From Candidatus Omnitrophota bacterium (GTDB lineage Bacteria; Hinthialibacterota; Hinthialibacteria; Hinthialibacterales; Hinthialibacteraceae): a DNA stretch of 64,000 nucleotides. Shown here piece by piece: positions 1-64,000 of this stretch. The position numbers and the translations under genes were made by a program. How positions within the stretch are numbered: the stretch's first letter is position 1; every line of letters begins with the position of its first letter. The stretch is from NCBI GenBank assembly GCA_016934335.1, contig JAFGTC010000267.1, forward strand, positions 10 through 64,009, given 5' to 3'. The notes below the pieces were generated by a model. That model was not told the origin of the DNA. It made no database searches and saw nothing but the letters and a program-made list of their open reading frames with translations.

Positions 1-123
1 ATCTTCAAAAATAAAGAAATTATTCAGAAAATCACCTCGTGAGATTTCATTCCTCGAGGCATTTTGCAAGAAGCTCTATCGCAATGATTTGTGGAACAGC
101 TAAGGTAAAAAAATTTGCTAATC

Positions 124-1278
124 ATGAACACGAAGCCGCATGTCGTCTTATTAAACAAAGCTTTTCCTCCCTGGATCGGCGGTATTGAAAAGCACGTGCA
201 CGACATCGGCGCGGCTCTCGCCGCGAGAGGTTGGCGCGTCACCGCCCTGGTCTGTAATGATCGGCGCCTCGAGATCCGGGAAAAGCGCGACGGCATGAAC
301 GTGATCCGCGCTCCCCAATGGATGCGCGTCTTTTCTCAACCGATCGTTCATGGCTATTTTCGCGCCTTACAAGACGCCCGGCCCGATCTCGTCCATGTGC
401 ATGTTCCATTTCCCTTGGGATGGTTCTCCGTGCGCCATATCCATGCAGGCGCGCCTCTCGTCAGCACCTGGCACAGCGACATCATCCGCCAGCGGCTTCT
501 TATGCCTTTTCTATGGATATTTCAAAAGCGCTTTCTAGACCGATGCAATCGAATCATCCCCACATCGCAGCCGCTCCTCGATCATTCCAAAGATTTGCAG
601 CCTTATCGCGATAAATGCTCCGTCATCCCCCTGGCTCTCCCGCCGGCGGATTCCTCCCTTCAGCCGTCGATCGAACGCCATCAAGAGAAATTCCAAAAAC
701 AATTCCCCGGGAAAATGATACTTTTCGTGGGGAGGTTGGTCGGCTATAAAGGCTTGTCCTATTTGATCGAAGCCATGCAGCAGATCGAGGCGAATCTTTG
801 CATCGCCGGAGACGGCGCCCTGAAGGAATCGCTCCGCCGCCAATGCAGAAAACGAGGCGTTGAATCAAAAGTCGTCTTTTTAGGATCGATCAGCGAAGCA
901 GAAAAATACGCTCTCTACCGAACGGCGGATGTTTTTGCGCTTCCCTCAATTTCCCGCAACGAAGCGTTTGGGTATGTTTTACTGGAGGCGATGGAGCAGG
1001 GATGCCCGGTGATTTCGACCGATCTTCCAACCGGCGTGCAATTCGTCAACCGGCATGAAGAATCGGGTTTTGTCGTCCCCTCCCATGACGCTCATGCGCT
1101 TGCTCATGCGATCCAACAAATTCTTCAGGACGCCGGTCTTCGAAACAAACTTTCCCATGGCGCCCGGGAGCGGATTCGCCGATTGTTCCGCTTCGAATCC
1201 ATGATCGATCAATTGGAAAACGTGTACGAAGAAGCGCTTCAGTCTGCAGGGTCAAGTATCTCTACTTTACAAACCTGA
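124..1278 (+). CDS. Glycosyltransferase family 4 (GT-B fold)
   Basis: C-terminal GT4/GT1 motif EAFGYVLLEAMEQGCPVISTD. The ORF opens with TTG at 115; the first ATG, at 124, is used here. Confidence 0.7.
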   Translation: MNTKPHVVLLNKAFPPWIGGIEKHVHDIGAALAARGWRVTALVCNDRRLEIREKRDGMNVIRAPQWMRVFSQPIVHGYFRALQDARPDLVHVHVPFPLGWFSVRHIHAGAPLVSTWHSDIIRQRLLMPFLWIFQKRFLDRCNRIIPTSQPLLDHSKDLQPYRDKCSVIPLALPPADSSLQPSIERHQEKFQKQFPGKMILFVGRLVGYKGLSYLIEAMQQIEANLCIAGDGALKESLRRQCRKRGVESKVVFLGSISEAEKYALYRTADVFALPSISRNEAFGYVLLEAMEQGCPVISTDLPTGVQFVNRHEESGFVVPSHDAHALAHAIQQILQDAGLRNKLSHGARERIRRLFRFESMIDQLENVYEEALQSAGSSISTLQT

Positions 1279-1925
1279 TCGGCGAGCCGCGTAACTCGCC
1301 GCATCTCATCTTCAACGGCCAGCCGCTTCTCTTCCAATCCCTCGCCGTCAATCTCTTTGGGAACCTCGATCGGATTTCCAATCGCCAGATGAGTCGTCCC
1401 GAAAGGCAGGGGAAGCATAAACCGGTCCCAACTATGGAAGCGATAATTTCGAGTGCACGAAATACTGACGGGAACTACCGGAATACCGGACATTTTGGCT
1501 AAATGGATAATCCCCGGCTGAACGCACTCCCGCGGGCCGCGCGGGCCGTCCGGCGTGACGACTACACTGCCCCCCTGCTGCAGCCAATGCGCCAGCCCCA
1601 GCAAGCCGCTCGAACCGTTTCGGGATGTCGAGCCTCGCGCCGCATGAAATCCGAAGCGATTCATGACCTGCGTGAAATATTCCCCGTCCCGGCTGTTGCT
1701 GATGATCACTGCGATTCCATGGCGCCGAAAATAGAAGACCGGCAGCATGATCCGGCTGTGCCAGAGCGCAAAAATTTGCGGCCCTTTCTGCGCCCGAAAC
1801 CGGTCGACAAAATCGGGGTGATCGCACTTCAGCCGGTTGGTGCGGCCTGTTAACTGGATATAACACCAGGCTGGAATCGAGGCGGCTATGGGAGCGATGT
1901 TGTGTTGTTTCATGATCGAATTCAT
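1239..1925 (-). CDS. Lysophospholipid acyltransferase-like protein (DUF374 / LPLAT family)
   Basis: 228 aa; FALWHSR...VIISNSRDGEY...VVTPDGPRGP pattern typical of DUF374 acyltransferases. Its 3' end overlaps the convergent GT4 gene by about 40 nt. Confidence 0.45.
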   Translation of the reverse strand: MNSIMKQHNIAPIAASIPAWCYIQLTGRTNRLKCDHPDFVDRFRAQKGPQIFALWHSRIMLPVFYFRRHGIAVIISNSRDGEYFTQVMNRFGFHAARGSTSRNGSSGLLGLAHWLQQGGSVVVTPDGPRGPRECVQPGIIHLAKMSGIPVVPVSISCTRNYRFHSWDRFMLPLPFGTTHLAIGNPIEVPKEIDGEGLEEKRLAVEDEMRRVTRLADQVCKVEILDPAD

Positions 1926-1928
1926 GAT

Positions 1929-2807
1929 CTAACGAGCGCGCTTGATGGTCGTCCAATCGGAGCAGGATATCTCCGTTTGATCTCTACTATAGCGCGTTCG
2001 CCTCTGTAATTCCGCCTCTTTCATTTGAGTTTCTATGTGGACTTCGATCACATCGTTGGCGTCGCCGTGGAAAGTCGTCCATAACAGATGCAGCAGTTTC
2101 ACATCCTCCAGCTTCCAGCAGGCGGGCGCCGCATTATTTCTCGGATCGGGGATGCTGCGAGGGAAAAGATACAAGCAGGGCGGCGGCGTCAACTTTTGAT
2201 CTTGAATGTGGTTCAACCGCTCGGGCCGCTCCCGAATTTTCGGGCAGGGCCTTCCCTTCGTTCCGCAGACCATATCCCAGATGATCAATCCATCCACTTT
2301 TTGCTTCCGGTGGATAATCTCTGCGCTTAACCGCGTGTGGACGCCCGACCAGGCGTTATGGCGCGGATCCGAACCGGGATTCTGACAAAGCGACCAAATG
2401 ACAAACTCATCGGCGTGCGGCGGGCGTTCAAATATATTGGTGTTGTTGCCGTCCAGGCAGCCTTTCGTCTCCACTACGCTCAGCCAGCCGTCCAGCATTC
2501 TGACTTCATAATCGTGCCGGTCGACATTTCCCACAAATTTCCAGTCCGCGATTTGTCCTTTGCTCAACAAATCGTCAAATATCGTTTCCACAAAAAGACG
2601 CTTCTCTTTCATGGAAGCCGACTGCCGGCCACGGATGCGTTCGATGGCGCTGTGGAAAATGCCCGAATCCCAAAACTCTTCCGGATTCAATCCGTGATTT
2701 CCTATCGATGGGGCGGCGTTTCTTAAGTCGTCTGAGTAGGTCTGAATCTGTTTCTTCGTTACAGGTAAAAGTTCGCAGAAGATGATTGGTTTTTTCGATG
2801 ATGTCAT
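1929..2807 (-). CDS. Hypothetical protein; candidate Type II restriction endonuclease partner of the adjacent C5-methyltransferase
   Basis: 292 aa with no recognisable motif. It sits immediately downstream of the methyltransferase on the same strand (stop of one at 2808, start of the other at 2807) in a vsr-MTase-X cassette. The call rests on position only. Confidence 0.3.
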   Translation of the reverse strand: MTSSKKPIIFCELLPVTKKQIQTYSDDLRNAAPSIGNHGLNPEEFWDSGIFHSAIERIRGRQSASMKEKRLFVETIFDDLLSKGQIADWKFVGNVDRHDYEVRMLDGWLSVVETKGCLDGNNTNIFERPPHADEFVIWSLCQNPGSDPRHNAWSGVHTRLSAEIIHRKQKVDGLIIWDMVCGTKGRPCPKIRERPERLNHIQDQKLTPPPCLYLFPRSIPDPRNNAAPACWKLEDVKLLHLLWTTFHGDANDVIEVHIETQMKEAELQRRTRYSRDQTEISCSDWTTIKRAR

Positions 2808-3965
2808 TTAGGATCCCTCTAAAAGGCTTCGATTTTTTCGCACAATTGGATAGATGATTTTTTTCTCGATCCAGGATACGACCGGGACGACCACCCCATC
2901 GCCCACTAAGTGGTAGGCTTCATTATAATTGTCCGGCAGGGTATACGATTCCGGCACGCCCATCAAACGAGCCGCCTCGCGCGAGGAAAGCAGGCGCGAG
3001 CGAACCCTGCGGCCCTCGACGAACAAGAGAATTTGCCGGCTCGATCCTCCCGCCGGCGTGCGCAGGCAGCCGCTGATCTGATCGAATCGAACTTCCGCCC
3101 GCTGAATGTTCATGCCGTTTTTATCTCGCCGCGTCCGCCTGTACATCGCGCCGATCATTTTCGTTCCTTGGCTCTGCGCCGCCAGAACCTTCTCTCGATT
3201 GCGCTCCGACATCATATCGAGAAGGCGTTGGGTTTCCGGGGGGGAATGCCATTCGACATCCGGAGGATTCCGCTCCAGAATATCCGACAAAACCGTTTCT
3301 CTCTCAGGAGGGCTGGGGATGTTCCACCAGATCCATTGATCTTGCATCGCGGTCGGCAGCCGCCTGAAAGATCTCTGCAGCGATCTGGGATGCCATGCAT
3401 CGTCCGGCTTGTCTCTCATCAGATGGGGCGGTGGATTCATGCTATGTTTGAATGCGATTAAAAACAGCCGGGGCCTGGACTGCGGGACGAAATGAACGGC
3501 GTCCATGACCAGCGGACCGACTTTGTATCCTTCCTTCACGATCGACTCGATCAACGCCTGAAAATCCTTCCCCTGATTGGAAGTGATCGCTCCCACGACA
3601 TTCTCGACGACGATGATGGGGACCGGCCTGTTCTTTTTCCCCATTTCCATCATCAGATTCCAAAACGGCCAAAACGTGCCGCTGCGGTTTGCGTTCAATC
3701 CGTTTCGCTCTCCCGCCAGCGAGAGATCCTGGCAAGGGAAAGACGCCCAGGATAGCGCGGGCTTCCCTGGAAGATGCTCCAACCCGAGAACGGCGATGTC
3801 TTGGCAGACAAATTCGCTCGAAGATGGAAAATTGCGGACGTATGAATTCGATTTTTTTTGAGAATTGTCGTTTGCGAACAGACATTGCCAGCGGGCGCCA
3901 AGCCCGATGCGAGCCATGCCTCCCCCGGCAAAGAATTCATAAAATCCGTATTTTTTATTGCGCAT
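2808..3965 (-). CDS. dcm: DNA (cytosine-5)-methyltransferase
   Basis: Motif I FFAGGGMARIGLG, motif IV SFPCQDLSLAG (PCQ), motif VI IIVVENV, motif VIII QSRPRLF, and a C-terminal motif X-like segment (LVGDGVVVPVV, in place of the canonical GN). Confidence 0.85.
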   Translation of the reverse strand: MRNKKYGFYEFFAGGGMARIGLGARWQCLFANDNSQKKSNSYVRNFPSSSEFVCQDIAVLGLEHLPGKPALSWASFPCQDLSLAGERNGLNANRSGTFWPFWNLMMEMGKKNRPVPIIVVENVVGAITSNQGKDFQALIESIVKEGYKVGPLVMDAVHFVPQSRPRLFLIAFKHSMNPPPHLMRDKPDDAWHPRSLQRSFRRLPTAMQDQWIWWNIPSPPERETVLSDILERNPPDVEWHSPPETQRLLDMMSERNREKVLAAQSQGTKMIGAMYRRTRRDKNGMNIQRAEVRFDQISGCLRTPAGGSSRQILLFVEGRRVRSRLLSSREAARLMGVPESYTLPDNYNEAYHLVGDGVVVPVVSWIEKKIIYPIVRKNRSLLEGS

Positions 3966-4377
3966 GTTCGCTTTTCTCTAGGAATTCTACTATGCGTTTT
4001 CTCAGAGTGGATGAATCGGCAATTTGACATTCCCAAATGACCAGCGTTTCCCACCCCAGCTTTTTCAACATTCTTCGATTTTTCTTGTCTCTCGCTTTGT
4101 TCTTATCCAACTTAGCATCCCAATAATCCCGATTGCTTTGGGGGCGATTTTTCCCTGATCGGCAGTGGTGCCCGTGCCAAAAACATCCATGGATAAATAT
4201 AACTTTACGGAATTTAGGGAAAACCAGATCGGGATTTCCGGGAAGATCCCGCCGGTGAAGCCGAAATCGATACCCCATTCGATGGATCAGTCGGCGTACG
4301 GCGATCTCCGGCTTCGTATCCTTGCTTTTGATGCGAGCCATCGTCTTCTTGCGTTGATCCGGCGTTAAGTTATCCAT
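3955..4377 (-). CDS. vsr: Very short patch repair endonuclease (Vsr)
   Basis: 140 aa with the classic Vsr core DTKPEIAVRRLIHRMGYRFRLHRRDLPGNPDLVFPKFRKVIFIHGCFWHGH. It overlaps the methyltransferase start by 11 nt. Confidence 0.85.
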   Translation of the reverse strand: MDNLTPDQRKKTMARIKSKDTKPEIAVRRLIHRMGYRFRLHRRDLPGNPDLVFPKFRKVIFIHGCFWHGHHCRSGKNRPQSNRDYWDAKLDKNKARDKKNRRMLKKLGWETLVIWECQIADSSTLRKRIVEFLEKSEHAQ

Positions 4378-4459
4378 CCCTGCTCATTAGGTTTTTTCCG
4401 TAAATTATACCCACTATAACATGATTTGAGTGTGAACAAAAACCGTGGTAACTGTTTGG

Positions 4460-4927
4460 CTACTCCGAGCGGCGTATTTCTCTCTCGATATCGCGCTTTT
4501 TGATGTCTTCTCGCTTATCGTACAATTTTTTTCCCTGAACCAAAGCGATGTCGACCTTGACGCGTCCGTTGACAAAATACATTTTTAGAGGAACCAGCGT
4601 GAGTCCCTTGATTTGCACTTTACTGAAAAGCCGGATGATTTCTCGCTTGTGCATCAACAGTTTTCGAGGGCGCAGGGGTTCGTGATTGGCGTAATTGCCG
4701 TGCGAATATGGGCTGATATGGCAGTCGCAGAGAAACATTTCGCCTTGACGGATGCTGGCGAAACTCTCTCCTAAATTGACCCGCCCCTCCCGGATCGACT
4801 TGACTTCAGTCCCTTGCAGCACGATTCCCGCCTGCATGGTTTCAAGAATATGATATTGAAACCGCGCCTTACGGTTCGTTGCGGCGATTTTATAACGTTC
4901 AGATGATTTCGCTGATTTCGCTGTCAT
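4460..4927 (-). CDS. smpB: SsrA-binding protein SmpB
   Basis: 155 aa; KARFQYHILETMQAGIVLQGTEVKSIREGRVNLGESFA...KRKLLMHKREI is the conserved SmpB pattern. Confidence 0.85.
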   Translation of the reverse strand: MTAKSAKSSERYKIAATNRKARFQYHILETMQAGIVLQGTEVKSIREGRVNLGESFASIRQGEMFLCDCHISPYSHGNYANHEPLRPRKLLMHKREIIRLFSKVQIKGLTLVPLKMYFVNGRVKVDIALVQGKKLYDKREDIKKRDIEREIRRSE

Positions 4928-5206
4928 TTTACAAATGCTCTGTATAAAAAATTTTTCGATTCCGTGATTTCCGCGTGGCGATTCTATTTATCAATTTCTC
5001 GTGGATTTTATCCCGATAAATAGTACCCATTTTTCTCTATTATAGGGAGATGAACGCCCTTTTTTTAAGAACGGCGGCCATCTTGACGAATAGCCCGTTA
5101 AGAACGAAGATTGCCTTTTACCCTTTCATAACGTTTAACTCAATTATAATCGATAACTTATATCTTTATCATTTTCAATCCAATTAAGAAAAGATCGCTT
5201 CGAATA

Positions 5207-6523
5207 ATGAAAGAAAAATTGATCGAACAATTTCATAGTAAAAAAGCGGTTCTCGGAATCATCGGGCTGGGATATGTCGGATTGCCTATTGTCTTGGAAA
5301 CAACTCGCTCAGGATTCAAGACTATCGGTTTCGATATCGATCCTAAAAAAGTAGAGCAGCTCCAAAAGGGATGCTCATACATCCATCATATCCCTTCCGA
5401 TAAAATTCAATCCCTGCGCCAGAGCGGCCTTTTTGAAGCGACTACCGATTACAGTCGCCTGCAGGAAGTGGATGGCGTCATCATCTGCGTCCCCACCCCG
5501 CTGAATGAATATCGCGAACCCGACTTGTCGGCCATTGACGCCACCGCAGACGCCATCGCCGATCATCTTCGCGCAGGGCAGCTGATAGTTCTTGAAAGCA
5601 CTACCTATCCCGGTACAACCGACGAACGAATCCGCCCCAAATTTGAAGCGAAAGGATTCCGGATTGGGCGGGATGTCTTCCTGGCCTATTCTCCCGAGCG
5701 CGAAGATCCCGGCCGCAAGGACTTCACCACCCGCACCATCCCCAAAGTGTTCGGTGGATGCACCCCCGAATGCAATGAGGTCGGATTGGCGCTTTACTCC
5801 CAATTGTTCGATCGCTTGATTCCCGTCTCATCCACCCAAGCGGCCGAGATGACGAAATTGTTGGAGAATATTTACCGGGCTGTCAACATCGCATTGGTCA
5901 ACGAACTCAAAATGCTGGGCGATCGCATGAATCTCGACATCTGGGAAGTGATCGACGCCGCTTCCTCCAAGCCCTTTGGATTCCACCCGTTCTATCCCGG
6001 ACCTGGACTCGGCGGCCATTGCATCCCCATCGATCCTTTTTATTTGACTTGGAAGGCGCGCGAGGTAGAATTTTCTACGCGGTTCATTGAACTGGCCGGT
6101 GAAATCAATACAGGCATGCCCCGCTTTGTCGTCATGAAATTAGTCGAAGCTCTTTCCGAACAGGGAATCTCGATTAAAGGCGCAAAAATTCTTGTTTTAG
6201 GAGTAGCGTATAAACCCAATATCGATGATGTGCGCGAGTCGCCCGCTTTGAAAGTGGTTGAATTGATGCGCGAATGGGATATGGCTGTGGATTACCACGA
6301 TCCCTACGTACCGGTCTATCCCAAATCTCGCAAAGGCGATTTGGGATTGTCGTCCATTGAATTGACAGAAGAAGTCGTCCGGCGCCATGACGCGATATTG
6401 ATCTTGACCGATCATTCCGACATTGATTATCAATGGATTGTCGATCACGCCAAAATCGTGATCGATACTCGCAACGCAACCAAAAACGCGAAAAACAATC
6501 GAAAGAATATCGTCAAAGCATGA
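5207..6523 (+). CDS. Nucleotide-sugar dehydrogenase (UDP-glucose/GDP-mannose dehydrogenase family)
   Basis: N-terminal Rossmann GIIGLGYVGLP, a central catalytic region containing the CPGPGLGGHCIP cysteine motif (Cys in GGHCIP), and a C-terminal UDP-binding domain. Confidence 0.8.
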   Translation: MKEKLIEQFHSKKAVLGIIGLGYVGLPIVLETTRSGFKTIGFDIDPKKVEQLQKGCSYIHHIPSDKIQSLRQSGLFEATTDYSRLQEVDGVIICVPTPLNEYREPDLSAIDATADAIADHLRAGQLIVLESTTYPGTTDERIRPKFEAKGFRIGRDVFLAYSPEREDPGRKDFTTRTIPKVFGGCTPECNEVGLALYSQLFDRLIPVSSTQAAEMTKLLENIYRAVNIALVNELKMLGDRMNLDIWEVIDAASSKPFGFHPFYPGPGLGGHCIPIDPFYLTWKAREVEFSTRFIELAGEINTGMPRFVVMKLVEALSEQGISIKGAKILVLGVAYKPNIDDVRESPALKVVELMREWDMAVDYHDPYVPVYPKSRKGDLGLSSIELTEEVVRRHDAILILTDHSDIDYQWIVDHAKIVIDTRNATKNAKNNRKNIVKA

Positions 6524-6600
6524 TTTTTTAGAATTTTCCAGAATATTTTTTGAAAAAAAGTAAGAATAAGAATCATTATTAATTTTTGTGAATATAATAA

Positions 6601-7437
6601 ATGAGAACCATGACGGACCGCTCCCGAGATTCCAAAGAAGAACGCCTTAAGCGTTATTACCAAACCAGCGTTCGCTATCGGGACGATCTCATAACGCACG
6701 GCGAATCGTTTTTAAATCCCTTTCTCATTTTAATCGATCGATATTTGGATAAAGGGGCTCAAATTCTCGATTTAGGCTGCGGAACCGGCCTCTCGACGCG
6801 TTTGTTGACTCAAAATGGCTATGACTCATGCGGCCTTGACCTTTCTCCGCTATTTTTAAGCGTTGAAAAGCGCGAGCATCCTGAAACCGACTTGATCGCC
6901 GGCGACGCATTGCAGCTTCCCTTTGAAGATTCCACTTTCGATGCGGTTGTCGCTTTCGAGTTTATCGAACATATCCCTAATGTTCCTAAACTATTAGACG
7001 AAATTCTGCGCGTCTTGAAGGATCGAGGATACATCATTTTTCACTCTCCCAACTTGATATCCCCCTATCTCCCGGCCTTCGACCTCCTACGCTTATTGCT
7101 CGGGAAAGAGGGTCGGCCGGTTTTTGCCGAGACATTACCGCAAGCTTTTCAGTGGCTTAGGAAAAATCTCCTTTTGTCTCTGAAGAAAAAATTCTCTCTG
7201 CGCCCCGAGTTCCTTTATCGCGAACCAGATCTCACCGAAAAGCGAATCGGCGGCGATTCCGACAGCGTCTACTTGGCCAATCCCATGGATTTGGCCCAAT
7301 ATCTGCATTCGAAGGGATGCGCCATCGACAACCGCGCGCATGCGATGAGCTGGAAAAATAAATTCCTGGCGGCGATAACGCCCAATTGGGCGCCCTACAT
7401 CGGTTTGGTCGCGCATAAAATTCCTCATTCCGGATAA
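6601..7437 (+). CDS. Class I SAM-dependent methyltransferase
   Basis: Motif I ILDLGCGTGLSTRLL and motif II/post-I DAVVAFEFIEHIP. Confidence 0.65.
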   Translation: MRTMTDRSRDSKEERLKRYYQTSVRYRDDLITHGESFLNPFLILIDRYLDKGAQILDLGCGTGLSTRLLTQNGYDSCGLDLSPLFLSVEKREHPETDLIAGDALQLPFEDSTFDAVVAFEFIEHIPNVPKLLDEILRVLKDRGYIIFHSPNLISPYLPAFDLLRLLLGKEGRPVFAETLPQAFQWLRKNLLLSLKKKFSLRPEFLYREPDLTEKRIGGDSDSVYLANPMDLAQYLHSKGCAIDNRAHAMSWKNKFLAAITPNWAPYIGLVAHKIPHSG

Positions 7438-7459
7438 AATAATTAGAAGCGAGCGAAGC

Positions 7460-8254
7460 ATGGCGGTTTTGAAATCCATCAATCTGAAAAAACAATACGG
7501 CTCGAAAACAGTCGTCAACGATGTCAGCGTCGCCGTCGCCAGCAGCGAAATTGTAGGACTGCTTGGACCCAATGGGGCGGGGAAAACGACCACCTTCGGC
7601 ATGATCATGGGGATCATCCGGCCGGATGTCGGGCGCATTGAACTCGACGGCATCGATATCACCCACCGCCCCTTATCGCGCCGCGCCCGCATGGGGATCG
7701 GTTATCTTTCGCAGGAGCCTTCCATCTTTCGGCGTTTGACGGTTTATCAAAATGTCATGGTAGTTTTGGAAAATATGCCGCTGAATGCGAGAGATCGAAA
7801 AGAATCCTGCCAGCGGTTATTGGATGAATCCGAACTGTCGCATTTGAGCCATCAAAAAGCGGAAACCCTTTCGGGCGGCGAAAAGAGGCGCTTGGAAATC
7901 TGCCGCGCGCTCGCCGCCCGCCCGCGCATCATTCTCTTGGACGAGCCGTTTTCCGGCGTCGATCCGATCGCCGTCAGTGAATTGCAGGAAATTATTTTGC
8001 AGATGAAAAAGCGACGCATCGGCGTTTTAATAACCGATCACAGCGTTCGCGAAACGCTCGAAGTAACCGACCGCGCCTACATCATGCACCAGGGCGTCAT
8101 TCTCACGCAGGGATCAGCCGCTCAATTGATCAACGACCCCATCGTTCGCCAAACCTATCTCGGGGAAAATTTTTACTTCAAAAAGACCAAAAAGAGCGAA
8201 TCTTCTTCAAAACGAAAAAAGAACGATGACGACACACTATTTAAACTGACATAA
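7460..8254 (+). CDS. lptB: LPS export ABC transporter ATP-binding protein LptB-like
   Basis: Walker A GPNGAGKTT, ABC signature LSGGEKRRLEICRALA, Walker B ILLDEPFSGVD. It carries an unusual Lys/Ser-rich C-terminal tail (KKTKKSESSSKRKKNDDD). Confidence 0.65.
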   Translation: MAVLKSINLKKQYGSKTVVNDVSVAVASSEIVGLLGPNGAGKTTTFGMIMGIIRPDVGRIELDGIDITHRPLSRRARMGIGYLSQEPSIFRRLTVYQNVMVVLENMPLNARDRKESCQRLLDESELSHLSHQKAETLSGGEKRRLEICRALAARPRIILLDEPFSGVDPIAVSELQEIILQMKKRRIGVLITDHSVRETLEVTDRAYIMHQGVILTQGSAAQLINDPIVRQTYLGENFYFKKTKKSESSSKRKKNDDDTLFKLT

Positions 8255-8302
8255 GTCCTGACTGACTGGGATGCAGAACGGCGGCCGATCGAAAAAAGAT
8301 CC

Positions 8303-9664
8303 ATGAGTGATTTCACTACTTCGCAGTCTTTGGAAATTATTCTCGATTCGATTGCGGACGGCGTGTTTACCGTCGATCCCCAGTGGAGGATCACATCCTT
8401 CAATCGAGCGGCGGAATCCATTCTCGGCATTCCTCGCGAAGAGGCGGTGGGAGTGCCTTGCTGCGAAGTATTCCGCTCCAGCATCTGTGAAAGTCAGTGC
8501 GCTCTCAAAGAAACGCTCGATACGGGGAAATCGATCATCAACAAGACCATCTATGTGATCAATGTTATGGGCGAACGCATTCCGATCAGCATATCCACCG
8601 CGATCTTAAAGGATAAAGAAGGCCGCATGATCGGCGGCGTCGAAACATTCCGCGATTTGAGTCAGGTCGAGGAACTTCGTAAAGAACTTTCCCAAAAATA
8701 TTCGTTTTCCGACATCATCGGCCGGAGCGCCTCCATGCGGAAAATCTTCGATATTCTTCCCCAAATTGCCCAAAGCGACGCAACCGTTCTGCTGCTGGGC
8801 GAGAGCGGAACGGGAAAGGAACTGTTCGCGCGAGCCATCCATCAATTGTCTTCTCGCCATAAAAAAAATTTTGTCACCGTGAACTGCGGCGCTTTGCCCG
8901 ATACTCTCTTGGAATCCGAACTTTTCGGCTATATGGCGGGTGCTTTCACCGATGCCAAGCGCGATAAGCAGGGGCGTTTTTCATTGGCTCATCAAGGCAC
9001 AATGTTTCTGGATGAAATCGGCGACATCTCTCCCGCCATGCAGACGCGGCTGCTTCGCGTGCTTCAGGAAAAAACCATCGAGCCGCTCGGTTCATCCAAA
9101 ACCGTCCACGTCGACGTTCGCGTGATCGCAGCGACCAACAAGGATTTAAACCAGGAAGTGAAGGAAGGTAATTTTCGCGAGGATTTGTTCTATCGCATTA
9201 ACGTCATCCGCATCGTCATTCCCCCTCTGCGGGAGCGCAAAGAGGATCTTCCGCTTTTGATTCAGCATTTTATGTCGAAATATAATCGTTTGCACAACAA
9301 GAATATTTCCAGCGTCTCCGATTCGGTCCTGGCGGCGTTAATGAGTCATGGCTATCCGGGAAACGTGAGAGAATTGGAAAACATTCTCGAACACGCCGCC
9401 GTTTTATGCAGCGGCGGGATGATCGAAATGTCCCATCTGCCCTCTCCATTCAATGCGGAAGCATCATCCCATGCTGTCGAAGGAGGAAAAAGTTTAACAT
9501 TGAAGGAGTTGGAAGCGCTGCACATCAAGCGCTCCATCCAACAGCATCATGGAAATCGCACCGCCGCCGCCAAAGCCTTGGGCATCCATCCCAGCACCCT
9601 CTTCCGAAAAATCCACGCTCTCGGCATTGAACTGCCTGAACATGACGGCCGATTTAGAAAATAG
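8303..9664 (+). CDS. Sigma-54-dependent transcriptional activator (PAS - AAA+ - Fis-type HTH), no receiver domain
   Basis: N-terminal PAS (DGVFTVDPQWRITSFNRAAESILG) with a Cys cluster PCCEVFRSSICESQC. AAA+ Walker A GESGTGKE, the GAFTGA-like loop as GAFTDA, and an ESELFGY motif. C-terminal HTH AAKALGIHPSTLFRK. Confidence 0.85.
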   Translation: MSDFTTSQSLEIILDSIADGVFTVDPQWRITSFNRAAESILGIPREEAVGVPCCEVFRSSICESQCALKETLDTGKSIINKTIYVINVMGERIPISISTAILKDKEGRMIGGVETFRDLSQVEELRKELSQKYSFSDIIGRSASMRKIFDILPQIAQSDATVLLLGESGTGKELFARAIHQLSSRHKKNFVTVNCGALPDTLLESELFGYMAGAFTDAKRDKQGRFSLAHQGTMFLDEIGDISPAMQTRLLRVLQEKTIEPLGSSKTVHVDVRVIAATNKDLNQEVKEGNFREDLFYRINVIRIVIPPLRERKEDLPLLIQHFMSKYNRLHNKNISSVSDSVLAALMSHGYPGNVRELENILEHAAVLCSGGMIEMSHLPSPFNAEASSHAVEGGKSLTLKELEALHIKRSIQQHHGNRTAAAKALGIHPSTLFRKIHALGIELPEHDGRFRK

Positions 9665-9832
9665 TAGCATGGCGTTTTGCGATTTTATTGAATTGATACA
9701 ATAGCATTTTGCTATGATAATATCTATCTCCCGCCTAAAGTCATTATCTTTATCTCATTTTTAATGAACATGTTATGTGTTTATAATTTCAAATCCTTCT
9801 AATTGGTATGTTTCTTGATTGTCTATATAACC

Positions 9833-10231
9833 ATGAAAGTCGCTATCCCGATTTGGAACCATAGGATCTCTCCCGTTTTCGATTGCGCCCGAAAAATGAT
9901 CGTGGTGGACATCGAAGAGGGCGGAGAACGCCAGCGCACAGAATACAATCTGGATGAGCTCCTTTTTTTACAACGGGCCAGCTATTTGAAAAAATTGAAC
10001 ATCGACATTTTGATCTGCGGCGCCATATCCAGGCCGCTGGAAGAATTAATACAAACAAAAGGCATCAAGATTGTTTCATACCTTTGCGGTAATGTGGAGG
10101 AAATTTTGCAGGCTTTGTGCAATGACAGACTTTCTCAAGATCAATTTTTGATGCCCGGGTGCTGCGGCCGGAGGCGGTCTCGGTTTCGACATCGAGGATC
10201 GCGCTGCCGTAAGAAAGGAGCAACAGCATGA
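9833..10231 (+). CDS. NifX/NifB-C-terminal-like (dinitrogenase FeMo-cofactor-binding family fold) protein, Cys/Arg-rich C-terminal tail
   Basis: MKVAIPIWNHRISPVFDCARKMIVVD ... ILICGAISRPL is the family pattern. The tail reads GCCGRRRSRFRHRGSRCRKKG. The ORF opens with TTG at 9803; the ATG at 9833 is preferred. Confidence 0.6.
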   Translation: MKVAIPIWNHRISPVFDCARKMIVVDIEEGGERQRTEYNLDELLFLQRASYLKKLNIDILICGAISRPLEELIQTKGIKIVSYLCGNVEEILQALCNDRLSQDQFLMPGCCGRRRSRFRHRGSRCRKKGATA

Positions 10232-10590
10232 AAATCGCCGTCAGTTCGCAGGGCGAGACATTGCAAAGCCAAGTGGATCCCCGTTTTGGCCGGGCGCGCT
10301 ATTTTTTAGTAATCGATCCGGAAACGAAGGAATTTACCTGCCATGACAACGTCCAGAATTTAAACGCCGCTCAGGGGGCGGGCATTCAAGCCGCCCGCAA
10401 TGTGATCAACCTGGGCGTCGAGGGCGTCATCACGGGCAACCTGGGCCCTAAAGCGTTTGCGACCTTGAATGCCGGAAACATCGCCATGTATATCGGCGCC
10501 AAAGGAACTGTTCAAGATGCAATCGATCAACTTCAAGCCGGCCGACTACAGGCCGTGAGCCAGCCGAACGTAGAAGGTCATTGGGTGTAG
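10228..10590 (+). CDS. NifX/NafY-like dinitrogenase iron-molybdenum cofactor family protein
   Basis: MKIAVSSQGETLQSQVDPRFGRARYFLVIDPETKEF...GVEGVITGNLGPKAF. ATGA overlap with the upstream gene. Confidence 0.7.
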   Translation: MKIAVSSQGETLQSQVDPRFGRARYFLVIDPETKEFTCHDNVQNLNAAQGAGIQAARNVINLGVEGVITGNLGPKAFATLNAGNIAMYIGAKGTVQDAIDQLQAGRLQAVSQPNVEGHWV

Positions 10591-10596
10591 ATTTAT

Positions 10597-11475
10597 ATGA
10601 AGTCGTATTTGGAGTGTATTCCCTGTTTTGTTCGCCAGACGCTCGAATCCGTTTCTATGGTTTCCGAGGAGGAATCGGTTCGAGAAGAAGTGCTTCGAAG
10701 CGTTTTGCTTGATGTCAGCAGCATGGATCTGAGCGATCCGCCGCCGCTTATGGGGCAGCGCATTCATCGCTTGATTCGTGAAAAAACAAACATTCTTGAT
10801 CCCTACAGCGCCGTCAAGAAGCAATATAACCAAGCCGTCTTAGCGCGTTACGATCGGTTTCAATCGCAAATTCAAAACGCCGCCGATCCGCTTGAAACGG
10901 CGATTCGATTGGCCATCGCCGGCAACATTATCGATTGCGGCGCGTTTGCCGACCTCAATGAAGCCGCCGTGAAAAAATCGATCGAAAGCGCATTGAATGA
11001 ACCGCTGCTTTGGGATCGGAATGAATTTCGCAAGGCGGTCGACGACGCCGAATCCATTTTGTACCTGGCTGACAATGCGGGGGAAATAGTGTTCGATCGG
11101 CTGCTCATCGAGCAATTGCCCATGGAAAAAATTACGGTCGCCGTGCGCGGATATCCGATTCTCAACGACGTCACCCTTGCCGACGCGCAGGAAGTCGGAT
11201 TGATGGATATGGTCGACGTCATCGATAACGGCTCTGATGCGCCCGGTACGATTTTATCCGATTGCCGCGAAGATTTTGTCAAGCGATTTCATGAAAGCGA
11301 TTTGATATTCGCCAAAGGTCAAGGCAACTATGAAACTTTAAGCGACGCCGGCCGGGATATTTTCTTTTTACTGAAAGCGAAATGCCCCGTGATCGCCAGA
11401 GACATCGGCTGCAAAGTCGGGGCGTTGATATTGAAGAGAACCTTCGCTGCGGCGCCGGTCGCGGCGGAGATCTAA
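10597..11475 (+). CDS. DUF89 family protein (ARMT1-like metal-dependent phosphatase fold)
   Basis: N-terminus MKSYLECIPCFVRQTLE and overall length are typical of DUF89 proteins. Confidence 0.6.
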   Translation: MKSYLECIPCFVRQTLESVSMVSEEESVREEVLRSVLLDVSSMDLSDPPPLMGQRIHRLIREKTNILDPYSAVKKQYNQAVLARYDRFQSQIQNAADPLETAIRLAIAGNIIDCGAFADLNEAAVKKSIESALNEPLLWDRNEFRKAVDDAESILYLADNAGEIVFDRLLIEQLPMEKITVAVRGYPILNDVTLADAQEVGLMDMVDVIDNGSDAPGTILSDCREDFVKRFHESDLIFAKGQGNYETLSDAGRDIFFLLKAKCPVIARDIGCKVGALILKRTFAAAPVAAEI

Positions 11476-11537
11476 GAACGGCGTTCTGCGCCATAAATGC
11501 TTCATTGAGAACATAGGTATGAAAGGAGGTCTTTATC

Positions 11538-11924
11538 ATGCCTAGAGGTGATGGAACAGGCCCTGGAGGGCTGGGACCCATGACGGGACGCGCGGCGGGC
11601 TTCTGCGCCGGCTATTCAGTTCCAGGCTATATGAATCCCGGTTTCGGATTTGGCTTTGGATGGCGCGGGCGCGGCGGTGGACGAGGGCGGCGCAACCGTT
11701 TCTTTGCAACAGGATTGACCGGATGGCAGAGGAATGCTTATGCATGGCCCGCCTACGCTCCTCCCGCACCCGTCTATCCTCCCTTTCAGGGAACGACGCC
11801 TGTCAATCCACAGACTCGCGATCAAGAGATCGATGCGTTGAAAGGACAGGCCGAGTATTTTCAAGATGCGTTAGATGGAATCAATAAACGGATTGCCGAA
11901 TTAGAAAAACAATCCGACGCCTAA
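11538..11924 (+). CDS. DUF5320 family protein
   Basis: Characteristic N-terminus MPRGDGTGPGGLGPMTGRAAGFCAGY, a Gly/Arg-rich middle, and a C-terminal coiled coil (EIDALKGQAEYFQDALDGINKRIAELEKQ). Strong AAAGGAGG RBS. Confidence 0.6.
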   Translation: MPRGDGTGPGGLGPMTGRAAGFCAGYSVPGYMNPGFGFGFGWRGRGGGRGRRNRFFATGLTGWQRNAYAWPAYAPPAPVYPPFQGTTPVNPQTRDQEIDALKGQAEYFQDALDGINKRIAELEKQSDA

Positions 11925-11998
11925 CCTGACCGTTGTGCGCCGGAATGATTGTGATTCACATTGATTCCGGCGCGCCGTTTTATTTTGGAAGAAGGTGT

Positions 11999-12682
11999 AT
12001 GATGAAAATAGCTATTACTGCCAAAGAAGCCTCTTTGGATTCGAATGTGGATCCCCGTCTGGGACGCTGTATGCATATGGCTCTCATCGATCTATCGAAT
12101 GGGAGTCATGAGTTTATTGAGAATCCCAATGCGGGGGCGGCCAGCGGCGCCGGGATTCAAACGGCGCGCCTGCTGGCGGAAAAAGGCGTTCAAGTTGTGC
12201 TGACGGGAAACTGCGGGCCCAATGCGCATGAAACGCTGCGCGCGGCGGGCATCGACGTGATTGTCGGCGTCAGCGGACCGATTCAAGCCGTGATCGAGCA
12301 GTTTCAAGCCAATTCTTTTACGCCCGCTCAAAGCCCCAATGTCGACGCTCATGCCGGAATGCAGCAAACCGCTGAGATGGATTCAGCCAATGAAACGAGC
12401 AATCCGACTGGAGGCATGGGGCAAGGACAAGGAATGATTGGAGGACAGGATATGAATCAAGGTCAAGGCATGGGCCAAGGCGGCGGCATGGGCCGGGGCG
12501 GCGGTATGGGCCAAGGCGGCGGCATGGGCCAAGGCGGCGGTATGGGTCAAGGCGGCGGCATGGGCCGAGGCGGCGGCATGGGCCGAGGCGGCGGTATGGG
12601 CCGGGGCGGCGGCAGGGGTCGAGGCGGCGGCGGGGGTCGAGGCGGCGGCGGGGGTCGAGGCGGCGGCGGCCGCGGTCGATGA
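11999..12682 (+). CDS. NifX-like domain protein with C-terminal (MGQGGG)n / RGG low-complexity tail
   Basis: MMKIAITAKEASLDSNVDPRLGRCMHMALIDL...GVQVVLTGNCGPNA. Then about 11 repeats of MG(Q/R)GGG followed by GRGGGGG repeats. GGAAGAAGG RBS upstream. Confidence 0.6.
   Translation: MMKIAITAKEASLDSNVDPRLGRCMHMALIDLSNGSHEFIENPNAGAASGAGIQTARLLAEKGVQVVLTGNCGPNAHETLRAAGIDVIVGVSGPIQAVIEQFQANSFTPAQSPNVDAHAGMQQTAEMDSANETSNPTGGMGQGQGMIGGQDMNQGQGMGQGGGMGRGGGMGQGGGMGQGGGMGQGGGMGRGGGMGRGGGMGRGGGRGRGGGGGRGGGGGRGGGGRGR
12470..12667 (+). repeat. Coding tandem repeat, 18-nt unit (atgggccaaggcggcggc) x ~11, degenerating into gggggtcgaggcggcggc units
   Basis: Direct inspection: consecutive 18-nt units with 0-3 substitutions encode the MGQGGG/MGRGGG/GGRGRGG tail of the NifX-like protein. 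Confidence 0.85.
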
Positions 12683-12759
12683 CAATAATTGAACGGGGCG
12701 ACAGAATCAATCGATCTGGCGAAAAGTTTTGCTGCAGGCTTACATGGTGATTTATATCT

Positions 12760-13626
12760 ATGAGAATTGCAATTGCTAGCGGAAAAGGCGGTACAGGAAA
12801 AACCACCATTTCCTCCAATTTAGCTTATACAGAAGCAAAAAAGGGGAAAAAGGTCGTCTATGTAGACTGCGATGTTGAAGAGCCCAACGGACATTTATTT
12901 TTGAAGCCGGAAATTGTGTCGACTCGCCCCGTAGGGATCATGGTTCCCTCCGTTGATCAAGATTTATGCAATCATTGCGGATTATGCGGTCAAATCTGCG
13001 AATACAGCGCGATCGTGTGTTTGGGATCGGAGACGCTTGTGTTTCCCGAGATGTGTCATTCGTGTGGAGGATGCTGGCTGGTGTGCCCTGAGAACGCCAT
13101 TTCGCAAGTTATGAAGGAAATGGGACGGGTTGAGATCGGCCGTGCGGGATCGATAGATTTCGTGCAGGGCGTCTTGAATATCGGCGAGGCGATGAGTCCG
13201 CCCGTCATCCGGGCGGTTAAGAAAGCCATGCCGGAGTCTGAGATTCAAATACTCGATGCGCCGCCCGGGACTTCATGCCCGGTGATCGAAACTATTCGAG
13301 ACTGCGATTATTTGATTTTAGTCACCGAGCCCACGCCGTTTGGTTTAAACGATTTAATCTTGGCGGTCGACATGGTGCGCACCTTACATTATTCGTTCGG
13401 CGTCATCATCAATCGGGCGGATTTGGGATATTCGGATGTGCAGGATTATTGCCGAAGGCAGCACATTCCCATCCTGGCGGAATTTCCCGACGATCGGCGA
13501 GCGGCCGAAGCGTATTCGAAAGGATATTTAGTCAGCGAAGTCATCCCCGAATTCGCCGGATTATTAGACGGCTTGGTCGACCGAATCCAATTCGAACTTG
13601 AGAGCGATAAGGTAGGCGCATCATGA
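12760..13626 (+). CDS. MinD/ParA-family P-loop ATPase with 2x[4Fe-4S] ferredoxin insert
   Basis: Deviant Walker A ASGKGGTGKTT. Two Cys clusters CNHCGLCGQICEYSAI and CHSCGGCWLVCPENAI. A second nucleotide-binding region DAPPGTSCP. Confidence 0.75.
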   Translation: MRIAIASGKGGTGKTTISSNLAYTEAKKGKKVVYVDCDVEEPNGHLFLKPEIVSTRPVGIMVPSVDQDLCNHCGLCGQICEYSAIVCLGSETLVFPEMCHSCGGCWLVCPENAISQVMKEMGRVEIGRAGSIDFVQGVLNIGEAMSPPVIRAVKKAMPESEIQILDAPPGTSCPVIETIRDCDYLILVTEPTPFGLNDLILAVDMVRTLHYSFGVIINRADLGYSDVQDYCRRQHIPILAEFPDDRRAAEAYSKGYLVSEVIPEFAGLLDGLVDRIQFELESDKVGAS

Positions 13627-14561
13627 AAGAAATGGTCATCATCAGCGGAAAAGGCGGAACCGGCAAGACCTCGATTGTCGCCTCATTTGCGGCTTTGGCG
13701 AAAAACTCGGTGCTGGCCGACTGCGATGTAGACGCCGCCGATCTGCATCTCATCCTCGAGCCGGACATCTATTGGAAAGAGAAATTTTCCGGCGGCTCCC
13801 GTGCTCGGATCCTGCCGGGGCATTGCACAGCGTGCGGGAAATGCGAGGAAATATGCCGCTTCGACGCCATTTACTTCGACGGGCCGGGTAACGGCGTGCA
13901 GGAAAAAACCTTTCGCATCGATCCCATCACCTGCGAAGGATGCGGCGTGTGCGCCTGGTTTTGCGCCGAGAAAGCCATCGAATTCGCTCCCGCCGTGAAT
14001 GGCGAATGGTATAAATCGGAAACGCGCTTCGGCCCCATGGTTCACGCGCGCTTAGGGGCGGGGGAGGAAAATTCCGGGAAACTGGTCACTCTGGTTCGAA
14101 AAGAAGCTGGAAAGATCGCCGAAGAAAAAAATATAGACCTGTTGATAGTCGACGGTTCGCCGGGCATCGGCTGCCCCGTCATTGCGTCGATCACCGGCGC
14201 CGATATGGTTGTGATTGTGACGGAGCCGACGTTGAGCGGACTGCATGACCTGAAGCGAGTCGCCAAACTCACTCGACAATTCGACATTCCTACGCTGGCG
14301 TGCATCAACAAGTGGGATTTGAATCCCGAACTCGCCTCCGCGATCGAAAGCGAAGCGCGTCAACAAGAATTAGGATATGCCGGGCGCGTTCGGTATGACA
14401 AAGCCGCCACTCTCTCGCAAATCGAGAAAAAATCGATCGTTGAATATCAGTCCGGTGGAGCGGCGGAGGATATACAAGCAGTCTGGTCAAAAGTGAGATT
14501 GGAATTAGAGAAGTTAGGTGCGTCTGTTTCTAATTCCGTTTTCTCAATTGGAAAATCCTAA
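13623..14561 (+). CDS. MinD/ParA-family P-loop ATPase with 2x[4Fe-4S] ferredoxin insert (paralog)
   Basis: ISGKGGTGKTS. Cys clusters CTACGKCEEICRFDAI and CEGCGVCAWFCAEKAI. Motif DGSPGIGCPV. ATGA overlap with the previous gene. Confidence 0.75.
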   Translation: MKEMVIISGKGGTGKTSIVASFAALAKNSVLADCDVDAADLHLILEPDIYWKEKFSGGSRARILPGHCTACGKCEEICRFDAIYFDGPGNGVQEKTFRIDPITCEGCGVCAWFCAEKAIEFAPAVNGEWYKSETRFGPMVHARLGAGEENSGKLVTLVRKEAGKIAEEKNIDLLIVDGSPGIGCPVIASITGADMVVIVTEPTLSGLHDLKRVAKLTRQFDIPTLACINKWDLNPELASAIESEARQQELGYAGRVRYDKAATLSQIEKKSIVEYQSGGAAEDIQAVWSKVRLELEKLGASVSNSVFSIGKS

Positions 14562-14624
14562 TTCAAAAAATGCGTCAATTCATTTTGTCGCTTTATGTCA
14601 AAGAAAGAACAGGAGACAATAAAC

Positions 14625-14960
14625 ATGAAAATTGCCATTCCCGTGGCCGACGGCCGGTTGTGCGCTCATTTCGGGCATTGCGAAGAATTCGCTGTGATGG
14701 ATGTTGACGATTCGAAAACGATTATAGGTCAGACACGGCATACGCCGCCCATGCACGAACCGGGCGTCTTGCCGCGCTGGCTGCATGAAATGGGAGTCAA
14801 TGTCATTATCGCCGGGGGCATGGGGCAGCGAGCGCAGGCCATCTTCGCCCAGAATGACATCGAAGTCGTGGTCGGCGCGCCCACGGGCGATCCGGAAGAA
14901 ATCGTCCAGAATTATCTGCAAGGGATGATCCAATGCGGCGATAATTTATGCGACCATTAA
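14625..14960 (+). CDS. NifX/NifB-C-terminal-like dinitrogenase FeMo-cofactor family protein
   Basis: MKIAIPVADGRLCAHFGHCEEFAVMDVD...NVIIAGGMGQRA. AGGAGA RBS 8 nt upstream of the ATG at 14625; the longer ORF starting at 14595 is unlikely. Confidence 0.65.
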   Translation: MKIAIPVADGRLCAHFGHCEEFAVMDVDDSKTIIGQTRHTPPMHEPGVLPRWLHEMGVNVIIAGGMGQRAQAIFAQNDIEVVVGAPTGDPEEIVQNYLQGMIQCGDNLCDH

Positions 14961-14979
14961 CAGGGATCTTGTTTTAATA

Positions 14980-15007
14980 AGAATGATTCTTGATTAAGAA
15001 TCATTCT
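14980..15007. terminator. Perfect 12-bp stem hairpin (AGAATGATTCTT-gatt-AAGAATCATTCT) between convergent genes
   Basis: Read directly in the sequence. It lies between the end of the + strand operon (14960) and the end of thrB (15024). No strong U-tract on either side, so it may be a bidirectional or processing hairpin. Confidence 0.45.
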
Positions 15008-15023
15008 GAATTTGGCGGAAAAA

Positions 15024-15938
15024 TCAGAATGACTTGGCTGTCAAGCCTTTATTATCCGCTTTCAAATAACGTATTTCTGATTGCATGCCGTATTGAGCGA
15101 TGACCTGACTCATGGCGTCGCCTACGGCTTCCTTCTTTTCGAGAGTGAGCGCCATTATAGTGGATCCGGATCCGCTGAGATAGGCGCCGATCGCTCCTGC
15201 ATCGCGCGCGGCGCGTATGACGTCAAAAAGGGGAGCGAGCGCGGGGATGGCGGCTTGTCGCTGGGGTTGGTGGAAGCGGTCTTCCAGCAAATCGCCGATC
15301 TGTTCATAATCGCTTTGCGCAAAAGCGGCTGTCAGCAAAATCCCGCGAGTATGCGTGAATATTGCATCTTCGCGGGGCATGGCGGGCGTGAAGACGGTAC
15401 GGGCTTTGTCGGTTTCCACTTCTTTGGCTGGCGAAACGGCGACAAAATCAATGACCGGCGGGATAGGGAATTCGTAATGGACGAGCTGATCGCCGACGAT
15501 TCCCGAAGCGCAGAAGCCTCCGTAATAACAGGGGACGACATTGTCGCTGCAGCCCTCCAGCTCCGCCGCCCATTTGACGATGTCGCTATCGGATCGCTTG
15601 ACGTTGAGCATTCGGTTGAGGCCTTCCAAGACCGCCAGCCGGAACGTGGCGCTGCTGGCCAGTCCGCGAGCGATGGGGATTTTGTTGTCGACGCGGAAGG
15701 TGAAATGGCGCGAGGCCAGGCCGCTGCGCTGGAAAAACCATCGCGCCGCCGCTTTGACCATTTCGAGGCACATTGGCTGCAGAGATGCGCCGCCGCCGCC
15801 GATGACCTCTAATTGGGTTTCTGTTTCGGAGGCTTCCATCTCAAAATAATTGCGCAGAGAAACGGCGATTCCCAGCGTATCGAATCCACTGCCGATATTG
15901 CCGCTCGAAGCCGGAACTGTGATTTTTATCCTGTTCAT
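15024..15938 (-). CDS. thrB: Homoserine kinase (GHMP kinase)
   Basis: N-terminus KITVPASSGNIGSGFDTLGIAVSL and the GHMP motif PIARGLASSAT are ThrB-like. Confidence 0.6.
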   Translation of the reverse strand: MNRIKITVPASSGNIGSGFDTLGIAVSLRNYFEMEASETETQLEVIGGGGASLQPMCLEMVKAAARWFFQRSGLASRHFTFRVDNKIPIARGLASSATFRLAVLEGLNRMLNVKRSDSDIVKWAAELEGCSDNVVPCYYGGFCASGIVGDQLVHYEFPIPPVIDFVAVSPAKEVETDKARTVFTPAMPREDAIFTHTRGILLTAAFAQSDYEQIGDLLEDRFHQPQRQAAIPALAPLFDVIRAARDAGAIGAYLSGSGSTIMALTLEKKEAVGDAMSQVIAQYGMQSEIRYLKADNKGLTAKSF

Positions 15939-16009
15939 GATGGTATTCGCCTATGAGAATATTTTCCTTTTCAATATACATGCCCGATTCAAAACACGAA
16001 GACGCCCGA

Positions 16010-17176
16010 TTATACAGCCAGTCCGGCGGAATACCCCGACGACCAGGCCCATTGAAAATTATGCCCGCCTAAATGCCCGGTTACGTCTACAACCTCGCCA
16101 ATGAAATAGAGTCCCGGAACTTTTTGGGCTTCCATGGTTTTGCTGGATAGTTCGCGCGTATCCACGCCGCCCGAACTCACTTCCGCTTTGGCGTATCCCT
16201 CCGTTCCTTGAGGCGTAAGCGGCCAATTTTCCAACAAGGATTGGAGGCGAGCGAGCTCTTTGGGCGAGTATTGTTTCACCGGTTTATTGGCGGCGCATTT
16301 CTCGCACCATAATTGCGCGAATCGTTTGGGCAGAAAGCCGCTGAGTACGCTGCTGAGCAGTTGATTGTCTTTTTGGCGACCATTCAATAATTGTTGTACA
16401 TCGACATTCGGCAATAGATTGAAATGCAATGTTTCTCCCTCTTTCCAATACGAAGAAATTTGCAAGATAGCCGGGCCGCTGAGCCCGCGATGAGTGAACA
16501 ATACATTTTCCTGAAATTCGATCCGGTTCAGGCGCACAATCGCTTCGAACGACGCCCCGCGCAGGCTTCCCCAAAGCGCTTGATCCTTCTCACTGAAAGT
16601 AAGGGGGACGAGAGCGGGGCGCATTTCCATAATGGATAGGCCGAATTGCCTGGCTGCGCGCAAGCCGAAATCGCTGGCGCCGATTTTGGGGATGGAAAGC
16701 CCGCCTGAGGCGATGACCAGCGAATCGCATTCATAAATTTCCTGCTGTGTTTTTATGCGAAACCGCTGATGTTTTTCGATGGATTGAATATGGCAGTTCA
16801 ATTGGATCTGAACGCGGCTTTGCCTGCATTCGTCCAGAAGCATGTGGATGATTTGCCGTGAACTATCGATGCAGAAAAGTTGGCCGTCCTTCTTTTCGTA
16901 ATATCCGATTTTATGGCGTTCGACCAGGCGGATAAAATCTTGCGGCGTATAGCGATTCAAAGGGGCGTAAACGAATCGTGGATTGGAGGAAAGAAACAAC
17001 TCGGGACAGCAATGTATATTTGTGAAGTTGCAATGCCCGCCGCCGCTGACGGCGATTTTTTGGCCGGCGCGGTCGTTGTGCTCCAGGAGAAGCGCACTGC
17101 GCCCCCGCCGTCCGGCGTGCAGAGCGCAAAATAAACCCGCTGCGCCCCCGCCGACAATGATGACGTCGTATTTCAT
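16010..17176 (-). CDS. NAD(P)/FAD-dependent oxidoreductase, HI0933/BaiN-like flavoprotein
   Basis: MKYDVIIVGGGAAGLFCA dinucleotide-binding motif. The ORF extends upstream to 17305 and would overlap the next gene by 80 nt; the internal ATG at 17176, immediately before the Rossmann motif, is preferred. Confidence 0.65.
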   Translation of the reverse strand: MKYDVIIVGGGAAGLFCALHAGRRGRSALLLEHNDRAGQKIAVSGGGHCNFTNIHCCPELFLSSNPRFVYAPLNRYTPQDFIRLVERHKIGYYEKKDGQLFCIDSSRQIIHMLLDECRQSRVQIQLNCHIQSIEKHQRFRIKTQQEIYECDSLVIASGGLSIPKIGASDFGLRAARQFGLSIMEMRPALVPLTFSEKDQALWGSLRGASFEAIVRLNRIEFQENVLFTHRGLSGPAILQISSYWKEGETLHFNLLPNVDVQQLLNGRQKDNQLLSSVLSGFLPKRFAQLWCEKCAANKPVKQYSPKELARLQSLLENWPLTPQGTEGYAKAEVSSGGVDTRELSSKTMEAQKVPGLYFIGEVVDVTGHLGGHNFQWAWSSGYSAGLAV

Positions 17177-17225
17177 CGAATTTTGAATATTTTTACGCAT
17201 GGAAATGAATGCCGCATGGAGAGAT

Positions 17226-18350
17226 TCACCGATCCTGTTCGGTCTTAGCTGCATTGAGATATTGCTTCCAGACATCGAAAGCCGGGCGCGACTGACCGTT
17301 TTCATCCAACATGCCGCAGTCTTTCCAGACTTTGAAGGCTTCCGGTGAACTGTCTTTGATCTTATCCCACAAGGCGTCGTAGTCTCGAAAGAGAAAGGCG
17401 ATCACAAAAAGATAGTCGTCCTGGTTCGCTCGCTGCAGCAGCGTTTCGATGTAAGTTTTTTGCATTTGCGGATTGCCGGATAGGGTCAGATTGTAAGTGT
17501 CCAATTGGATATCCTCCGCGGGGAAGCCGGTTTCCGTAATTGCAATTGGTTTATCCGTAAATTGGCGCAGCCAGTCGAATGTTTCGAGGGGCCGCTCCGA
17601 TTGGCCGGCCATGAAGGGGTAATAACTGATCCCGGCAATATCGACATAAGGCAGCAGTTCTCGAATTTCCTTCTCTTGTTGTTCGCGATCTTTCCATCCC
17701 GGATTGGTTAAATTGTGCAGGGAAAAAGTGGCGAAAACAGGTAAATTCGGATAGCGCTTTTTGAGGCTTGCATAGGTTTCTTTGTAAAGTTCAAGAAAAG
17801 CGGGCCATTTGTCGGGGGCGTTGTGAAAGAGTTCGTTGATTTCGATGCCGATAGCCAGATAATCGGGCTGAAAATGCTCGACGGCTCTCAAGCAGTAATT
17901 CAAATAAGCTTGTTTGACGATCGGATCGTTGAACGCTTTCTGCTCAAATTCTCGGGGCAGGGGCATGTCGTCGCTTTCTCCGCGATAGAGATCCATTCCA
18001 TTGCGGGCCTCGTTAAGAGGCGTCAGCGATAGAAACAACTTTTTCCCGGCGGCCATATTTTTCCGGCCCTCCCAATCTCCCATCATTTTGGGATGAAACG
18101 GCTTCTCTTGGAGGGCTTCCGTCCAGGGAACGCCTTGCTCGATATGGTGAGAGACAATATCTCCATAGCGCGTGATTTGCCGGTTGGTTGTGATGATGGC
18201 GGTAACCGAGAAATCCCACGGAAAGGGAGTGAATCCCATAGAATAGCCGCGGTTCATTACTGTTTTGCCGGATTGATCGGAATGATTGGAGCAGGATGAT
18301 AAGAATCCTATCAAACAAATCAGAAGCAAGGCAGGTTTCCAAACAGACAT
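17226..18350 (-). CDS. Lipoprotein glycoside hydrolase, clan GH-A (GH5/GH113-like TIM barrel)
   Basis: Signal peptide with a lipobox (LIGFLSSC). A GIEINE segment is candidate acid/base and IAITETGFP candidate nucleophile, as in clan GH-A. Confidence 0.45.
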   Translation of the reverse strand: MSVWKPALLLICLIGFLSSCSNHSDQSGKTVMNRGYSMGFTPFPWDFSVTAIITTNRQITRYGDIVSHHIEQGVPWTEALQEKPFHPKMMGDWEGRKNMAAGKKLFLSLTPLNEARNGMDLYRGESDDMPLPREFEQKAFNDPIVKQAYLNYCLRAVEHFQPDYLAIGIEINELFHNAPDKWPAFLELYKETYASLKKRYPNLPVFATFSLHNLTNPGWKDREQQEKEIRELLPYVDIAGISYYPFMAGQSERPLETFDWLRQFTDKPIAITETGFPAEDIQLDTYNLTLSGNPQMQKTYIETLLQRANQDDYLFVIAFLFRDYDALWDKIKDSSPEAFKVWKDCGMLDENGQSRPAFDVWKQYLNAAKTEQDR

Positions 18351-18395
18351 GCCGGCCTCCCCATTTTAGTTTGCTGCTGCGGATCGGCGCAAAAA

Positions 18396-20111
18396 CTAGC
18401 GTTCGATGTATTGCTTCATGCGCTTGAGGCCCTCACGGATGTTGTCCGTGGAGGTAGCGAACGAGAGCCGGATGTATTCCTGGTCTTCGCCTTCGTTTTT
18501 CCGGCCGAAGCAGGTGCGCGGCAGAACCGCGACGCCGGCCTGCTCGAGCAGACCTCGCTGCAGTTCATTGGCGGTTTGCATTCCCAGGCGGCGGCAGGCG
18601 CCGGTCACATTGGGGAAGACGTAAAACGCCCCCTGCGCGGGGAGGCAGCGAACGCCTTCGATGGCGTTCAAGCCGTCCACGATGATTTTGCTGCGCTCTT
18701 TGAACTGCTCGATCATATAGAGGGATTCGTCTTGAGAGCCCAGCAGCGCCTGCGTCCCGGCGATTTGCGAGAATGTGCATGAGCAGCTGTCGATATTGGT
18801 TTCGATTTTCGCCACCTGTTCGGCGAGGAGTTTGTTCATAACGCCGTAACCGAGCCGCCAGCCGGTCATGGCGTACGTTTTGGAGAAGCCATCGACAATG
18901 ATCGTGCGTTCTTTCATGCCGGCGACGCTGGCGATGGAATTGAATTCGCCGTCAAATATGATCTGCGAGTAAACTTCGTCGGCGATGACCCAGAGATTGT
19001 GATCGACGGCCAGGCGGGCGATTTCGCGCAGTTCGCTTTCGCCCAATAAGGTCCCCGTCGGGTTGCCCGGCGAGTTGATGACGATCATACGGATTTTCGG
19101 CGTGATGCTGTGCACCAATTGATCGACCGAAAAATTCCAGTTTTGTGATTCGAGCAGCGGAAGAGGCTTGGCATGAGCGCCGATCCAATCGGCGACCGAT
19201 TCATAGATCGGGTAGCCCGGATTGGGATAGAGCACCTCGTCGCCGGGATTGAGCAGAGCCATCATGACGTCGAAGACGATCGGTTTGGCGCCGGGGGTGA
19301 CGACCACTTCCTCCGGATCGACGGGGATGCGGCGGGTGCGCTGCATATATTGGGCGATGGCTTGCCGCAGTTCCGGCAGACCGTTGCTGGGGCCGTAATG
19401 CGTATATCCCTGATCCAGGGCTCGCTTAGCTGTCTCGCGAATATGCGAGGGCGTATCGAAATCCGGTTCGCCCAGGCCGAACGAGATGATGTCGCGTCCT
19501 TGTTCTTTGAGTTGGTTTACTTCCGCCAATACGGAAAACGCCGTCTCGGTTCCCAAACGAGACATGCGATTCGACAGTGACGGGAGATCGGAGGATGCGC
19601 CGGCGTCGATGAGCAGAGTTCCCGTCAAGGGAGCGACGATCCAGAGCGGTTTATCGGGATGTTTCGAATGCGCGCGCAGGAGAGCGTCGAGGCTTTCTAC
19701 TGTCAGTTCATCCGCATTCTGAATATTCCAGCGCGGCGCGTCGACCGGCGGCTCCGGAGAGAAGACCGTCACGCGAATATGGGGATTTTTGTTGACGAAA
19801 TTGGCGTCATTCGAATCGATCAAACAAAAAATGCGCTGCGCAGCGGCGCCGTTTTTCAAACAGGATTCCAAAGAACTTAGGCCCGCGGTTGGGATGCAGC
19901 GGGCGGGGCAGCCGATCGACTGATAGGCGTCTTTTACGATGCCGGCGTATCGTTCGGAAAAAAGCAGCCGATCGCCTCCCGGCCACTGAGGATTGACCGG
20001 ATCGAGACGCATTTCGGAAAACAAGAGAAATCCCACAGCGTTGACGAGCGACGAGCATCGGTTGGGGGATCGAATCTCGTTCAGTTTATTGAGTAAATCG
20101 GATTGGTTCAT
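18396..20111 (-). CDS. Class I/II PLP-dependent aminotransferase with ~180-aa N-terminal extension (transketolase-N-like fragment)
   Basis: The aminotransferase core runs from about aa 183 (GLGEPDFDTP...; SKTYAMTGWRLGYG lysine motif). The N-terminal RLDPVNPQWPGGDRLLFSERYAG resembles the transketolase N-terminal R-DPKNPKWPDRDRFVLSKGHAS but lacks the His. An alternative start sits at 19565. Confidence 0.6.
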   Translation of the reverse strand: MNQSDLLNKLNEIRSPNRCSSLVNAVGFLLFSEMRLDPVNPQWPGGDRLLFSERYAGIVKDAYQSIGCPARCIPTAGLSSLESCLKNGAAAQRIFCLIDSNDANFVNKNPHIRVTVFSPEPPVDAPRWNIQNADELTVESLDALLRAHSKHPDKPLWIVAPLTGTLLIDAGASSDLPSLSNRMSRLGTETAFSVLAEVNQLKEQGRDIISFGLGEPDFDTPSHIRETAKRALDQGYTHYGPSNGLPELRQAIAQYMQRTRRIPVDPEEVVVTPGAKPIVFDVMMALLNPGDEVLYPNPGYPIYESVADWIGAHAKPLPLLESQNWNFSVDQLVHSITPKIRMIVINSPGNPTGTLLGESELREIARLAVDHNLWVIADEVYSQIIFDGEFNSIASVAGMKERTIIVDGFSKTYAMTGWRLGYGVMNKLLAEQVAKIETNIDSCSCTFSQIAGTQALLGSQDESLYMIEQFKERSKIIVDGLNAIEGVRCLPAQGAFYVFPNVTGACRRLGMQTANELQRGLLEQAGVAVLPRTCFGRKNEGEDQEYIRLSFATSTDNIREGLKRMKQYIER

Positions 20112-20126
20112 GCTTATTCCGTCTCG

Positions 20127-22199
20127 TTAGTTCCTCGGCAAAAGTTCCATGTTTTTCCCGCGCACGGAGGGCATGCGCTTCACGGCTTCATTGGCCGACA
20201 AGCCTCCATTGATGACGCTGCAGACCGCTTCCGCCGTCGCGGCCGGATCGTCGGGGCCGGGATAAAGAACATTGCGGCCCACCAGCGCTCCGCGGACGTT
20301 TTCGCCTTCGCCCATGCCGCGCTCAAATTGTTCGATGACCGATATGGGATTTCCTTTCGACTCGCCGCCCAGCATCAAAATGGGGCCGGAGAACGATTGC
20401 ACGACCCGGTTGTAATTGTTGACGTAAGGAATTTTGAGCCAGACATTGGCGGAAGAGTGCGACAGTCCGGAAGCGACGCCGATCACGCGAATCAAGGCGT
20501 CGGCATCTACGATGGTCTGATATTTTCCATCGATGCTTTTTACAGGCAGCGGCTCTAAAAACACAGGAAGTTGAACTTCGTGGCAGGCTTCGATGCTGCG
20601 AGCGCATTCTTCCATGGTTTGAATGGCGTAGCGGTCGTAAGGATCGGGAATGGCCAGACGCAGCAGCAGTTTCGCGCCGTCCAGGTTCAGTTTTTTGATC
20701 TTTTTCACGTCGCGATAGGCCGTCATGCGATCGAGCAGTTCGTATTTCGCGCCGGCTAAACCGCTGCGATTCATGCAGGCGATCAGAACGCGATTGTCGA
20801 GAAAACTATGGCCGTTTTTTTCTTCATACACGGCGTCCAGAAGAACCAAATCTTCAATCACGTCGGCTGTGGCCATGATGCCGTCCACGGCCGAGGCCGT
20901 CATCACGCGGGCGCAGCGGCCCAGGTAATCGAAGCGGTTGCCCATGGCGACGGGATCGTCGCCGACGTTGGTTACCATGCGGGCGGGATGGTCGGCGGCC
21001 AGGATCACCAGTCTACCGTCAGGCGCCAAAACTTCGCGCTGCTTGCGCTTCATCATGCGCTCTTCGATGAGCCGGGGTTGTTTGACGCGCATATCGGACA
21101 ATCGGTCCCACAGATCGTCGGTCAAAAAGCGGCGGGTTTGGAAAATGAAATTTCGCGGCAGCGCGTAATTGACGTCGATCCGGTTGCGGCAGGTGAAATA
21201 AAACGATTTAGCCGATGCGGCGATGTCTTCGGGAATTTCGCTGCCGATCGGTTTGATTTCAAAGGATACTGTGCCTTCGTATTGCGATTCGGCCAGCGCG
21301 TGAAGATAGCCCGCCAGGGCGTCCATGGTCAATTCGCCGTCGCTGACGTTGAAGGCGGGATGAGCGTCGCCGTAGCGCCGGTCGCCGTCAGGCGCGTTGC
21401 GGTTCAAAACTGTATTGGCGATATGAACGTGACCCAGATAGGGAATGAATTTTTTGAGTACGTTCGGACCTTCGCCGGAGATCAGCATGTGGCTCGTATC
21501 GATCATCAGGCCGAATTCATTGTGGCCGTAATAATGACGAACCGATTCAACCAGCCGTTCGGCCCGATCCGCCGAACCCACCAGAGCTTCTTTGAAAAAA
21601 CTGGTTCCGGGAATGTTAGTGCGTCCGTCGAAGATTTCAATCACGGGCTGCATAGGAGTATGGGCGCCCGCTTTTTCCTTCAAGTAGAGGCATATTTCAT
21701 GGACGGAGCGCCGCAATTGCGCCAGCCCTTCTTCGCTGACTCGCTCGGCGGCGTCGCCCTCCAGGTTTTGGAGAATGGCCGGATCCTTGCCGCTGTAGAA
21801 GGCGAATTTGTCGCAGCCGTATTCGGCGGCTTCGTCGATGCATTCCTTGAGACGATCCATCGCTTTGATGCGCTCGTTTTCGTCTAAAGAAGAAATATCC
21901 GACGGTTCGACAATGTTGTCTTCGTTAATGATTTGCACCAATTGGGCGGTGTAGACGACTTCCTGCAGTTTGTTCTCTTTCCGGGCCTGATCGAGAAGCG
22001 TCTTCACTTCGTTTCGGATGGAAGGCGTCTTGATGCGCGTGATTTCCACCGATTGAAAATCCGGATCGTCGATGATCCATTTCAGGCTCTTGAGGACGTA
22101 TTCTTTCCGGCCTTCTCCGCGCATCACGGAACCGGTATTTCCGGGTCCGGGAAACAACACTGGATGAACAATTCCCAATACATTTCTTTCCAAAGCCAC
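20127..22199 (-). CDS. Two-domain fusion: xylose-isomerase-like TIM-barrel (sugar phosphate isomerase/epimerase) + class I aldolase (DeoC/LacD/DhnA-like)
   Basis: N-half GLMIDTSHM...LGHVHIAN is a xylose-isomerase-like TIM motif. C-half LVILAADHPARM...KLLLRLAIPDP...VWLKIPYV...PILMLGGESKG resembles class I Lys-aldolases. Confidence 0.5.
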   Translation of the reverse strand: MALERNVLGIVHPVLFPGPGNTGSVMRGEGRKEYVLKSLKWIIDDPDFQSVEITRIKTPSIRNEVKTLLDQARKENKLQEVVYTAQLVQIINEDNIVEPSDISSLDENERIKAMDRLKECIDEAAEYGCDKFAFYSGKDPAILQNLEGDAAERVSEEGLAQLRRSVHEICLYLKEKAGAHTPMQPVIEIFDGRTNIPGTSFFKEALVGSADRAERLVESVRHYYGHNEFGLMIDTSHMLISGEGPNVLKKFIPYLGHVHIANTVLNRNAPDGDRRYGDAHPAFNVSDGELTMDALAGYLHALAESQYEGTVSFEIKPIGSEIPEDIAASAKSFYFTCRNRIDVNYALPRNFIFQTRRFLTDDLWDRLSDMRVKQPRLIEERMMKRKQREVLAPDGRLVILAADHPARMVTNVGDDPVAMGNRFDYLGRCARVMTASAVDGIMATADVIEDLVLLDAVYEEKNGHSFLDNRVLIACMNRSGLAGAKYELLDRMTAYRDVKKIKKLNLDGAKLLLRLAIPDPYDRYAIQTMEECARSIEACHEVQLPVFLEPLPVKSIDGKYQTIVDADALIRVIGVASGLSHSSANVWLKIPYVNNYNRVVQSFSGPILMLGGESKGNPISVIEQFERGMGEGENVRGALVGRNVLYPGPDDPAATAEAVCSVINGGLSANEAVKRMPSVRGKNMELLPRN

Positions 22200-22387
22200 G
22201 GCTAATTCTCCAAACGATAACGTTAATCTTTCCAGGAATTACATGATTATAAGAGGTTCCCCCTTAAAAAGGAAACCCTGAGAGAGAATTTTCCGAGTCC
22301 TTGAAATATAATTTTATCCATGAAACCATGAGAATCCTTCGTATAAGGAAGGATCTATTTTTTTCGAGCGGAGGCGAAAAAGAAGCG

Positions 22388-23953
22388 ATGCATACGCGAC
22401 GAGACGTTTTAAAAACACTGGGAGCGGGATCTTTAGCGCTCGCCGCTCCCTTTGCATTGGCCGCGAGAGAAAATCCATCGAAAAAGCCGCCCAATATTGT
22501 ATTGATCCTGGCGGACGATATGGGCTGGTCCGATCTCGGCTGCTATGGAGGGGAAATCGCCACGCCCCATCTCGATCGTTTGGCGGAGGGCGGCGTTCGC
22601 TTCACGCAATTTCACAATACGGCCAAATGCTTTCCTTCGAGAGCCTGTTTGTTGACGGGGCTTTATGCGCAGCAGTGCGGCATGGATCGGAAGCCGGCTG
22701 TGCTGCAAAATTGCGTTACGCTCGCCGAAGCGTTGCGCTCCGCCGGCTATCGAACGCTGATGGCGGGGAAGCATCATGGGACGGAGAATATGCATGATCG
22801 CGGATTTGACCGCTATTTCGGGCTGCGCGATGGATGCTGCAATTATTTCAATCCCGGACTGCAGCGCGAGGGGGAGGGGAAGCCCGCGCAGAAGCGCAGC
22901 GATCGCTATTGGTGCATCGATGACAAGACGTATTCTCCGTATACGCCCAAAGAAAAAGACTTTTATACCACGGATTATTTCACGAAATATGCGCTGCGCT
23001 ATTTGGATGAATATCAAGGGGAAGACAAACCGTTCTTTCTTTATTTGGCATATACGGCGCCTCACGATCCTCTGATGGCATGGCCGGAAGACATTCAAAA
23101 GTACAGCGAAACGTACAAAGTCGGATATGAAGCGATTCGACAGGCCCGATACGCTCGTCAAAAACAGATGAGATTGATCGACGACCGCTTCCCCTGCTCG
23201 GAAGCGACGCATCCCGACTGGGATTCGTTGACGGAGCAAGAGAGGAAGGAAGAAGCGAGGAAAATGGCGGTTTACGCCGCCATGATCGACCGCATGGATC
23301 AGAACATCGGGAACGTGTTGAAAAAAATCCGCGACATGGGCGAGGAGGAGAATACGCTGGTTTTATTTGCATCCGATAACGGATGCTCCGCGGAAGTAGT
23401 TCGAAGCGGATATAACGTCCCCGGCGAGGGGGAAATCGGTTCTATGACGCGCTGGTCGTCTTTGGGGGGCGACTGGGCGAACGTCAGCAATACGCCGTAT
23501 CGTTTGTATAAGAATTACAGCCATGAGGGCGGTATTTGCACGCCGCTCATTGCGTATTGGCCCGGCGGGATCCAAAACGCCGGCCGAGTCAGCCGCAGGC
23601 TCGGGCATTTCATCGATGTCATGCCGACTTTGTTGGACGCTGCGGCGGCGGATTATCCAACCGAACTTCGAGGCGAAGCCGTAGTCCCATTTGAAGGGGA
23701 GAGTTTCCTTCCCGAACTTCGGGGAAAAGACGAAAAGCGCCAATCTCCCATTTTTTGGAAGTGGTCGAAAGGGCGAGCCGTTCGAAATAATGAGTGGAAA
23801 CTGGTTTCATGGAACAACGGCTGGGAACTGTACGACATGCAGCGCGATAAGACGGAGACGCGCAATGTCGCGGACAAGAATCCAGAAGTTGTTAAGAAAA
23901 TGGAAGTAATGTATCGGGATTGGCTGAAGAAATGCGGCGTGCAGGAAGATTGA
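22388..23953 (+). CDS. Arylsulfatase-family sulfatase with Tat signal peptide
   Basis: MHTRRDVLKTLGAGSLALAAPFALAA is a twin-arginine signal. Sulfatase signature C-x-P-x-R in CFPSRACLLTG. The longer ORF starting at 22301 is unlikely; GGAGG RBS sits before 22388. Confidence 0.8.
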   Translation: MHTRRDVLKTLGAGSLALAAPFALAARENPSKKPPNIVLILADDMGWSDLGCYGGEIATPHLDRLAEGGVRFTQFHNTAKCFPSRACLLTGLYAQQCGMDRKPAVLQNCVTLAEALRSAGYRTLMAGKHHGTENMHDRGFDRYFGLRDGCCNYFNPGLQREGEGKPAQKRSDRYWCIDDKTYSPYTPKEKDFYTTDYFTKYALRYLDEYQGEDKPFFLYLAYTAPHDPLMAWPEDIQKYSETYKVGYEAIRQARYARQKQMRLIDDRFPCSEATHPDWDSLTEQERKEEARKMAVYAAMIDRMDQNIGNVLKKIRDMGEEENTLVLFASDNGCSAEVVRSGYNVPGEGEIGSMTRWSSLGGDWANVSNTPYRLYKNYSHEGGICTPLIAYWPGGIQNAGRVSRRLGHFIDVMPTLLDAAAADYPTELRGEAVVPFEGESFLPELRGKDEKRQSPIFWKWSKGRAVRNNEWKLVSWNNGWELYDMQRDKTETRNVADKNPEVVKKMEVMYRDWLKKCGVQED

Positions 23954-23998
23954 ATTTTCTTGAAGGCTCTTGCAATTGATATCCGACTTAATCAATCA

Positions 23999-24034
23999 AA
24001 AACCGGTTGAAAGATTTCTCTCTCAACCGGTTGT
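23999..24034. terminator. Inverted repeat AACCGGTTGA-N12-TCAACCGGTT between convergent genes
   Basis: 10-bp perfect stem read directly; it lies between the sulfatase end (23953) and the 24050..24820 minus-strand gene end. Confidence 0.45.
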
Positions 24035-24049
24035 TGGATTAGAGACGCA

Positions 24050-24820
24050 TTACCAGGTTATATAACTCAAGTTGGGATGATAGCGTAGATTATGCGTTTC
24101 CATGCCGCGCAGGTAAGGAGCGCATTCTTTATATAATGCATAGATTTCTTCGCCGATTTTTTCATCCCGTTTTTCGATCTCTTTGGATATGGATGCTTCG
24201 TCTTCGCCGGCGATGGCGACGAGCAGTGCGGGAAGATCGTTTCCGCTGATCACTTCATAGATTTGGTGTCCTAAGGCGATGTCATTTTCTCTGCATAGAT
24301 TATTTAACTTTTGGGAAATTTCTTTGACTTGATACATCTTTCCCGGAACGATTTTGTAGGTGATGACTTTACAGAAAAACGGCTTTGATTTGTCGAATTC
24401 AAACGCTGGATTTTCAGGTTGATAACTCAAGTTGGGAAGATATTCTGCAAACATTCTAGATCGTTGACTCACGCAAGCCATATGTTGGGATACCAAATCT
24501 TTAACTTCTTCTTTGCCGACTCGTTCTTGAAATTCAGTCCATTTTTCATGCATCGCGTCAAGTTGGGAAAAATTTTCGAAAATGTAGACCCATTCAACCT
24601 CGAAGTCTTCCGAATAACAAAGATAGGGGGCCGGGTAATTGTGCTCTAAAGAACCCTTGGCCATTTCTTCTGAAATCTGCATGTATTGGCCCATCATCGC
24701 CGGTTGAACGACATCCCTATCGATCAAAATGATATGCTTCTCTTGAGCAATAGCGCCCATTGCGAAGAGCATGATCGCCAATCCCGTCATAAGTCCGCGC
24801 ATCCACTGTTTTTTAACCAT
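24050..24820 (-). CDS. Secreted hypothetical protein with internal duplication
   Basis: N-terminal signal peptide (LMTGLAIMLFAMGAIAQE). Repeated PNLSY-containing segments correspond to three caagttggga DNA repeats. Confidence 0.4.
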   Translation of the reverse strand: MVKKQWMRGLMTGLAIMLFAMGAIAQEKHIILIDRDVVQPAMMGQYMQISEEMAKGSLEHNYPAPYLCYSEDFEVEWVYIFENFSQLDAMHEKWTEFQERVGKEEVKDLVSQHMACVSQRSRMFAEYLPNLSYQPENPAFEFDKSKPFFCKVITYKIVPGKMYQVKEISQKLNNLCRENDIALGHQIYEVISGNDLPALLVAIAGEDEASISKEIEKRDEKIGEEIYALYKECAPYLRGMETHNLRYHPNLSYITW

Positions 24821-25053
24821 TTTTTTCTCCTATGAGATGATTTTGTTTCGGAGAAGAAGAGTCATTGGTGGGAGGGATATTATGCTTATGCGAAGGTATT
24901 TTGTCAACAAAAAATTTTGGTAAATCATTCAATATATAAAATTACGGTATTTATTTGTAATAACAATCGGAATGATTACTCAAGTAAAGTTTCTAAATTT
25001 TAATTTACAATTAAACATAAAAGCTTCCCTTTAGATAAATAATTTTGCAATTT

Positions 25054-25079
25054 TAGAATAGAATCGATTCTTATTCTAT
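25054..25079. promoter_or_regulatory. Near-perfect palindrome TAGAATAGAATCGATTCTTATTCTA in AT-rich intergenic region
   Basis: Read directly: 10-bp perfect core GAATCGATTC with extended arms carrying one indel. About 270 bp upstream of the LuxR-type regulator gene. Confidence 0.3.
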
Positions 25080-25349
25080 CATTTTTGTTTTATTCTTTTT
25101 CTCATTATTCAATAAATCTATGATATTCAATATGTTATAAAAATGGCATGCTATATGCTAAGTTTGTAGGCATGTTGTAACGTTTTGTGAAAATCGATTG
25201 ATTTCTTTGGAGTCAATTGAAAGAATTCATTCTTCGTTTCGGGTGTTGAGGGCAGGTAAATTGAGGATTTAGAACAGAAGGCAATGGAATTTTTGTATTG
25301 AAATTCCTGATTATTCTCTTGAACAGTTCGAAGCGGAGGCGCAGGAAAA

Positions 25350-26015
25350 ATGACGGCCAAAATTCTGATAGTCGATGGCAATCCTCTTATTCGATTTGGA
25401 TTGCGCAAGTTGCTGGAACATGAACAGGATATCATTCTTTGCGAGGATGCGGCAAACAGCAATGATGCTTTGGAGCAAATCGAAAGATTCAAGCCTGATC
25501 TGATGATTGTCGACATCGAAATCGAGACATCATGGGGGATTGATTTTATTCGATACGTAAAGGATGAATACAGTCAAATACGCATCATTGTTTTTTCGTT
25601 TCTGGATGAAACTATTTATGCGGAGCGCGTGCTGCGAGCGAAGGCCAATGGATTTTTGTCGAAAAATGAAAATTGCGAAAAAATTTTACTGGGAATTCGA
25701 TCGGTTCTTCATGGTGGTTTATGTTTGAGTTCATCGGTTCAGAAGCAAATTGTGGATAAACTCAGTTATGAAAACAAAAGGGAGTCTCCGATCGATTCGC
25801 TGTCCAATCGTGAATTGCAAATCCTTGAGCTGCTATCGAAAGGTCTGAAGCCTTCTCAAGTGGCGGAGTCGCTCCATTTGAGTTCAAAAACCGTGGAGAA
25901 TTATCGTACGAATTTGCGGTTTAAGTTGAAGTTGAACAGTGCGGCGGAATTATATCATTACGCCATTGAATGGAAGAAATCATTGCGAGCGGAAGAAATG
26001 GCGTCGATTAATTGA
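25350..26015 (+). CDS. Response regulator, NarL/FixJ (LuxR-type HTH) family, orphan
   Basis: Receiver domain (ILIVDGNPLIRFGL...DLMIVDIEI) followed by a LuxR HTH (SNRELQILELLSKGLKPSQVAESLHLSSKTVENYRTNL). No histidine kinase nearby. The acidic pocket is atypical, DG rather than DD. Confidence 0.75.
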   Translation: MTAKILIVDGNPLIRFGLRKLLEHEQDIILCEDAANSNDALEQIERFKPDLMIVDIEIETSWGIDFIRYVKDEYSQIRIIVFSFLDETIYAERVLRAKANGFLSKNENCEKILLGIRSVLHGGLCLSSSVQKQIVDKLSYENKRESPIDSLSNRELQILELLSKGLKPSQVAESLHLSSKTVENYRTNLRFKLKLNSAAELYHYAIEWKKSLRAEEMASIN

Positions 26016-26046
26016 ATTGAGCATGGAATAAAAACGTTGGAAGCCT

Positions 26047-26649
26047 TTATGTGATTTTTTCCGAAGGAGCGATTTCTTCCTGCCAATGAGCGACCATATC
26101 TTCTCGTAAATCGCTGAGCGCCGACATGGAATTTTCTATGACGGTTTGATCCAGGAAGGGATTTTCTTCGAGGGGCTGCATTTTGAACGTTGGAAACAGG
26201 GGGGAATCGATTTTGTCAGGGGGGGTATTTTCCAATATACGGATTCGTTGAATTAATTCTAACTGGGATTGCTCCATTTGCTCTCCACAGGCATCCTGGA
26301 TTTCGAGCGTTTGGATCGCATGTTTGGCAAAGAGATTTCTCTCTCCTTTTCGCATAATATGGATGAAGGGCTTCTTGATCATATGGCGAATGGCCAATTC
26401 GTAAAAAACGATGGGATCGCTTCCAGAAAGGTCCGCCAAAAGAAGGTCGTCATCGACAATGCGCCGGATCGTTTGGGGCGAAATTTCGCCCGGCCTTGAA
26501 ATATCGCGCGAGCGAACGATGCGGTAGCCGCATTGAACAGCGGCCGGTTCGATGATTTTCTGGAAGATCGCGTCTCCGTCATTCATTCCCGCGGAATAGT
26601 CTCTACCGTCTGGACTGATTACAAAACAAATCTTCTCTAATTTTTCCAT
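26047..26649 (-). CDS. Standalone nucleoside 2-deoxyribosyltransferase-like / TIR-like Rossmannoid protein
   Basis: The pattern ICFVISPDG...IRRIVDDDLLLADLSGSDPIVFYELAIRHMIKKPFIHI matches the NDT/TIR-like signature (...ADLSG..NVyYElG.A...kP.i.i). The C-terminal 80 aa is acidic and unassigned. The start is taken at the internal MEKLEK (26649), not the extended ORF start at 26835. Confidence 0.4.
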   Translation of the reverse strand: MEKLEKICFVISPDGRDYSAGMNDGDAIFQKIIEPAAVQCGYRIVRSRDISRPGEISPQTIRRIVDDDLLLADLSGSDPIVFYELAIRHMIKKPFIHIMRKGERNLFAKHAIQTLEIQDACGEQMEQSQLELIQRIRILENTPPDKIDSPLFPTFKMQPLEENPFLDQTVIENSMSALSDLREDMVAHWQEEIAPSEKIT

Positions 26650-27095
26650 GATCTTGTCACCGTATTTTAAATGGTGTACAAAGGTGGATGGAAACATTGT
26701 TTGCGCCAATATCGCCTTTGTCCTCAATCCGAATAAGACTAATAAGGAATTCCAGGGATACTGGTGAAAATCATCAATCTTGCTATGAGAATTTCGGTTT
26801 GATGTAAGAAAGATCGATAATTGTTTATTATGCATTCATTGCGTATGACGTTAATTCCCGTCGCATTCGCAATGTACTTGTTTTTGCTATATCTTGTAAA
26901 ATATAGTGATCGGAGAGAATTCTCCCTAGTGTGAAAAAACTCTATTTGCGCGATTGGCTCTCCCTATTTTCTGTAGGGAAATCCATTACAAACGCGAGCT
27001 GCTCATTAGAATGGAAGACGGGCTTCCAGGGCGGGTTTTGTTTTATTTTTTTTATGATGATTGATTGAATTCTTTTTTTTGAGGCGAAAAGAGAT

Positions 27096-28673
27096 ATGGA
27101 GCATTTTTATACGATTATTGAAGGTACGAATTTTACGCAGTTGGATTGGGCGATCGTGGCGTTGTATCTGGCGGTTTCCGTCGGCATTGGAATAATCGCC
27201 AATCGTTACGTGGCCAATATGGTGGATTTTGTGGTGGCGGGGCGAGGCGTTCGGACCGCTTTGGCCGTGGCGACTCTGACGGGAACGGAATTGGGTTTGG
27301 TGACCGTGATGTACTGCGCCCAAAAAGGATTCACCGGGGGCTTCGCCGCGTTTCATATCGGGATCGCTTCGGGCGTGGTGACTTTTTTTGTCGGGCTTAC
27401 CGGTTTTATCGTGGTTCGGCTGCGGCGCTGCGGCGCCATCACTATCCCCGATTATTACCGGATGCGATACGGGAAGAAAACGCAAATCATCGGAGGCTTG
27501 ATGCTTTCGCTGGGGGGCATTTTGAATATGGGGATGTTCCTCAAGGCGGGATCGATGTTTATTGTGGGCATAACCGGCTTGCAGAGCGAAGCCGCTTTAA
27601 CCTGGGTCATGGTGGGGCTGCTGGGTTTGGTATTGTTTTATACGGTTTTGGGGGGAATGATTTCCGTTATTCTTACGGACTACATTCAATTTGTCGTATT
27701 ATCATTGGGTTTATTTTTGGCGACCGGATTGATGATTCAGGCGATCGGCTGGGATCATATTTTTGAGAAGGTCATCGAATTGAAAGGCGAAGCCGGATTC
27801 AATCCCCTGATGGCGGAGAGCGGATTTGGGATTGATTACGTTGTCTGGATGTGCTTTTTGGGGCTGGTGAACTGCGCCTTGTGGCCGACGGCGGTTGCGA
27901 GAGCCCTTTCCTGCGACAGCGAGGAAACCGTGAAGAAACAGTATATGTGGTCTTCCATTTCCTTTACGATTATGTTTATTGTTCCCTATTTTTGGGGAAT
28001 TTGCGCGCTGGTTTATATCACGGAAACGCCGCTGTTGAGCGAAGCCTTTTTCCCCGCGAACGGAGCGGCGGCCATTGATACGCTCTATGGCATGCCCATT
28101 TTGATGGGGCGCATCCTGCCGGCGGGGATCATCGGAATCATCACTGCTTCGATGATTGCGGCCTTTATGTCCACCCATGACAGTTATCTTCTGTGTTGGA
28201 GCTCCGTGCTGACGAATGACGTCTTCGCTCCCATTTTAGGATCGAGAATGACGGAGAAACTCAAGGTGTTTCTGGCGAGGATTTTAATCGTAGTCATCGG
28301 CGTCATCATTCTGATCATCAGTTTTGTCTATCCATTGAAAGCGGAGTTGTGGGATTATATGGCCGTGACGGGCGCCATCTATTTCACAGGCGCTTTCGCT
28401 CTGCTGTTTGGAGGATTGTACTGGCGGCGCGCCAGTTCAACGGGGGCGGTGCTCGCGTTGTTCACCGGCGGCATTTCCGTGCTCGGCCTGCCGGCGGTTC
28501 AAGAAAAGGTTCTGTATTGGCTGGGAATGGGAAGCGAAGCGGTTGCAAGGATTATGACTGTTTGCAGCAGCGAACGAGTCGGGCTGGCTGCGATCGTTTT
28601 ATCTCTTTTCATGATGTGGATGGGTTCGATCTTTTTCCCCGATCATAAAGAACAAGTTCAAGAGGAAATGTGA
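27096..28673 (+). CDS. Sodium:solute symporter family (SSF) transporter
   Basis: 525 aa polytopic protein with SSF-typical helices and glycine-rich segments (GRGVRTALAVATLTGTELG..., ...FMSTHDSYLL). Confidence 0.75.
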   Translation: MEHFYTIIEGTNFTQLDWAIVALYLAVSVGIGIIANRYVANMVDFVVAGRGVRTALAVATLTGTELGLVTVMYCAQKGFTGGFAAFHIGIASGVVTFFVGLTGFIVVRLRRCGAITIPDYYRMRYGKKTQIIGGLMLSLGGILNMGMFLKAGSMFIVGITGLQSEAALTWVMVGLLGLVLFYTVLGGMISVILTDYIQFVVLSLGLFLATGLMIQAIGWDHIFEKVIELKGEAGFNPLMAESGFGIDYVVWMCFLGLVNCALWPTAVARALSCDSEETVKKQYMWSSISFTIMFIVPYFWGICALVYITETPLLSEAFFPANGAAAIDTLYGMPILMGRILPAGIIGIITASMIAAFMSTHDSYLLCWSSVLTNDVFAPILGSRMTEKLKVFLARILIVVIGVIILIISFVYPLKAELWDYMAVTGAIYFTGAFALLFGGLYWRRASSTGAVLALFTGGISVLGLPAVQEKVLYWLGMGSEAVARIMTVCSSERVGLAAIVLSLFMMWMGSIFFPDHKEQVQEEM

Positions 28674-28674
28674 C

Positions 28675-28827
28675 ATGACTTTCTGGATCGTATTGTGGAA
28701 AACCGTTTTTATCATTAGTATGGCGGGATTTGGAATTCTCTCGGTATGGGTGACCATTTTTGGAGCGATGGATATCAAATCGATGCTTTCCACAATTCAA
28801 GAAACGCATGAACGAGGGGATGAGTAG
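28675..28827 (+). CDS. Small (50 aa) membrane protein immediately downstream of the SSF transporter
   Basis: The ATG is 1 nt after the transporter stop. MTFWIVLWKTVFIISMAGFGILSVWVTIFGAMDIK encodes one or two hydrophobic helices. It is below the 60-aa ORF-track cutoff. The call is speculative. Confidence 0.3.
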   Translation: MTFWIVLWKTVFIISMAGFGILSVWVTIFGAMDIKSMLSTIQETHERGDE

Positions 28828-28849
28828 AGTGGGTAGTAGGGGATGGCGT

Positions 28850-28878
28850 GGTGGGCTGCGCTTCGCTTTGAGCCCACC
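28850..28878. repeat. Hairpin repeat copy 1: GGTGGGCT-gcgcttcgctttg-AGCCCACC (also at 39536)
   Basis: The 23-nt core GGGCTGCGCTTCGCTTTGAGCCC is identical to the copy at 39539-39561. The outer stem pair differs compensatorily (T/A here, C/G there). It abuts the galE stop codon (28879) and follows the SSF gene and small ORF. Confidence 0.55.
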
Positions 28879-29868
28879 CTACCAGGCATAGCCATTGGGA
28901 TGTTTTTGATGCCAGAGCCAGGCGGTTTCGACGATCTTATCGATGTCGGTAAAACGGGGCGTCCAACCTAACAATTCCTTCGCTTTCTTTGACGAAGCCA
29001 CCAGCCTGGGCGGATCGCCGGCGCGCCGCTCCGCCTCCACCGCGGGAATGGGATGTTTTGTGATTTTTCTCGCCGCTTCGATCACTTCGCGCACGGAATA
29101 GCCGTGCTCGCTGCCCAGGTTGCAGAAGAGGCTCTCATTTTTGCAATATTCCAAAGCTCGGATATGGGCGTCCGCCAGATCGCTGACGTGGATGTAATCG
29201 CGGATGCAGGAGCCGTCCGGCGTGTCGTAATCCGCGCCAAAAATGGAAATATGCTCCCGCTGTCCGAGAGCGACCTGTAGAACCAGCGGGATGAGATGGG
29301 TTTCGGGATTATGATCCTCGCCGTGCTCTGCGGTTGCGCCTGAAGCGTTGAAATAGCGAAGGATGGCGTGACGGATTCCGTATGAGATTTCATAGCTGCG
29401 CAGGAGCAGTTCGAATGCGAGTTTGGAGCATCCATAGGGATTAATAGGCTGCTGGGGGTGAGATTCGTCAATGGGAACTTCCTGAACGTCGCCGTAAGTG
29501 GCGCAGGTCGATGAAAAGACGATGCGCTTCACGTCATGATCGCGCATCGCGTTGAGAAGGTTGTAGCCGCCGATGAAATTATTGTGGAAATATCTCTCCG
29601 CCTGCGTCATGGATTCGCCGACATAGGCGTAAGCGCCGAAGTGCATTACCGCGTCGATAGTATGAGCATCGAACATCCCCCGCACGGCGTCTCCGTCGCG
29701 GATGTCGCATTCTTCGATGACGGCGTCAGGGTGGACCGCTTCTCGATGGCCGTATTCAAAATTGTCGGCGACAATCACCCGCTTTCCGGCGGCGACTAAA
29801 GCTTCGACATTGACGCTGCCGATGTAGCCGGCGCCTCCAATAACCAGTACTGTTTCATGATCGCTCAC
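28879..29868 (-). CDS. galE: UDP-glucose 4-epimerase (NAD-dependent epimerase/dehydratase)
   Basis: VLVIGGAGYIGS Rossmann motif and a YGCSK catalytic Tyr-x3-Lys motif; 329 aa. Confidence 0.8.
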   Translation of the reverse strand: MSDHETVLVIGGAGYIGSVNVEALVAAGKRVIVADNFEYGHREAVHPDAVIEECDIRDGDAVRGMFDAHTIDAVMHFGAYAYVGESMTQAERYFHNNFIGGYNLLNAMRDHDVKRIVFSSTCATYGDVQEVPIDESHPQQPINPYGCSKLAFELLLRSYEISYGIRHAILRYFNASGATAEHGEDHNPETHLIPLVLQVALGQREHISIFGADYDTPDGSCIRDYIHVSDLADAHIRALEYCKNESLFCNLGSEHGYSVREVIEAARKITKHPIPAVEAERRAGDPPRLVASSKKAKELLGWTPRFTDIDKIVETAWLWHQKHPNGYAW

Positions 29869-29892
29869 AATGATACTCCTAATCTTAATGGC

Positions 29893-31311
29893 CTATGTAA
29901 GTACGCTTTGCGTTTTTGTCCAACAAGCTCCATCGCTGCTTCCATGAAAAATCGTCAGTTCGCAGCCGGCGCCGGCGGCGTGCTCCTGTGCGATGTTTTG
30001 GACGCTCTGCAGTCCTTTTTCTCCGATGCACAAAAAGCAGACCGTGCCGCCTGAACCGCCGCCGGTGATTTTCGCGCCGTACACGCCGTGCGATGATCCC
30101 GCTTCATAGGCGCGTTTGACCAGGGCGTCGGTCGCTTCGCTTCCCAATCCGCAGCGGCTGTAGCTCCAGTGCGATTGATACATCAACTCGCCCAGTTGGA
30201 AATAAGCGTCTTCACGATTCGATTGGGCGGCATGGGGAGAATTGGCCAATTGGAGAAGAAGCGCGAATTCGATGACGCGATGGTTTTCATAAATGGGATG
30301 AGCCGTGCAGGCTTTCACTGCATAGCGCCGATCGGGCTGCGGCGAAGTGATGGGATCGATCGTATCCCCGAAGCGCGAGATGAATTCCTCGCCGCTCATG
30401 ACGCCGGGCAATATAGATTCGTAGCGGGATTCGTATTGCGACGGCGTGAGTTTGGATAGATAGCCTTCGAGGGGCAGGCCGTCTCGCCGGCATGTGCGTT
30501 TGGCTTCCAGAATAACTTGGGGATCGACGCCGCAGTTGTCGGCGATGATGCTGTACCCCATAAAAGCCGCCGTTCGCACGTCTCCATACGAGGCCCCGCC
30601 GACGGAATGCCGCTCGCCGCTGTCAACTCCAACAAAATGCATTTCTTTTGGAATGCCGACGGGGGGAGAAAGGATGTCCGGCCGGCACAAGATGGGCAGA
30701 AGTTGATCCTTGCGGCCGAAATAGGCGGCCAATTGATCCATCAAGCCGCACGGCGCTCCGACAATGTAATTCTCGACTTTCTGCCCCAGCGCCGGGAGTT
30801 CGTTTCCGGACAGTTCGACTTGAAGCGCATGCGACAACGCCGCCAATGTTGCGATTTCCAGCGCGGCGGAGGACGAAACCCCTTTGCCGATCGGAACATC
30901 CGAATCGACCCAGAAATCCGCGCCGTTAAATTCGACGCCTTTTTCTTGGATTAAGCCGAGAACGCAGCCCAGCACATAGGCGGCCCAGGATCGCTTTTTA
31001 TCCTCCGACAAGATTTTTTGGGAAAATCGGTAATCGCCGGTTTTCTCAGAAGGAATCAATTGATCCAAACGATATTGCGCCTCGCTCTCCAATCCGGCGC
31101 GCTCAGCTTCATGACTATAAACGCGCAATATCCCGTCGCGGCGCAACGATGCATAAACGTTCGTGCGGCCGGCGATGGGCATCTGCAGGACGAATGATCC
31201 GGAATAATCGGCGATGCCTCCCATTACATCCAGGCGCCCGGGCGCGGAGGCATGAACGACTTCCCGGTTTGTTCCAAAAAAATCGCATATGCGTGAATCG
31301 AGGTTCATCAA
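29893..31311 (-). CDS. GHMP-family anomeric sugar-1-kinase (galactokinase / L-arabinokinase-like)
   Basis: N-terminal APGRLDVMGGIADYSGSFVLQMPI resembles the arabinokinase/galactokinase motif. GHMP ATP motif PIGKGVSSSAALEIA. At 472 aa it is longer than canonical GalK. Confidence 0.65.
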   Translation of the reverse strand: MMNLDSRICDFFGTNREVVHASAPGRLDVMGGIADYSGSFVLQMPIAGRTNVYASLRRDGILRVYSHEAERAGLESEAQYRLDQLIPSEKTGDYRFSQKILSEDKKRSWAAYVLGCVLGLIQEKGVEFNGADFWVDSDVPIGKGVSSSAALEIATLAALSHALQVELSGNELPALGQKVENYIVGAPCGLMDQLAAYFGRKDQLLPILCRPDILSPPVGIPKEMHFVGVDSGERHSVGGASYGDVRTAAFMGYSIIADNCGVDPQVILEAKRTCRRDGLPLEGYLSKLTPSQYESRYESILPGVMSGEEFISRFGDTIDPITSPQPDRRYAVKACTAHPIYENHRVIEFALLLQLANSPHAAQSNREDAYFQLGELMYQSHWSYSRCGLGSEATDALVKRAYEAGSSHGVYGAKITGGGSGGTVCFLCIGEKGLQSVQNIAQEHAAGAGCELTIFHGSSDGACWTKTQSVLT

Positions 31312-32363
31312 TCGGCTCCCTGATAGGATGTTAAATCGACTTGCTTAAGTTCCCGGGCTTTATCTTCGGGCATTGCATCCGCCATGAAATTGCCCCCGCC
31401 TATCTCTGGGCCGGCTAAAAACTTCTGCAAACCGGGGGAGCGCAAGGGAGGCTGCAGCAGCAGATGGAGATGATACTGGGAGTAATCCCCGCCGTCCACC
31501 GGCGCTTGGAAAAATGACATGACATAAGGAAACGGCATGCCGAAGAGAGAATCGTATCTGCGTATCACGGATTGGAAGACGGCTGCTAAATCGTAGAGTT
31601 CGGAATCGGACATCGAGGCAAGCGTCGCATGGCGCTTCTTGGGGAAGATCATCACCTCATAGGAATAGCGCGCAAAGAATGGAACGAAGGCGCAGGCGGA
31701 CTCGTTCTCGTCGATAACGCGCTCGCCGGATTTCAATTCGCAGCCGAGAATCTCATCGAATATGTTTTGGTTATGCTCTCGATGAAAATCCAATGCGGCA
31801 TCCAGTTCTTTTTCAATTAAGGAGAAGACGAAATTTACGGCGTAAATTTGACAATGGGGATGTGGATTGGAAACGCCAGTGATTTCGCCGCGATTCTCAA
31901 AAATGAGGACAAAACGAATCGAGGGATTTTTGATAAACTCGATCATTTGATCGCGCCAGGCCGTGAAAACATGGGCGACTTGATTGCATGAAATCTGCGC
32001 AAGCGTCACATTATGGCGGGGATCGTAGCAGACGACTCGCGCAATGCCGTCCGCGCGCTTTTTTTGGTAGAGCGCCGGGTGCGCATCCTGGATATTTGGA
32101 GGCACAGCGGGCGCTTCTGCGCCGACAACCGGGAAATCGTTATCGAAAATAAAAACGCCCCTGTAGTCTGGATTTCGGATGCCCCGGGCGCGCACGTTTC
32201 CCGGACATAGATAACAGGCGGGATCATAGGCGGGGCTCTCCTTCGACGGCGCGACGGACGCCCCGCTCCAAGGCCTCGCATCTCGATGCGCCGAGTAAAC
32301 CACCCACTCACGCCGAAGCGGATGCCAACGCTCCTCCCATTTTCCTTGAAATTTCTGGTTCAT
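31308..32363 (-). CDS. galT: Galactose-1-phosphate uridylyltransferase (HIT superfamily)
   Basis: HPHCQIYA (H-x-H-x-Q) active-site motif and a Cys-rich region CYLCPGN; ATGA overlap with the kinase gene. Confidence 0.7.
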   Translation of the reverse strand: MNQKFQGKWEERWHPLRREWVVYSAHRDARPWSGASVAPSKESPAYDPACYLCPGNVRARGIRNPDYRGVFIFDNDFPVVGAEAPAVPPNIQDAHPALYQKKRADGIARVVCYDPRHNVTLAQISCNQVAHVFTAWRDQMIEFIKNPSIRFVLIFENRGEITGVSNPHPHCQIYAVNFVFSLIEKELDAALDFHREHNQNIFDEILGCELKSGERVIDENESACAFVPFFARYSYEVMIFPKKRHATLASMSDSELYDLAAVFQSVIRRYDSLFGMPFPYVMSFFQAPVDGGDYSQYHLHLLLQPPLRSPGLQKFLAGPEIGGGNFMADAMPEDKARELKQVDLTSYQGAD

Positions 32364-32665
32364 AGTTCTTTAATAGCAGTCTGCGGATTACTTTCAGCCT
32401 GCCCTGCCAGTTCGTTTAGATCTTGCTCTCCCAACTCATTCAGCCAGTCTGCTATAAATATCATTGCTTTTGGAGGGGGAAAAGGGAAGATTTGTCGATT
32501 CAAGAATTTCTTTTTGGACATGGAGGAAGGGGATTAGGCGCCGGGGATGCAACATTTTGCTTTTTATGGTAATTTTGATCCAATGGATTCAACCCAGTAC
32601 AAGCGAGGGCTTTAATTACCTATAATGATCCGCTTTCAATCCTATATTGATGAGGCATCGGTGAC

Positions 32666-35098
32666 ATGAAGAGAATGGCGTTTTGCTTTTTTATGATGGG
32701 GTTTTTGTTTTTGGGTCAGATTGCGTTTTCGTCGCATGATTATCCGATTCAACCCGTTTCGTTTGAACAAGTTACGATTGACGATTCATTCTGGGCGGCG
32801 CGAATTCGAACCAATCGGGTGATTACGATTCCTTATGCGTTTACCAAATGCGAGGATACGGGGCGCATCGATAATTTTCGCGCGGCCGGCAAGATCAAAT
32901 ACGCGACCAGTTTCTGTTCGAATTATCCCTTCGACGATTCGGATGTTTTCAAGATCATCGAAGGGGCGGCGTATTCATTGTCCGTTTATCCGGATGCGCA
33001 GCTGGATGAATATCTGGATCGCTTGATTGCGTCGATCGCCGCTGCGCAGGAGGAAGACGGGTATCTGTACACGGCGAGAACCATGAAATCGCAAACGCCG
33101 GTGATCTGGGTGGACGGGCCGCGATGGTCGAATCTGAGAAGCGGTCACGAGTTGTACAATCTGGGGCACATGTACGAAGCCGCCGCGGCGCATTATCTGG
33201 CCACCAATAAGAGATCCCTGCTGGATGTCGCTCTAAAAAGCGCCGATCTGATATGCCGGACATTCGGGCCGGGAAAGAATCCCGGCGTTCCAGGGCATCA
33301 AGAGATTGAAATCGGATTGGTCAAACTATATCGGATCACGGGGAAAGAAGAATACTTGGATATGGCCAAATTTTTCCTGGACCAGCGGGGGAGGGAGGAC
33401 GCCCGGGAACTGTACGGCGAATACAGCCAGGATCATAAGCCCGTGATTGAACAGGATAAAGCGGTCGGTCACGCTGTTCGGGCGGCTTATATGTACTCGG
33501 CCATGACCGATATCGCCGCGCTGACCGGCGACGAGGATTACAAGCAGGCGATTCAGCGCATTTGGAGTAATGTCGTCGACAAGAAATTCTACATCACCGG
33601 CGGCATCGGCGCGCGACACGGGGGAGAGGCGTTCGGCGACGATTATGAACTGCCCAATTTGACGGCTTACAATGAAACATGCGCGGCCATTGCGAACGTT
33701 CTTTGGAACTATCGCATGTTTCTTTTATTCGGCGAGGCTAAATATATCGATGTGCTCGAACGCACTCTTTATAATGGAGCGCTTTCCGGGATCAGCCTGC
33801 GAGGGGACCGGTTTTTCTATCCCAATCCCCTGGCGGCGGGAGCCGGCGGCGTGGAAAGAAGCCCCTGGTTCGGCTGCTCGTGCTGTCCGACCAATCTTTC
33901 GCGATTCATTCCTTCCATTCCCGGCTATATTTACGCCCGGAAGGACGATTCGGTTTATGTCAATTTATTTATCGGCAGCGAAACTTCTTTTACGATGCAG
34001 GATCAGAAAGTTTCGATTCGGCAGGAAAGCGATTATCCCTGGGATGGACGAGTCAATATCTGCCTATCTCCGGAAAAAGAAACTCTCTTCACTCTCAAAA
34101 TCCGCATCCCGGGCTGGGCGAAAAACGAGCCGACGCCCAGCGATCTCTATCATTATCAAAAGACGAACAAGAAAAAAGCGACGTTGTCGATCAACGGAAA
34201 GAAATTCGCCTATCCGATGGAAGATGGATATGCCGTCGTCCATCGGTTGTGGAAAAAAGGCGACAAGGTGGAATTGAATCTGCCCATGAAAGTAAGGCGA
34301 ACGATCGCTCATGAAAACGTGGCGGAGGACGCCGGTAAAGTTGCGTTGGAGTATGGTCCGCTGGTGTATTGCGTCGAATGGCCTGATTATGACGAATCGG
34401 TGTTCAATCTTCTCTTATCGGATAGAACGCCGCTTTCGGTGAAGCGCAATCAGAATATGCATCATTTAGTCAGTTTTGTTAACGTGATTGAAGGAAAAGC
34501 CGATGCGCTTAAATATTCCAAGAATAAAACGCGGTTAAAAAAGACGCCCCTACGATTTCGCGCCATTCCTTATTATGCGTGGGCGCACCGCGGGCCCGGC
34601 GAGATGACCGTCTGGCTTGCCCGCGAGATCGATGCCGCGCAGCCGACTCTCCCGCCGACGATCGCCTCGGAAAGCGCCGTTTCCTATTCGTTCCAGAGAA
34701 AAAATGGTGAAAATATGTTGAGTCCGGCGGCGTTGAACGATCAGTTGGAGCCTTCCGACTCGAACGATCAGTCGATACCGCGTTTTCATTGGTGGCCTCA
34801 CCAGGGAACCCAGGAATGGGTGCAATATGATTTTGCCAAGCCCGAGACGGTTTCGTCAGTTCGCGTGTATTGGTTTGACGATTCAGGTCATGGCAATTGC
34901 CGGGTTCCCGAGTCGTGGAAGATCTTGTATAACGATCAAGGGCAATGGCTGCCGGCATCGGATCCAGGCGAATGCGGCGTCAATAAGGATCAATTCAATG
35001 AAGTCTCATTCGACGCCGTGAAAACCTCTGGCCTTCGACTTGAAATCCAATTGCAGGAAGGATTTTCCGGCGGGATTCTTGAATGGCAGGTTCAGTAA
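32666..35098 (+). CDS. Glycoside hydrolase family 127 (beta-L-arabinofuranosidase, DUF1680) with C-terminal F5/8-type-C (discoidin-like) domain
   Basis: Signal peptide. GH127-typical GHELYNLGHMYEAAAAHY, a ...C.ETCA... motif and SCCPTNLSRF Cys cluster. C-terminal HWWPHQGTQEWVQYDF...VYWFDDSG is a discoidin-like signature. Confidence 0.7.
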   Translation: MKRMAFCFFMMGFLFLGQIAFSSHDYPIQPVSFEQVTIDDSFWAARIRTNRVITIPYAFTKCEDTGRIDNFRAAGKIKYATSFCSNYPFDDSDVFKIIEGAAYSLSVYPDAQLDEYLDRLIASIAAAQEEDGYLYTARTMKSQTPVIWVDGPRWSNLRSGHELYNLGHMYEAAAAHYLATNKRSLLDVALKSADLICRTFGPGKNPGVPGHQEIEIGLVKLYRITGKEEYLDMAKFFLDQRGREDARELYGEYSQDHKPVIEQDKAVGHAVRAAYMYSAMTDIAALTGDEDYKQAIQRIWSNVVDKKFYITGGIGARHGGEAFGDDYELPNLTAYNETCAAIANVLWNYRMFLLFGEAKYIDVLERTLYNGALSGISLRGDRFFYPNPLAAGAGGVERSPWFGCSCCPTNLSRFIPSIPGYIYARKDDSVYVNLFIGSETSFTMQDQKVSIRQESDYPWDGRVNICLSPEKETLFTLKIRIPGWAKNEPTPSDLYHYQKTNKKKATLSINGKKFAYPMEDGYAVVHRLWKKGDKVELNLPMKVRRTIAHENVAEDAGKVALEYGPLVYCVEWPDYDESVFNLLLSDRTPLSVKRNQNMHHLVSFVNVIEGKADALKYSKNKTRLKKTPLRFRAIPYYAWAHRGPGEMTVWLAREIDAAQPTLPPTIASESAVSYSFQRKNGENMLSPAALNDQLEPSDSNDQSIPRFHWWPHQGTQEWVQYDFAKPETVSSVRVYWFDDSGHGNCRVPESWKILYNDQGQWLPASDPGECGVNKDQFNEVSFDAVKTSGLRLEIQLQEGFSGGILEWQVQ

Positions 35099-35202
35099 AC
35101 GCCAGGTTGATTTCCAGAAGGATTTATCTACTCTTAAGGTGGAAAATACGAAAGATAGCAACAGTCTCGATCAAGGCGTAGAAAACAGGAAAGGCTAGTG
35201 CA

Positions 35203-37629
35203 ATGAAAAGATCATGGCGGATTGTTTTTTTCGCGATGGCTATAGTTTCGCTCGGTGTATTCAGCGGTTTTGCAGATGAGGCGAAGGTCGAATCGCTTGT
35301 GCGCAATTCTTCTTTTGAAGAATGTCAGGATAATCAGCCGGCCGGCTGGGAGGCGCGCGTTTGGAACGGAGAAGGTGCGCTGGAACTTTCGGATGACAGC
35401 CGAACGGGGATGCACAGCGTCATGATATCCTCGGATCAAGGCGGCGATCTGTCTTGGTTTATTCATGCGGCTGTTAAACCGTATTCGACATATCAATTTT
35501 CGGGATGGATCAAAACCCAGGATTTGAAGGCGATCTCCGGGCGAGGCGCGTTGTTCAACATCCACAATCTGCCCGACGCGCGCACCGAGGCTCTGATTGG
35601 GACTCATGACTGGACCAAAGTGGAAATGGTCTTCGAAACGGTTGAAAATGATGAGTTGATGATCAACTGTCTTTTCGGCGGATGGGGCCTGGCCGCCGGC
35701 AATGCGTGGTACGACGATTTGAAACTGGAATGCGTGTCTTCATCAACGCTCGAGCCCGCTATCGTCATAGACGCTTCTCAGACGCGCGAACCTATTTCCC
35801 CCTATATTTACGGGCAGTTCATCGAACATTTGGGACGCTGCATCTATGGAGGAATTTGGGCGGAAATGCTGGAAGACCGAAAATTCTATTTCCCCATTAC
35901 CGATGAGTTTAAGCCTTGGACGATCCAAACCGATCAGGATATCTGGCAGGGCGGCGATTTTCCAGTATTGACGGGATCTCCCTGGAAAGTCATCGGGGGA
36001 GAGAACATCGTGGAGATGGTGAGGGAAAAATCGTATACCGGCGAGCAAACGCCCCGCATTCAACTTGTTGGAAACGTCGCCTGCGGCATCGAACAAGGTG
36101 AACTGGCTCTTATTGAAAATAAAGAGTATGAGGGATATGCGATTATCGCGGGCGATGCATCGGCTTCTCCGGTTTATGTGAGTTTAATTTGGGGCAATGG
36201 GGAGGATGAGCGGGACGTTTGTGTGATTGATAAGATCGACGGGAATTTCATCCGCTATCCCTTCCATTTCAAGTCGAAAGTAGGAACAAAGAAGGGGCGT
36301 TTACAAATTGCGGGAACTGGAGAAGGATCGTTTCAGATCGGGACGGCTTCCTTAATGCCCGCGGATCATGTGAAAGGATTCAGGCCCGATACGCTAGCTT
36401 TGTTGAAGGAATTGGATTCTCCCATTTATCGATGGCCGGGCGGGAATTTTGTCAGCGACTATGACTGGAAAGACGGCATAGGAAATCGGGACAAGCGCCC
36501 TCCCCGAAAAAATCCCGCCTGGACCGGCATCGAATCCAACGATGTCGGAATTCACGAATTTATGGATTTATGTGAACTGCTGGACACAGAGCCCTACATC
36601 GCCGTCAACACCGGCCTGGGCGCCGTCGAAGCCGCCGCCGAGGAAGTGCAATACTGCAACGGCGCGATCACATCGAAAATGGGCCGCTGGCGCGCCGAAA
36701 ACGGCCGTCCTGAACCTTTCCGCGTCATTTATTGGGCTGTTGGAAATGAAATGTACGGCAACTGGCAGAAAGGCCACATGCCGTTGGAAGATTACGTCGA
36801 GAAGCATAATCGCTGCGTTGAATTGATGCGCGCCGAAGATCCGTCGATTCAACTGGTCGGCGTGGGAGCCGTGGGAAATTGGAGCGAGACCATGCTGGCG
36901 CAGTGCGCCGACTCCATGGATTTGATCAGCGAGCATATCTACCGGCAGGATAGACGCAGTCTGGCGTCGCACGCGGCGCAGATTGCCAACGACATCAAGC
37001 GAGTCGCAGATGCGCATCGGAAATACCGCCAAGAATTGGATAGTTTAAAAGGCAGAGACATCCGGATCGCCATGGATGAGTGGAATTATTGGTATGGGCC
37101 GTATATTTACGGCGAACTGGGCGTTCCGTATCATCTTCAGGACGCTTTGGGAATCGCGGCGGGGCTGCATGAGTATGCGCGCAACAGCGATATCTACTTC
37201 ATGGCCAACTACGCGCAAACGGTAAACGTAATCGGCTGCATCAAGACTTCCAAAACCGACGCCTGCTTTGATGCGACGGGATTGGCGTTGAAATTGTATC
37301 GCCATGAATTCGGAAGCATCCCCGTTCAAATTTCCGGCGACTACAGGCCTCTCGATGTGTGCGCCGCGCTGAGCGCAGACCGCCGGACGTTGACTCTCAG
37401 CGTTGTCAATCCGACTACGGAGGAACTGACGCTGGATTTCAAGGTCGAAGCCGTGCAATTGGCGGGAAAAGCGCGGCGATGGAGAATCAGCGGCGACGAC
37501 AAAATGGCGCACAATGCGCCGGGCGAAAAGCCGCAGGTGGAAATTGTGGAAGATGAGATCGGCGGCGTTGAAAATCAATTCCGGTTGGATCCCATCAGCG
37601 TCACGTTATTCTCTTTTCCCTTGCAATGA
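35203..37629 (+). CDS. Alpha-L-arabinofuranosidase GH51 with N-terminal CBM4/9-like carbohydrate-binding module
   Basis: Signal peptide. N-terminal CBM (VRNSSFEECQDNQPAGWEARVWNGEG). GH51 core YRWPGGNFVSDYDWKDGIG and WAVGNEMYGNWQ (acid/base Glu). Confidence 0.7.
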   Translation: MKRSWRIVFFAMAIVSLGVFSGFADEAKVESLVRNSSFEECQDNQPAGWEARVWNGEGALELSDDSRTGMHSVMISSDQGGDLSWFIHAAVKPYSTYQFSGWIKTQDLKAISGRGALFNIHNLPDARTEALIGTHDWTKVEMVFETVENDELMINCLFGGWGLAAGNAWYDDLKLECVSSSTLEPAIVIDASQTREPISPYIYGQFIEHLGRCIYGGIWAEMLEDRKFYFPITDEFKPWTIQTDQDIWQGGDFPVLTGSPWKVIGGENIVEMVREKSYTGEQTPRIQLVGNVACGIEQGELALIENKEYEGYAIIAGDASASPVYVSLIWGNGEDERDVCVIDKIDGNFIRYPFHFKSKVGTKKGRLQIAGTGEGSFQIGTASLMPADHVKGFRPDTLALLKELDSPIYRWPGGNFVSDYDWKDGIGNRDKRPPRKNPAWTGIESNDVGIHEFMDLCELLDTEPYIAVNTGLGAVEAAAEEVQYCNGAITSKMGRWRAENGRPEPFRVIYWAVGNEMYGNWQKGHMPLEDYVEKHNRCVELMRAEDPSIQLVGVGAVGNWSETMLAQCADSMDLISEHIYRQDRRSLASHAAQIANDIKRVADAHRKYRQELDSLKGRDIRIAMDEWNYWYGPYIYGELGVPYHLQDALGIAAGLHEYARNSDIYFMANYAQTVNVIGCIKTSKTDACFDATGLALKLYRHEFGSIPVQISGDYRPLDVCAALSADRRTLTLSVVNPTTEELTLDFKVEAVQLAGKARRWRISGDDKMAHNAPGEKPQVEIVEDEIGGVENQFRLDPISVTLFSFPLQ

Positions 37630-37745
37630 TTTTTTTTATGCGGATGGGATTGAGGAAGTTGGGCGATATAGGCTTGAGAAACATTAGCATTGTTGATTAT
37701 GCTATGAATATTCTGTTTCATTCTTAAATTCGAAAGGTTGGGATT

Positions 37746-39509
37746 ATGGCGTCTTTTGACTGGTATATGATTGGCGGGTATTTTTTGCTGCTTTTTGGAT
37801 TGGCGTGGTGGGTGATACTCAAAGGGAAAAGCACGACGGACGACTATTTTCTAGCGGGGCGCAATTTGGGCTGGTTCATTGTAGGCGCATCGATCTTCGC
37901 ATCCAATATCGGCTCGGAGCACCTTGTGGGGCTGGCCGGTTCGGGATGCACAGACGGCGTGGCCATGGCTCATTATGAACTTCATGCCTGGTGCCTGCTC
38001 GTGCTGGGCTGGGTGTTTGTGCCTTTTTATGCTCGATCCAAGGTTTTCACAATGCCGGAGTTTTTGGAGAAGCGGTACAACGAAACGTCTCGCTGGGTTT
38101 TATCTATTATTTCTCTGGTGGCTTATGTGTTGACCAAAGTAGCCGTGGGGATCTTCGCCGGCGGGATTGTGTTTCGAACCCTCCTTCCGGATCTCCAATT
38201 GGATTTGGGCTTTGTTGTAATGGATAGTTTCTGGATTGGGTCGTTTCTGGTGATCATTCTGACCGGAATCTACACCATCCTTGGCGGTCTCCGGGCGGTG
38301 GCGTACACCGAGGCTCTGCAGACGGTCGTGCTGGTGCTGGGATCGATTCTTGTCACCTTCTTTGGATTGAAGGCATTGGGCGGCTGGAGCGAACTGCGTC
38401 AGGTCTGCGGCTCGGAAATGTTCAACTTATGGAAGCCTTTGGTTCCCGAGGGCATGGAGGGGACGTGGGCGCCGGTGAAGGAGAGCGGTCGAATCGCCTG
38501 GTATTTTAACGGCAATTATCCCTGGCTGGGGATGCTGTTCTGCGCGCCGATCATCGGGTTATGGTATTGGTGCACAGACCAGTATATTGTTCAACGCGCT
38601 TTAGGAGCGCCCAACGAAAAAGAGGCGCGGCGCGGAAGCATCTGCGCGGCTTTTTTGAAGCTGCTGCCCGTGTTTATTTTTATTATTCCCGGCATGATCT
38701 GTTTTGCGTTGGCGAAAAGCGGCAAGGCGGACGAGATTGCGAATGTCCTGTATGTTTCGGGCGAGTTGAGTTCGGAGCAAAGTCAGGCGGCGTTTCCCCT
38801 GCTGGTCAAACATGTGCTGCCGGTCGGCATCCGGGGGATCGTGGTGGCCGGTCTGCTGGCGGCGTTGATGAGTTCGCTGTCCGGCGTATTCAATGCCTCC
38901 TCCACATTATTTACCATGGATTTGTATTCCAAATTCCGCCCCGAGTCTTCGCAGCAGCATTTGGTGTGGGTTGGGCGTCTTGCGACGGGCGTGATGGTGA
39001 TCATCGGCCTGTTGTGGGTGCCCGTCATTCAGGGGGCGCGAGGCTTATACGATTATCTTCAGGGAGTACAGGGCTACCTGGCGCCGCCGATCTTCGTGGT
39101 TTTCTTCCTTGGCGTCTTTATGAAGCGCATCAACGGGGCGGGGTGCATGGCGGCCTTGATTGTGGGCTTTCTGCTGGGCATCTTCCGCCTGGCAGTGGAC
39201 ACGCCGGTTCAACTGGGCATGGCGGGATTTGAAAACGGCTATACGGAAGGCACGTTTTTATGGGTGATCAATAACATGTATTTTCAATATTACAGTTTGA
39301 TTATTTTTGTAGTGTGCGCGCTATTGTCGATCGCGGTGAGTTATCTTACGCCGGCGCCCGACGGCCGGCAGATCAGCGGTTTAACGTTCGCAACGATTAC
39401 GGATGAGCACCGGCGCGAGTCGCGAAGCAGTTGGGATTGGCGGGATGTTTCCTTGTCGATTCTTCTGGTGTTGATCATCATTTCCGCGTATTTGTATTTC
39501 ACGGGATGA
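37746..39509 (+). CDS. Sodium:solute symporter family (SSF/SGLT-like) transporter
   Basis: 587 aa polytopic protein; SSF consensus region GGLRAVAYTEALQTVVLVLGS and a C-terminal extra helix. Confidence 0.8.
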   Translation: MASFDWYMIGGYFLLLFGLAWWVILKGKSTTDDYFLAGRNLGWFIVGASIFASNIGSEHLVGLAGSGCTDGVAMAHYELHAWCLLVLGWVFVPFYARSKVFTMPEFLEKRYNETSRWVLSIISLVAYVLTKVAVGIFAGGIVFRTLLPDLQLDLGFVVMDSFWIGSFLVIILTGIYTILGGLRAVAYTEALQTVVLVLGSILVTFFGLKALGGWSELRQVCGSEMFNLWKPLVPEGMEGTWAPVKESGRIAWYFNGNYPWLGMLFCAPIIGLWYWCTDQYIVQRALGAPNEKEARRGSICAAFLKLLPVFIFIIPGMICFALAKSGKADEIANVLYVSGELSSEQSQAAFPLLVKHVLPVGIRGIVVAGLLAALMSSLSGVFNASSTLFTMDLYSKFRPESSQQHLVWVGRLATGVMVIIGLLWVPVIQGARGLYDYLQGVQGYLAPPIFVVFFLGVFMKRINGAGCMAALIVGFLLGIFRLAVDTPVQLGMAGFENGYTEGTFLWVINNMYFQYYSLIIFVVCALLSIAVSYLTPAPDGRQISGLTFATITDEHRRESRSSWDWRDVSLSILLVLIIISAYLYFTG

Positions 39510-39535
39510 GAGCGGCGAAGTTTGCGAGATGAAGC

Positions 39536-39575
39536 GGCGGGCTGCGCTTCGCTTTGAGCCCGCCTGTTTTTTTTA
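39536..39575 (+). terminator. Rho-independent terminator; hairpin repeat copy 2 GGCGGGCT-gcgcttcgctttg-AGCCCGCC + T9
   Basis: Same core as 28850-28878, followed by TGTTTTTTTTT; 27 nt after the SSF stop. Confidence 0.7.
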
Positions 39576-39644
39576 TCTCATCCTGCAAGATCGAATTCGT
39601 TGAAGATGGATGACAGAGAGATCTTTCTAAAGGAGTATTGGGAC

Positions 39645-42600
39645 ATGAGAGTATGTATAAAATATTGGATTTTGCTGCTGATCGCGGGATTCGTCCTGCC
39701 GCCGGCCGCCGACGCCGTCAATCCGGGAGAAATGCCTATATCCACGCTCGAGCAGGTGCGCGAGCGGTTTGTCGATCCCCCGGCCGCGTACGGGCCTGCG
39801 CCGCTCTATGTATGGAACGACGATATGCAGGAGGAGGAAATCGCGCGCCAGTTGGATGATTTTAAAGCGGGCGGATTCCGCGGCGTATTTGTTCATCCAC
39901 GGCCGGGGCTGGTGACTCCCTATCTTTCGGAGCGCTGGCTGGAAGTATGGCGTTTTACAGCGGAAGAAGCGAAAAAGCGGGGTATGGTCACTTATATTTA
40001 TGACGAAAACAGCTACCCTTCCGGATTCGCGGGAGGATTCGTTCCTGATCAAATGCCGGATGCGGCGCAAGTATCTTTGCATCGGCAGGATTTCAAGCCG
40101 GATCAATTGAATCAGCTGGTTATCGGTAAAGATTCCATCGCTTTGTATCAAATGGTTGATTCAGACTCAGAATACAAGCGATTGCCTATTCCGAAACTTT
40201 CCGGCGATCAAACTCGAACCGCGGCTGATTTGAATCTTCCAGCCGGATCGTACATTCTTTACAGCCGCCGCTACGGAGGGGCGTCGCCGTGGTATGGCGG
40301 GAAGACGTTCGTCGATCTGATGCGGCGCGATGTTACTGATACATTTTTGGAAGTGACTTTCGGGGCGTATGATCAAGCCTTATCCGATCTGTATGGAAAT
40401 CAGGTTCTGGCCTGTTTTACGGACGAACCTCAGGTGGCCGGCTGCTGGTCTCCGATGATCCCCGAAGCGTTTCAGAAGCGATGGGGATATGACATCCTCG
40501 ATTATCTCCCCTCCATTCACGCGGATATGGGCGACTGGCGGAAGATTCGCCATGATTATTCCGCAACGATTCTTGAACTTTTTATGAATAATTTCGCCAA
40601 ACCATATTATGAAGCCTGCCAGGAGCGGGGAATCGCTTTTACCGGCCACGTTTGGGAGCATGGCTGGCCGCATGTGAATCACAATCCCGACATCATGAAT
40701 TTTTACGCATGGCAGCATTGGCCCGGCATCGATTGTTTGATGAACAATTACGATGAAGGCCCCAATGCGCAGTTCGGCAACTATCGTTCGAACAAAGAAC
40801 TCGACAGCATTGCCAATCAGTTCGGCCGCATCCGCCGGTTATGCGAAACGTACGGCGCCGGCGGCTGGGAGCTCACCATGGAGGATGTGAAGCGAATCGG
40901 CGATCATCTCTATGCGGGCGGCGTCAATTTGATGAATCCGCATTTGAGTTATTACACGATCCGCGGAGCGCGAAAGCGCGACCATCCTCAATCGTTCTCC
41001 TATCATGCGCCCTATTGGGAGGCGTTTCATATTCCCATGGATTATTTCAGCCGCTTGTCCTGGTCGCTGGCGGCCGGCAAGGCCAAAAATCCCATTCTTA
41101 TCATTGAACCGACGGTTAGCGCATGGATGTACAACTGGAGCGGTTCTCAAGGCGAAAAACTGAATCAACTCGGCGCGGCATTTCAACGATACATTACGGA
41201 ACTGGGCGCGGCGCAGACCGCCTTCGATTTGGGCAGCGAACCGGTGATGGCCGATCATGGTAAAGTCGAGGGTAAGCAGTTGATTGTCGGCGAATGCGCG
41301 TATGATGCGGTGATCCTTCCCCCCGGGCTGGATTGTCTGGAAAGTTCAACCGTACGACTTCTGAATCAATTTGTCTCGAACGGCGGAACTATCATCAGTT
41401 TGGTCGGCGTTCCTCCTTATGTCGACGGCCGTCCCAGCGACGCCGTTCAAGCCGTTAAAGAAAGAGCCGGCGATCGGTGGATCGAAGAAAACCTCTCGCC
41501 CGGACAATTAGTGCAGCGATGGGGCAACGGCGGCGTATTCGTGAAAGCGGAACATCCGAAAAACGGCCGCGTCTATCATTTCGCGCGGGATTTGGATGAT
41601 GGAAAACTGCTTTTCTTGGTAAATACGAGCCTGGAAAGCGGCATACAAGGCGAGGCGACTGTGGAAGGGGCGCATGTCGAACTTTGGAACGCCGTCACGG
41701 GAGACTTTGAGACGATTGATTATGCGAATGACGGGGCTGAAGTGAATTTCAATTTTGAACTTTTCCCCGCCGGCAGCGCGCTTTTTGCCGTATATAAGAA
41801 GGATCCTCAGCATGAAACCATAGAACCGCGAAAATGGCAGGCCGATCTTGCGCCGAAAAAGCCGGCAGGCGAACTCGAAATCTCCATGCTCGAGCCCAAT
41901 GTCCTCACGCTCGATTATGTCGATCTCGCGCTGAATGGGGAAACGACGGAAAATCTATATTTCTATGACGCCCAGACTCGCATTTACAAGGCGCACGGCT
42001 TCTCGAAAAATCCTTGGGATAATGCCGTGCAGTTCAAAGACGAACTTATCCAGAAAGATCGTTTCGAGCCCGATTCCGGCTTTGAACTTCGCTATCCTTT
42101 TGTGATTGAAGGATTCGATGCGATGCCTTCTTTGGAATTAGTGGTGGAGCGCGGCGATTTTTATACGGTTTCGGTGAATGGCCGCGAGATTCAACCCCAA
42201 AAAGGAGAATGGCGGCTGGATCGAGCTTTTAACGTTTATTCGATAAAACCGGAATTTTTAAAGAATGGCCGCAATGTTATATCGACCGCCGCTCGTCCTT
42301 TTTCGCTGCACATGGAGCCGGAAGCGGTGTATCTGTTCGGCGATTTCAACCTGAAAAACATCGCAAAAGGATTTGCCATCGTTCCACCCAAACCGCTGCA
42401 GCTCGGCCCATGGTCGGATCAGGGCAAACCCTTCTATGCGGAACAAACCGCCTACACTCAAACGTATACCTTCGAAGCAGGCGATGGCGCTCCCCATTTT
42501 GTTGAACTGAACGACTGGAATGGAACAGCGGCGCGGGTTGACGTCAACGGCGAACCGGCCGGCTACATACTCTGGCAGCCCTGGCGGTTGGATGTCAGCG

Positions 42601-42803
42601 ATCAAATCAAGCCGGGAGAAAACAAGATTTCCGTTGTTGTCTTTGGAAGTTTAAAAAACCTTCTCGGACCCCATCACGCCGGAAAACTACGCGGATCCGC
42701 CTGGCCGGGATCATTCTGGCGGAATCCTGAAGGCGGTCAGCCGAACGGCGGCGAATACGATGTAATCGGCTATGGATTGGAGGCGCCATTCACTGTGTAT
42801 TAG
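39645..42803 (+). CDS. Large secreted glycoside hydrolase (family unassigned; N-terminus resembles GH106-type enzymes)
   Basis: Signal peptide MRVCIKYWILLLIAGFVLPPAADA, with an AGGAG RBS before the ATG at 39645. The N-terminal FVDPPAAYGPAPLYVWNDDMQEEEIARQLDDFKAGGFRGVFVHPRPGL pattern recurs in large polysaccharide-degrading glycosidases. The family cannot be assigned by eye. Confidence 0.4.
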   Translation: MRVCIKYWILLLIAGFVLPPAADAVNPGEMPISTLEQVRERFVDPPAAYGPAPLYVWNDDMQEEEIARQLDDFKAGGFRGVFVHPRPGLVTPYLSERWLEVWRFTAEEAKKRGMVTYIYDENSYPSGFAGGFVPDQMPDAAQVSLHRQDFKPDQLNQLVIGKDSIALYQMVDSDSEYKRLPIPKLSGDQTRTAADLNLPAGSYILYSRRYGGASPWYGGKTFVDLMRRDVTDTFLEVTFGAYDQALSDLYGNQVLACFTDEPQVAGCWSPMIPEAFQKRWGYDILDYLPSIHADMGDWRKIRHDYSATILELFMNNFAKPYYEACQERGIAFTGHVWEHGWPHVNHNPDIMNFYAWQHWPGIDCLMNNYDEGPNAQFGNYRSNKELDSIANQFGRIRRLCETYGAGGWELTMEDVKRIGDHLYAGGVNLMNPHLSYYTIRGARKRDHPQSFSYHAPYWEAFHIPMDYFSRLSWSLAAGKAKNPILIIEPTVSAWMYNWSGSQGEKLNQLGAAFQRYITELGAAQTAFDLGSEPVMADHGKVEGKQLIVGECAYDAVILPPGLDCLESSTVRLLNQFVSNGGTIISLVGVPPYVDGRPSDAVQAVKERAGDRWIEENLSPGQLVQRWGNGGVFVKAEHPKNGRVYHFARDLDDGKLLFLVNTSLESGIQGEATVEGAHVELWNAVTGDFETIDYANDGAEVNFNFELFPAGSALFAVYKKDPQHETIEPRKWQADLAPKKPAGELEISMLEPNVLTLDYVDLALNGETTENLYFYDAQTRIYKAHGFSKNPWDNAVQFKDELIQKDRFEPDSGFELRYPFVIEGFDAMPSLELVVERGDFYTVSVNGREIQPQKGEWRLDRAFNVYSIKPEFLKNGRNVISTAARPFSLHMEPEAVYLFGDFNLKNIAKGFAIVPPKPLQLGPWSDQGKPFYAEQTAYTQTYTFEAGDGAPHFVELNDWNGTAARVDVNGEPAGYILWQPWRLDVSDQIKPGENKISVVVFGSLKNLLGPHHAGKLRGSAWPGSFWRNPEGGQPNGGEYDVIGYGLEAPFTVY

Positions 42804-42949
42804 AGCGATTCGATGCGACAGCAGAGTGTTTTATAATAATAGTACTTATTATACATAACTGAATTTTATGGATATAAAACACTTTGCTTGACAGTTTGAT
42901 TGAAGCGACGATTTGGTATAAATCCCAAATCAGAGTATATAGAGATTCT

Positions 42950-42985
42950 AGAGGCGTCTATGGGGTGTAGACGCCTCTTTTTGTT
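42950..42985 (+). terminator. Rho-independent terminator AGAGGCGTCTA-tggggtg-TAGACGCCTCT + TTTTTGTT
   Basis: Perfect 11-bp stem with a U-tract, 147 nt downstream of the large glycosidase gene. Confidence 0.65.
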
Positions 42986-43240
42986 AACCGGTTTTCTTAT
43001 TCTTTTGTTGAATTTTCTAAGATCTCTCCTTTTTTCGCCATTGATTTCAATAGAAGCGAACAATCGAAAAACAAGGTTATTGCGGGGTGATAGGGGCGAT
43101 TTGAATTATTAAAGAGGAACATCATTCTATTTATGTTTTATTGATCATTTTGGCGCAGATAAAGCCGTGGATACGGTGGTGCAGTGGATATCGCTCTAAA
43201 GATAATTTCGAGGGAAGATTCATTTCAAAATCTTCGTGGA

Positions 43241-43861
43241 TTATTTTTCTTTTGCATCGATGGGCGTTCCTCTTGAGACAAAACTGACGCTGCGCGTTCC
43301 AATGACGCCGACCATTACCGCTTCCATAAGTGGAGGAGCAGCATCTTCTTTGGACATCCACTCAACAAGGAAGTTAGCGCCGGAGCCCCCCATTGTATCA
43401 TGTTGTTTTACCAGGAAATCGATGGTTTGCAGAGGATTGAGTTTGATAGGAAATTCGATGAAGTTTTGTATTTCCTTTCCCGCTGTATCATAATATCGAA
43501 CCGATTGGATATAGATTGGCTTTTCGGCGTCGATATTTCGAATGCTCAAGGTGACTTCCAGTAAATAAGGCTTCCCGCCGTCAAAATACACATGCGAATA
43601 ACTGGGTATGTACATTCGGCGTATATCCGACGAGGATAATTGGAGATCGTGAAGATCGATTTTGAGGGATTCCAGATCGGGCGGTGCGTATTGACGTGGA
43701 GCGGCATACGTCATGGATTCTTCGATATGGGCGATGCGGCTGCTGATCAGATGCGTATAAAGCAACAAAAACAGCAACAAAACAACGAGTATCATTACGG
43801 CGATATGAACGCCGTATTCAAATACAAACAAAACCCAATCAGGATAATTTGTTTTCTTCAT
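43241..43861 (-). CDS. DUF3124-like protein with N-terminal transmembrane anchor
   Basis: YIPSYSHVYFDGGKPYLLEVTLSIRNID...SVRYYDTAGKEI...GGSGANFLVEW matches my recollection of the DUF3124 consensus; single N-terminal transmembrane helix. Confidence 0.4.
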   Translation of the reverse strand: MKKTNYPDWVLFVFEYGVHIAVMILVVLLLFLLLYTHLISSRIAHIEESMTYAAPRQYAPPDLESLKIDLHDLQLSSSDIRRMYIPSYSHVYFDGGKPYLLEVTLSIRNIDAEKPIYIQSVRYYDTAGKEIQNFIEFPIKLNPLQTIDFLVKQHDTMGGSGANFLVEWMSKEDAAPPLMEAVMVGVIGTRSVSFVSRGTPIDAKEK

Positions 43862-43948
43862 AGATTTATACCGCTGATAGTGAATGGTATATAGTATTTT
43901 TTGATTTTTCTATCCATGATACGCCTGTTTCATCGTTTTGGTGGAAAT

Positions 43949-44872
43949 TTAAAAAAACAATTGGAAGAGTGATCCCGCCAAAATCGACCAGGCGAAGCTC
44001 GATGCACAAAATGCTATCGTGACGTTTGTTCCCATAGTCAGTTGCATGGCGGCTAGCGTGGGGATTTTTGTGGCAGGACCGACCAGGAAAAAGGCAAGAG
44101 CAGCCCCGGGAGACATGCCCAAATTCATCAAAATTTGGATCAGCGGGATCGTTCCCCCGCCGCAGGCGTATAATGGAATTCCCAGAAGAGAGCCGAAAAG
44201 AATCCCGAAGCGCTGCTGCCGGCCGACGGTCATCGTAATCCAACGCATGGGGATTAACTCTTTTACCAGGGCTGCGATCAATATTCCAAGAAGAACAAAT
44301 TTGACGACGAACCAACCCATATGACAAAAAGATTTCCACCAGATTTGGAGGAACGAATGCGTCGAATCGGTTTTTTCAAGGGAGGGCAATACTTCGGTCG
44401 GATGAAAGTTTACGCTCATTCGATCCGGGAGGAAGAATCGCTGAGCCAGCAAACCGCCGACAATCCCGAACAGGAAGGCGGAAAGGGCTCGGGCCAGCGC
44501 CATCGGCCACCCAAAAACGCTCCATGTCATGAAAAATAAGGTGGGGTTCATCAAGGGGGTGGAGCATAAGAAGGCAAAAACCGCTCCCGGAGCCAAGCCG
44601 CGCATAAGGAGCGCAGCGGAAATGGGAATCGCTAAATAGGAGCAAAAAGGTGAGATTACACCGGCTAGAGCCATTCCGGCGATGACAAAAAATCCATGAC
44701 CTGCGGCGTGATGCTGAAGAAAATTCTGTACCGGCCGCCAAGCGACTAGAAATGAGGAGATGATTAAGCCGAGGATCAATCCCGGGAGGATGGAAAGAGC
44801 AAGCCTTTCCATCTCCAAAATGACTCGGAAGGTGTATGTATCTTGAAATAGAATCCAGAATTCGAATAGCAA
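43949..44872 (-). CDS. Predicted permease (DUF318/ArsP-like two-repeat permease)
   Basis: About 8 transmembrane helices with an internal repeat. Motifs VISPFCSY and YACGGGTIPLIQILMNLGMSPGAALAF. Confidence 0.5.
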   Translation of the reverse strand: MLFEFWILFQDTYTFRVILEMERLALSILPGLILGLIISSFLVAWRPVQNFLQHHAAGHGFFVIAGMALAGVISPFCSYLAIPISAALLMRGLAPGAVFAFLCSTPLMNPTLFFMTWSVFGWPMALARALSAFLFGIVGGLLAQRFFLPDRMSVNFHPTEVLPSLEKTDSTHSFLQIWWKSFCHMGWFVVKFVLLGILIAALVKELIPMRWITMTVGRQQRFGILFGSLLGIPLYACGGGTIPLIQILMNLGMSPGAALAFFLVGPATKIPTLAAMQLTMGTNVTIAFCASSFAWSILAGSLFQLFF

Positions 44873-45269
44873 TGAAAAATTTCCCTTCTTCGATTTATGC
44901 CTATTATCATAAAATACTAATGAAAGTGAATGTCAAAACCAAATTATTTCATGAATTGTAGAAAATTGTGCAACTCATGTAAACACTTTATATAAATTGC
45001 CTTATGCATGATTTCTTTATATTCAATATGAATTATTAATTGTGCTTTTTGAAATGGATTTTTAAATCGAGACATTAACAGATTTTGTTTATCATTTTTT
45101 ATGAGTTTGATATAATATTAAATAAGAGAAAAACACCTCTGATAAACCTGAATTAATTATAGTACATAGAGTTACCGAGATGATAACCAAATCGTTAGAG
45201 GTTTCGGAGGAGTATTGGAAGAGAACGATCTTACCGGTTATCAGTCGGGAGCCGACAGGATGAGGGAAA

Positions 45270-45965
45270 GTGAAAACAGATACTTCTACGATGGAACAAT
45301 CGAATGCGGTTCAGGCAGGGATCTGGCGGCATGAAGCGGAGACGGAAGCCAATAAACTTTCCGAAGAATTAGATCGGGAGTTATCGGACGAGGCGTTGAT
45401 GCTTTTGTGTCAAAAAGGCAGGCAGGATGCGCTGGAAGAAATTTATCGGCGTTATTATCGGCCGGTTTTGCTCTTTATTCTTCGTCTTATCCAAAATCGG
45501 GAAATGGCCGAAGATCTCGTCCAAGAGACGTTTATTCGAGTTTATAACAATCGCAAATCCTGGCAGCCGAGATCCAAGTTTACTTCCTGGCTTTATCGCA
45601 TCGCCAAGAATATTTGCATCGACGAGAAAAGACGTTATTGGAATCGGCTGGTATATGCGGATTCTCAATTCGGGAACAATTCGGAGAAGGGAAATTCTAC
45701 TGTTTTGGATCGAGTGGAGGATAGTGCGGGAGATGCGCGAGACCATTTCGCTTTGAAGATCGATGAGGACGAGATAAAAAAAGCGATCAATCAACTCTCG
45801 CCGGAGCAGCGGGAAGTGATAATCCTGAATAAGTACCAGGGGATGTCTTATCATGAGATTGCCGAGATACTCGGCGCCACGCCGGAATCCATCAAGCAGA
45901 GAGCCTATCGCGCGCATTTAAAATTGCGACAGATTTTGTCGCCGTTATTGCAGGAATACGCCTGA
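45270..45965 (+). CDS. ECF-type RNA polymerase sigma factor (sigma-70 regions 2 and 4)
   Basis: Region 2 EDLVQETFIRVYNN...FTSWLYRIAKNICID and region 4 VIILNKYQGMSYHEIAEILGATPESIKQRAYRAHLKL. GTG start at 45270; an alternative ATG sits at 45291. Confidence 0.8.
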   Translation: MKTDTSTMEQSNAVQAGIWRHEAETEANKLSEELDRELSDEALMLLCQKGRQDALEEIYRRYYRPVLLFILRLIQNREMAEDLVQETFIRVYNNRKSWQPRSKFTSWLYRIAKNICIDEKRRYWNRLVYADSQFGNNSEKGNSTVLDRVEDSAGDARDHFALKIDEDEIKKAINQLSPEQREVIILNKYQGMSYHEIAEILGATPESIKQRAYRAHLKLRQILSPLLQEYA

Positions 45966-46004
45966 AAGGAATGAGATTATTTTAGGGGATGAAATAAATA
46001 ACGT

Positions 46005-46718
46005 ATGGAGTCTTTTGAAATGAAGCAAGATCATTCATGCATGTTCAACCACGAATTGCTGGCGGCGTATGTCACCCGCAACGTGACCGCCGCCGAACGG
46101 GTGCAGGTGGAGAGACATCTTGCTGAATGTCCTTTGTGTCGAGCCGAAGTCAAGATACTGGAGCAAACATGGCTTTCTCTGGACGCATGGAAGGAAGATG
46201 TGGAGAATGCTCGACCGCGTCTGAACGATTTGCGCATTCGATTAAAAGCCGTTAAACAGAAGCCCACTCTACGCGACATTGTTCGCCGGAGACTCGAAAC
46301 AATGGCGGCGCCGTTTCGTTTGCTGCCGGCCTCTCCCGCATTGGCTGTCATTATTACAGGCTTCGTCGCCTATGCAGGTTGGCAGTTTCGAGGGGATGCT
46401 GCGCCTTCATCCATTACCGATCAACCCTCCGTTGCAGCGAATTCTGAGGGAGCAATGGCCAGCGACCAAGTTGTTGTGGAAACTCAAGCGCCGTCTCCGG
46501 AGCCGAACAATCTGGTCACTGCGTGGGATTCGCTGGTGCAAAATTCCAATGAACGCTCCGAATCCGACTTCTTGATTCGGATGGCGACCGACGGAGTGAA
46601 TTTCAACCGTTTAGTCAATTATCCAAGTAAAGACGTTTTCCCGACTTATCACGATCCCGCTCAAATTCATCCAGCGTCTATGCGCATGATGCGAGGAGAG
46701 TTTGTGAGGCTCGAATAG
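46005..46718 (+). CDS. Anti-sigma factor with zf-HC2 zinc-finger and one transmembrane helix
   Basis: HLAECPLCRAEVKILEQ is an H-x3-C-x2-C motif; a central hydrophobic helix (LAVIITGFVAYAGW); position immediately after the ECF sigma gene. Confidence 0.6.
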   Translation: MESFEMKQDHSCMFNHELLAAYVTRNVTAAERVQVERHLAECPLCRAEVKILEQTWLSLDAWKEDVENARPRLNDLRIRLKAVKQKPTLRDIVRRRLETMAAPFRLLPASPALAVIITGFVAYAGWQFRGDAAPSSITDQPSVAANSEGAMASDQVVVETQAPSPEPNNLVTAWDSLVQNSNERSESDFLIRMATDGVNFNRLVNYPSKDVFPTYHDPAQIHPASMRMMRGEFVRLE

Positions 46719-46744
46719 ATAGAGGCGGCTGGTTTTTTCGCTTG

Positions 46745-47467
46745 TCAGAGTTCGATTCCCAAATCTTGAAAATGTTTCGCCGCGGCTTCCGCCCATCCTT
46801 GATTGGCGACGGGATTGGCCGGACTTGGGTGAGGGATGCGGCCGATTATGACGTCTAGGCGGTCAAGCGCACGCCGGGCGCTCGATTCGGCGAACCCTCC
46901 AATGCCGACCACCCATCTCGGTTGGTAGTAATGAACATATTGCCGCAGGGCATGATCGCACACATCGATCAGTGGATTCCGATCGCCTGCGCGCAATTTA
47001 TCGGGAGTCAGGTTTTGCCCGCTCTCGTTAAAAAACGCCAATGGGCAGTAGTTGATTACGAAAAAACGTTGGAAGAAAACTTCGGGATTGAGAAACTGCT
47101 CTTGCGCCCATCCCCATAACCGCTTGCCGCTAATTTCCCGCCGAGTGTTTTTAAAGCCTAAGACTGGACGTTTGGGATGTTCACCGGGGGGGCGCCCGAC
47201 CGGAGCATCAATTTTCAACCAATCTTGCACCATAACATAATCGCCGAATGGAACGCCGTTTTGAATCATCCCCCAGGGCCCCGGATTCATGCCGATCAAG
47301 AGGACGTCCCGTTTTCCTTGACCATAGAGGTTTATGTATTCGAAGTGGGATTTTTGCGCATAGTCCAGAGGATTGTAGACATGAGAGACGGGTGGGGAAA
47401 ACTGCAGTTTATTTAAACATTTGACCAGTGATTTTGTGATATCAATAACTTCGTTTTGTTCAGCCAT
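46745..47467 (-). CDS. Uracil-DNA glycosylase, SMUG1-like family
   Basis: GMNPGPWGMIQNGVPFGD matches the SMUG1 motif GMNPGP(F/W)GM.QTG.PFG; a C-terminal HPSP motif. Confidence 0.6.
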   Translation of the reverse strand: MAEQNEVIDITKSLVKCLNKLQFSPPVSHVYNPLDYAQKSHFEYINLYGQGKRDVLLIGMNPGPWGMIQNGVPFGDYVMVQDWLKIDAPVGRPPGEHPKRPVLGFKNTRREISGKRLWGWAQEQFLNPEVFFQRFFVINYCPLAFFNESGQNLTPDKLRAGDRNPLIDVCDHALRQYVHYYQPRWVVGIGGFAESSARRALDRLDVIIGRIPHPSPANPVANQGWAEAAAKHFQDLGIEL

Positions 47468-47591
47468 TATTTTACTTTCGTGATTTTTCTGGCATCATGA
47501 GATTAATCATTGTGATAAGTATTTTCATTCGGGTGCAATATTTCTTGCCCAAAATGAAAGAAGGGGATGCTCCGCTGCATTTTCCAATTTA

Positions 47592-48350
47592 CTAATTGGG
47601 GTGAAGAACAAGATATTCCGCTTTTTCAAAAAGAGCGCGATTTTTGGAATTTTTCTCAATCCATTCTTTGAATTCATGGAGCACTGATTCCGCATGATTC
47701 ATATGTTTTGTTTCTACGAGCGATTGTATCAGTTCCAAGTATCCTTTTTCCACGGAACCGAAAATAATCGGGAAAAAGTATTGCGCTGTGGAGGGAGGGC
47801 ATAATGGATCCAATTCGGCCCGATAGAAATAAAGAGTGCGAAGCAAGACAAAGTTGGATTGATAAATAGGGAGAATCTGTTCAAACAACGGGACAAGAAT
47901 ATCGATAATGCGGCGTGCATGGCGCAATTGGAGAGGAAGATTTCGCCGCGCCTGGTTGACGATTTGTTTATCCAGTCTGTTAAGCGCTTTGAATACTTTA
48001 TCTTCAGCGGGCGTCTGCTCTTCGGTGTAAGCGTCAATGATTCGGATATTGTCGCGTGTTTTATCCAATTCGTGCCATAATTCACTGAGCACTTTATCGA
48101 AGCCGCGTTGCTTTTTTCGATCGACATTCTCATCGTCGGGCATGTGATAGAGGGTGTCGGAGAGAGAGCGAAGTTCGCGAAGATGCTTTTCCAGAAGAAT
48201 GTTGATTTTTTCGTGGGATATATCTCCCGATTGTTCATAATGATAGAAAAGATCCTGTACCAACTTACGAATGGCGTAGAATCCTTTAATGAAGCGAAGG
48301 CGTTGATAGTTGCGCCAGCTGGCTAAGAGATCATACGTGTTCGAGCTCAT
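47592..48350 (-). CDS. Hypothetical alpha-helical protein, co-transcribed with the GT9 glycosyltransferase
   Basis: 252 aa with no recognisable motif; 4-nt overlap with the upstream GT9 gene. Confidence 0.35.
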   Translation of the reverse strand: MSSNTYDLLASWRNYQRLRFIKGFYAIRKLVQDLFYHYEQSGDISHEKINILLEKHLRELRSLSDTLYHMPDDENVDRKKQRGFDKVLSELWHELDKTRDNIRIIDAYTEEQTPAEDKVFKALNRLDKQIVNQARRNLPLQLRHARRIIDILVPLFEQILPIYQSNFVLLRTLYFYRAELDPLCPPSTAQYFFPIIFGSVEKGYLELIQSLVETKHMNHAESVLHEFKEWIEKNSKNRALFEKAEYLVLHPN

Positions 48351-49399
48351 GCGATCGCCTCCATTTGTCTTTTTACAGCGTCATAGACTTGATCCGCCGA
48401 AAGAAGTTTCATGCAATAAGGATCTTTGTCGCATCGCGTCAGATAACATCCCAGGCAGTCGATTTCCCCCTGCAGAATCTCGCCTTGCTCGTAAAGTTCC
48501 AATTCCGCCGCCGAGGTGGGGCCGACCAGGCAGACGACGCGCTTTCCCAAACCCAGCGCCGCATGCAGGGCGAATGTATCGCCGGTGACGACGAGATCGC
48601 AGCGATTGAGGACGGCGATGAACTCGATGACGGAGGGCCTCAGTTCGGCGTCGATAAAGGGAACCGTCATGGCCTCCATGACTTCCCGGGCTCGATCGAA
48701 ATCGGCGGGGCCGTAAAGAATAACCGGCCGAATGTTGAAATCCTGAAAGATGCGTTCTCCGAGTTTGACGAATCCATCGATGGTCCATTTTTTATGCTGC
48801 CAGCGCTCGCCGGCGCCGACGTTGAATCCAATCAAGGGATGCTTATCGTCGAGCTGATGCGCTTGCATAAAGGCTTCGGCCTTCTCCTCCATTTCAGGGA
48901 GGAGCGGGACGACGATGGGATGCTGTTTTTCAGGCGCTCCCAATATGCGCTGCATATGAGTTTGATATGTTTTCCGATTGGCTTTTTTGCAGTCGTCCCA
49001 GAGGCTCATTTCGAGCCATTCTTTTCCAGAGTCATCGAAAGCCAAAACGGAGCCGTCGGGATTTCTCCCGTATCCTTTGCGGAGGTCGGCTTGGATGCGC
49101 ATGGCAAGAGAAACGGCTTCGGGCGCCAGATCGAAATTGACGCAGACGTGATAATGTTCGCTGTCGAGAATAGCCAGCGATTCTTCCGTAAAAGCGAGAG
49201 GGCGATCGATCATCGAATTGAATCGAATTAACGCAAAACTCTTCTGCCCGCAAATCCACGTGATGTGGGATTGAGGATATAAGTCTTTGATGGAGTGGAG
49301 CAGGGAAGTGGTTCGCATTACATCGCCCGCCGCGCCCAATTTAATGATTAAGACGCGTTGGACAATGGGATCGTAATACGGGCATCCGTCGCAAATCAC
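48347..49399 (-). CDS. Glycosyltransferase family 9 (LPS heptosyltransferase-like)
   Basis: RVLIIKLGAAGDVMRTTSLLHSIK is the GT9 N-terminal signature; C-terminal GDTFALHAALGLGKRVVCLVGPT. Unusual CDGCPYYD N-terminus. Confidence 0.65.
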   Translation of the reverse strand: MICDGCPYYDPIVQRVLIIKLGAAGDVMRTTSLLHSIKDLYPQSHITWICGQKSFALIRFNSMIDRPLAFTEESLAILDSEHYHVCVNFDLAPEAVSLAMRIQADLRKGYGRNPDGSVLAFDDSGKEWLEMSLWDDCKKANRKTYQTHMQRILGAPEKQHPIVVPLLPEMEEKAEAFMQAHQLDDKHPLIGFNVGAGERWQHKKWTIDGFVKLGERIFQDFNIRPVILYGPADFDRAREVMEAMTVPFIDAELRPSVIEFIAVLNRCDLVVTGDTFALHAALGLGKRVVCLVGPTSAAELELYEQGEILQGEIDCLGCYLTRCDKDPYCMKLLSADQVYDAVKRQMEAIA

Positions 49400-49467
49400 G
49401 CCGTGATCCTTATGGGGTCGACAAGGCCGGTCTCCCTGATATTGACGGCAATCGGTAAAAACGTTCC

Positions 49468-50343
49468 TCAGCGCCGCGCACCCCCTTTCTGTTTTGATAA
49501 GAAAATCTGCGCTTGTTCCTGGACGGGGCCAAGTTTTTTGTTGCGCGATAATTCTTTGAGTATTTTTTCGCCTTCCGATTTGCTCCCGATTTGATAGAGA
49601 GCCATGCCCATTAGGAGTTTAGCTTGGGGCGCCGCTTCATTTTTTGGATTTTTCGCAATAAATCGCTGCATGGTATTGATGCAGCGGTCGAACTCGCCGC
49701 CATAGAAATCTGCGGAGCCTTGGTAGAAGAGCATGTTTGTGTAGGCTGATTTCACTTCCTGGCTTGTTTCTTCGTTCAAACCCTCCCAATGAAGAAGGCG
49801 ATAGTACTGCTCTTCGGCTTGATCGAACAGGCCTCTGTCTCGTAATCCATTGGCATACATCAATACCAATTTGGGGTTGGAATCATTCATTTTGATCTGT
49901 TGTTCGATCAGCGCAAATTCCTGAACGCTGTTGAGCACATTTTTCAGCCGGGAGGCAAGAACGTATTTGCTCAGTGATTTATCGCGTATGCTCATCGACT
50001 TCAGTTCATGACCTTGGGGATCGAAAAAGAGAACGGTGGGGAACGAGATCACCCCATATTTCGATTCGGCGTCGGCCATGCCTTCGACATTGACTTGAAC
50101 GGGAATGAAGTCGGGAAGATATTTTTTGATCAGAGGACTTTCCCAAACAAGAAAATCTTCTCGCTTGCGGGCGGGATTCTGGTAGTAGATATCATGGTAG
50201 AAGAAGGCGCAAACCGGTTTATTGGCGGATTTTGCCTCTTTCAGAGCTTTTTCTACGTCTTTCTGCCATGCTTGAGCGAATCCGCTCTGGGCAAGGCATA
50301 AAAGAATCCAAAACGGTAGTAAATAATTCCCTACTCGCTTCAT
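49468..50343 (-). CDS. Secreted thioredoxin-fold (no CxxC) + TPR protein
   Basis: Signal peptide MKRVGNYLLPFWILLCLAQSGFAQA; thioredoxin-like region KPVCAFFYHD...FPTVLFFDPQG; C-terminal TPR-like helices. Confidence 0.4.
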   Translation of the reverse strand: MKRVGNYLLPFWILLCLAQSGFAQAWQKDVEKALKEAKSANKPVCAFFYHDIYYQNPARKREDFLVWESPLIKKYLPDFIPVQVNVEGMADAESKYGVISFPTVLFFDPQGHELKSMSIRDKSLSKYVLASRLKNVLNSVQEFALIEQQIKMNDSNPKLVLMYANGLRDRGLFDQAEEQYYRLLHWEGLNEETSQEVKSAYTNMLFYQGSADFYGGEFDRCINTMQRFIAKNPKNEAAPQAKLLMGMALYQIGSKSEGEKILKELSRNKKLGPVQEQAQIFLSKQKGGARR

Positions 50344-50430
50344 AATGTATTCTCCCAAACCTTGGCTTCTCATATATGATCTCTTCTTTAATTGAATAGT
50401 ATAGGCGTTAATTTGTACTGTCCGCAGGTC

Positions 50431-52497
50431 TCACGCATCGGTTCGAAGTGAAATCGAGGTTGAAGTGTCGGGGGCGGATTTTTCGGGGGCGTAGAAATCG
50501 ATCAGGAGCAGGGTCACATCGTCTTCGAGAGGTTCGATGTCGAGGGGATGTTGGACGTATTCTTCTAAATCTTCAAGAATGCTCTCCAAGAGATCGTCGG
50601 GCGATACGTTTTTTGTTTTTTTCATGAGTGACAGCAGGCGTTCTATGCCGTACGGATTTTTGTCTTCGTTAAAAGCTTCTACGATTCCATCTGTGTATAA
50701 TAAAAGGCGATCGCCCGGATTGATCATGATGGCGACTTGATCGTAGTCGGCTTCGTTCATGACGCCCAAAGGCAAACCGTGCGCCACGCCTAATTCCTCC
50801 AATTCTCCTGATTGACTGCGCAGCAGCAGCGGAGGTTGATGTCCGGCGGATGCGTATTGAAATCGATAGGTTTCGAGATCGAGGCATCCGAGAAACATGG
50901 TGATAAATTCGCCGCTTTGAAGCGTTTTTGACAAAATAATGTTCAACTGGGTCAGCAAATTCTGCGGCGAAAGTTGTTGATCGATGAGTGTATGAGCCAT
51001 GGCTCGGGCGATGCCCATGATAAAAGCCGCCGGCGTGCCGTGGCCGGAGACATCGGCGATAAGGATGTAAAGTTTGTTAGGGGAAGGAGAAAGATAATCG
51101 TAATAATCTCCTCCAGCCCGACCATTGGGAATGTACACCGAACGGAATGTCATTCCTTCCCATTCGAAGGAGCGATCCGGCAGAAGTCTTTTTTGCAATT
51201 CGCCGACGATTTTTAATTCATCATCGATTCGAGCGTACGCTCGTCCCAATTCTTCCGATATCATGCGAAGCCGGTAGTTTTTTTCTTCGAGATCCTTGGT
51301 GCGTTCTGTGACTTTGGATTCGAGTTCCTTGTTCCAGCCTTCAATTTGCTGAATGTAGTTCTTTATTTCCTGGTTTCGCTTTTCGATAGTGGCGGCCATA
51401 TTCTGAATTTCCTTGCCGAGCACTTCAAATTCGTCGCCGGTTCGAATGGCCATGTCAACATTGTAGTTTCCCTTTGCAATTTGCGAGACGGAATCAGCGA
51501 GAGCGCTCACGGGAGCGGTGATTCGTTTTGACAGATAATAGGCGATGACAAGAGCAACTAGCATCATGATCAGGCTGATGCCGATAATGGATCGATTTAA
51601 TTGATCCAAGAAGTTATAGGCTCTTTTTAAAGAAGTAAGGATGATGTAAAGACCCCGCGAGGAGCCGTAGGTGGGCAGGGGATTGGCATAGGCCAGATAG
51701 GGTTCGTCGAACAGGTCGATTTCTTCCGCCTTGTACATTATCTCCTTGCGTTTTTCACGAGGCATGACGTCCCAGGCGTCGCTGAATTCGATGGTTTTCT
51801 CGATACCGAAAGTGGTTGCCACAAGGCGGTTATCGAGAATGAAGCCAACATGCAAAAGGCTGCCGCGCAGTAGATCCTTGGCCATACTTTGATCGACGGG
51901 GAATCCCAGAGAGATTGCGCCTAAAATATCCTGACCGTTCTGTTTGTTGATGATGGGGACGGAGGCGATGGCAAAGAGATTGTTGCGTTTCGCCGTTGAA
52001 ATTTTAATATAGCCAATGCTTTCATGCCCCAGGAGGACGAGATCCAATTGCTGGCGCCAGGGGGTCAGAATTTCCTGGATGCTTTTCGAGTCTTGTATTG
52101 TTGTAGATTGATCGCCGGTTTTCATTGTAATGGAGCCGTCGATGACCCGGCCGGTTTTGTCAGTGATGACAATCAACTCTCTCCGTTTGGATCCGCCGGG
52201 AAGCCATTGAACAAGATAGGATTTTTCCTCGACGGCATTTTCCATTTGGGCGAGGGCGTTGCGCAGGGGATTGTGGTCGGCGAGAAGAAAAGCCTCGTTT
52301 TCAATGGATTGAATTTTGGAGCCCAATAGATTGTGAAATAATATTTTGAGTCCTTCGAATTTCTGAGTATGATCCTGGAGGAATCTTTGCGAAACTAAAC
52401 TATTCACCTGAGATGTCGTAAAGTGAATCAACAGGACGTACAGAAGAATGAGCAAGATGTATATCTTTATCTGGAAAGGCAGTTTGATTCGAAGCAT
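50431..52497 (-). CDS. Membrane sensor PP2C-type Ser/Thr phosphatase (periplasmic sensor - HAMP - coiled coil - SpoIIE/PP2C)
   Basis: N-terminal transmembrane helix, a second helix followed by a HAMP-like segment, and a C-terminal PP2C core (GGDYYDY, ...DVSGHG..., ...YTDGIVEA). Confidence 0.75.
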   Translation of the reverse strand: MLRIKLPFQIKIYILLILLYVLLIHFTTSQVNSLVSQRFLQDHTQKFEGLKILFHNLLGSKIQSIENEAFLLADHNPLRNALAQMENAVEEKSYLVQWLPGGSKRRELIVITDKTGRVIDGSITMKTGDQSTTIQDSKSIQEILTPWRQQLDLVLLGHESIGYIKISTAKRNNLFAIASVPIINKQNGQDILGAISLGFPVDQSMAKDLLRGSLLHVGFILDNRLVATTFGIEKTIEFSDAWDVMPREKRKEIMYKAEEIDLFDEPYLAYANPLPTYGSSRGLYIILTSLKRAYNFLDQLNRSIIGISLIMMLVALVIAYYLSKRITAPVSALADSVSQIAKGNYNVDMAIRTGDEFEVLGKEIQNMAATIEKRNQEIKNYIQQIEGWNKELESKVTERTKDLEEKNYRLRMISEELGRAYARIDDELKIVGELQKRLLPDRSFEWEGMTFRSVYIPNGRAGGDYYDYLSPSPNKLYILIADVSGHGTPAAFIMGIARAMAHTLIDQQLSPQNLLTQLNIILSKTLQSGEFITMFLGCLDLETYRFQYASAGHQPPLLLRSQSGELEELGVAHGLPLGVMNEADYDQVAIMINPGDRLLLYTDGIVEAFNEDKNPYGIERLLSLMKKTKNVSPDDLLESILEDLEEYVQHPLDIEPLEDDVTLLLIDFYAPEKSAPDTSTSISLRTDA

Positions 52498-52694
52498 AGT
52501 GGAAAGGGTTGATGATTATTTTATCGAAGTCGATATATGGATAAACGAGAAGCGAATCTCTTTTTAGGATACATGATCAGATTGTTCTATCATACTTTTT
52601 AGATATTTGTAAGCGGCTTTTGATTTTGACTGTAAAAATCAAGGCAAAATAGAGCGAAATGATACATGATAAAACTGGATAAGGAAAAATTGCT

Positions 52695-55022
52695 TTGAAT
52701 ATTTTTACTCCAAATAACGGTTCCACAAAATGTGACAGCAGCGACAGCCGGAAGCATATTGTCTTTTTATTTCTGGCGAGCGCAATAGGAATTCTCTATA
52801 TCTATCACAATCCTGCTCGATTTGATGCTTTGCGGATTAATTATTATGCGTTTCTTCTCATCTTAAAACCTTATACGTTTTACGCACATATCGCTGAATT
52901 TGTATGTATTACGATCCTTTGGCTCATAGGTCACGTTATAGGAACATTTTTTTTGCAATTCCTTACAAAGCAAAATACGGGCCATAAAATAACAAAAACG
53001 GTCCCTCTAGGATGGGGAATTCTCTCGTTTGTGATTTTTGGGTTGGCGTTGGCGCAATGCTTGAATCGAACGGCAATCGCGTTGATTCTCGCGGGGATTT
53101 TTGCATGCCTGGGCCCTGTTGTTTGGAAGAGGGGAGGATTTCGGCGAGAGAAAAGTCAAGAGAAATCATGGTTTGGTACGGCGCCGTGGGATGTGATTCT
53201 TGCGGGATTCCTGCTTATGATTCCTCTCGCGTTTGCGTTTTTTTGTTCTCTCATGCCTCCCACGCAATCGGATGGACTGCGTTATCATCTCAGCGTTCCC
53301 AAACTGTATTTAGAACATGGCGGTTTTTATTCGATCCCCAATATTGCGTTTTCGAATTTTCCCTTTTTGATTGAGTATTTATACGCGATTCCACTGGCTT
53401 TCGGTTTGGATTCGACTCCCAAAATGATTCATGCCTCGTTTTTTCTGTTGACGATTCGTTTGATTTATGACATGGGCAGGAGGATGGGGTGCGGGCGCAG
53501 CGGGATGTATGGGGCGCTTCTTTTTGCCAGCGTTCCCTTCGCTTCGATTTTCGCCTCCTGGTCGTTCATGGAAATGGGATTGACGCTCTATACATTGTTG
53601 ACGCTGGCGCTGTGTTTAGACGCCATGGAGGAAGAAAAAAAAGGGGCGGGGGCGGCGTCGCGGCGATCCATTGTTGTATGCGGCATAAGCGGTGGATTTC
53701 TGTTGAGTTGCAAATATACGGCCTTGGCCCCGCTGTTTCTTTTTTTTCTGATGCTGGCTTGGCCTGGTTTATCGGTTTCCTGGAAAGGGGTGCAAAAAAA
53801 ATTGATGCGAGCGATTTTATTTGGAATCGTCGTATTTCTTGTTGCATCGCCTTGGTTTATAAAAAATATCGTTTTGTGGGGAAATCCGGTTTATCCTTTT
53901 GCGGGAGGGATTTTTCCAACTCCGAATTGGAGTCGTTTCAACGACCTGTTTTTCCGGTTCCACGCTGGAATGAAGGGGCATTATAATGAGTTGATGTATT
54001 CGCCGGCTTGGGAGTGGATTCGGGATGCCGTCACCTTGCCGTTTCGCGTCACATTTTATCCGGGCGACAAAATTTGGCATCCCGACGACTTTGGATCCTG
54101 GCAGGTAGGGCCGGTTTGGTTGACGTTGACTCCCCTTCTTTTGTTATACCGATCATGGACGCCTCGAAAAGTCCTGCATCTTATCGCCGGCGTATTTCTT
54201 TATTTGGTTTGGGCGTACACGTATCGGGATTCGCGATTTCTACTTCCGGCTATGGCCGTCATGGCGCCTTTGTTCGCTGTAGTGGTTGAGGAAATGGTTC
54301 TGCATCGATCATGGACGAAGTGGTGTTTTATTGCTCCGGTGTTTTATTGCCTCATTTTTACATCGTCCGTGATTTTGCTGCCGACAAAAAACGCTCCATG
54401 GTGGGTGGTGAGTGGAACGATTTCGAAAGATTTCTATTTGGAGAATGTTTGCGATTTTACTCGCAATCCCAATCAGGCTTTTCGCTGGTTGAAAGAGAAT
54501 ACTCGCGCTGAGGAAACAGTGCTTTTACATGGAATCGAACATCCCTTCTATTGCCCCAACAAGTTTATCGGGGCCGATTGGTTCAATACGGATCCATTGA
54601 TCGCCTGGTCGTGGGAGAGTCCAAGCGTCGAGGGGCTTCTCGAACAATTGAGAAAGGAAAAAATTCGCTACATTGTTTATTATTATGGGAAGATCAAACA
54701 TCCCGGTCATTTCCAGTTTTATCGATTATTCCGTCTGCCGCCCGAAAAAGGATATAAGTTCTTGAAGGAATTTATGGAAAAGCAGTATTCGCGCATGCAT
54801 TATCCGCTAGCTTATAAAGAATGGGAGTATCGCTTCATCCAAGAGATGAATGAGGAAGAGAAGAATTCAGAAAGCATCCAAGCTTTGGAAACCTTGTTGG
54901 ATGGAGGCGTTTTGAAGGAGGTTTTTCGGTTTGGCCCCGAAAAAACCGCTGAGAACGGCCAAACAATTCAGAGCATCGGCGCAGACGACGGCATTGTGAT
55001 TTACAAAATGTTAGAATCTTAA
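52695..55022 (+). CDS. Polytopic membrane protein, candidate GT-C-fold glycosyltransferase (ArnT/PMT-like), with ~200-aa C-terminal soluble domain
   Basis: About 13 predicted hydrophobic helices in the first ~550 aa, with an acidic/aromatic loop (PPTQSDGLRYHL) after helix 5, as in GT-C enzymes. The family assignment is tentative. Confidence 0.35.
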   Translation: MNIFTPNNGSTKCDSSDSRKHIVFLFLASAIGILYIYHNPARFDALRINYYAFLLILKPYTFYAHIAEFVCITILWLIGHVIGTFFLQFLTKQNTGHKITKTVPLGWGILSFVIFGLALAQCLNRTAIALILAGIFACLGPVVWKRGGFRREKSQEKSWFGTAPWDVILAGFLLMIPLAFAFFCSLMPPTQSDGLRYHLSVPKLYLEHGGFYSIPNIAFSNFPFLIEYLYAIPLAFGLDSTPKMIHASFFLLTIRLIYDMGRRMGCGRSGMYGALLFASVPFASIFASWSFMEMGLTLYTLLTLALCLDAMEEEKKGAGAASRRSIVVCGISGGFLLSCKYTALAPLFLFFLMLAWPGLSVSWKGVQKKLMRAILFGIVVFLVASPWFIKNIVLWGNPVYPFAGGIFPTPNWSRFNDLFFRFHAGMKGHYNELMYSPAWEWIRDAVTLPFRVTFYPGDKIWHPDDFGSWQVGPVWLTLTPLLLLYRSWTPRKVLHLIAGVFLYLVWAYTYRDSRFLLPAMAVMAPLFAVVVEEMVLHRSWTKWCFIAPVFYCLIFTSSVILLPTKNAPWWVVSGTISKDFYLENVCDFTRNPNQAFRWLKENTRAEETVLLHGIEHPFYCPNKFIGADWFNTDPLIAWSWESPSVEGLLEQLRKEKIRYIVYYYGKIKHPGHFQFYRLFRLPPEKGYKFLKEFMEKQYSRMHYPLAYKEWEYRFIQEMNEEEKNSESIQALETLLDGGVLKEVFRFGPEKTAENGQTIQSIGADDGIVIYKMLES

Positions 55023-55175
55023 AGCGATAATAGGCGAATATTTACAGGAATGGCGGCGTTTTGATTTGAGATTCATCGAAAAAAAGAGTAAAATGTTCGA
55101 AAATAGAAACTTAATTGACGTTTGAGACGCCTGGAGTTACCTTCGTTATATACGGATCCAGGGAGAGAGTTTTTT

Positions 55176-57809
55176 ATGAAATCGAAAATTGTTGCGGGTT
55201 CCGTCATCGCCTCGATTTTGATCATCGGTTTTTCTGTTGGATACATTGTTCATCGCATCCAGCGACAAAATCTGTTATCTGAGGCGCAGAGACTGTTCAA
55301 TCAGGGTGATTATCAGGAACTTGTTGATAAATTGAAACCGTCGCTCCAAGATGATGCTCCTGCGGCGGACGAAAGAATCCTGGCGGCGGAATCTTATTAT
55401 CGGATGCGGCGGTATGATGAAGCCCAGAAGGTGCTCGATCCTCTCATTCGCGCCGGTCAAGAAGACGCACGCGCCTTGGCCTTATCCGGTTGGTTGTGGG
55501 TGAAAGAAAAATCACCTCTGCAAGCGCAAGTTCGATTCGAAAAAGCCGCCAATATGGGATTGGAAGCGGAAGCCGAAGGCGGTTTGGGCGCAGTCTCGTT
55601 GTTGAAAAGTGAAAATTATCGCAGTAGTTTTTTGAATGTGGCTATATCGCATTTGAAGAAATCGATAACCCTCGATCCGAACAATCCTAAAGTTTATCTT
55701 GTTTTCGCCGAGCTGCGGCGAGTGCAGCATGAGTTTGACGAAGCAATCTCTCTAACCCAAAAAGCGATTCGACTGGCTCCTCATTGGTCGGAGCCTCACG
55801 GAATGCTCGGACGCATTTATTTATTGCAAGACAAGCATGAAGACGCCGAACAAGCCTTCAAAGAAAGCCAACGATGGGGAGGATCGGAGGAAGAGACAAA
55901 ATATTACTTAGCCTTATCCGTTTATTATCAGGATCGAGTCGATGAAGCCTTGTCTTTGTTGGAGGAATTGATTCAAGACGGTCAAGAGATGGTCAAGGAG
56001 GCTTTAGTCGACGCCGCTAAAATCGCTTGGCTGATGGATGAAAAGAAGGCGATCGATTATCTGCAACGTGCGTGGGCGATGAAGCCCGATCCCCAAACCG
56101 GGCTGCAGTTGTTTGAGATTTATTCACGTTTAGACCGTCGTGAAGAGGGAGCGGCGTTGTTAAAGGAGTTGTTAACCGACTGGCCGTTTCTCTCGCTGGC
56201 GCAATTGGAGATGGGGCATATTCTGGTGAAGCAAAATGAGATAAACCGGGCTTATTCATCCTATCAGAATGTTCTCGAACAAGACGTACGTAACTTCTGG
56301 GCTAATTATAACTTAGGTTATCTTGTTCCTCAACGCAGCGATTTCAACCAGGCGCCTGATTTCTTTGAAGCCGCTGTAAGAGAATACGAGGATTTCTTTC
56401 CTGCTCAAGTCAATATGATACTGGGGAAGCTTGCCGTCGACCGCGTCATGGAATTAGAGGATCAAATCAATGATCTGTTAGAGCGATATCCCCAAAATTC
56501 GTACTTACTTTTATGCCGGGCTTTAGAACGTTTTGCGTCCGGAGATTCGGGAAGCGCTTTGGAGTATTTAGAGCGATCTTTGGGTGCAGGGCAGAATCAG
56601 GCTGTATCTTTTGTGATTCGCGGAGAAATATTACTGCGGCTTTTTCAGTTCGAGGATGCGCTAGCCAGTTTTGAGGAAGCGCATCGACTCGATGATGCGA
56701 ATATCAGGGCTCTATTAGGAAAAGCGCACGCCTCCTATCGCTTAGGCGATTTTTCGGTTTCCGAAAATGTTTATGAGGAATTGTTCAACAAACTCTCTTC
56801 GCTGACGCTTGAGCAGCAAGTGGAAGTGCAGAATGGGCTTGCTTTGATTGCGTTGGAAAGAGGGGATTATCAAAAATCGATTGAGATATGGGATAAACTG
56901 GGACGAGACAACCAGGAACTTGCCCGCCAACTCAGCGCGGTCAATAAAGGTTTAATCGAGGAGGAAAATCCCAATCCGGCGGCCATTGAAGATTTGAAAA
57001 CGGCGGCTATGTCGCGCAACGTTCTTCCAGAGACTTTTTACAATTTAGCCGTTTTTTATCTAACTTTGGGAAAAGATGCTTTGTCCTTGGATGCGTATGA
57101 GACTTTGACTCGGCGTTTTCCCGGTTATTTGCCCGGCCTTTATAATTTGGCGAATTTGTATGGGATCGAAGGGCGGAGAGGAGATGCGATCGCTTATTAT
57201 GACCGGGCGGCCGCCGTCGCTCCTGATCGTGCGGATATTCTGAATAATCAGGCGGCTATATACGCTTTTACAGGGCAATACGAGAGGGCGGGGGAACGCC
57301 TGAATGAAGCGGAAGAGAACGATTCAAACTTTCCGGAAATCCGGTATAACAAAATTTTACTGGCGCTCACGGAGGGAGATGTCGAGGAGGCGCCGCGTTT
57401 GTTGTCGGAATTCGCCGGGGCTGGAGCGTCTTCGCCTCTAGTAGGAATGGCAAAAGGTTTAGTGCGCGCGGGGGAAGGACGTTGGGAAGAAGCGGAATCT
57501 GCCTTTTCTCAAGCGGCGCAAATCGATTCACAGAATGCCTTTACATATATAAACCAGGGAGTATCTTTGGCAAAGTTAGGGCGTTATCCGGAATCGCAGG
57601 CTGCTCTTCAAAAGGCGGTTCAATGCGATCCATCTTTAGGCGAAGCTCGCCGAGCGCTGGGTATTTTATATTGTCAGATGGGCCTGTTCGATCTGGCGGA
57701 AAAAGAATTGGAGAATGCTCTTCAACTTAATCCAAGTCAGGCGGATTTGGTCGAGATTTTAACGCAAATTAAAAAGTGGATGGAGGAGATAAAACCTTCG
57801 AATCCTTGA
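55176..57809 (+). CDS. Large TPR-repeat protein with N-terminal membrane anchor
   Basis: MKSKIVAGSVIASILIIGFSVGYIV anchor, with an AGGGAGAGAG RBS before 55176; TPR-like helical repeats throughout. Confidence 0.7.
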   Translation: MKSKIVAGSVIASILIIGFSVGYIVHRIQRQNLLSEAQRLFNQGDYQELVDKLKPSLQDDAPAADERILAAESYYRMRRYDEAQKVLDPLIRAGQEDARALALSGWLWVKEKSPLQAQVRFEKAANMGLEAEAEGGLGAVSLLKSENYRSSFLNVAISHLKKSITLDPNNPKVYLVFAELRRVQHEFDEAISLTQKAIRLAPHWSEPHGMLGRIYLLQDKHEDAEQAFKESQRWGGSEEETKYYLALSVYYQDRVDEALSLLEELIQDGQEMVKEALVDAAKIAWLMDEKKAIDYLQRAWAMKPDPQTGLQLFEIYSRLDRREEGAALLKELLTDWPFLSLAQLEMGHILVKQNEINRAYSSYQNVLEQDVRNFWANYNLGYLVPQRSDFNQAPDFFEAAVREYEDFFPAQVNMILGKLAVDRVMELEDQINDLLERYPQNSYLLLCRALERFASGDSGSALEYLERSLGAGQNQAVSFVIRGEILLRLFQFEDALASFEEAHRLDDANIRALLGKAHASYRLGDFSVSENVYEELFNKLSSLTLEQQVEVQNGLALIALERGDYQKSIEIWDKLGRDNQELARQLSAVNKGLIEEENPNPAAIEDLKTAAMSRNVLPETFYNLAVFYLTLGKDALSLDAYETLTRRFPGYLPGLYNLANLYGIEGRRGDAIAYYDRAAAVAPDRADILNNQAAIYAFTGQYERAGERLNEAEENDSNFPEIRYNKILLALTEGDVEEAPRLLSEFAGAGASSPLVGMAKGLVRAGEGRWEEAESAFSQAAQIDSQNAFTYINQGVSLAKLGRYPESQAALQKAVQCDPSLGEARRALGILYCQMGLFDLAEKELENALQLNPSQADLVEILTQIKKWMEEIKPSNP

Positions 57810-57931
57810 CGTTCTTTTTGAGTTGAAGATATACTATTCTAAATGATGAAATTTATGCTGCTCTATATTGAATGTAAGCGGATGCCAAGCCTCCCATCCC
57901 AAGACTATTACCCTGCAGGTGAATAGAAATC

Positions 57932-59647
57932 ATGGAAAATCAAGAAGATAAAACGGCGGTTGCCAATAGTGTCGAGCCAAACGATGGTTCTCCGACCCCG
58001 AATCAATATTCGCTTGAGACCGAGAGCGCTCAACGTCTTCAGGATGTGGATTACGCTACGGTGGAATTGGGAGCGGAGGATATGCTGGAATCGTTGGCCG
58101 AACAGGCCAATATGGAGATCATCCAGCTGCGTCAAAAACACTTATTGCCCGATGTCGTAAACTTAATGCCGGAGAAGATGGCCCGGCGTTATAATGCAAT
58201 TGCGATTGATCGAGATGAAGACTCGATAACGATTGCCATTTCCGATCCCTTCAATCTGGATGCTCAAGACGCGATCAGTTTTTGTTTTCCCGGTTATCAA
58301 TTGAAATGGGTTCTTTCGCGGGAAGACGAGATTACCATAGCGATTGAGCGGTATTATCGCGGCCAGCAAGCCATGGTTGAAGACATGTTGAATGAGATCA
58401 GCGAAGATCAGGCTTACGGCAAAGGCGATGAAAAAACGCTGAAGGAGATGTTGACGGATGACATCTCGTTAGACGATGAAGGGCCGATTTTACGTCTGGT
58501 GGACTTGGTCTTTGAGGAAGCGGTGCGTACGCGAGCTTCCGATATTCATTTCGAACCGTTTGAAGACAAATTTATCATTCGCTTCCGCATTGACGGCGTT
58601 CTCCATGAGATTCAATCCCCTAGCAAAAAGTTGCAAGGTCCGATTTTGTCTCGCCTGAAGTTGATGAGCGGCATGGACCTTTCCGAAAAACGAGTTCCCC
58701 AGGACGGCCGCATCCAGAGGGTGATTTTAGGCCGTCATTTCGACTTCCGCGTCTCGGCGCTTCCCGCTTTGCATGGCGAGAGCATCGTCACCCGTCTGTT
58801 GGAGCAGTCAGGCGTTCTGCTCGGTTTGGAGCAGATTGGGTTTTTAGAAGACAACGTTGAAAAGTTCAAGGATATGATTAAGCGTCCCAACGGCATCATT
58901 TTGATGACTGGTCCGACGGGATCCGGGAAGACGACTACGCTTTATTCCGCTCTCAATGTTATTAATAATGTCGATACGAAGATAGTCACCGTCGAGAACC
59001 CGGTGGAGTATCAGATTGAGGGGATCAATCAAGTTCAGATCAACGATGATATTGGATTGACATTTTCGTTGGCGCTTCGCTCCATTCTTCGCCAGGCGCC
59101 GAACGTTATTCTCGTCGGTGAAATCCGCGACTTGGAAACAGCGGAAATCGCGATCAGCGCAGCGATGACCGGGCATTTGGTCTTTTCGACGCTGCACACG
59201 AACGATGCTCCCAGCGCGAATACGCGTCTGGTGGAAATGGGGGTGAAACCCTTCCTGGTGGCCTCGGCGATCCAGGCTATCATCGCTCAGCGCCTCGTGC
59301 GAACGATTTGTAAGGAATGTAAAGAGCAGTATGAGCCTGATCCCCTGGTAATCAAAGATCTTGGATTCGATCCGGATGAATACAAAGGACAGGCGTTTTA
59401 CCGGGGCAAAGGCTGCGAGAACTGCAACTATACGGGGTACAAGGGTCGAACCGCTATTCACGAGGTGATGGAAAACTCGGATGAAATACGAGATTTGGTA
59501 TTGAATAACGCCACGTCCGACGCAATTCGCTCTTTGGCGCGAAAACAGGGCATGAGAACGCTTCGTGAGGATGGATGGCTGAAAGTTCTACGCGGTCAAA
59601 CCACCATGGTTGAAGTCGCTCGCATCACGGCGGGAGATGAAATTTAA
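57932..59647 (+). CDS. pilB: Type II secretion / type IV pilus assembly ATPase (GspE/PilB family)
   Basis: T2SSE_N domain; Walker A GPTGSGKTTTLYS; Asp/His boxes; tetracysteine CKECKEQ...CENCNYTGYKGR. Confidence 0.8.
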   Translation: MENQEDKTAVANSVEPNDGSPTPNQYSLETESAQRLQDVDYATVELGAEDMLESLAEQANMEIIQLRQKHLLPDVVNLMPEKMARRYNAIAIDRDEDSITIAISDPFNLDAQDAISFCFPGYQLKWVLSREDEITIAIERYYRGQQAMVEDMLNEISEDQAYGKGDEKTLKEMLTDDISLDDEGPILRLVDLVFEEAVRTRASDIHFEPFEDKFIIRFRIDGVLHEIQSPSKKLQGPILSRLKLMSGMDLSEKRVPQDGRIQRVILGRHFDFRVSALPALHGESIVTRLLEQSGVLLGLEQIGFLEDNVEKFKDMIKRPNGIILMTGPTGSGKTTTLYSALNVINNVDTKIVTVENPVEYQIEGINQVQINDDIGLTFSLALRSILRQAPNVILVGEIRDLETAEIAISAAMTGHLVFSTLHTNDAPSANTRLVEMGVKPFLVASAIQAIIAQRLVRTICKECKEQYEPDPLVIKDLGFDPDEYKGQAFYRGKGCENCNYTGYKGRTAIHEVMENSDEIRDLVLNNATSDAIRSLARKQGMRTLREDGWLKVLRGQTTMVEVARITAGDEI

Positions 59648-59697
59648 TTTTAGTTAGTTATTGTAAAAATTGAAAGAAATAGAAAGGTATAATCATC

Positions 59698-60768
59698 GTG
59701 GTTAATTTGAAAATGGAGGATCTCCTCAAGATTGTCGTCGAGCGGGACGCTTCCGATTTGCACATTCGAGTTGGGCGACCGCCTGTTATTCGAATTGACG
59801 GCCGTTTGGAAGATTTGGGAAACGAGCCTTTGACGGCCGAAGATTCGGAATACTTGATGAACAGCATTTCTCCCGATATGCATCGTGAAGCGATTGCGGA
59901 AATCGGAAGCGCCGACTACGGCTATGCGTTTCAGAATCTGGCTCGTTTTCGCGTTTCCATCTTTCGAACTTATGGAAATTACGGGATGGTCATGCGTCTG
60001 ATTCCATCCCGCATACTCTCTTTTGAAGATCTAGGCCTTCCCCTGGCCGCCACGAAGGAGTTGCTGCATCGTCCCCGCGGTCTGGTTTTGGTCGTCGGTC
60101 CGACCGGATCGGGCAAGACAACGACATTAGCCACGATGATCGATTACATCAACCGAAATCGGGACACGCATATCATCACAATCGAAGATCCGATTGAGTA
60201 TTTTCATCCCCACAAAAAATCAATCGTTACGCATAGGGCTTTGCATGTCGATGTCACGTCGTTCGCGGCTGGTTTGCGCTCCGCTCTTCGCCAGGATCCA
60301 GACGTCATTCTGGTCGGTGAAATGCGCGACACCGAAACCATGCAGGCGGCCATCACTGCGGCGGAGACGGGGCATTTGGTCTTTGCCACTCTGCATACGA
60401 ACAGTGCGGCGGCGACAATCAACCGAATTGTGGACGCCTTCCCGACGAATCAGCAGGAGCAGATTCGCATGCAGTTGTCTGTTACGCTCATCGCTTCCAT
60501 TTCCCAGGCTTTGTTGGGTCGCGCCAGCGGGAAAGGGCGGGTCGCTGCTTATGAACTTATGTTCATGACCCCCGCTATAGCGAACTTGATTCGCGAGCGT
60601 CAGACCAACCGTATTCTTTCATCCATTCAGACGGGAGCAAAACTCGGGATGATTACGATGGATCAATTCCTTTATAACTTGTACACCAAGGGAACGATTA
60701 CAGCGGAAGATTGCATCGAACGGTCTCATGAGCCTGAAGATATGCGCAAGAAGATTTTGTTCTCGTGA
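59698..60768 (+). CDS. pilT: Twitching-motility retraction ATPase PilT
   Basis: GPTGSGKTTTLATMIDYIN, IITIEDPIEY, and the PilT-specific AIANLIRE motif. Confidence 0.85.
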   Translation: MVNLKMEDLLKIVVERDASDLHIRVGRPPVIRIDGRLEDLGNEPLTAEDSEYLMNSISPDMHREAIAEIGSADYGYAFQNLARFRVSIFRTYGNYGMVMRLIPSRILSFEDLGLPLAATKELLHRPRGLVLVVGPTGSGKTTTLATMIDYINRNRDTHIITIEDPIEYFHPHKKSIVTHRALHVDVTSFAAGLRSALRQDPDVILVGEMRDTETMQAAITAAETGHLVFATLHTNSAAATINRIVDAFPTNQQEQIRMQLSVTLIASISQALLGRASGKGRVAAYELMFMTPAIANLIRERQTNRILSSIQTGAKLGMITMDQFLYNLYTKGTITAEDCIERSHEPEDMRKKILFS

Positions 60769-60830
60769 CGTTAGATCATGAGTTTTCTTATTTGGATTAC
60801 ATACACTTTCATTCCGGCGAGGAATAATCA

Positions 60831-62684
60831 ATGCTTGGATTAGGACGAAAGAAAAAGTCGAAAGACGCAACGGACGATCTTCAGAAGAAAAACACGGGTG
60901 ACTCGGATGCCGCCATCATTTCAACGATGGATGAATCGTCTGCAGAAGGGGATGCCGGAGCGGGCGCCGCGGAAGCGGTTGCGGAGATTTCTCAAGAGGA
61001 GTCGGCGGCTCTTGTCGGCGATTCGAAAGGCGCTCCGATGATGCCTGACGAGGCGGGGCAGGCGGTTCGAGACGCCATGCTGGAGCAGGTAACCGAAGCT
61101 TCTGAAGAAACAACCAGTTATACGTCGGAAGAAGATTTGCTGGCGGTGTTGGCGGAACAAGTGGGGATGGAGCTGGTCAAAATCAATGACTATGAAATCG
61201 AGCAATCGATCGTTGATTTGGTGCCGCCCGATTTGGCTCGACAATATAAGGTCTTCCCGTTGGAGATTGATGAAGAGACCGATACAATCACCCTTGCGAT
61301 TTCCGATCCCTTGAACGTCCAAACTCTAGACGATTTGCGCATCTGGTTGGATCACAATGTGCGCGGCGTCATCGCTTCGGAAGAAGAAATCGACAGCGTC
61401 ATAGAAGAATTTTATGGATCCGGCGGCGAGTCCGTGGATGATGTTCTTCATGAGTTGGATTCGCAGGATTACAACATCGATTTCAAGGACAACAGTTTCG
61501 GGAACCTCGAAAAGATCGTGCATGAGGCTCCCATCGTCAAACTGGTGAACTTGATCCTTCTGCAGGCCATTAAGGATCGCGCCTCCGACTTGCACGTGGA
61601 GCCCTTTGAAAACACGCTGCGCATCCGCTATCGTGTGGACGGAATTCTCCACGAAACCGTCCCCCCGCCCTCGCACTTGACCGACGCGATCATTTCTCGC
61701 TTGAAGGTTATGTCCGGCCTGAACATCGCCGAGCGGCGTCTGCCTCAAGACGGCCGCGTGAAGTTGTCGATGTCGGATCGCAACGTTGAATTGCGCGTCT
61801 CGTCGCTTCCGACAGTTAACGGCGAGAGCGTAGTTATGCGCATCCTCGACAGCCAGATGATGGATATGGGGCTCGAGAACATCGGAATGCTTCCCGATGC
61901 GCTGGAAATGTTTGACAAAGTCATCAAACGGCCGAACGGCATCGTTCTCGTTACAGGGCCTACCGGCTGCGGCAAAACGACGACTTTATATGCCGCGCTC
62001 CGCCGAGTTTTCAGCCCCATGTTGAAAATGATTACGACGGAAAACCCGGTGGAATATCAAATGGACGGCGTCGTGCAGGTCAACATCAACCACTCCGTCG
62101 GTCTTACATTCGCCCGCTGTCTGCGCGCCATTCTGCGCCAGGACCCTGATATCATCATGGTGGGCGAGATACGCGACTTTGAGACGGCGCAGATGGCCAT
62201 CGAATCGTCTCTGACCGGCCACTTGGTGCTTTCTACGCTTCACACAAACGATGCGCCTAGCACGCTGACTCGTTTGATCGATATGGACGTGGAGCCGTTC
62301 TTGATCACATCCGCCGTGACCGCCGTCGTAGCGCAGCGCCTGATTCGAAAAGTATGCCTGGATTGTAAAGAGCCTTACAAACCGGATCCGGCCTTGATTC
62401 GAGAAATAGGATTCGATCCCGCCGAAGTCGGAAACATCAACTTCTTCCACGGCCGAGGATGCGCCGAATGCAACTATACCGGCTATAAAGGTCGAATCGG
62501 AATTTTTGAATTGCTGTTGTTATCCGACGAAGTAAAAGAACAAGTGCTGAATCGCGATTCGAGCGCTGTCATCTTTCGTCAGGCGCGCAAGGACGGCATG
62601 CGCACCATGCGCGAGGATGGCTGGGAAAAAGTGCTGCAGGGACTCACTACGGTTGAGGAAGTTCTTTCCAGCACATCGCATTAA
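60831..62684 (+). CDS. Second GspE/PilB-family secretion ATPase with acidic low-complexity N-terminal extension
   Basis: N-terminal ~100 aa is acidic and Ala-rich; then T2SSE_N, Walker A GPTGCGKTTTLYA, and tetracysteine CLDCKEPY...CAECNYTGYKGR. Confidence 0.8.
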   Translation: MLGLGRKKKSKDATDDLQKKNTGDSDAAIISTMDESSAEGDAGAGAAEAVAEISQEESAALVGDSKGAPMMPDEAGQAVRDAMLEQVTEASEETTSYTSEEDLLAVLAEQVGMELVKINDYEIEQSIVDLVPPDLARQYKVFPLEIDEETDTITLAISDPLNVQTLDDLRIWLDHNVRGVIASEEEIDSVIEEFYGSGGESVDDVLHELDSQDYNIDFKDNSFGNLEKIVHEAPIVKLVNLILLQAIKDRASDLHVEPFENTLRIRYRVDGILHETVPPPSHLTDAIISRLKVMSGLNIAERRLPQDGRVKLSMSDRNVELRVSSLPTVNGESVVMRILDSQMMDMGLENIGMLPDALEMFDKVIKRPNGIVLVTGPTGCGKTTTLYAALRRVFSPMLKMITTENPVEYQMDGVVQVNINHSVGLTFARCLRAILRQDPDIIMVGEIRDFETAQMAIESSLTGHLVLSTLHTNDAPSTLTRLIDMDVEPFLITSAVTAVVAQRLIRKVCLDCKEPYKPDPALIREIGFDPAEVGNINFFHGRGCAECNYTGYKGRIGIFELLLLSDEVKEQVLNRDSSAVIFRQARKDGMRTMREDGWEKVLQGLTTVEEVLSSTSH

Positions 62685-62712
62685 GCGCAGAAATAAGCAT
62701 ATATACAAAAAA

Positions 62713-62738
62713 AGAGCGCTCCTCGGGGCGCTTTTTTT
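62713..62738 (+). terminator. Rho-independent terminator (GAGCGCTCC-tcgg-GGCGCTT + T7)
   Basis: GC-rich hairpin followed by TTTTTTTGTT, 29 nt after the stop of the last secretion ATPase gene. Confidence 0.6.
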
Positions 62739-62797
62739 GTTCAAAAATTTTGTTCAAAAATTGGAAGGAGTCATTGGATTGGACAATGACTCCTTCC
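62735..62797. repeat. Tandem direct repeat (TTTGTTCAAAAATT x2) followed by a perfect 14-bp-stem hairpin GGAAGGAGTCATTG-N7-CAATGACTCCTTCC
   Basis: Read directly. On the minus strand the hairpin is followed by a T-rich run, so it could terminate minus-strand transcripts. Confidence 0.45.
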
Positions 62798-63109
62798 TCA
62801 CCCTTCGGGCGGCGCATCAATTTTGTGCATAACGCCTCCCTTTTGCATGTTTTCCTGAATGCGCTATTCAGGTTTTGGGTTGCATAGCAAGGTTTCACAA
62901 CTCTTGGCTATGCGATTTTGGGGCGATAAACGTCGCCCTCGCGTTTTTTAAAGGAGGGAAATCCAGCTGGGTTATTTCCCATTTCTCCTTTATTAATATT
63001 GTTATCATCCGTGTTCGATAAAGTCAACAGGATTCTGTGGGAAAGTTGCGGAATATCGATGCAATGGAAACTGAACGCCAGCGTCGAATTGAATGCGGAC
63101 TACGAAATG

Positions 63110-63940
63110 TTATTGCAGTTCAGGAGGGGGGATGGCGTCGCCTTGCAGTTGCGCAAGTTGTTCCTGCTTCGAATAGCATCCGTAAAATGAGGCGTTGCCG
63201 TCCAGCCAGAGATAGATTCGTCTCCATTCGTCATCGTTTAGAGATAAGTTCTTAGCATGGTTCTCATTTTTCAGAATCTCGAGCAACGGGCTGACATCGG
63301 ACGGCATGCGCCCCGGATGCGTAACGATGGGCGTGATGCTTTGATTTCCCCATTCATACCACCGAACATACGGTTTTAAGTTTTCGTAGGATGCGGTGAA
63401 TGTTCCCACGGTTTTACTGGTAAGATCCGGTCGATCTTCATGAGCGCCGTCATGGCAGCCAATGCAATGGCGATCGAGTATGGGTTGCATTAAGCGCGGG
63501 TAGCTCCATGGCAGCGTTCCATCCGGGCCCGGTTTGATTTTGGAAGGCTTTCGCTGAAACGCCATAGTCGGCTGAAGTCCAGAGGCGCGGCCGATCGGTT
63601 CGTGGCATCCAATGCAGCCGCGCCGCTCGCCCGGCTGGAGATACGTAAGGCTTCGCATTCCCTGCACAGCCTTGCCTTTTCCGTCGATCGCCTGAAATGC
63701 GAGAGGAACTCGAGCCGGCGCGCGGAAATAAGCCGAGCCGTCTTGTTCTACCGGGACCGAGCCAAGCAGCATCCGGGCTGATTCGGCGTTCGCGTATCCC
63801 AAACGCGGCTGATTGGCGACATGCGTCTCGCTTTTTGGAAGGATCTGGAAAATATGCAGAGAGCTGATAGGGCGAGAAGAGGACATAGGGAAATGGCTTT
63901 GATACAAGTTGCTCAAAAGAAATTCTCCTTCCATCCCCAA
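63110..63940 (-). CDS. c-type cytochrome domain protein (two CxxCH haem-binding motifs); the N-terminus may lie beyond the window edge
   Basis: CIGCHEP and CIGCHDGAH motifs. Only 60 nt remain upstream before the window ends, so the start is uncertain. Confidence 0.45.
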   Translation of the reverse strand: MGMEGEFLLSNLYQSHFPMSSSRPISSLHIFQILPKSETHVANQPRLGYANAESARMLLGSVPVEQDGSAYFRAPARVPLAFQAIDGKGKAVQGMRSLTYLQPGERRGCIGCHEPIGRASGLQPTMAFQRKPSKIKPGPDGTLPWSYPRLMQPILDRHCIGCHDGAHEDRPDLTSKTVGTFTASYENLKPYVRWYEWGNQSITPIVTHPGRMPSDVSPLLEILKNENHAKNLSLNDDEWRRIYLWLDGNASFYGCYSKQEQLAQLQGDAIPPPELQ

Positions 63941-64000
63941 ATCGGGATTCAGATTGGAGGGAAGGGAGGGCGGAACGGATCGTGGTCGAAGCGGGATGGG

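Follow-up and report, generated by a model that had tools for sequence, protein, structure and literature searches.

An orp (ORange Protein complex) gene cluster with an OrpR-type activator in an uncultured bacterium labelled Candidatus Omnitrophica

Positions 8303-14960 of the DNA analysed here, a stretch of 64,000 nucleotides referred to as the window, are identified by comparison as an orp (ORange Protein complex) gene cluster together with its cognate OrpR-type activator, in an uncultured bacterium labelled Candidatus Omnitrophica. This identity is based on orthology to a comparison locus (L089), on OrpR signatures in the regulator, on matches to MrpORP and to the ORP structure, and on synteny. 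The initial annotation had presented the region as an uncharacterised system, but an orp/ORP-complex cluster has already been described and partly studied in Desulfovibrio. It had also stated that none of the families has an established function in this arrangement. This is correct for the physiological role of the complex but not for OrpR, Orp3-Orp4-Orp8 and MrpORP, which have been studied experimentally (PMC8359166, PMC6345978). Its reading of metal-sulfur-cluster-binding proteins and Fe-S-containing P-loop ATPases behind a sigma-54 enhancer-binding protein was right. The explanation as a whole, i.e., orp identity, regulation by OrpR and sigma-54, a complex centred on the ATPases, and Fe-S or thiometallate handling, is considered probable.

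Gene content and relation to known proteins

The cluster comprises the following genes:

8303-9664, + strand: OrpR-type sigma-54 enhancer-binding protein, 453 aa, with PAS, AAA+ and Fis-type HTH domains and a predicted [4Fe-4S] site
9833-10231, + strand: gene 2, Orp7-type PF02579 protein, 132 aa (PF02579 8.6e-08)
10228-10590, + strand: gene 3, Orp8/orange protein orthologue, 120 aa (PF02579)
10597-11475, + strand: gene 4, DUF89/ARMT1-like metal-dependent phosphatase-fold protein, 292 aa (PF01937 3e-66)
11538-11924, + strand: gene 5, DUF5320 protein, 128 aa (PF17253 5e-23)
11999-12682, + strand: gene 6, second ORP-like PF02579 protein of the IssA/IssX type, 227 aa, with a 115-aa Gly/Arg tail
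12760-13626, + strand: gene 7, Orp4 orthologue, MinD-type deviant Walker A ATPase, 288 aa, with a 2x[4Fe-4S] ferredoxin insert
13623-14561, + strand: gene 8, Orp3 orthologue, paralogous MinD-ferredoxin ATPase, 312 aa
14595-14960, + strand: gene 9, stand-alone Di-Nase domain of Orp9/MrpORP, 121 aa (PF02579; NF041136 match)

Most of the gene-level description in the initial annotation was borne out. The + strand genes are tightly packed, with two ATGA overlaps and a largest gap of 77 nt. Pfam recovers the PAS-AAA+-HTH activator upstream of the operon (PAS, Sigma54_activat at 3e-72 and HTH_8), the four small NifX-like proteins as PF02579 domains in genes 2, 3, 6 and 9, and the DUF89 and DUF5320 proteins with the values listed. 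Two points need correction. The operon 9833-14960 holds eight genes, nine being reached only if the regulator is counted. The two MinD/ParA-type ATPases do have a CbiA/ParA P-loop and two CxxCxxCxxxC motifs each, but the residue that follows is E, P, R or A and not P or E alone.

The comparison locus L089 is a metagenome contig of the type found in Desulfovibrio vulgaris Hildenborough (DvH), with promoter sequences nearly identical to those published for the orp genes of DvH. The regulator is 50% identical to the L089 OrpR over 441 aa (E 5e-160). Identities to the other DvH-type proteins are 49% over the full length for gene 3 and Orp8 (E 8e-36), 48% for gene 8 and Orp3 (E 2e-90), 40% for gene 7 and Orp4 (E 5e-68), 52% for gene 9 and residues 375-487 of Orp9 (E 1e-34), and 22% for gene 2 and Orp7 (E 4e-11). 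OrpR, Orp7, Orp8, Orp4, Orp3 and the Orp9 Di-Nase domain of the DvH cluster (orp3-4-5, orpR, orp7-8-9) all have orthologues here and, as with Orp5, a Gly/Arg-rich MPxGDGTGP protein is encoded ahead of the two ATPase genes. The regulatory layout is also shared, with an activator adjoining its target, upstream palindromes and a -24/-12 element. However, the genes form two divergent operons in DvH and one co-directional operon here, Orp9 is represented without its Mrp/NBP35 P-loop half, and the DUF89 gene and the second, tailed ORP-like gene are extras outside the studied DvH cluster. The host is a deltaproteobacterium in the case of DvH and carries an Omnitrophica label here.

Genes 3 and 6 encode single PF02579 domains that match the orange protein of Megalodesulfovibrio (Desulfovibrio) gigas (PDB 2WFB) over their full length (1.6e-15 and 5.6e-16, respectively). 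As summarised in PMC6345978 (refs 21 and 22 therein), the D. gigas protein carries a Mo/Cu sulfide cluster, [S2MoS2CuS2MoS2]3-; it does not have the 115-aa tail of gene 6. Gene 6 is 34% identical to Orp8 and also matches MTH1175 of the IssA clade (3e-15). Its tail contains 58 Gly and 10 Arg and has a pI of 11.8. Gly/Arg-tailed PF02579 proteins have been described as IssA/IssX type, and IssA binds thioferrate by its PF02579 domain and cationic tail (PMC5524996). Gene 6 shares this domain and a disordered, glycine-rich, cationic tail with IssA of Pyrococcus furiosus and the 'IssX' clade (PMC5524996). Aromatic residues are abundant in the IssA tail, though, but absent from the (GMGxGGG)n/RGG tail of gene 6, which also has few prolines, and gene 6 sits in an orp context. 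Similar (GMGRG)n tails recur in its relatives. The Cys/Arg tail of gene 2, reported initially along with the Gly-rich RGG tail of gene 6, is equally real: its C-terminal MPGCCGRRR motif is conserved and is accompanied by a cationic tail, and LICGAIS, CG and MPGCCGRRRR are conserved in the alignment of the Orp7-type family.

Gene 9 matches positions 258-363 of MrpORP (NCBIfam NF041136) at 3.7e-43. Its CAHFGHCE, TPPMHEPGVLP and terminal CDH are the three Di-Nase motifs named in PMC6345978 (CxHFGHCE, TPPxHxPGxxP and CDH), which it shares with MrpORP (Orp9), an Mrp/NBP35 Fe-S carrier. The P-loop/CxxC carrier domain of MrpORP is absent from the window. In relatives, the Mrp carrier is either a separate gene (in locus L005, 395 bits to NF041136) or fused, the latter in 4 of 30 fully flanked loci. 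MrpORP loads clusters onto Orp3-Orp4-Orp8 (PMC6345978). Among the ORP components, the Mrp P-loop domain is the only one with a demonstrated activity, namely cluster transfer.

The ATPases encoded by genes 7 and 8 are 31% identical to each other (44% positives). With the MinD/ParA cell-division and partition ATPases they share the deviant Walker A motif GKGGTGKT and the P-loop fold, but in both the Walker A region is followed by an insert of about 60 residues that contains two [4Fe-4S] motifs. The ATPases score 68.6 bits, far below the MinD family cut-off of 201.75 bits, and minC and minE partners are absent from the cluster. Orp3-Orp4-Orp8 co-purify as an Fe-S complex (PMC6345978).

Gene 4, which is accessory and absent from the DvH cluster, matches PF01937 over its full length, as do the DUF89/ARMT1 damage-control phosphatases, and its nearest structures are the archaeal 2FFJ and 2G8L (1e-36 to 1e-38), although its 174 bits remain below the NCBIfam equivalog cut-off of 440. 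Gene 5 is the positional counterpart of Orp5. It has an MPRGDGTGP...CAG head, a cationic Gly/Arg/aromatic middle and a C-terminal coiled coil; DvH-type Orp5 is Gly/Arg-rich, begins with MPYGDGTGP and is not recognised by the Pfam DUF5320 model. DUF5320 is fused to an ORP-like PF02579 domain in seven relatives, with a 2x[4Fe-4S] domain added in one of them, and these fusions tie both families together functionally.

Regulator and promoter region

OrpR has been characterised as a redox-sensing [4Fe-4S] activator with the orp operons as its sole targets (PMC8359166). In the regulator described here, the PAS domain covers residues 13-123 (Pfam). The regulator's own Cys cluster, as annotated initially, is present (C53, C54, C62 and C66); C53-x-E55-x6-C62-x3-C66 aligns with C52/D54/C61/C65 of DvH and is invariant in five aligned homologues (cf. 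PMC8359166), and the resulting Fe-S signature C-x-[D/E]-x6-C-x3-C is common to DvH-type OrpR. The GAFTDA loop is intact and matches that of DVU2106 (PMC4641369).

Between the regulator and gene 2, the following candidate elements were found:

9670-9684, + strand: candidate half-conserved activator box TGGCGTTTTGCGATT, with TTTTGCG as in the DvH OrpR site GGGCGTGTTTTGCGCC, a weak resemblance only
9693-9721, + strand: sigma-70-like match TTGATA-17-GATAAT (10/12 positions), overlapping the palindrome
9701-9715, + strand: perfect 6+3+6 palindrome ATAGCA-TTT-TGCTAT, candidate upstream activating sequence, lying some 100 nt ahead of the -24/-12-like element
9763-9775, + strand: IHF-like site AATGAACATGTTA, one mismatch to WATCARNNNNTTR, between palindrome and promoter, a consensus match only
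9804-9819, + strand: degenerate sigma-54 -24/-12 element TGGTAT-GTTTC-TTGAT, with GA instead of GC at -12, starting 29 nt before the ATG at 9833

Sigma-54 control of the operon, as claimed initially, is suggested by comparison only: a degenerate -24/-12 element occupies the promoter position of the relatives, but an exact TGG-N9-TGC is absent from the 168-nt intergenic region. In relatives, TGG-N9-TGC occurs upstream of 20 of 34 Orp7-type genes, in 12 of these 20 between -28 and -36, and four relatives have the canonical TGGCAC-N5-TTGC exactly at -29. Scored with a matrix built from 24 promoters of relatives, the element reaches 7.4 bits, which ranks 34th among 127,970 window positions and lies below every training site (minimum 10.5). 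Transcription is predicted to start near 9830, leaving a leader of about 3 nt; that of the DvH-type locus is about 25 nt long and includes a Shine-Dalgarno sequence. The palindrome differs in sequence from the DvH box, and the -12 element is degenerate in comparison with that locus. The full DvH OrpR motif was not found within 3 mismatches. The palindrome centre GCATTTT also occurs in DvH OrpR sites, and in relatives the corresponding place is taken by TTGCA-N3/4-TGCAA palindromes, mostly as a pair. The orp promoters of DvH require IHF (PMC3897727). The window contains no rpoN gene.

The operon might also be independent of sigma-54, with the sigma-70-like promoter at 9693-9721 or read-through accounting for its transcription and the regulator acting elsewhere or as a repressor. 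The missing C at -12, the score below that of all relatives, the 10/12 sigma-70 match across the palindrome and the lack of a predicted terminator after the regulator gene fit such a scheme. Its probability is nevertheless estimated to be low, as the -24/-12-like element lies exactly at the canonical promoter position of the relatives, four of which likewise vary at the -12 C (reading TGT), the AAA+ domain of the activator is intact with GAFTDA kept, and sigma-70-type matches in the region are no commoner than in shuffled sequence.

Regulation by OrpR and sigma-54 can be pictured from the work in DvH and from the relatives. When the redox potential is low, the activator would have a [4Fe-4S] cluster in its PAS domain. 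The activator would then bind the palindrome(s) some 100-130 nt upstream of the operon and remodel sigma-54 RNA polymerase at 9804-9819, and oxidation would turn expression off.

Conservation across genomes

The same gene set is found in hundreds of genomes from many phyla. Its conservation was confirmed by a gene-neighbourhood check of 80 fetched genome loci, covering many phyla, with partner frequencies counted in the 30 loci that have full flanks. A second MinD-ferredoxin gene is present in 100% of these 30, the Di-Nase type in 97%, DUF5320 in 83% (25/30), the ORP type in 80%, Mrp in 70%, the Orp7 type in 53%, DUF89 in 40% (12/30) and the OrpR type in 37%. At least one PF02579 protein lies near the ATPase pair in 71 of the 80 loci. 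In most loci with the activator, the Orp7-type gene is the first one after it. As only about 30% of related loci carry the tailed ORP-like paralogue, this protein is not the core of the system. A radical-SAM gene is common in relatives, its weak best matches, to a tungsten-cofactor maturase and MoaA, being far below the family cut-offs; the window has none among the 40 scanned ORFs, which are those outside 8303-14960 that lie at their own locus and reach 150 aa.

Possible function of the complex

We infer a complex of all eight products with a heterodimer of the two MinD-type ATPases, orthologous to Orp4 and Orp3, at its centre; each ATPase would carry two ferredoxin-type [4Fe-4S] clusters. 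The PF02579 partners of this pair would be Orp8, the Orp7-type protein with its Cys-rich tail, the Orp9 Di-Nase domain and the extra, IssA-like ORP-like protein with its polycationic tail. The function of this complex is the least certain part of the explanation.

A first alternative is iron-sulfur storage as in IssA, whereby the tailed ORP-like protein and the DUF5320 protein nucleate thioferrate-type particles that the ATPase pair mobilises. It draws on the strongly cationic tail of gene 6 on its PF02579 domain, on the MTH1175 match, on the cationic middle of the DUF5320 protein and its PF02579 fusions in relatives, and on IssA itself, which stores thioferrate by such a domain and tail and for which an uncharacterised mesophilic 'IssX' clade has been noted (PMC5524996). 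We regard it as rather unlikely, given that the tailed paralogue is infrequent in related loci and that the ligand of the core ORP protein in D. gigas is a Mo/Cu cluster and not thioferrate.

The only published hypothesis on the function of the ORP complex, in DvH, is cell division and not cluster trafficking. MinD-like Orp3 and Orp4 would then form a division or positioning device at the pole or septum, with the small proteins as accessories. The ATPases are indeed of the MinD/ParA family, loss of OrpR in DvH causes morphological defects, MrpORP localises to one pole, and a C-terminal amphipathic helix has been reported for Orp3 and Orp4 (PMC8359166, PMC6345978). However, positioning explains neither the eight-Cys ferredoxin insert of each ATPase nor the frequent PF02579 neighbours, and the ATPases are also accompanied by Mrp Fe-S carriers, by cationic tails of the IssA kind and, among relatives, by radical-SAM genes. 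As the DvH phenotype could moreover be indirect, this role is judged unlikely.

Still less probable is the handling of thiomolybdate, thiotungstate or copper in sulfidic habitats, for detoxification or for Mo/W supply to pterin enzymes. The Orp8 orthologue does match the D. gigas protein for which a Mo/Cu cluster is cited in PMC6345978, and the radical-SAM gene of the relatives is weakly closest to cofactor maturases. Yet those matches are too poor for a family assignment, the Mo/Cu cluster has been seen in the protein of one species only, the other characterised components bind Fe-S clusters, and no Mo/W transporter or pterin gene occurs among the 40 window ORFs scanned (150 aa or longer, outside 8303-14960).

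Nitrogenase cofactor maturation by genuine NifX, NafY or NifB-C factors serving nif genes elsewhere in the genome, to which the four PF02579 domains could point as members of the same fold family that binds complex metal-sulfur clusters non-covalently, is effectively refuted, as the cluster proteins belong to another clade with other partners (best matches ORP, MTH1175 and MrpORP), the same cluster occurs in non-diazotroph lineages, no nif family was seen among the gene families present in at least five related loci (most of them not annotated individually), and no nifHDK, nifEN or nifB was found among the 40 scanned ORFs of at least 150 aa outside 8303-14960 in the window, so that the initial separation of the module from nitrogen fixation stands.

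In the favoured reading, Fe-S or thiometallate handling, the small PF02579 proteins would hold preformed anionic metal-sulfide species, either non-covalently or via few ligands, and cationic scaffolds would be supplied by the Gly/Arg tail and by the DUF5320 protein. Under sulfidic, strictly anoxic conditions, the ATPase pair may load these Fe-S or thiometallate species, hold them or pass them on, at the expense of ATP and low-potential electrons.

Gene content and identity of the cluster

The cluster at 8303-14960 is recognisable by its sequence as a homologue of the orp (ORange Protein complex) system and lies outside nitrogen fixation. Fievet et al. 2011 is reportedly the founding paper of this system; as the cluster is a homologue of a system described in 2011, it opens no new category. 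The initial annotation had presented the module as an unrecognised system, which is contradicted by an NCBIfam MrpORP match and by BLASTP against a locus of the Desulfovibrio vulgaris Hildenborough (DvH) type. Its pointer to metallocluster handling went in the right direction.

Genes of the cluster (coordinates, strand, assignment)
8303-9664, +: gene 1, regulator of 453 aa with PAS, Sigma54_activat, AAA_lid and HTH_8 (Pfam)
9833-10231, +: gene 2, Orp7-type
10228-10590, +: gene 3, Orp8 orthologue
10597-11475, +: gene 4, DUF89
11538-11924, +: gene 5, DUF5320
11999-12682, +: gene 6, tailed ORP-like
12760-13626, +: gene 7, Orp4 orthologue
13623-14561, +: gene 8, Orp3 orthologue
14595-14960, +: gene 9, Di-Nase

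Every domain that had been named for the regulator and the operon ORFs is borne out by Pfam. In the operon, PF02579 (the ORP/NifX/Di-Nase domain family) is present in four proteins and a CbiA/ParA P-loop in two, each with two 4Fe-4S ferredoxin motifs, while gene 4 matches PF01937 (DUF89; 3e-66) and gene 5 matches DUF5320 (5e-23). The tight packing that was described also holds, with two ATGA overlaps and a largest gap of at most 77 nt, but the nine-gene operon comprises eight genes and reaches nine only when the regulator is counted. That the PF02579 proteins are genuine NifX/NafY nitrogenase cofactor carriers is rejected, and nitrogen fixation was rightly excluded at the outset, as there is no NifX/NafY NCBIfam match and no nifEN, nifB or nifHDK in the window. 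Among the window's other ORFs of at least 150 aa that occupy a locus of their own, no nitrogenase, NifB, Mrp or RpoN gene is found. A paper on the Mo source of M. maripaludis mentions only canonical NifX.

The flanking genes are all unrelated to the cluster: a UDP-glucose dehydrogenase, a methyltransferase and an ABC ATPase upstream, and a GHMP kinase and an HI0933-type flavoprotein on the opposite strand downstream. The ABC-transporter ATPase gene (7460-8254, PF00005) directly precedes the activator gene on the same strand, 48 nt apart. In proteobacteria, rpoN is often found downstream of the ABC ATPase gene lptB; here, the next gene encodes an enhancer-binding protein, and the window has no rpoN. 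Elsewhere in the window, the stretches 57932-62684 and 63110-63940 (- strand) encode three T2SSE-type secretion ATPases in a row together with a protein that contains the hydrazine-synthase alpha middle domain (PF18582, 3.7e-25), and a DUF3124 protein adjoins an ArsP_1-type permease at 43241-44872 (- strand). L007, the related locus closest to the Desulfovibrio gigas orange protein (ORP), likewise has a DUF3124 gene at a distance of a few kb from its orp core. An exact-sequence look-up of the window's Orp4 orthologue gave one 1.1-kb Logan contig with no further gene context.

In DvH, the divergent operons orp5-orp4-orp3 and orp7-orp8-orp9 lie on either side of orpR (PMC8359166, PMC6345978, PMC3897727). 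OrpR is a PAS-AAA+-HTH sigma-54 activator, the redox-sensitive [4Fe-4S] cluster of its PAS domain requiring C52, C61 and C65, with D/E54 conserved (PMC8359166). The paralogous ATPases Orp3 and Orp4 have two [4Fe-4S] motifs each, and the orange protein itself is Orp8. Orp9 combines an Mrp/NBP35 domain with a PF02579 domain termed 'Di-Nase' and passes Fe-S clusters on to Orp3/Orp4 (PMC6345978).

The first clue to the identity of the cluster was the match of gene 9 to the C-terminal part (model positions 258-363) of the NCBIfam equivalog MrpORP (NF041136; 3.7e-43). A reference locus was reached by scanning metagenome contigs with 25 nt taken from the published figure of the orp2 promoter; the single match is a 9.5-kb contig (L089). 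In L089, both promoters and the OrpR boxes read nearly as published, and its OrpR cysteines are at exactly 52, 61 and 65. The published 65-nt orp1 promoter string has no match in L089 within 2 mismatches; read directly, this promoter shows a few differences, due to another strain or to PDF transcription errors, and L089 is therefore called DvH-type and not DvH. In a homologue search with the D. gigas ORP, DvH is absent among the 120 metagenomic matches listed; two loci from this search, L006 and L007, have the core only, without OrpR.

BLASTP against L089 pairs the regulator with OrpR (50% identity over 441 aa, 5e-160), gene 3 with Orp8 (49%, full length, 8e-36), gene 7 with Orp4 (40%, 5e-68), gene 8 with Orp3 (48%, 2e-90), gene 9 with residues 375-487 of Orp9 (52%, 1e-34) and gene 2 with Orp7 (22%, 4e-11). 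Gene 6 matches Orp8 as well (34%, 1e-10), which makes it a paralogue. From this comparison, the window appears to hold the two DvH operons merged into one. Compared to DvH, the Mrp half of Orp9 is missing, and DUF89 and the tailed ORP-like paralogue have been gained.

The individual proteins agree with this assignment to different extents. The regulator has C53-x-E55-x6-C62-x3-C66, the spacing of DvH OrpR at nearly the same positions and invariant in the alignment, together with an unusual GAFTDA loop that is listed for DVU2106 in the DvH regulome paper (PMC4641369). Against the ORP structure of D. gigas (2WFB), gene 3 has a match at 1.6e-15 and gene 6 one at 5.6e-16. In the Orp7-type family, the alignment shows conserved LICGAIS, CG and MPGCCGRRRR motifs, whose four cysteines could be candidate cluster ligands. 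Genes 7 and 8 are paralogues (31% identical, 44% similar), each with two CxxCxxCxxxC motifs. Their assignment as MinD septum-site ATPases is rejected, since they score 68.6 and 47.8 bits against a TIGR01969 cut-off of 201.75, and no minC or minE partners are present in the neighbourhood.

Gene 9 has all three Di-Nase motifs given in PMC6345978, i.e., CAHFGHCE, TPPMHEPGVLP and a terminal CDH. It corresponds to the Di-Nase half of the Orp9/MrpORP architecture only, and an Mrp-type gene is absent from the 64-kb window; the Mrp half may be encoded elsewhere in the genome. In the related locus L005, an Mrp gene matching MrpORP positions 1-261 (395 bits) is followed by a separate Di-Nase gene, which indicates that MrpORP is often split, the window keeping the second half only. 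Gene 4 is covered by PF01937 over residues 6-277 of 292 (224 bits), thus a full-length ARMT1-like domain, and stays below the NCBIfam equivalog cut-off; its nearest structures are 2FFJ and 2G8L. A literature search found no link between DUF89 and orp or PF02579 genes. Likewise, for the bacterial ORP complex after 2021 it gave nothing beyond the OrpR paper, the matches being mostly eukaryotic oxysterol-binding ORPs.

The region upstream of the operon

In the intergenic region 9665-9832, neither an exact TGG-N9-TGC nor a sigma-54 consensus with 2 mismatches is found. A -24/-12-like site, TGGTATGTTTCTTGAT (TGGTAT-N5-TTGAT), was recognised only after comparison with the promoters of relatives; it starts at 9804, exactly -29 from the ATG of gene 2. 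Among the relatives, TGG-N9-TGC is present upstream of 20 of 34 Orp7-type genes, in 12 of these 20 at 28-36 nt before the ATG and in four of those 12 at exactly -29, and four further relatives have TGG-N9-TGT at the same position. With a weight matrix built from 24 relatives' sigma-54 sites, the window site scores 7.4 bits and ranks 34 of 127,970 window positions, the weakest training site having 10.5 bits. Estimated from this rank, the probability that chance alone would place a score this high at or very near -29 (a few positions either way) is about 0.003. Because of the positional homology with the relatives' promoters, sigma-54 control is the best reading of the predicted promoter, weakened by the missing -12 cytosine.

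In the relatives, TTGCA-N3/4-TGCAA palindromes additionally occur 100-170 nt upstream, singly or in pairs. In the window, 9701-9715 forms a perfect palindrome, ATAGCATTTTGCTAT (ATAGCA-TTT-TGCTAT), and a TTTTGCG-containing box lies 32 nt further upstream; the two DvH boxes are spaced similarly. An IHF-like site lies between the palindrome and the -24/-12-like element, and a sigma-70-like match overlaps the palindrome. The DvH OrpR box GGGCGYRTTTTGCGCCC is absent near the operon at up to 3 mismatches, with three chance-level matches elsewhere in the window, and the individual DvH OrpR sites have no match in the intergenic region at up to 6 mismatches.

Where the TGG lies 28-36 nt before the start codon, as in these 12 of the 20 relatives with a canonical promoter, the predicted 5' leader is about 3-10 nt long, without room for a Shine–Dalgarno sequence. 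Such short leaders are predicted 5' of the Orp7-type gene in L005, L010, L012, L038 and other relatives as well as in the window (9804-9833), whereas the leader of the DvH-type locus is about 25 nt long and contains GGAGG. It would be unusual for leaderless-like sigma-54 transcripts to be conserved across phyla. The best match to the matrix in the whole window is TGGCATGCTATATGCT at 25144-25159 (+ strand; 16.7 bits). It lies in a low-GC stretch (24001-26000, GC 0.39), and a response-regulator/LuxR-type gene (25350-26015) follows about 190 nt downstream.

Partner genes, tails and fusions in relatives

One genome per species was scanned with an alignment of Orp4-type proteins as query. At least 581 stretches were confirmed, and the best 80 loci were used. 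These best 80 belong to Planctomycetota, Verrucomicrobiota, Omnitrophota, NC10, Acidobacteriota, Bacillota, Desulfobacterota, Ignavibacteria, Spirochaetes and others. The ORFs called in them were searched with the window proteins and four further seeds, and partner frequencies were taken from the 30 loci with full flanks.

Partners within 7 kb of Orp4-type genes (share of the 30 fully flanked loci)
Second ATPase: 100%
Di-Nase type: 97%
DUF5320: 83%
ORP type: 80%
Mrp: 70% (fused to PF02579 in 13%)
Orp7 type: 53%
Zn-ribbon protein: 43%
DUF89: 40%
OrpR type: 37%
DUF134: 37%
Tailed ORP-like: 30%

The gene-neighbourhood check that had been proposed finds the same partners recurring around Orp4-type genes in many groups, and eight related loci have a gene set identical to that of the window. 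OrpR is seemingly restricted to delta-Proteobacteria according to the OrpR paper (PMC8359166). OrpR-type activators with the Cys signature lie beside orp clusters in at least seven non-deltaproteobacterial lineages, with GAFTDA in all but two. They are found in L005, L010, L013, L015, L016, L019, L021, L036, L038, L079, L085 and other loci, on MAGs labelled Planctomycetota, Hydrogenedentota, Acidobacteriota, NC10 and Ignavibacteriales.

Related orp loci also contain genes that are absent from the window. An MBL-fold hydrolase gene is present in 28 of 86 and an unclassified radical-SAM gene in 25 of 86, the latter sometimes between the two ATPase genes and with a tungsten-cofactor maturase and MoaA as weak best matches; a hotdog thioesterase (15 of 86) and a TrmO-like protein (14 of 86) are less frequent. 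Examples of such extra genes are L004 13079-13927 and 15050-16015, and L035 11004-12059. L002 and L003 are two near-identical reduced orp clusters at different positions of one 2.56-Mb contig, each combining the two ATPases with an aspartate-decarboxylase-like ORF and with two ORP-like genes, one of them tailed; a DDE transposase gene adjoins one of the copies.

The DUF5320 proteins have a conserved MPxGDxTGP...CAG head, a cationic middle rich in Gly, Arg and aromatic residues, and a coiled coil. Gene 5 and the DvH-type Orp5 are both Gly/Arg-rich, share an MPxGDGTGP start (MPYGDGTGP in Orp5) and precede the two ATPase genes. There is no BLAST match between gene 5 and Orp5 of L089, and the Pfam DUF5320 model does not match the DvH-type Orp5 even at E = 1, so that Orp5 and DUF5320 are equated tentatively, by their position, N-terminal nonapeptide and composition.

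In gene 6 (PF02579, 3e-23; MTH1175 match, 3e-15), the 115-aa tail includes 58 Gly and 10 Arg, and its pI is 11.8. Similar (GMGRG)n tails recur in many relatives, on the ORP-like gene just 5' of the ATPase genes. In seven relatives, the tail of the ORP-like protein ends in a coiled coil and scores for DUF5320 above the Pfam gathering threshold.

PF02579-(GMGRG)n-DUF5320 fusions in related loci
L083 9349-9951
L010 8947-9642
L087 6238-6822
L023 2267-2854
L022 4646-5284 (- strand)
L080 5178-5726
L026 864-1664

These fusions are a domain-fusion link between the PF02579 and DUF5320 families, which are encoded by separate genes in the window. In the L026 protein, a 2x[4Fe-4S] ferredoxin domain is added after DUF5320. 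In L007, the gene immediately 5' of the one for the orange protein specifies a 112-aa (GQGR)n low-complexity cationic protein (9414-9752), a further Gly/Arg-rich partner without a Pfam family.

The tails and the DUF5320 proteins recall the chemistry of Pyrococcus furiosus IssA, in which a PF02579 domain together with a cationic Gly-rich tail binds anionic thioferrate; 'IssX' is an uncharacterised mesophilic clade (PMC5524996). Gene 6 resembles IssA in having a PF02579 domain of the IssA-clade type and a cationic Gly-rich C-terminal tail. However, its tail contains no W, F or Y, whereas IssA has a tail rich in Trp, Tyr and Phe and forms Fe/S nanoparticles.

Predicted function

In Desulfovibrio, OrpR is an Fe-S redox switch required for orp transcription (PMC8359166), Orp3, Orp4 and Orp8 co-purify and bear Fe-S chromophores, MrpORP passes clusters on to these proteins, and the orange protein is able to bind a cluster of Mo/Cu sulfide (PMC6345978 and references therein). 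By analogy, an OrpR-like Fe-S redox switch would drive the single eight-gene operon in the window and shut off its expression when the redox potential rises. The operon's products would form an ATPase-ferredoxin heterodimer decorated with PF02579 proteins and would handle anionic metal-sulfur species that are already formed, the cationic tail and DUF5320 serving as putative scaffolds. The published alternative is a role of the ORP complex in cell division. The partner associations (DUF5320, DUF89, IssA-like tails, MrpORP and, in relatives, MBL-fold and radical-SAM genes) point towards the handling of preformed metal-sulfur species rather than towards cell division.

A more specific and rather unlikely proposal is that the extended orp clusters encode a bacterial redox-gated store of anionic metal sulfides (thioferrate/thiometallates). 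The PF02579 domains would then nucleate an inorganic polymer, the Gly/Arg tails and the DUF5320 coiled-coil proteins would condense it into particles, and the Fe-S-bearing MinD-type ATPase pair would load or mobilise it. If true, this would give a concrete role to the long-studied, function-less ORP complex, and DUF5320 would be the scaffold protein of a metal-sulfide store.

Altogether, the value of the cluster is comparative. The orp core and an OrpR-type activator with the Fe-S signature extend well beyond the Deltaproteobacteria, and DUF5320 is a near-constant orp partner that is sometimes fused to the orange-protein domain. Around the core lies a variable shell of DUF89, IssA-like tails and split or fused MrpORP, with MBL-fold and radical-SAM genes in relatives. 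The wide spread of OrpR, DUF5320 as a core partner, the split MrpORP and the very short predicted leaders are modestly useful by-products, and the gene associations narrow the hypotheses on the function of the ORP complex.

Follow-up and report, generated by a model that had tools for sequence, protein, structure and literature searches.

A cationic, probably slippage-expanded Gly-rich tail on an orange-protein paralog in an orp operon of Candidatus Omnitrophota: a possible binder of metal-sulfide species

The locus described here lies in a 64-kb window (the whole stretch of DNA analysed) and is an orp (ORange Protein) operon of an anaerobic member of Candidatus Omnitrophota. It encodes an OrpR-like sigma-54 activator, four NifX-like proteins, an ARMT1/DUF89 protein, a DUF5320 protein and two MinD-like [4Fe-4S] ATPases. 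The partners of an orp cluster were found by Pfam on nine neighbouring ORFs, and the arrangement matches the D. vulgaris orp cluster as described (PMC8359166, PMC6345978). The genes are as follows:

8303-9664, forward strand: OrpR-like sigma-54 enhancer-binding protein with PAS, AAA+ and HTH domains (Sigma54_activat 3.3e-72, PAS_9, HTH_8)
9833-10231, forward strand: NifX-like paralog a, with a basic Cys-rich C-terminus, GCCGRRRSRFRHRGSRCRKKGATA (Nitro_FeMo-Co 32.5 bits)
10228-10590, forward strand: NifX/orange-protein-like paralog b, 120 aa, untailed (Nitro_FeMo-Co 79.1 bits)
10597-11475, forward strand: ARMT1-like/DUF89 protein (PF01937, 3.1e-66), found at the same position in related loci
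11538-11924, forward strand: DUF5320 protein, 128 aa (PF17253, 82.5 bits, model positions 1-99 of 99)
11999-12682, forward strand: orange-protein/IssA-like protein with a tail, 227 aa (ORF; start possibly at 12002)
12760-13626, forward strand: MinD/ParA-type P-loop ATPase with an inserted 2x[4Fe-4S] ferredoxin domain, Orp3/Orp4-like (CbiA, ParA, Fer4)
13623-14561, forward strand: second MinD-like ATPase with a ferredoxin domain, Orp3/Orp4-like (Fer4_7, CbiA, ParA)
14595-14960, forward strand: stand-alone NifX-like 'Di-Nase' domain of the MrpORP (Orp9) type (Pfam 77.1 bits)

The OrpR-like protein carries PCCEVFRSSICESQCAL in its PAS region, and its gene heads the cluster in many related loci; OrpR of D. 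vulgaris has been described (PMC8359166), as have Orp3 and Orp4 (PMC6345978). For paralog a, a TTG start at 9803 is probably spurious. Paralog b is 41% identical to the tailed paralog and finds 1RDU (1.1e-17) and the orange protein 2WFB (1.6e-15) in the PDB. The product of 14595-14960 has the CAHFGHCE, TPPMHEPG and terminal CDH motifs described for MrpORP (PMC6345978); the Di-Nase domain of relatives is fused into proteins of ~410-450 aa. Synteny of the operon is kept across Planctomycetota, Desulfobacterota, Dehalococcoidia and others, at 79 genome loci in all. A search for a sigma-54 -24/-12 element upstream of the operon gave nothing convincing (21 matches window-wide against 26 expected); a weak sigma-54-like TGGTAT-N5-TTGAT is present at 9804-9819. 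Rfam returned no RNA family in the whole window.

The tailed gene is preceded by a GAAGG ribosome-binding site, and the closest relative of its product begins MKIAIT. From its 5′-end to its 3′-end it is divided into:

11999-12358, forward strand: globular NifX-family domain, aa 1-120 (Pfam Nitro_FeMo-Co 82.3 bits)
12359-12412, forward strand: acidic linker, aa 121-138, pI 4.05 (composition; pLDDT <50)
12413-12466, forward strand: three degenerate hexapeptide units, GMGQGQ, GMIGGQ and DMNQGQ (in-frame register)
12467-12610, forward strand: eight near-identical 18-nt units encoding GMG(Q/R)GG (TRF, in-frame register)
12611-12682, forward strand: Met-free RGG end, GRGRGG, GGGRGG, GGGRGG and GGRGR, then the stop codon (in-frame register)

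Residues 14-103 score 82.3 bits against PF02579 (IPR003731; cut-off 26.3) and thus match the family profile. In the AF2 model pLDDT exceeds 90 over aa 1-116 and falls below 50 over aa 121-225: the ~116 N-terminal residues are confidently modelled as a NifX/orange-protein fold, and the last ~105 residues are predicted to be disordered. The best Foldseek match of the domain is 2WFB, the orange protein of D. gigas (TM 0.92, rmsd 1.1 A, 36% identity), with further matches to 1RDU, 2YX6, 1O13, NifX and NafY (TM up to 0.92 in the set); phmmer also returns 2WFB (5.6e-16), followed by MTH1175 (3.2e-15) as second-best PDB sequence match. The first strand of the domain occupies aa 3-8 of the model, and this folding of the N-terminus argues against a cleaved signal peptide.

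The tail comprises 89 aa and is 63% Gly, with a pI of 12 and a charge of +8.8; the last 40 aa are 70% Gly and 23% Arg (charge +8.5), and the full-length protein has a pI of 8.84 and 2 Cys. Aromatic residues and His are absent from the tail: Met and Gln are present instead. The 11 Met are spaced at exactly 6 residues (M-x5-M), and several stretches within 12485-12679 resemble RGG/RG repeats in sequence. At the level of DNA, TRF reports a single 18-nt array at 12467-12667 (11.2 copies, 90% matches, 0 indels, score 276), which lies in the frame of the gene, where it forms part of 15 hexapeptide units counted from 12413; a window-wide scan found no other sizeable tandem repeat in the 64 kb. The coordinates and repeat given in the initial annotation, together with its NifX-like domain, its DUF5320 assignment and the operon setting, thus stand; what it lacked was the identity of the operon as orp, the conserved and DUF5320-homologous nature of the tail, and IssA as a published precedent. 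Two minus-strand ORFs across the repeat (12318-12818 and 12383-12685) were rejected: their Pro/Arg/Leu-rich or Ala-rich translations are complements of the repeat and are unsupported.

Judged from the assembled sequence alone, there is no sign that the array is an assembly artefact. Its longest exact internal repeat is 37 nt and it is therefore resolvable by an assembler at k>37. The proposal that the array is prone to slippage gains indirect support from relatives, in which arrays are built from other combinations of units (periods of 12-60 nt, nearly all multiples of 6) and tails run from 14 to 89 aa. Further indirect support comes from the closest relative, a Logan contig whose domain is 78% identical and which ends exactly at the start of its repeat. 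Because the sizes of the units are multiples of 3 nt, slippage alters length while the frame is kept. Contigs tend to break at such tails. No relative of more than 78% identity was found (the best from a genome scan was 57%, from a metagenome scan 58%), and an exact database record was sought with three possible start codons and none was found.

The census of tails was performed with the domain alone as query, against 1.84 billion representatives, from which the 150 nearest were taken; two earlier sets of homologs had been biased by tail words in the query, and the census was redone for this reason. A Gly-rich tail is present in 90 of the 150 (60%). Absence of the tail from orthologs altogether had been put forward in the initial annotation as the mark of a neutral expansion, and the census points the other way. 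At the same time the tail is dispensable for the basic function of the domain, since the remaining 60 representatives, like the D. gigas protein 2WFB (120 aa), have none. Net charge is positive in 86 of the 90 tails. Arg is nearly universal (at least three residues in 74 tails, none in 2); Met is less so, with at least three in 52, fewer than three in 38 and none in 14; His accounts for 22 of 2903 residues. Met is nonetheless enriched ~4-fold to 7-fold in tails over the globular domain (10-18% vs 2.5%).

Family tails alternate strictly as (G-X)n, where X is Arg or Met. GMG is the context of 78% of tail Met (~25% expected), MGRG occurs 88 times (10 expected) and MM once (36 expected), and none of 500 shuffles came up to these figures. 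From one Met to the next the spacing is nearly always even, and M-x-M (GMGMG) is seen 48 times. In many relatives the low-complexity region is fused to a coiled coil; the architecture with a tail only, together with identical gene order, is also found in a Planctomycetaceae MAG (L001).

The product of the DUF5320 gene directly upstream has the same sequence as MBN2329271.1 of a Candidatus Omnitrophota MAG (100% identity). It starts MPRGDGTGPGGLGPMTGRAAG...GFGFGWRGRGGGRGRR and has three parts:

11538-11642, forward strand: residues 1-35, conserved motif MPxGDGTGPxGMGPMTGRAAGxCAGYPVPGYMNP (column conservation)
11643-11822, forward strand: residues 36-95, cationic Gly/Arg/aromatic/Pro low-complexity region (pI 11.8, charge +6.8)
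11823-11921, forward strand: residues 96-128, acidic, probable coiled-coil helix, QEIDALKGQAEYFQDALDGINKRIAELEKQ (alignment)

The N-terminus of this protein had been taken as low-complexity, a description that holds for residues ~36-95 and fails for residues 1-35, where most columns are at least 90% conserved (among 69 locus-derived and 119 database members) and one Cys is invariant. In the low-complexity region the G-X-G grammar has Arg at X in 43% of cases, Gly in 24%, Trp in 17% and Phe in 9% (120 members). QELDxLKGQAEYLEDxLDGIKKRIEELE is conserved in the C-terminal part of the alignment, and its heptad-like pattern suggests a probable coiled coil. A text search of the literature found DUF5320 named in two papers, neither of which is functional, and we know of no function for the family.

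The two neighbouring proteins are connected through their relatives. Where the NifX domain is followed by a low-complexity region and coiled coil, these match PF17253 at positions ~8-99, and relatives that keep the coiled coil score 27.9-32 bits (gathering cut-off 27 bits); since they do so, the adjacent DUF5320 and tailed genes can be said to share one module. The tailed window protein itself gave no PF17253 match at E<=0.01. As far as can be judged from sequence, the tail has its homologue in DUF5320 and is conserved in the family, well beyond the source genome.

Taken together, these analyses lead us to a reading to which we assign a probability of about one in two, and which draws on analogy with IssA: the tailed protein would be an orange-protein/IssA-branch paralog in an orp operon, whose DUF5320-derived, slippage-expanded cationic tail captures anionic metal-sulfide species. 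The product of 11999-12682 would be an ORP/IssA-branch member of the NifX family with a ~116-aa domain that is a putative binder of metal-sulfide clusters. Its tail, with a (Gly-X)n grammar in which X is Met, Gln, Arg or Gly in the window, would be the low-complexity part of a DUF5320 module. In most relatives a coiled coil follows in the same module, and in many of them a 2x[4Fe-4S] ferredoxin domain as well, whereas in the window the separate DUF5320 gene directly upstream would be the only source of a coiled coil. The array itself would be the product of recent in-frame replication slippage, in a family that seems repeatedly to re-expand MGRG and MGRGGG units. By analogy with IssA, a flexible polycationic tail may hold anionic inorganic species beside the globular domain, candidates being thioferrate-like (FeS2-)n, Fe-S fragments and thiomolybdate or Mo-Cu-S clusters; it may also help components of the ORP complex stick together. 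Arg would provide charge, Gly flexibility, and Met the hydrophobic or soft-ligand function that falls to Trp and Phe in IssA and DUF5320. Electrostatics leave the enrichment of Met unaccounted for, and the Q-type units, which make up half of the window tail, carry little charge.

A different use of the same chemistry is conceivable, although we regard it as unlikely: the Arg/Met tail and the DUF5320 region, multimerised by the coiled coil, could act as stickers and spacers that assemble the ORP complex, either by contact with and stimulation of the MinD/ParA-like Orp3/Orp4 or as a condensate-like body, with oxidation of Met perhaps conferring sensitivity to redox. Partner proteins commonly stimulate ParA and MinD ATPases through flexible peptides of basic character. 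The tail, two MinD-like ATPases and DUF5320 strictly co-occur in one operon, and the fusion of low-complexity region to coiled coil in many relatives fits the same idea, as do the physical complex that ORP proteins form, the localisation of MrpORP to a cell pole (PMC6345978) and the control of the operon by a redox-sensing activator (PMC8359166). The Desulfovibrio complex, however, was defined with an untailed ORP, and the condensate and redox-switch elements are drawn purely by analogy with eukaryotic Met-rich low-complexity domains.

A bolder extension of the metal-sulfide reading, which we hold to be decidedly improbable, would make the Met/Arg tails of orange proteins and the Arg/Trp/Phe regions of DUF5320 a single ancient disordered module: a redox-sensitive cytoplasmic scaffold for metal sulfides, multimerised by coiled coils. 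Such a scaffold might take the form of a nanoparticle or condensate in strict anaerobes that stores or hands over thioferrate Fe-S or Mo/Cu thiometallates, with methionine as soft ligand or oxidation switch. If true, IssA iron-sulfur storage would have its mesophilic counterpart among bacteria in the orp system, which would then be no cell-division device.

The regular spacing of methionines had earlier been likened to Cu(I)/Ag(I)-binding motifs: evenly spaced thioethers would chelate a soft ion, Cu(I) or some other, and pass it to the orange-protein-type domain. The enrichment of Met in tails and the 48 M-x-M spacings agree with this; the closest solved structure is that of a Mo-Cu orange protein, and the Mo-Cu-S cluster bound by the orange protein (PMC6345978) lends the idea some circumstantial appeal. 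The physiological status of that cluster is, however, itself uncertain. Moreover, Met is less well conserved than Arg, and its scarcity or absence in many tails indicates that it is dispensable; His is rare as well, and none of the tests made here supports the likeness. Met-rich Cu(I)/Ag(I) 'Mets' motifs are clusters of MxM or MxxM, often with His, and such Met-rich Cu(I) sites as are known (CusF, CopC/PcoC, CueO, Ctr1) lie outside the cytoplasm. The M-x5-M spacing of the window tail is neither MxM nor MxxM, and the proteins of the operon (Fe-S ATPases, a sigma-54 activator) are of cytoplasmic type. We strongly doubt a role in soft-metal chelation.

Neutral slippage, in which a short functional basic tail was inflated in this lineage and the extra copies are idle, draws on the exceptional size of the array: among 80 genes compared, that of the window ranks first in both copy number and TRF score (11.2 copies against at most 7.6 in others), and its 89-aa tail equals the maximum of the domain-only set, where the median is 29 aa. 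The near-identity of the units implies that the expansion is recent. The family-wide grammar, the positive charge and the position of the tail persist from phylum to phylum, however, from which it follows that the tail region as a whole is under selection and that neutrality could apply only to its excess length; as a full explanation it is very improbable. Least credible is nucleic-acid binding by an RGG/GAR-type tail, for instance as a tether of the complex to nucleoid or RNA: the nucleoid often serves ParA-type systems as a matrix, classical RGG/RG repeats make up the C-terminal 24 residues (12611-12679), and Methanosarcina DUF5320 and DUF134 proteins have been flagged with an RG-type motif predicted to bind G-quadruplexes (PMC7565180), but the resemblance is one of motif alone, every fused partner is a metal-cluster domain (NifX-like, ferredoxin) and the window tail is devoid of the aromatics that RNA-binding GAR domains typically carry.

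Many strict anaerobes carry an orp operon, and what the ORP complex does in vivo is unsettled; published descriptions still go no further than 'putatively involved in cell division'. The present findings offer experimental handles: two adjacent low-complexity regions that constitute one conserved module, a strict (Gly-X)n grammar, and a variant with Met in place of aromatic residues that is common in Planctomycetota, Omnitrophota, Desulfobacterota and others. For annotation, they mean that Gly-rich tails of orange-protein paralogs should be neither masked nor dismissed as assembly noise.

Among known systems there is a likeness to eukaryotic RGG/GAR tails. Those of SmD3 (GRGRGMGRG) and fibrillarin share with the window tail the alternation of Gly and Arg and the occasional Met, and a text search of the literature for tail peptide strings (GRGMGRG) returned papers on eukaryotic SmD3 only; nothing, however, points to homology, and neither arginine methylation nor an RNA context is indicated for the bacteria concerned. 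Proteins of PF17253 and the window tail both use an Arg-rich (G-X)n grammar, but the tail lacks the N-terminal MPxGDGTGP...C motif and the coiled coil, and its hydrophobic X is Met, where DUF5320 has Trp or Phe.

In sequence and fold the tailed domain is best matched by the Desulfovibrio orange protein, ORP/Orp8 (2WFB), which non-covalently binds a Mo-Cu-S cluster, [S2MoS2CuS2MoS2]3- (PMC6345978). The likeness extends to the gene set of the operon: its sigma-54 activator is of the OrpR type and has a Cys in the PAS domain, ferredoxin inserts occur in both MinD-like ATPases, and there is a MrpORP-type Di-Nase domain. The window holds two about equal candidates for Orp8, the tailed protein (2WFB at 5.6e-16) and the untailed product of 10228-10590 (1.6e-15). 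Differences are also evident: D. gigas ORP has 120 aa and no tail, whereas the window protein has 227 aa; the Desulfovibrio genes form two divergent operons, whereas those of the present locus are all on one strand; and the window adds genes for ARMT1/DUF89 and DUF5320.

IssA of Pyrococcus furiosus is the closest known analogue of the tailed protein and, to our knowledge, the only NifX-family protein whose cationic tail has been studied so far. IssA (PF2025) consists of an IPR003731 domain and an unstructured cationic Gly-rich tail that has been proposed, no more than that, to bind anionic thioferrate; the same study assigned MTH1175 to the IssA clade and defined an uncharacterised mesophilic 'IssX' clade of high pI and Gly-rich tail (Vaccaro et al. 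2017, PMC5524996). Like IssA, the window protein has an N-terminal NifX-family domain, an unstructured Gly-rich cationic tail and few Cys, and in both the sequence of the tail is poorly kept while its chemical character and repeat pattern are retained. By composition, rather than by a tree, it falls within the bounds of IssX (pI >=8, <10 Cys, >=10% Gly in the last 40 residues) and, with a pI of 8.84, just outside those of IssA (pI >=9, <5 Cys, >=20% Gly in the last 40). The tail of IssA is Pro-rich and then Gly/Arg/aromatic (Trp), whereas that of the window is free of aromatics and carries Met and Gln; its setting, too, differs, being an orp operon of a mesophilic bacterium. The Arg/Trp/Phe chemistry of the IssA tail is found instead in the neighbouring DUF5320 protein of the same operon, and the findings connect published work on ORP with that on IssA, between which there is hardly any cross-citation.

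The repeat recognized in the initial annotation is real: Tandem Repeats Finder returned one array only, which spans 12467-12667 (18-nt period, 11.2 copies, 90% matches, 0 indels, score 276), lies within the tailed NifX-like gene and is the sole substantial tandem repeat in the 64-kb window. Read in the frame of that gene, the repeat extends beyond these limits:

from 12413, + strand: three degenerate hexapeptides, GMGQGQ, GMIGGQ and DMNQGQ
after the degenerate units, + strand: eight GMG(Q/R)GG units
closing the tailed gene, + strand: GRGRGG, GGGRGG, GGGRGG and GGRGR-stop

Each of the 11 Met in the tail is exactly six residues from the next, and what sets one unit apart from another is either a synonymous Gly change or a single-base Q/R or M/R/G substitution. 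Exact repeats inside the array reach 37 nt at most, short enough for an assembler with ordinary k-mers to resolve it. G+C content is 75% in the repeat region and 50% in the window. Two minus-strand ORFs that cross the repeat (12318-12818 and 12383-12685) were rejected as genes: their Pro/Arg/Leu-rich or Ala-rich products are translations of the repeat complement, artefacts of a G+C-rich repeat.

The tailed gene runs on the + strand from 11999 (or 12002) to 12682. Residues 14-103 of its product match Pfam Nitro_FeMo-Co (NifX-like, 82.3 bits), and structure prediction with AlphaFold2 (36-sequence alignment) gave a pLDDT above 90 for residues 1-116 and below 50, without secondary structure, for residues 121-225. 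The top structural match is 2WFB, the apo orange protein of Desulfovibrio gigas (TM 0.92, rmsd 1.1 Å, 36% identity), which together with MTH1175 also leads the sequence matches (5.6e-16 and 3.2e-15, respectively). An acidic linker of 18 residues precedes the tail (residues 139-227: Gly 63%, Met 12%, Arg 11%, Gln 10%), which has a pI of 12 and a net charge of about +9; the whole protein has a pI of 8.84 and two Cys. It was not found under three possible starts in a 15-billion-protein collection in which the adjacent DUF5320 protein is present (MBN2329271.1, from a Candidatus Omnitrophota MAG and 100% identical to that of the window); the gene may have been skipped or flagged as a pseudogene in public annotation.

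The tailed gene belongs to an operon that, together with a regulator, comprises the following genes:

8303-9664, + strand: PAS-type sigma-54 activator, Cys cluster in the PAS region
9833-10231, + strand: NifX-like paralog a, Cys-rich basic C-terminus
10228-10590, + strand: NifX-like paralog b, without a tail
10597-11475, + strand: ARMT1/DUF89
11538-11924, + strand: DUF5320
11999-12682, + strand: tailed NifX-like gene
12760-13626, + strand: MinD/ParA-type ATPase, 2x[4Fe-4S] domain inserted
13623-14561, + strand: MinD/ParA-type ATPase, 2x[4Fe-4S] domain inserted
14595-14960, + strand: NifX-like 'Di-Nase' domain with CAHFGHCE, TPPMHEPG and CDH motifs

There are no terminator-like sites on the + strand from 9800 to 14960. 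The gene order is repeated in dozens of 79 related genome loci from Planctomycetota, Desulfobacterota, Dehalococcoidia, Nitrospirales and others, and one of these (L001, a Planctomycetaceae MAG) is collinear with the window. Judged by gene content, the locus is an ORange Protein (orp) cluster of the kind studied in Desulfovibrio vulgaris. In that species OrpR is a sigma-54 activator with a redox-sensing [4Fe-4S] cluster held in its PAS domain by three Cys (PMC8359166); Orp3 and Orp4 are MinD-like ATPases with ferredoxin domains, the orange protein is Orp8, with [S2MoS2CuS2MoS2]3- as its non-covalently bound cluster, and Orp9 (MrpORP) bears a Di-Nase domain with motifs identical to those at 14595-14960 (PMC6345978).

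Several further features of the locus were recorded. The PAS region of the activator holds PCCEVFRSSICESQCAL, with four Cys, and fits OrpR. Paralog a ends in GCCGRRRSRFRHRGSRCRKKGATA, Cys-rich and the third basic tail of the operon; translation probably does not begin at the listed TTG (9803), MKVAIPIW at 9833 being the likely real start. The Di-Nase gene, with the CxHFGHCE, TPPxHxPG and CDH motifs of MrpORP, stands alone in the window; the corresponding ORF is ∼410-450 aa in several relatives (L001 8339-9691, L027 8600-9832, L028 5856-7088), where it is presumably fused to an Mrp P-loop domain. In many loci from Planctomycetota and Omnitrophota an ARMT1-like/DUF89 gene separates the NifX-like paralogs from DUF5320; the Desulfovibrio orp literature examined does not mention this gene. 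Upstream of the operon, a consensus scan did not find the expected OrpR/sigma-54 promoter; a sigma-70-like TTGATA-17-GATAAT (9693-9721) and a weak sigma-54-like TGGTAT-N5-TTGAT (9804-9819) are unconvincing.

A Gly/Met/Arg low-complexity region directly follows the domain in 120 of the 120 best full-length matches and in 75 of the 79 genome loci, counts that are biased, since tail words seeded both searches. For an unbiased search the domain alone (residues 1-120) was compared, without a word index, with 1.84 billion cluster representatives, and the best 150 were taken. The initial annotation had named orthologs lacking the tail as a sign of neutral expansion; 90 of these 150 carry the region, so its proposal is not refuted on that ground. 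Net charge is positive in 86 of the 90 tails; Arg numbers at least 3 in 74 and is absent from 2, Met at least 3 in 52 and absent from 14. Positive charge is the best-conserved property, with Met enrichment second, and the tail itself is widespread, variable and apparently ancient. It forms the end of the protein in 26 of the 90, as in the window and L001; 39 continue for 25-80 residues (a ∼45-aa coiled coil in those inspected) and 17 for more than 80 (coiled coil plus 2x[4Fe-4S] ferredoxin in those inspected), with 8 outside all three length classes. Near relatives also include tandem NifX-NifX proteins (P0122, P0123, P0135, P0138 and others), whose His/Glu/Cys-rich linkers replace the Gly-rich tail and are another decoration of the domain in this family.

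The upstream gene encodes a full-length DUF5320 protein (82.5 bits); in the literature searched, DUF5320 is named in two papers, neither of which gives functional data. The N-terminus of the protein had been mis-described as low complexity: conservation over residues 1-35 (consensus MPGGDGTGPxGMGPMTGRAAGxCAGYPVPGYMNP) is among the highest in the family, at ≥90% in most columns and with an invariant Cys (119 sequences). Low complexity is confined to residues ∼36-95 (cationic, Gly/Arg/aromatic/Pro, pI 11.8), after which an acidic helix, QEIDALKGQAEYFQDALDGINKRIAELEKQ, looks like a coiled coil. The tail is homologous to this protein. Where relatives have retained the coiled coil, the part of the protein beyond the NifX domain matches the Pfam DUF5320 model (PF17253) from ∼8 to 99 at 27.9-32 bits (gathering score 27), and the G-X-G grammar is common to both: X is Arg 43%, Gly 24%, Trp 17% and Phe 9% in DUF5320, and Arg 29%, Met 22% and Gly 22% in the family tails. 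Because of this match and common grammar, the tailed protein is best described as an orange-protein-like domain plus a DUF5320-derived region. The two adjacent low-complexity regions are one module, Met taking the place of Trp/Phe in the fused form. In the window lineage, as also in L001, the fusion lacks the coiled coil, which occurs only in the separate DUF5320 gene.

In the domain-only set Gly alternates with a second residue along the region, in the manner of a (Gly-X)n polymer. Of the Met, 78% lie within GMG, where shuffles predict ∼25%; MM was counted once (36 expected) and MGRG 88 times (10 expected), and Met-Met spacings are nearly all even (2, 4, 6, 8); 0 of 500 shuffles attained the observed counts. 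Tandem DNA periodicity is present in 70 of 80 genes, with periods of 18 (19 genes), 30, 42, 24 and 36 nt that combine units of 12 nt (MGRG) and 18 nt (MGRGGG); at 11.2 copies the window stands at the extreme, the other genes having ≤7.6. These data make the slippage proposed in the initial annotation plausible, and the periodicity reads as the mark of in-frame slippage that has recurred under a constraint on composition. With every unit a multiple of 3 nt, such slippage changes length and leaves the frame intact, so the array is not an on/off switch. The closest relative found (L080 999-1463, Logan SRR22287499; 78% identical domain) lies on a contig of 1463 bp that stops just as its own Gly/Met/Arg repeat starts, at the first units (GGIPQGQGMGRGQGMG); such an end, typical of repeat-induced breaks, suggests that arrays of this kind interrupt short-read assemblies.

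At moderate confidence, the tail would act as a flexible polycation that captures inorganic metal-sulfide anions at the domain or keeps them there, and/or glues the parts of the ORP complex together, with Met as a hydrophobic or soft partner residue. Less likely is a role in multivalent contacts with the MinD-like ATPases, or in an assembly that resembles a condensate and may be sensitive to Met oxidation. Binding of Cu(I) by the tail Met, also proposed earlier, is thinkable given the Mo-Cu cluster of ORP, but Met is dispensable in many relatives, the window has it at M-x5-M spacing, His is infrequent and the operon proteins are of cytoplasmic type; the idea is unsupported and seems doubtful at best. 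Neutral lengthening of a functional tail that was once shorter is improbable as a general account, and may well account for the exceptional length in the window. RGG-type nucleic-acid binding is very improbable.

The nearest precedent is IssA of Pyrococcus furiosus: an IPR003731 domain with a 70-residue unstructured tail (Pro-rich, then Gly/Arg/aromatic; pI 10.7), proposed to wrap the anionic thioferrate polymer (FeS2-)n that the globular domain produces, with nanoparticles of up to 300 nm; in IssA-type tails chemistry and repeating pattern are conserved and sequence is not (PMC5524996). The tailed protein of the window falls within the published limits for the mesophilic, uncharacterised 'IssX' clade of high pI and Gly-rich tail (pI ≥8, <10 Cys, ≥10% Gly in the last 40 residues; PMC5524996), and its pI lies narrowly below the 9 set for IssA. 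Unlike that of IssA, its tail is without aromatics; IssA-like Arg/Trp/Phe chemistry is found in the DUF5320 protein of the same operon. The MrpORP paper explicitly sets Orp9 against the IssA cationic tail and leaves tailed ORP paralogs unmentioned (PMC6345978); our literature search found neither GMGRGGG nor MGRGMGRG, and GRGMGRG only in eukaryotic SmD3. The window tail, of moderate relevance to research on anaerobic metal-sulfur trafficking, is a Met-rich form of the known IssA-type cationic tail, new in its Met-rich form and not categorically new, which sits in an orp operon as a module common with DUF5320.

Follow-up and report, generated by a model that had tools for sequence, protein, structure and literature searches.

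Gene structure and neighbourhood

The window, by which is meant the whole 64-kb stretch of DNA that was analysed, encodes on its minus strand a single polypeptide of 690 residues in which two barrel domains are joined (Table 1). The ORF list and the translation show one uninterrupted reading frame running from 22199 to 20127, and both halves score above the curated Pfam cut-offs. This bears out the two-domain architecture proposed by an earlier sequence-only reading, and the motifs quoted there (GLMIDTSHM, GHVHIAN, KLLLRL, WLKIPYV and MLGGESKG) are all present in the translation. A GTG start codon at 22199-22197 was read from the sequence. Alignment of homologues showed that residues 1-25, which are encoded 5' of the first ATG, are kept across phyla (M1, N6, V11, G18 and P19). 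The GTG start is therefore correct, and the 665-aa call for P0001 is too short. The database annotation of the fused protein is only 'TIM barrel protein'. In a full-length structure model the two domains pack confidently (pTM 0.87).

An aminotransferase gene starts at 20111 on the same strand, 15 nt downstream of the fusion. Its product is of the generic, broad-specificity aspartate aminotransferase type, and its nearest PDB relatives are the aspartate aminotransferase 1J32 and the aromatic aminotransferase 1DJU. A profile of its N-terminal extension, built from 12 members of the clade, matches the split-transketolase N component 6YAK (E = 3.5e-7), and seven of the 12 next matches are also transketolases; pairwise BLAST also matched the extension to Planctomycetota TktN. 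The homoserine kinase gene thrB comes after the aminotransferase gene in nine genomes of the window's clade. On the other side of the fusion a sulfatase gene is divergently oriented and carries a twin-arginine-like signal (TRRDVLK) after an ATG at 22388, as the sequence-only reading had described. Elsewhere in the 64-kb window no uronate isomerase, kinase, transketolase, DeoR regulator or GhrB-like dehydrogenase was found. A promoter and terminator scan of positions 14900-22500 returned sites no more numerous than in shuffled sequence, and operon limits were not indicated.

Table 1. Features of the fusion locus (positions in the window; conservation as number of the 78 aligned family sequences)
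Feature	Position	Strand	Description	Basis
Fusion gene	20127..22199	minus	690 aa, GTG start, stop codon included	ORF list, translation, Pfam, full-length homologues
Ribosome-binding site GGAG	22208..22211	minus	8 nt 5' of GTG	Sequence, conserved N-terminus
N-terminal domain, aa 1-345	21165..22199	minus	Xylose-isomerase-like (beta/alpha)8 barrel	
E188 codon	21636..21638	minus	Counterpart of first catalytic/metal glutamate of ketose 3-epimerases; 55/78	Profile alignment to D-tagatose 3-epimerase 8XIX
D234 codon (D-x-x-H motif)	21498..21500	minus	Counterpart of aspartate metal ligand; 74/78	8XIX profile alignment
H259 codon (HVHIAN)	21423..21425	minus	Counterpart of histidine metal ligand; 74/78	8XIX profile alignment
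E314 codon (SFEIKP)	21258..21260	minus	Proposed fourth metal ligand and second catalytic glutamate; 66/78	Column counts
C-terminal domain, aa 359-690	20130..21125	minus	Cgl0159-like class I (Schiff-base) aldolase barrel with N-terminal helical lead-in	Pfam, PDB and profile matches
K589 codon (WLKIPY)	20433..20435	minus	Predicted Schiff-base lysine; 78/78 invariant	LsrF alignment
Aminotransferase gene, 571 aa	18396..20111	minus	Class I aspartate-type, conserved fusion partner	PF00155, E 4e-75
Aminotransferase N-terminal extension, ~180 residues	19572..20111	minus	Vestigial transketolase N-terminal-domain fragment; window's clade only	
Homoserine kinase thrB	15024..15938	minus		TIGR00191, 193.9 bits vs cut-off 168

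The C-terminal half is a predicted class I aldolase

Residues 395-657 match the Cgl0159-like family PF22649 (E = 1.3e-69; 234.7 bits against a Pfam cut-off of 27) over profile positions 1-248 of 251, which places the C-terminal half within this family. Consistent with this, PDB entry 3FOK, the Cgl0159 protein of Corynebacterium glutamicum, was matched over residues 359-664 (E = 1.3e-54). The ~300 alignable residues share the same barrel, the same invariant lysine (WMKLP in Cgl0159, WLKIP in the fusion) and the motifs AADHPAR, MNR-GL and LLGGE. Cgl0159, however, is a 307-aa single-domain protein encoded in iol operons, whereas the fusion has a 345-residue N-terminal barrel, an aminotransferase partner and no iol genes.

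Profile matches extend to the ADH synthase MJ0400 (1e-9), LsrF (2e-5) and class IA FBP aldolase (2.5e-3). The enzymes of this DhnA-type clan (the thiolase LsrF, MJ0400 and archaeal class IA FBP aldolase) all act on a DHAP-like phosphorylated ketone, and they share with the fusion the TIM barrel, the strand that bears the Schiff-base lysine and the C-terminal phosphate-binding glycine motifs. The similarity is nevertheless remote (profile E 1e-9 to 2.5e-3), and the NCBIfam scores of about 20-28 bits fall short of equivalog cut-offs of 241-430: 27.9 against 241 for PRK07226, 27.4 against 430 for class I FBA, 19.9 against 297 for LsrF and 19.4 against 299 for TIGR01949.

K589 aligns with LsrF Lys203, which is K in structures 3GKF and 3GLC and A in entry 4P2V. 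Moreover, the LGGES and VGRN motifs of the fusion match the GGpk and vGRN phosphate-binding loops of MJ0400 and LsrF. Column counts showed D403, H404, R407, K510, K589, G611, G612, G641 and R642 to be identical in 78 of 78 sequences. The hallmarks of the DhnA/DeoC-type superfamily, a catalytic lysine on a conserved beta-strand and C-terminal phosphate-binding glycine loops, are both present, and the prediction that this half is a class I Schiff-base aldolase of that superfamily is well supported. The sequence-only reading had made the same assignment and had allowed that the C-terminal half might not be an aldolase; the profile searches instead gave the Cgl0159-like aldolase.

The N-terminal half is a xylose-isomerase-like barrel

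Residues 69-327 match PF01261 (AP_endonuc_2; E = 7.8e-21; 75 bits against a cut-off of 31) and the domain has the (beta/alpha)8 fold of that family, in agreement with the xylose-isomerase-like TIM barrel recognised earlier. The barrel is 11-22% identical to characterised members of the superfamily (xylose isomerase, D-tagatose/D-psicose 3-epimerase, TM0416/IolO, UlaE, IolI, IolE and YgbM/OtnI) and about equidistant from every one of these families, with an invariant set of its own and one canonical glutamate dispensable.

The counterpart of E314 was inferred from its position on strand beta-8, the 8XIX profile alignment stopping short of this residue. E188 is missing in 23 of the 78 members, including the Mesoaciditogaceae proteins and close relatives of the window protein, and in the Gemmatales clade both E188 and E314 are lost. 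Nine polar residues (E52, Q89, N92, E93, D101, R110, R116, D191 and E243) are identical in 76-78 of the 78 sequences, bacterial and archaeal, and are located at the C-terminal ends of the strands, that is, on the catalytic face; D278 is likewise invariant, alongside D191 and E243. It can be argued from this near-invariant polar face that the N-terminal barrel is probably catalytic.

Distribution and gene context of the fusion

A relative of the fusion is encoded at 542 loci in 185,579 species genomes (one genome per species), spread over at least seven phyla. The carriers include uncultured relatives of the window organism, Bacillota/Limnochordia, Planctomycetota, Mesoaciditogaceae, Asgard archaea and Bathyarchaeota. 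Both Pfam domains are present in all 120 of the homologues listed, which are 660-770 aa long. Since the listed homologues are all full-length two-domain proteins and the fusion recurs at 542 species-genome loci, the frameshift or assembly artefact that had been named as a possible refutation is ruled out. The literature yielded no characterised fusion of this kind. 'Unusual', the term used in the sequence-only reading, holds in the sense of uncharacterised but not in the sense of rare.

Residue conservation was counted in 78 family sequences and gene context in 80 related 20-kb loci. The pairing with the aminotransferase seen in the window is conserved: this gene adjoins the fusion in 32-34 of the 80 loci, bacterial as well as archaeal. 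Eighteen loci from four phyla have a DeoR regulator, and 9-11 loci have a Bh0493-type uronate isomerase. At nine Mesoaciditogaceae loci the fusion follows such an isomerase (E = 3e-162 to PDB 2PNK/2Q08) and a DeoR regulator, in the company of GH2/GH4 glycosidases, a TRAP or ABC transporter, a kinase of the ADP-PFK/glucokinase family, a KduI/IolB protein and transketolases; the isomerase family also lies near the fusion at two Gemmatales loci. In the locus of Athalassotoga saccharophila (L059) the fusion orthologue occupies 10001-12106 and the Bh0493-type isomerase gene 7952-9229; the ADP-PFK-like kinase was seen in the sister loci L053 (16597-17895) and L047 (15538-16863), L059 ending short of that position. 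In Clostridia the fusion is adjoined by a dehydrogenase scoring 441.7 bits with a glyoxylate reductase model, together with an FGGY kinase, and in Planctomycetota it is followed by a split transketolase. Sugar kinases, a glyoxylate/hydroxypyruvate-reductase-like dehydrogenase and transketolase are recurrent neighbours. Together, these partners are indicative of acidic sugars as substrates and of a C3 2-oxo acid as product. Genes for a kinase, a uronate isomerase or a transporter are lacking around the fusion in the window and at most of the loci where it is linked to the aminotransferase, and the contexts in Bacillota and Asgard archaea consist of housekeeping genes (TsaBDE, GroES/EL, proteasome).

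The sulfatase lies near the fusion at only three of the 80 loci and is a local accident, and nothing points to an amino sugar; the earlier suggestion of a sulfated or amino sugar is thus not supported, leaving the sequence-only interpretation partly supported. An apparent aromatic-biosynthesis operon at Asgard loci, suggested only by genes of aroD/aroC/aroB/aroE/aroK-like sizes, was rejected: the downstream genes encode ThuA-like, radical SAM, FKBP, PHP and ATP-grasp proteins.

Each half also has stand-alone relatives. In two actinobacterial inositol operons, which also encode two AP_endonuc_2 proteins, the stand-alone Cgl0159 proteins lie between a PfkB kinase (IolC) and an aldehyde dehydrogenase (IolA), an operon position that suggests they may cleave DKGP in the slot of IolJ. 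The fusion loci do not have this IolC-IolA setting, as PfkB, aldehyde dehydrogenase, TPP enzyme and IolG are absent as neighbours. The stand-alone family related to the N-terminal barrel comprises more than 3000 proteins. Among five contexts of stand-alone barrel relatives (33-40% identity), a D-2-hydroxyacid dehydrogenase follows directly in two, one of which has the tagaturonate/fructuronate epimerase UxaE preceding the barrel; the other three were uninformative.

A possible role in acidic-sugar catabolism

The reading put forward here, with a probability of roughly one in three (about 0.35), is that the fusion is a bifunctional cytoplasmic enzyme of acidic-sugar catabolism. In the first step, which is well supported, a phosphorylated keto sugar would be bound through its keto group to K589 as a Schiff base, and carbon-carbon cleavage would liberate DHAP. 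The substrate may be a 6-phospho-5-keto-hexonate, for example phosphorylated fructuronate or tagaturonate. Such a compound would correspond to DKGP of the inositol pathway with a hydroxyl group added at C2, and its cleavage would leave tartronate semialdehyde, a C3 aldehyde-acid, as the other product. The DKGP aldolase IolJ of Bacillus subtilis carries out a reaction of the proposed type, converting a 6-phospho-5-keto-hexonate to DHAP and an aldehyde-acid, but it is a metal-dependent class II aldolase, mechanistically unrelated to a Schiff-base enzyme, and has no second fused domain.

The third and least certain step would be an adjacent enediol-type reaction in the metal-type N-terminal barrel. 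In the version favoured here, the barrel would turn tartronate semialdehyde into its isomer hydroxypyruvate, which would make the two halves a carboxylate analogue of the aldolase/triose-phosphate-isomerase pair; alternatively, the C6 keto-acid might be epimerised or isomerised ahead of cleavage. Hyi and OtnI belong to the same superfamily and perform the aldehyde/ketone isomerisation of a small hydroxy-acid proposed here, but the barrel has no family-level sequence match to hydroxypyruvate isomerase or OtnI. Finally, the fate of the 2-oxo acid may depend on the partner gene beside the fusion. The aspartate-type aminotransferase found in the window, Bacillota and Asgard archaea would convert it to serine, the glyoxylate/hydroxypyruvate-reductase-like dehydrogenase of some Clostridia would reduce it to glycerate, and in Planctomycetota and Mesoaciditogaceae it would be used by transketolase. 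Hydroxypyruvate is a known donor substrate of transketolase and would be its putative physiological donor here.

The substrate class is suggested by the iol position of Cgl0159 and by the Bh0493-type isomerase, DeoR regulator, glycosidases, transporters and kinase of related loci. The C3 2-oxo-acid product is suggested by the aminotransferase, the Clostridia dehydrogenase, the transketolase and transketolase relic, and the D-2-hydroxyacid dehydrogenase contexts. Counting against this reading, the aminotransferase is generic and may be linked to the fusion for another reason; the window and most other aminotransferase-linked loci have none of the kinase, isomerase or transporter genes; the housekeeping contexts agree with biosynthesis as well; the one specific NCBIfam match, to IolO, is weak; and the ComB-like phosphatase, cyclophilin-like and PCC-domain neighbours find no place in it.

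A quarter-strength alternative, doubtful though it is, follows the sequence-only reading: acting ahead of the aldolase, the barrel would be a 3-epimerase or an isomerase of ketose phosphates, and the compound that it prepares for cleavage would be neutral, sulfated or amino. Fused domains usually catalyse successive steps, and the top Foldseek matches of the barrel are D-psicose, D-tagatose and L-ribulose 3-epimerases and UlaE; E188, D234 and H259 align with the catalytic and metal residues of the epimerases, and E314 lies at the expected fourth place. The keto-uronate epimerase IolO is also the sole NCBIfam match of this domain, but a weak one (22.1 bits against a cut-off of 300). Membership of a ketose 3-epimerase family is further contradicted by the dispensability of the first glutamate of their catalytic pair: E188 is gone from the Mesoaciditogaceae proteins and from near relatives of the window protein, and E314 from those of Gemmatales. 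Moreover, the sulfatase is not a conserved neighbour, and the recurrence of three different 2-oxo-acid consumers beside the gene would be left unexplained.

A biosynthetic role would also be compatible with the housekeeping contexts seen in Bacillota and Asgard archaea. Here the aldolase would act on aspartate semialdehyde as ADH synthase does, in a modified form of the DKFP pathway by which archaea make 3-dehydroquinate; the aminotransferase would stand in for the oxidative deamination, and cyclisation would fall to the barrel. ADH synthase is the best relative after Cgl0159 (MJ0400; NCBIfam PRK07226), the aminotransferase falls in an aspartate aminotransferase subgroup that includes prephenate aminotransferases, and transketolase and thrB are among the neighbours. 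The scores, however, are far under both ADH synthase cut-offs (PRK07226 and TIGR01949), no recurrent gene cluster among the 80 loci proved to belong to the shikimate pathway, the aro-sized Asgard neighbours being unrelated, and what recurs instead are DeoR, uronate isomerase, sugar kinases, glycosidases and sugar/acid transporters. This makes the biosynthetic variant improbable.

Similarly improbable is an inositol-pathway variant in which the C-terminal half cleaves DKGP, the role proposed for Cgl0159, and the barrel joined to it is an IolE/IolH/IolI-like member of that pathway. The stand-alone family does occur in iol operons with two AP_endonuc_2 proteins, one Thermotogota locus has KduI/IolB and Gfo/Idh/MocA genes, and DeoR-family regulators control the iol genes of Bacillus; but IolD (TPP enzyme), IolA (aldehyde dehydrogenase), PfkB kinase and IolG are not recurrent neighbours in the 80 loci, and malonate semialdehyde would leave the class I aminotransferase without a role. 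That the N-terminal barrel is a non-enzymatic regulatory, substrate-binding or oligomerisation module, as might be thought from canonical glutamates that are not universal (E188 in 55 and E314 in 66 of 78), is very improbable given the nine near-identical polar residues on its catalytic face and the size of the related stand-alone family.

Returning to acidic-sugar catabolism, a more speculative and rather unlikely extension is an undescribed, glycolysis-like hexuronate route with the fusion as its core. Uronate isomerase would supply a keto-uronate, a PFK-like or FGGY kinase would phosphorylate it, and the aldolase would yield DHAP and tartronate semialdehyde; the barrel, as the 'triose isomerase', would then form hydroxypyruvate for conversion to serine or glycerate or for use by transketolase. 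Such a route might be common to Asgard archaea, Thermotogota, Planctomycetota, Limnochordia and the uncultured lineage of the window. Literature on Cgl0159, 3FOK, cg0198 and a pathway of this kind yielded no published activity for Cgl0159 and no characterisation of the family or the pathway. If correct, the proposal would assign a function to the Cgl0159 family, link sugar acids directly to serine or glycerate, and add a new route, through phosphorylation and an aldolase, for the uronic acids that make up much of pectin, hemicellulose and glycosaminoglycans. It would also help to reconstruct the metabolism of Asgard archaea and of uncultured organisms that degrade polysaccharides. A cultured host of the fusion, Athalassotoga saccharophila NAS-01, makes it directly testable. 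Both halves come from well-known superfamilies. The fusion, for all its bare annotation, has been kept together with a fixed aminotransferase partner in groups ranging from Asgard archaea to Thermotogota and Planctomycetota.

A conserved two-domain protein

The fusion protein combines a xylose-isomerase-like TIM barrel (PF01261, residues 69-327, E 7.8e-21) with a Cgl0159-like barrel (PF22649, residues 395-657, E 1.3e-69), both matches lying far over the curated Pfam cut-offs, and all of the peptide motifs quoted in the sequence-only reading are present in its translation. Residues 1-25, which precede the first ATG, are conserved among distant homologues and the GTG start is therefore correct. 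Homologues form 147 clusters in a large protein collection, and the 120 listed (660-770 aa, 39-100% identity) all contain both Pfam domains; moreover, across 185,579 species, each represented by a single genome, a relative is encoded in 542 stretches. This excludes a frameshift or assembly artefact. The full-length structural model is confident (pLDDT 90.2, pTM 0.87), with flexible loops at residues 406-411 and 483-485 of the aldolase half.

The best-scoring 80 of the 542 loci derive from uncultured relatives of the window organism (the window's clade; 63-83% identity, one labelled Candidatus Omnitrophota), Bacillota, Limnochordia, Clostridia, Latescibacterota, Planctomycetota (Gemmatales, Phycisphaerae), the Thermotogota family Mesoaciditogaceae, to which the cultured Athalassotoga saccharophila NAS-01 belongs, and archaea (Promethearchaeota, or Asgard archaea, and Bathyarchaeota). 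Both domain families are already known, and the fusion is itself in databases under the generic names 'TIM barrel protein', 'Cgl0159 family (beta/alpha)8-fold protein' and 'DhnA family aldolase/sugar phosphate isomerase'; a literature search found no publication characterising it. The fusion is a conserved, cross-domain candidate for a bifunctional enzyme, with a testable pathway hypothesis and a cultured host.

The C-terminal half resembles a Schiff-base aldolase

The only close solved relative of the C-terminal half is Cgl0159 of Corynebacterium glutamicum (3FOK; E 1.3e-54 over fusion residues 359-664). A profile built from 25 fusion C-domains matched 3FOK at E 5e-74, followed by the ADH synthase MJ0400 (E 1e-9), the thiolase/aldolase LsrF (E 2e-5), archaeal class IA fructose-bisphosphate aldolase (E 2.5e-3) and LacD tagatose-bisphosphate aldolases (E about 0.02). 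In profile alignments the lysine of the WLKIPY motif (K589) pairs with the LsrF residue that is lysine in 3GKF and 3GLC and alanine in 4P2V, the last of which we take to be the LsrF K203A variant with the Schiff-base lysine removed. K589 is identical in all 78 fusion proteins, as are K510, D403, H404 and R407. The same holds for two glycine motifs, G611-G612 and G641-R642, whose aligned counterparts in MJ0400 and LsrF are the phosphate-binding loops. Given these alignments and this invariance, the earlier assignment to the class I aldolases is sound at superfamily level. At family level none of the characterised aldolase equivalogs was matched (20-28 bits, against cut-offs of 241-430). Judged by sequence, the C-terminal barrel has every hallmark expected of an aldolase of the Schiff-base type with a phosphorylated ketone as its ligand, and we put at about 0.75 the probability that it acts as a class I aldolase and frees DHAP from a keto sugar or sugar acid in phosphorylated form.

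The literature search found no paper characterising Cgl0159, and one paper terms its gene, cg0198, a conserved hypothetical protein. The two stand-alone members looked up (Corynebacterium callunae, Microbacterium thalassium) have the same operon around them, with the gene order PfkB kinase, Cgl0159, aldehyde dehydrogenase, KduI/IolB, TPP enzyme, AP_endonuc_2, Gfo/Idh/MocA and AP_endonuc_2. By reference to the Bacillus subtilis pathway, this is the inositol operon IolC-[x]-IolA-IolB-IolD-IolE-IolG-IolH. The aldolase IolJ cleaves 6-phospho-5-dehydro-2-deoxy-gluconate (DKGP) to DHAP and malonate semialdehyde, and stand-alone Cgl0159 sits in the slot of this enzyme, a gene position from which the same activity would be predicted. 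In three Asgard loci a gene with an inositol-kinase-family match lies a few genes from the fusion (see table), which could be coincidence or a faint inositol link.

The N-terminal half is a divergent xylose-isomerase-like barrel

AlphaFold2 models residues 1-350 with confidence (pLDDT 95.9), and ketose 3-epimerases, including UlaE and TM0416, rank first against this model in Foldseek at 13-20% identity. Profile alignment pairs E188, D234 (with H237) and H259 with catalytic and metal residues of D-tagatose 3-epimerase, and E314 is at the expected position of the fourth such residue. E314 is kept in 66 of 78 fusion sequences and E188 in only 55, being absent in Mesoaciditogaceae, Gemmatales and even close relatives of the window protein. 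Ten residues are invariant or nearly so (E52, Q89, N92, E93, D101, R110, R116, D191, E243 and D278), and all follow β-strands, on the catalytic face. The barrel branches deeply within its superfamily and is almost certainly catalytic; as to isomerase, epimerase or dehydratase, homology does not discriminate. Its D-x-x-H and D-x-H motifs may recall the two-metal arrangement of xylose isomerase.

When just the N-domain was used as query, an exhaustive HMMER search retrieved only 365 cluster representatives at E<=1e-3, of which 14 reached E<=1e-30. About nine of the representatives listed are of fusion length (457-714 aa), and the remainder belong to a stand-alone family of about 305 aa (33-40% identity, >3000 members, mostly Armatimonadota and neighbouring phyla). 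A D-2-hydroxyacid dehydrogenase directly follows the stand-alone barrel in two of the five contexts looked up, and in Candidatus Hakubella UxaE (tagaturonate/fructuronate epimerase) comes before the barrel and a KduI/IolB gene is close by.

Gene neighbourhoods

The conserved partner is an aspartate-type class I aminotransferase, adjacent to or within about 4 kb of the fusion in 32-34 of the 80 loci. In Bacillota/Limnochordia (identity to the window's enzyme 56-61%) its gene directly precedes the fusion; in Asgard archaea and Bathyarchaeota (44-47%) it is likewise upstream, and in the window's clade it comes immediately downstream, the order being fusion, aminotransferase, then thrB (9 genomes). 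Among solved structures the enzyme is closest to broad-specificity AspATs, aromatic aminotransferases and prephenate aminotransferases. In the window's clade the enzyme carries an N-terminal extension that matches PDB 6YAK at E 3.5e-7, seven of the next 12 matches likewise being transketolases; the extension (motif MR-DP-NP-W--GD) is conserved in 12 of 12 aligned clade members, including the window, and absent from Bacillota and archaeal orthologues. This relic suggests that an ancestral operon also contained a transketolase. Between aminotransferase and thrB in the window are two genes, neither conserved at that position in related genomes; their listed ORFs share 80 nt, which makes a misassigned start in one of them probable.

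A DeoR regulator occurs in 18 of the 80 loci (Mesoaciditogaceae, Planctomycetota, Clostridia, Limnochordia and one member of the window's clade), from which recurrent control of the fusion gene by a sugar-phosphate-type regulator is predicted. Nine Mesoaciditogaceae loci have the order Bh0493-type uronate isomerase (E 3e-162 to PDB 2PNK/2Q08), DeoR, fusion, PCC-domain protein. What comes next varies by genome: transporters of TRAP or ABC type, glycosidases of families GH2 and GH4, an ADP-PFK/glucokinase-family kinase, a Gfo/Idh/MocA dehydrogenase and a transketolase-like protein of 740-756 aa. A single locus additionally carries, upstream, KduI/IolB, an isocitrate/isopropylmalate-type dehydrogenase, split transketolase, PGK and a GAPDH-like gene. 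The fusion here looks to sit inside a glucuronide/hexuronate locus, and no UxuA/UxaA/KdgK/Eda-type genes are among the annotated genes of the loci L053 and L059 (Athalassotoga).

The uronate isomerase family is also near the fusion in two Gemmatales loci. Three or four Clostridia loci have DeoR, a D-2-hydroxyacid dehydrogenase (glyoxylate reductase model, 441.7 bits against 455 required), fusion and a xylulokinase-type FGGY kinase. The Planctomycetota order is DeoR, fusion, split transketolase and sometimes ABC permeases, and that of Limnochordia/Bacillota is aminotransferase, fusion, sometimes DeoR and a cyclophilin-like protein, a ComB-like protein, then GroES/EL, the ComB-like phosphatase recurring in 10 Bacillota loci. 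A sulfatase is near the fusion in only three of the 80 loci. Overall, uronate-handling genes and sugar kinases recur beside the fusion, together with three different enzymes using small 2-oxo acids.

Features of the window and of looked-up loci from other genomes
Locus	Position	Strand	Content
Window	22199 to 20127	minus	Fusion ORF, 690 aa; GTG start, GGAG 8 nt upstream
Window	19572-20111	minus	~180-residue N-terminal extension of aminotransferase; degenerate transketolase N-terminal domain fragment
Window	16010-18350	minus	374-aa protein, weak GH53 match; HI0933-like flavoprotein (aminoacetone-oxidase family)
Window	12760-14960	plus	Small-gene run: P-loop (CbiA/ParA/NUBPL-like) proteins with 4Fe-4S dicluster domains; then 121-aa dinitrogenase FeMo-cofactor-binding-like (NifX/NifB-C type) protein
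Window	28879-42803	minus (galE, galK-like, galT)	Polysaccharide-utilisation stretch: galE, galK-like, galT; GH127 beta-L-arabinofuranosidase, GH51-like arabinofuranosidase, sodium/solute symporter, 1067-aa GH106-like rhamnosidase
L053, L059 (Athalassotoga)	7949-20155; 7952-22106		Around fusion: uronate isomerase, DeoR, PCC-domain protein, GH2, GH4, membrane transporter, ADP-PFK/glucokinase-family kinase, 742-aa transketolase-like protein
L082 (Planctomycetota)	13033-15762		PIN-domain gene and 49-aa ORF between transketolase N- and C-subunit genes, downstream of fusion
L083 (Limnochordia)	12885-14066		After aminotransferase-fusion pair: DeoR, cyclophilin-like (PF04126), ComB-like 2-phosphosulfolactate-phosphatase-family protein
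L041, L044, L052 (Asgard)	12239-13138; 17743-18642; 20601-21530		ATP-grasp protein, inositol 1,3,4-trisphosphate 5/6-kinase family match
L086, L087, L090	1113-3049; 1208-3144; 5565-9163		Stand-alone barrel loci

A possible hydroxypyruvate pathway

DKGP is 5-deoxy-fructuronate phosphate, and a uronate isomerase plus a kinase would give its 2-hydroxylated analogue. A DKGP-type aldolase would cut this to DHAP and tartronate semialdehyde, the aldose-type isomer of hydroxypyruvate; the two are interconverted by a known member of the same barrel superfamily (Hyi), and the N-terminal barrel may do likewise. Hydroxypyruvate would then serve three kinds of enzyme in common: the aminotransferase, which would turn it into serine, glyoxylate/hydroxypyruvate reductases, which would turn it into glycerate, and transketolase. 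This single scheme covers most recurring neighbours. Under it, the domains would be fused because an unstable aldehyde is handed over between them.

A 5-keto-hexonate phosphate as the aldolase substrate falls a little short of even odds, and the whole scheme of aldolase, isomerase and 2-oxo-acid partners is tentative, and more doubtful than that. Action of the barrel after cleavage and action before it carry roughly equal weight, each unlikely when taken singly. No kinase, isomerase or transporter is near the fusion in the window or in most aminotransferase-linked loci, the generic AspAT type of the aminotransferase does not fit, and the ComB-like phosphatase, cyclophilin-like and PCC-domain partners are left unexplained. 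The fusion contexts in Bacillota and Asgard archaea consist of housekeeping genes and so leave room for a biosynthetic role, as a variant of the aromatic pathway; set beside the uronate-handling genes and sugar kinases of other loci, this reading is improbable.

Surroundings in the window

Behind the genes for P-loop proteins lies that for the FeMo-cofactor-binding-like protein, and no nitrogenase was found in the examined parts of the window. The window organism appears to degrade polysaccharides of plants or algae: the window has genes for arabinofuranosidases (GH127 and GH51-like), a GH106-like rhamnosidase, two sodium/solute symporters and a Tat-type sulfatase alongside the Leloir genes, a set compatible with uronate-rich substrates that proves nothing about them. 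The polysaccharide-utilisation stretch suggests degradation of pectin or arabinogalactan side chains.
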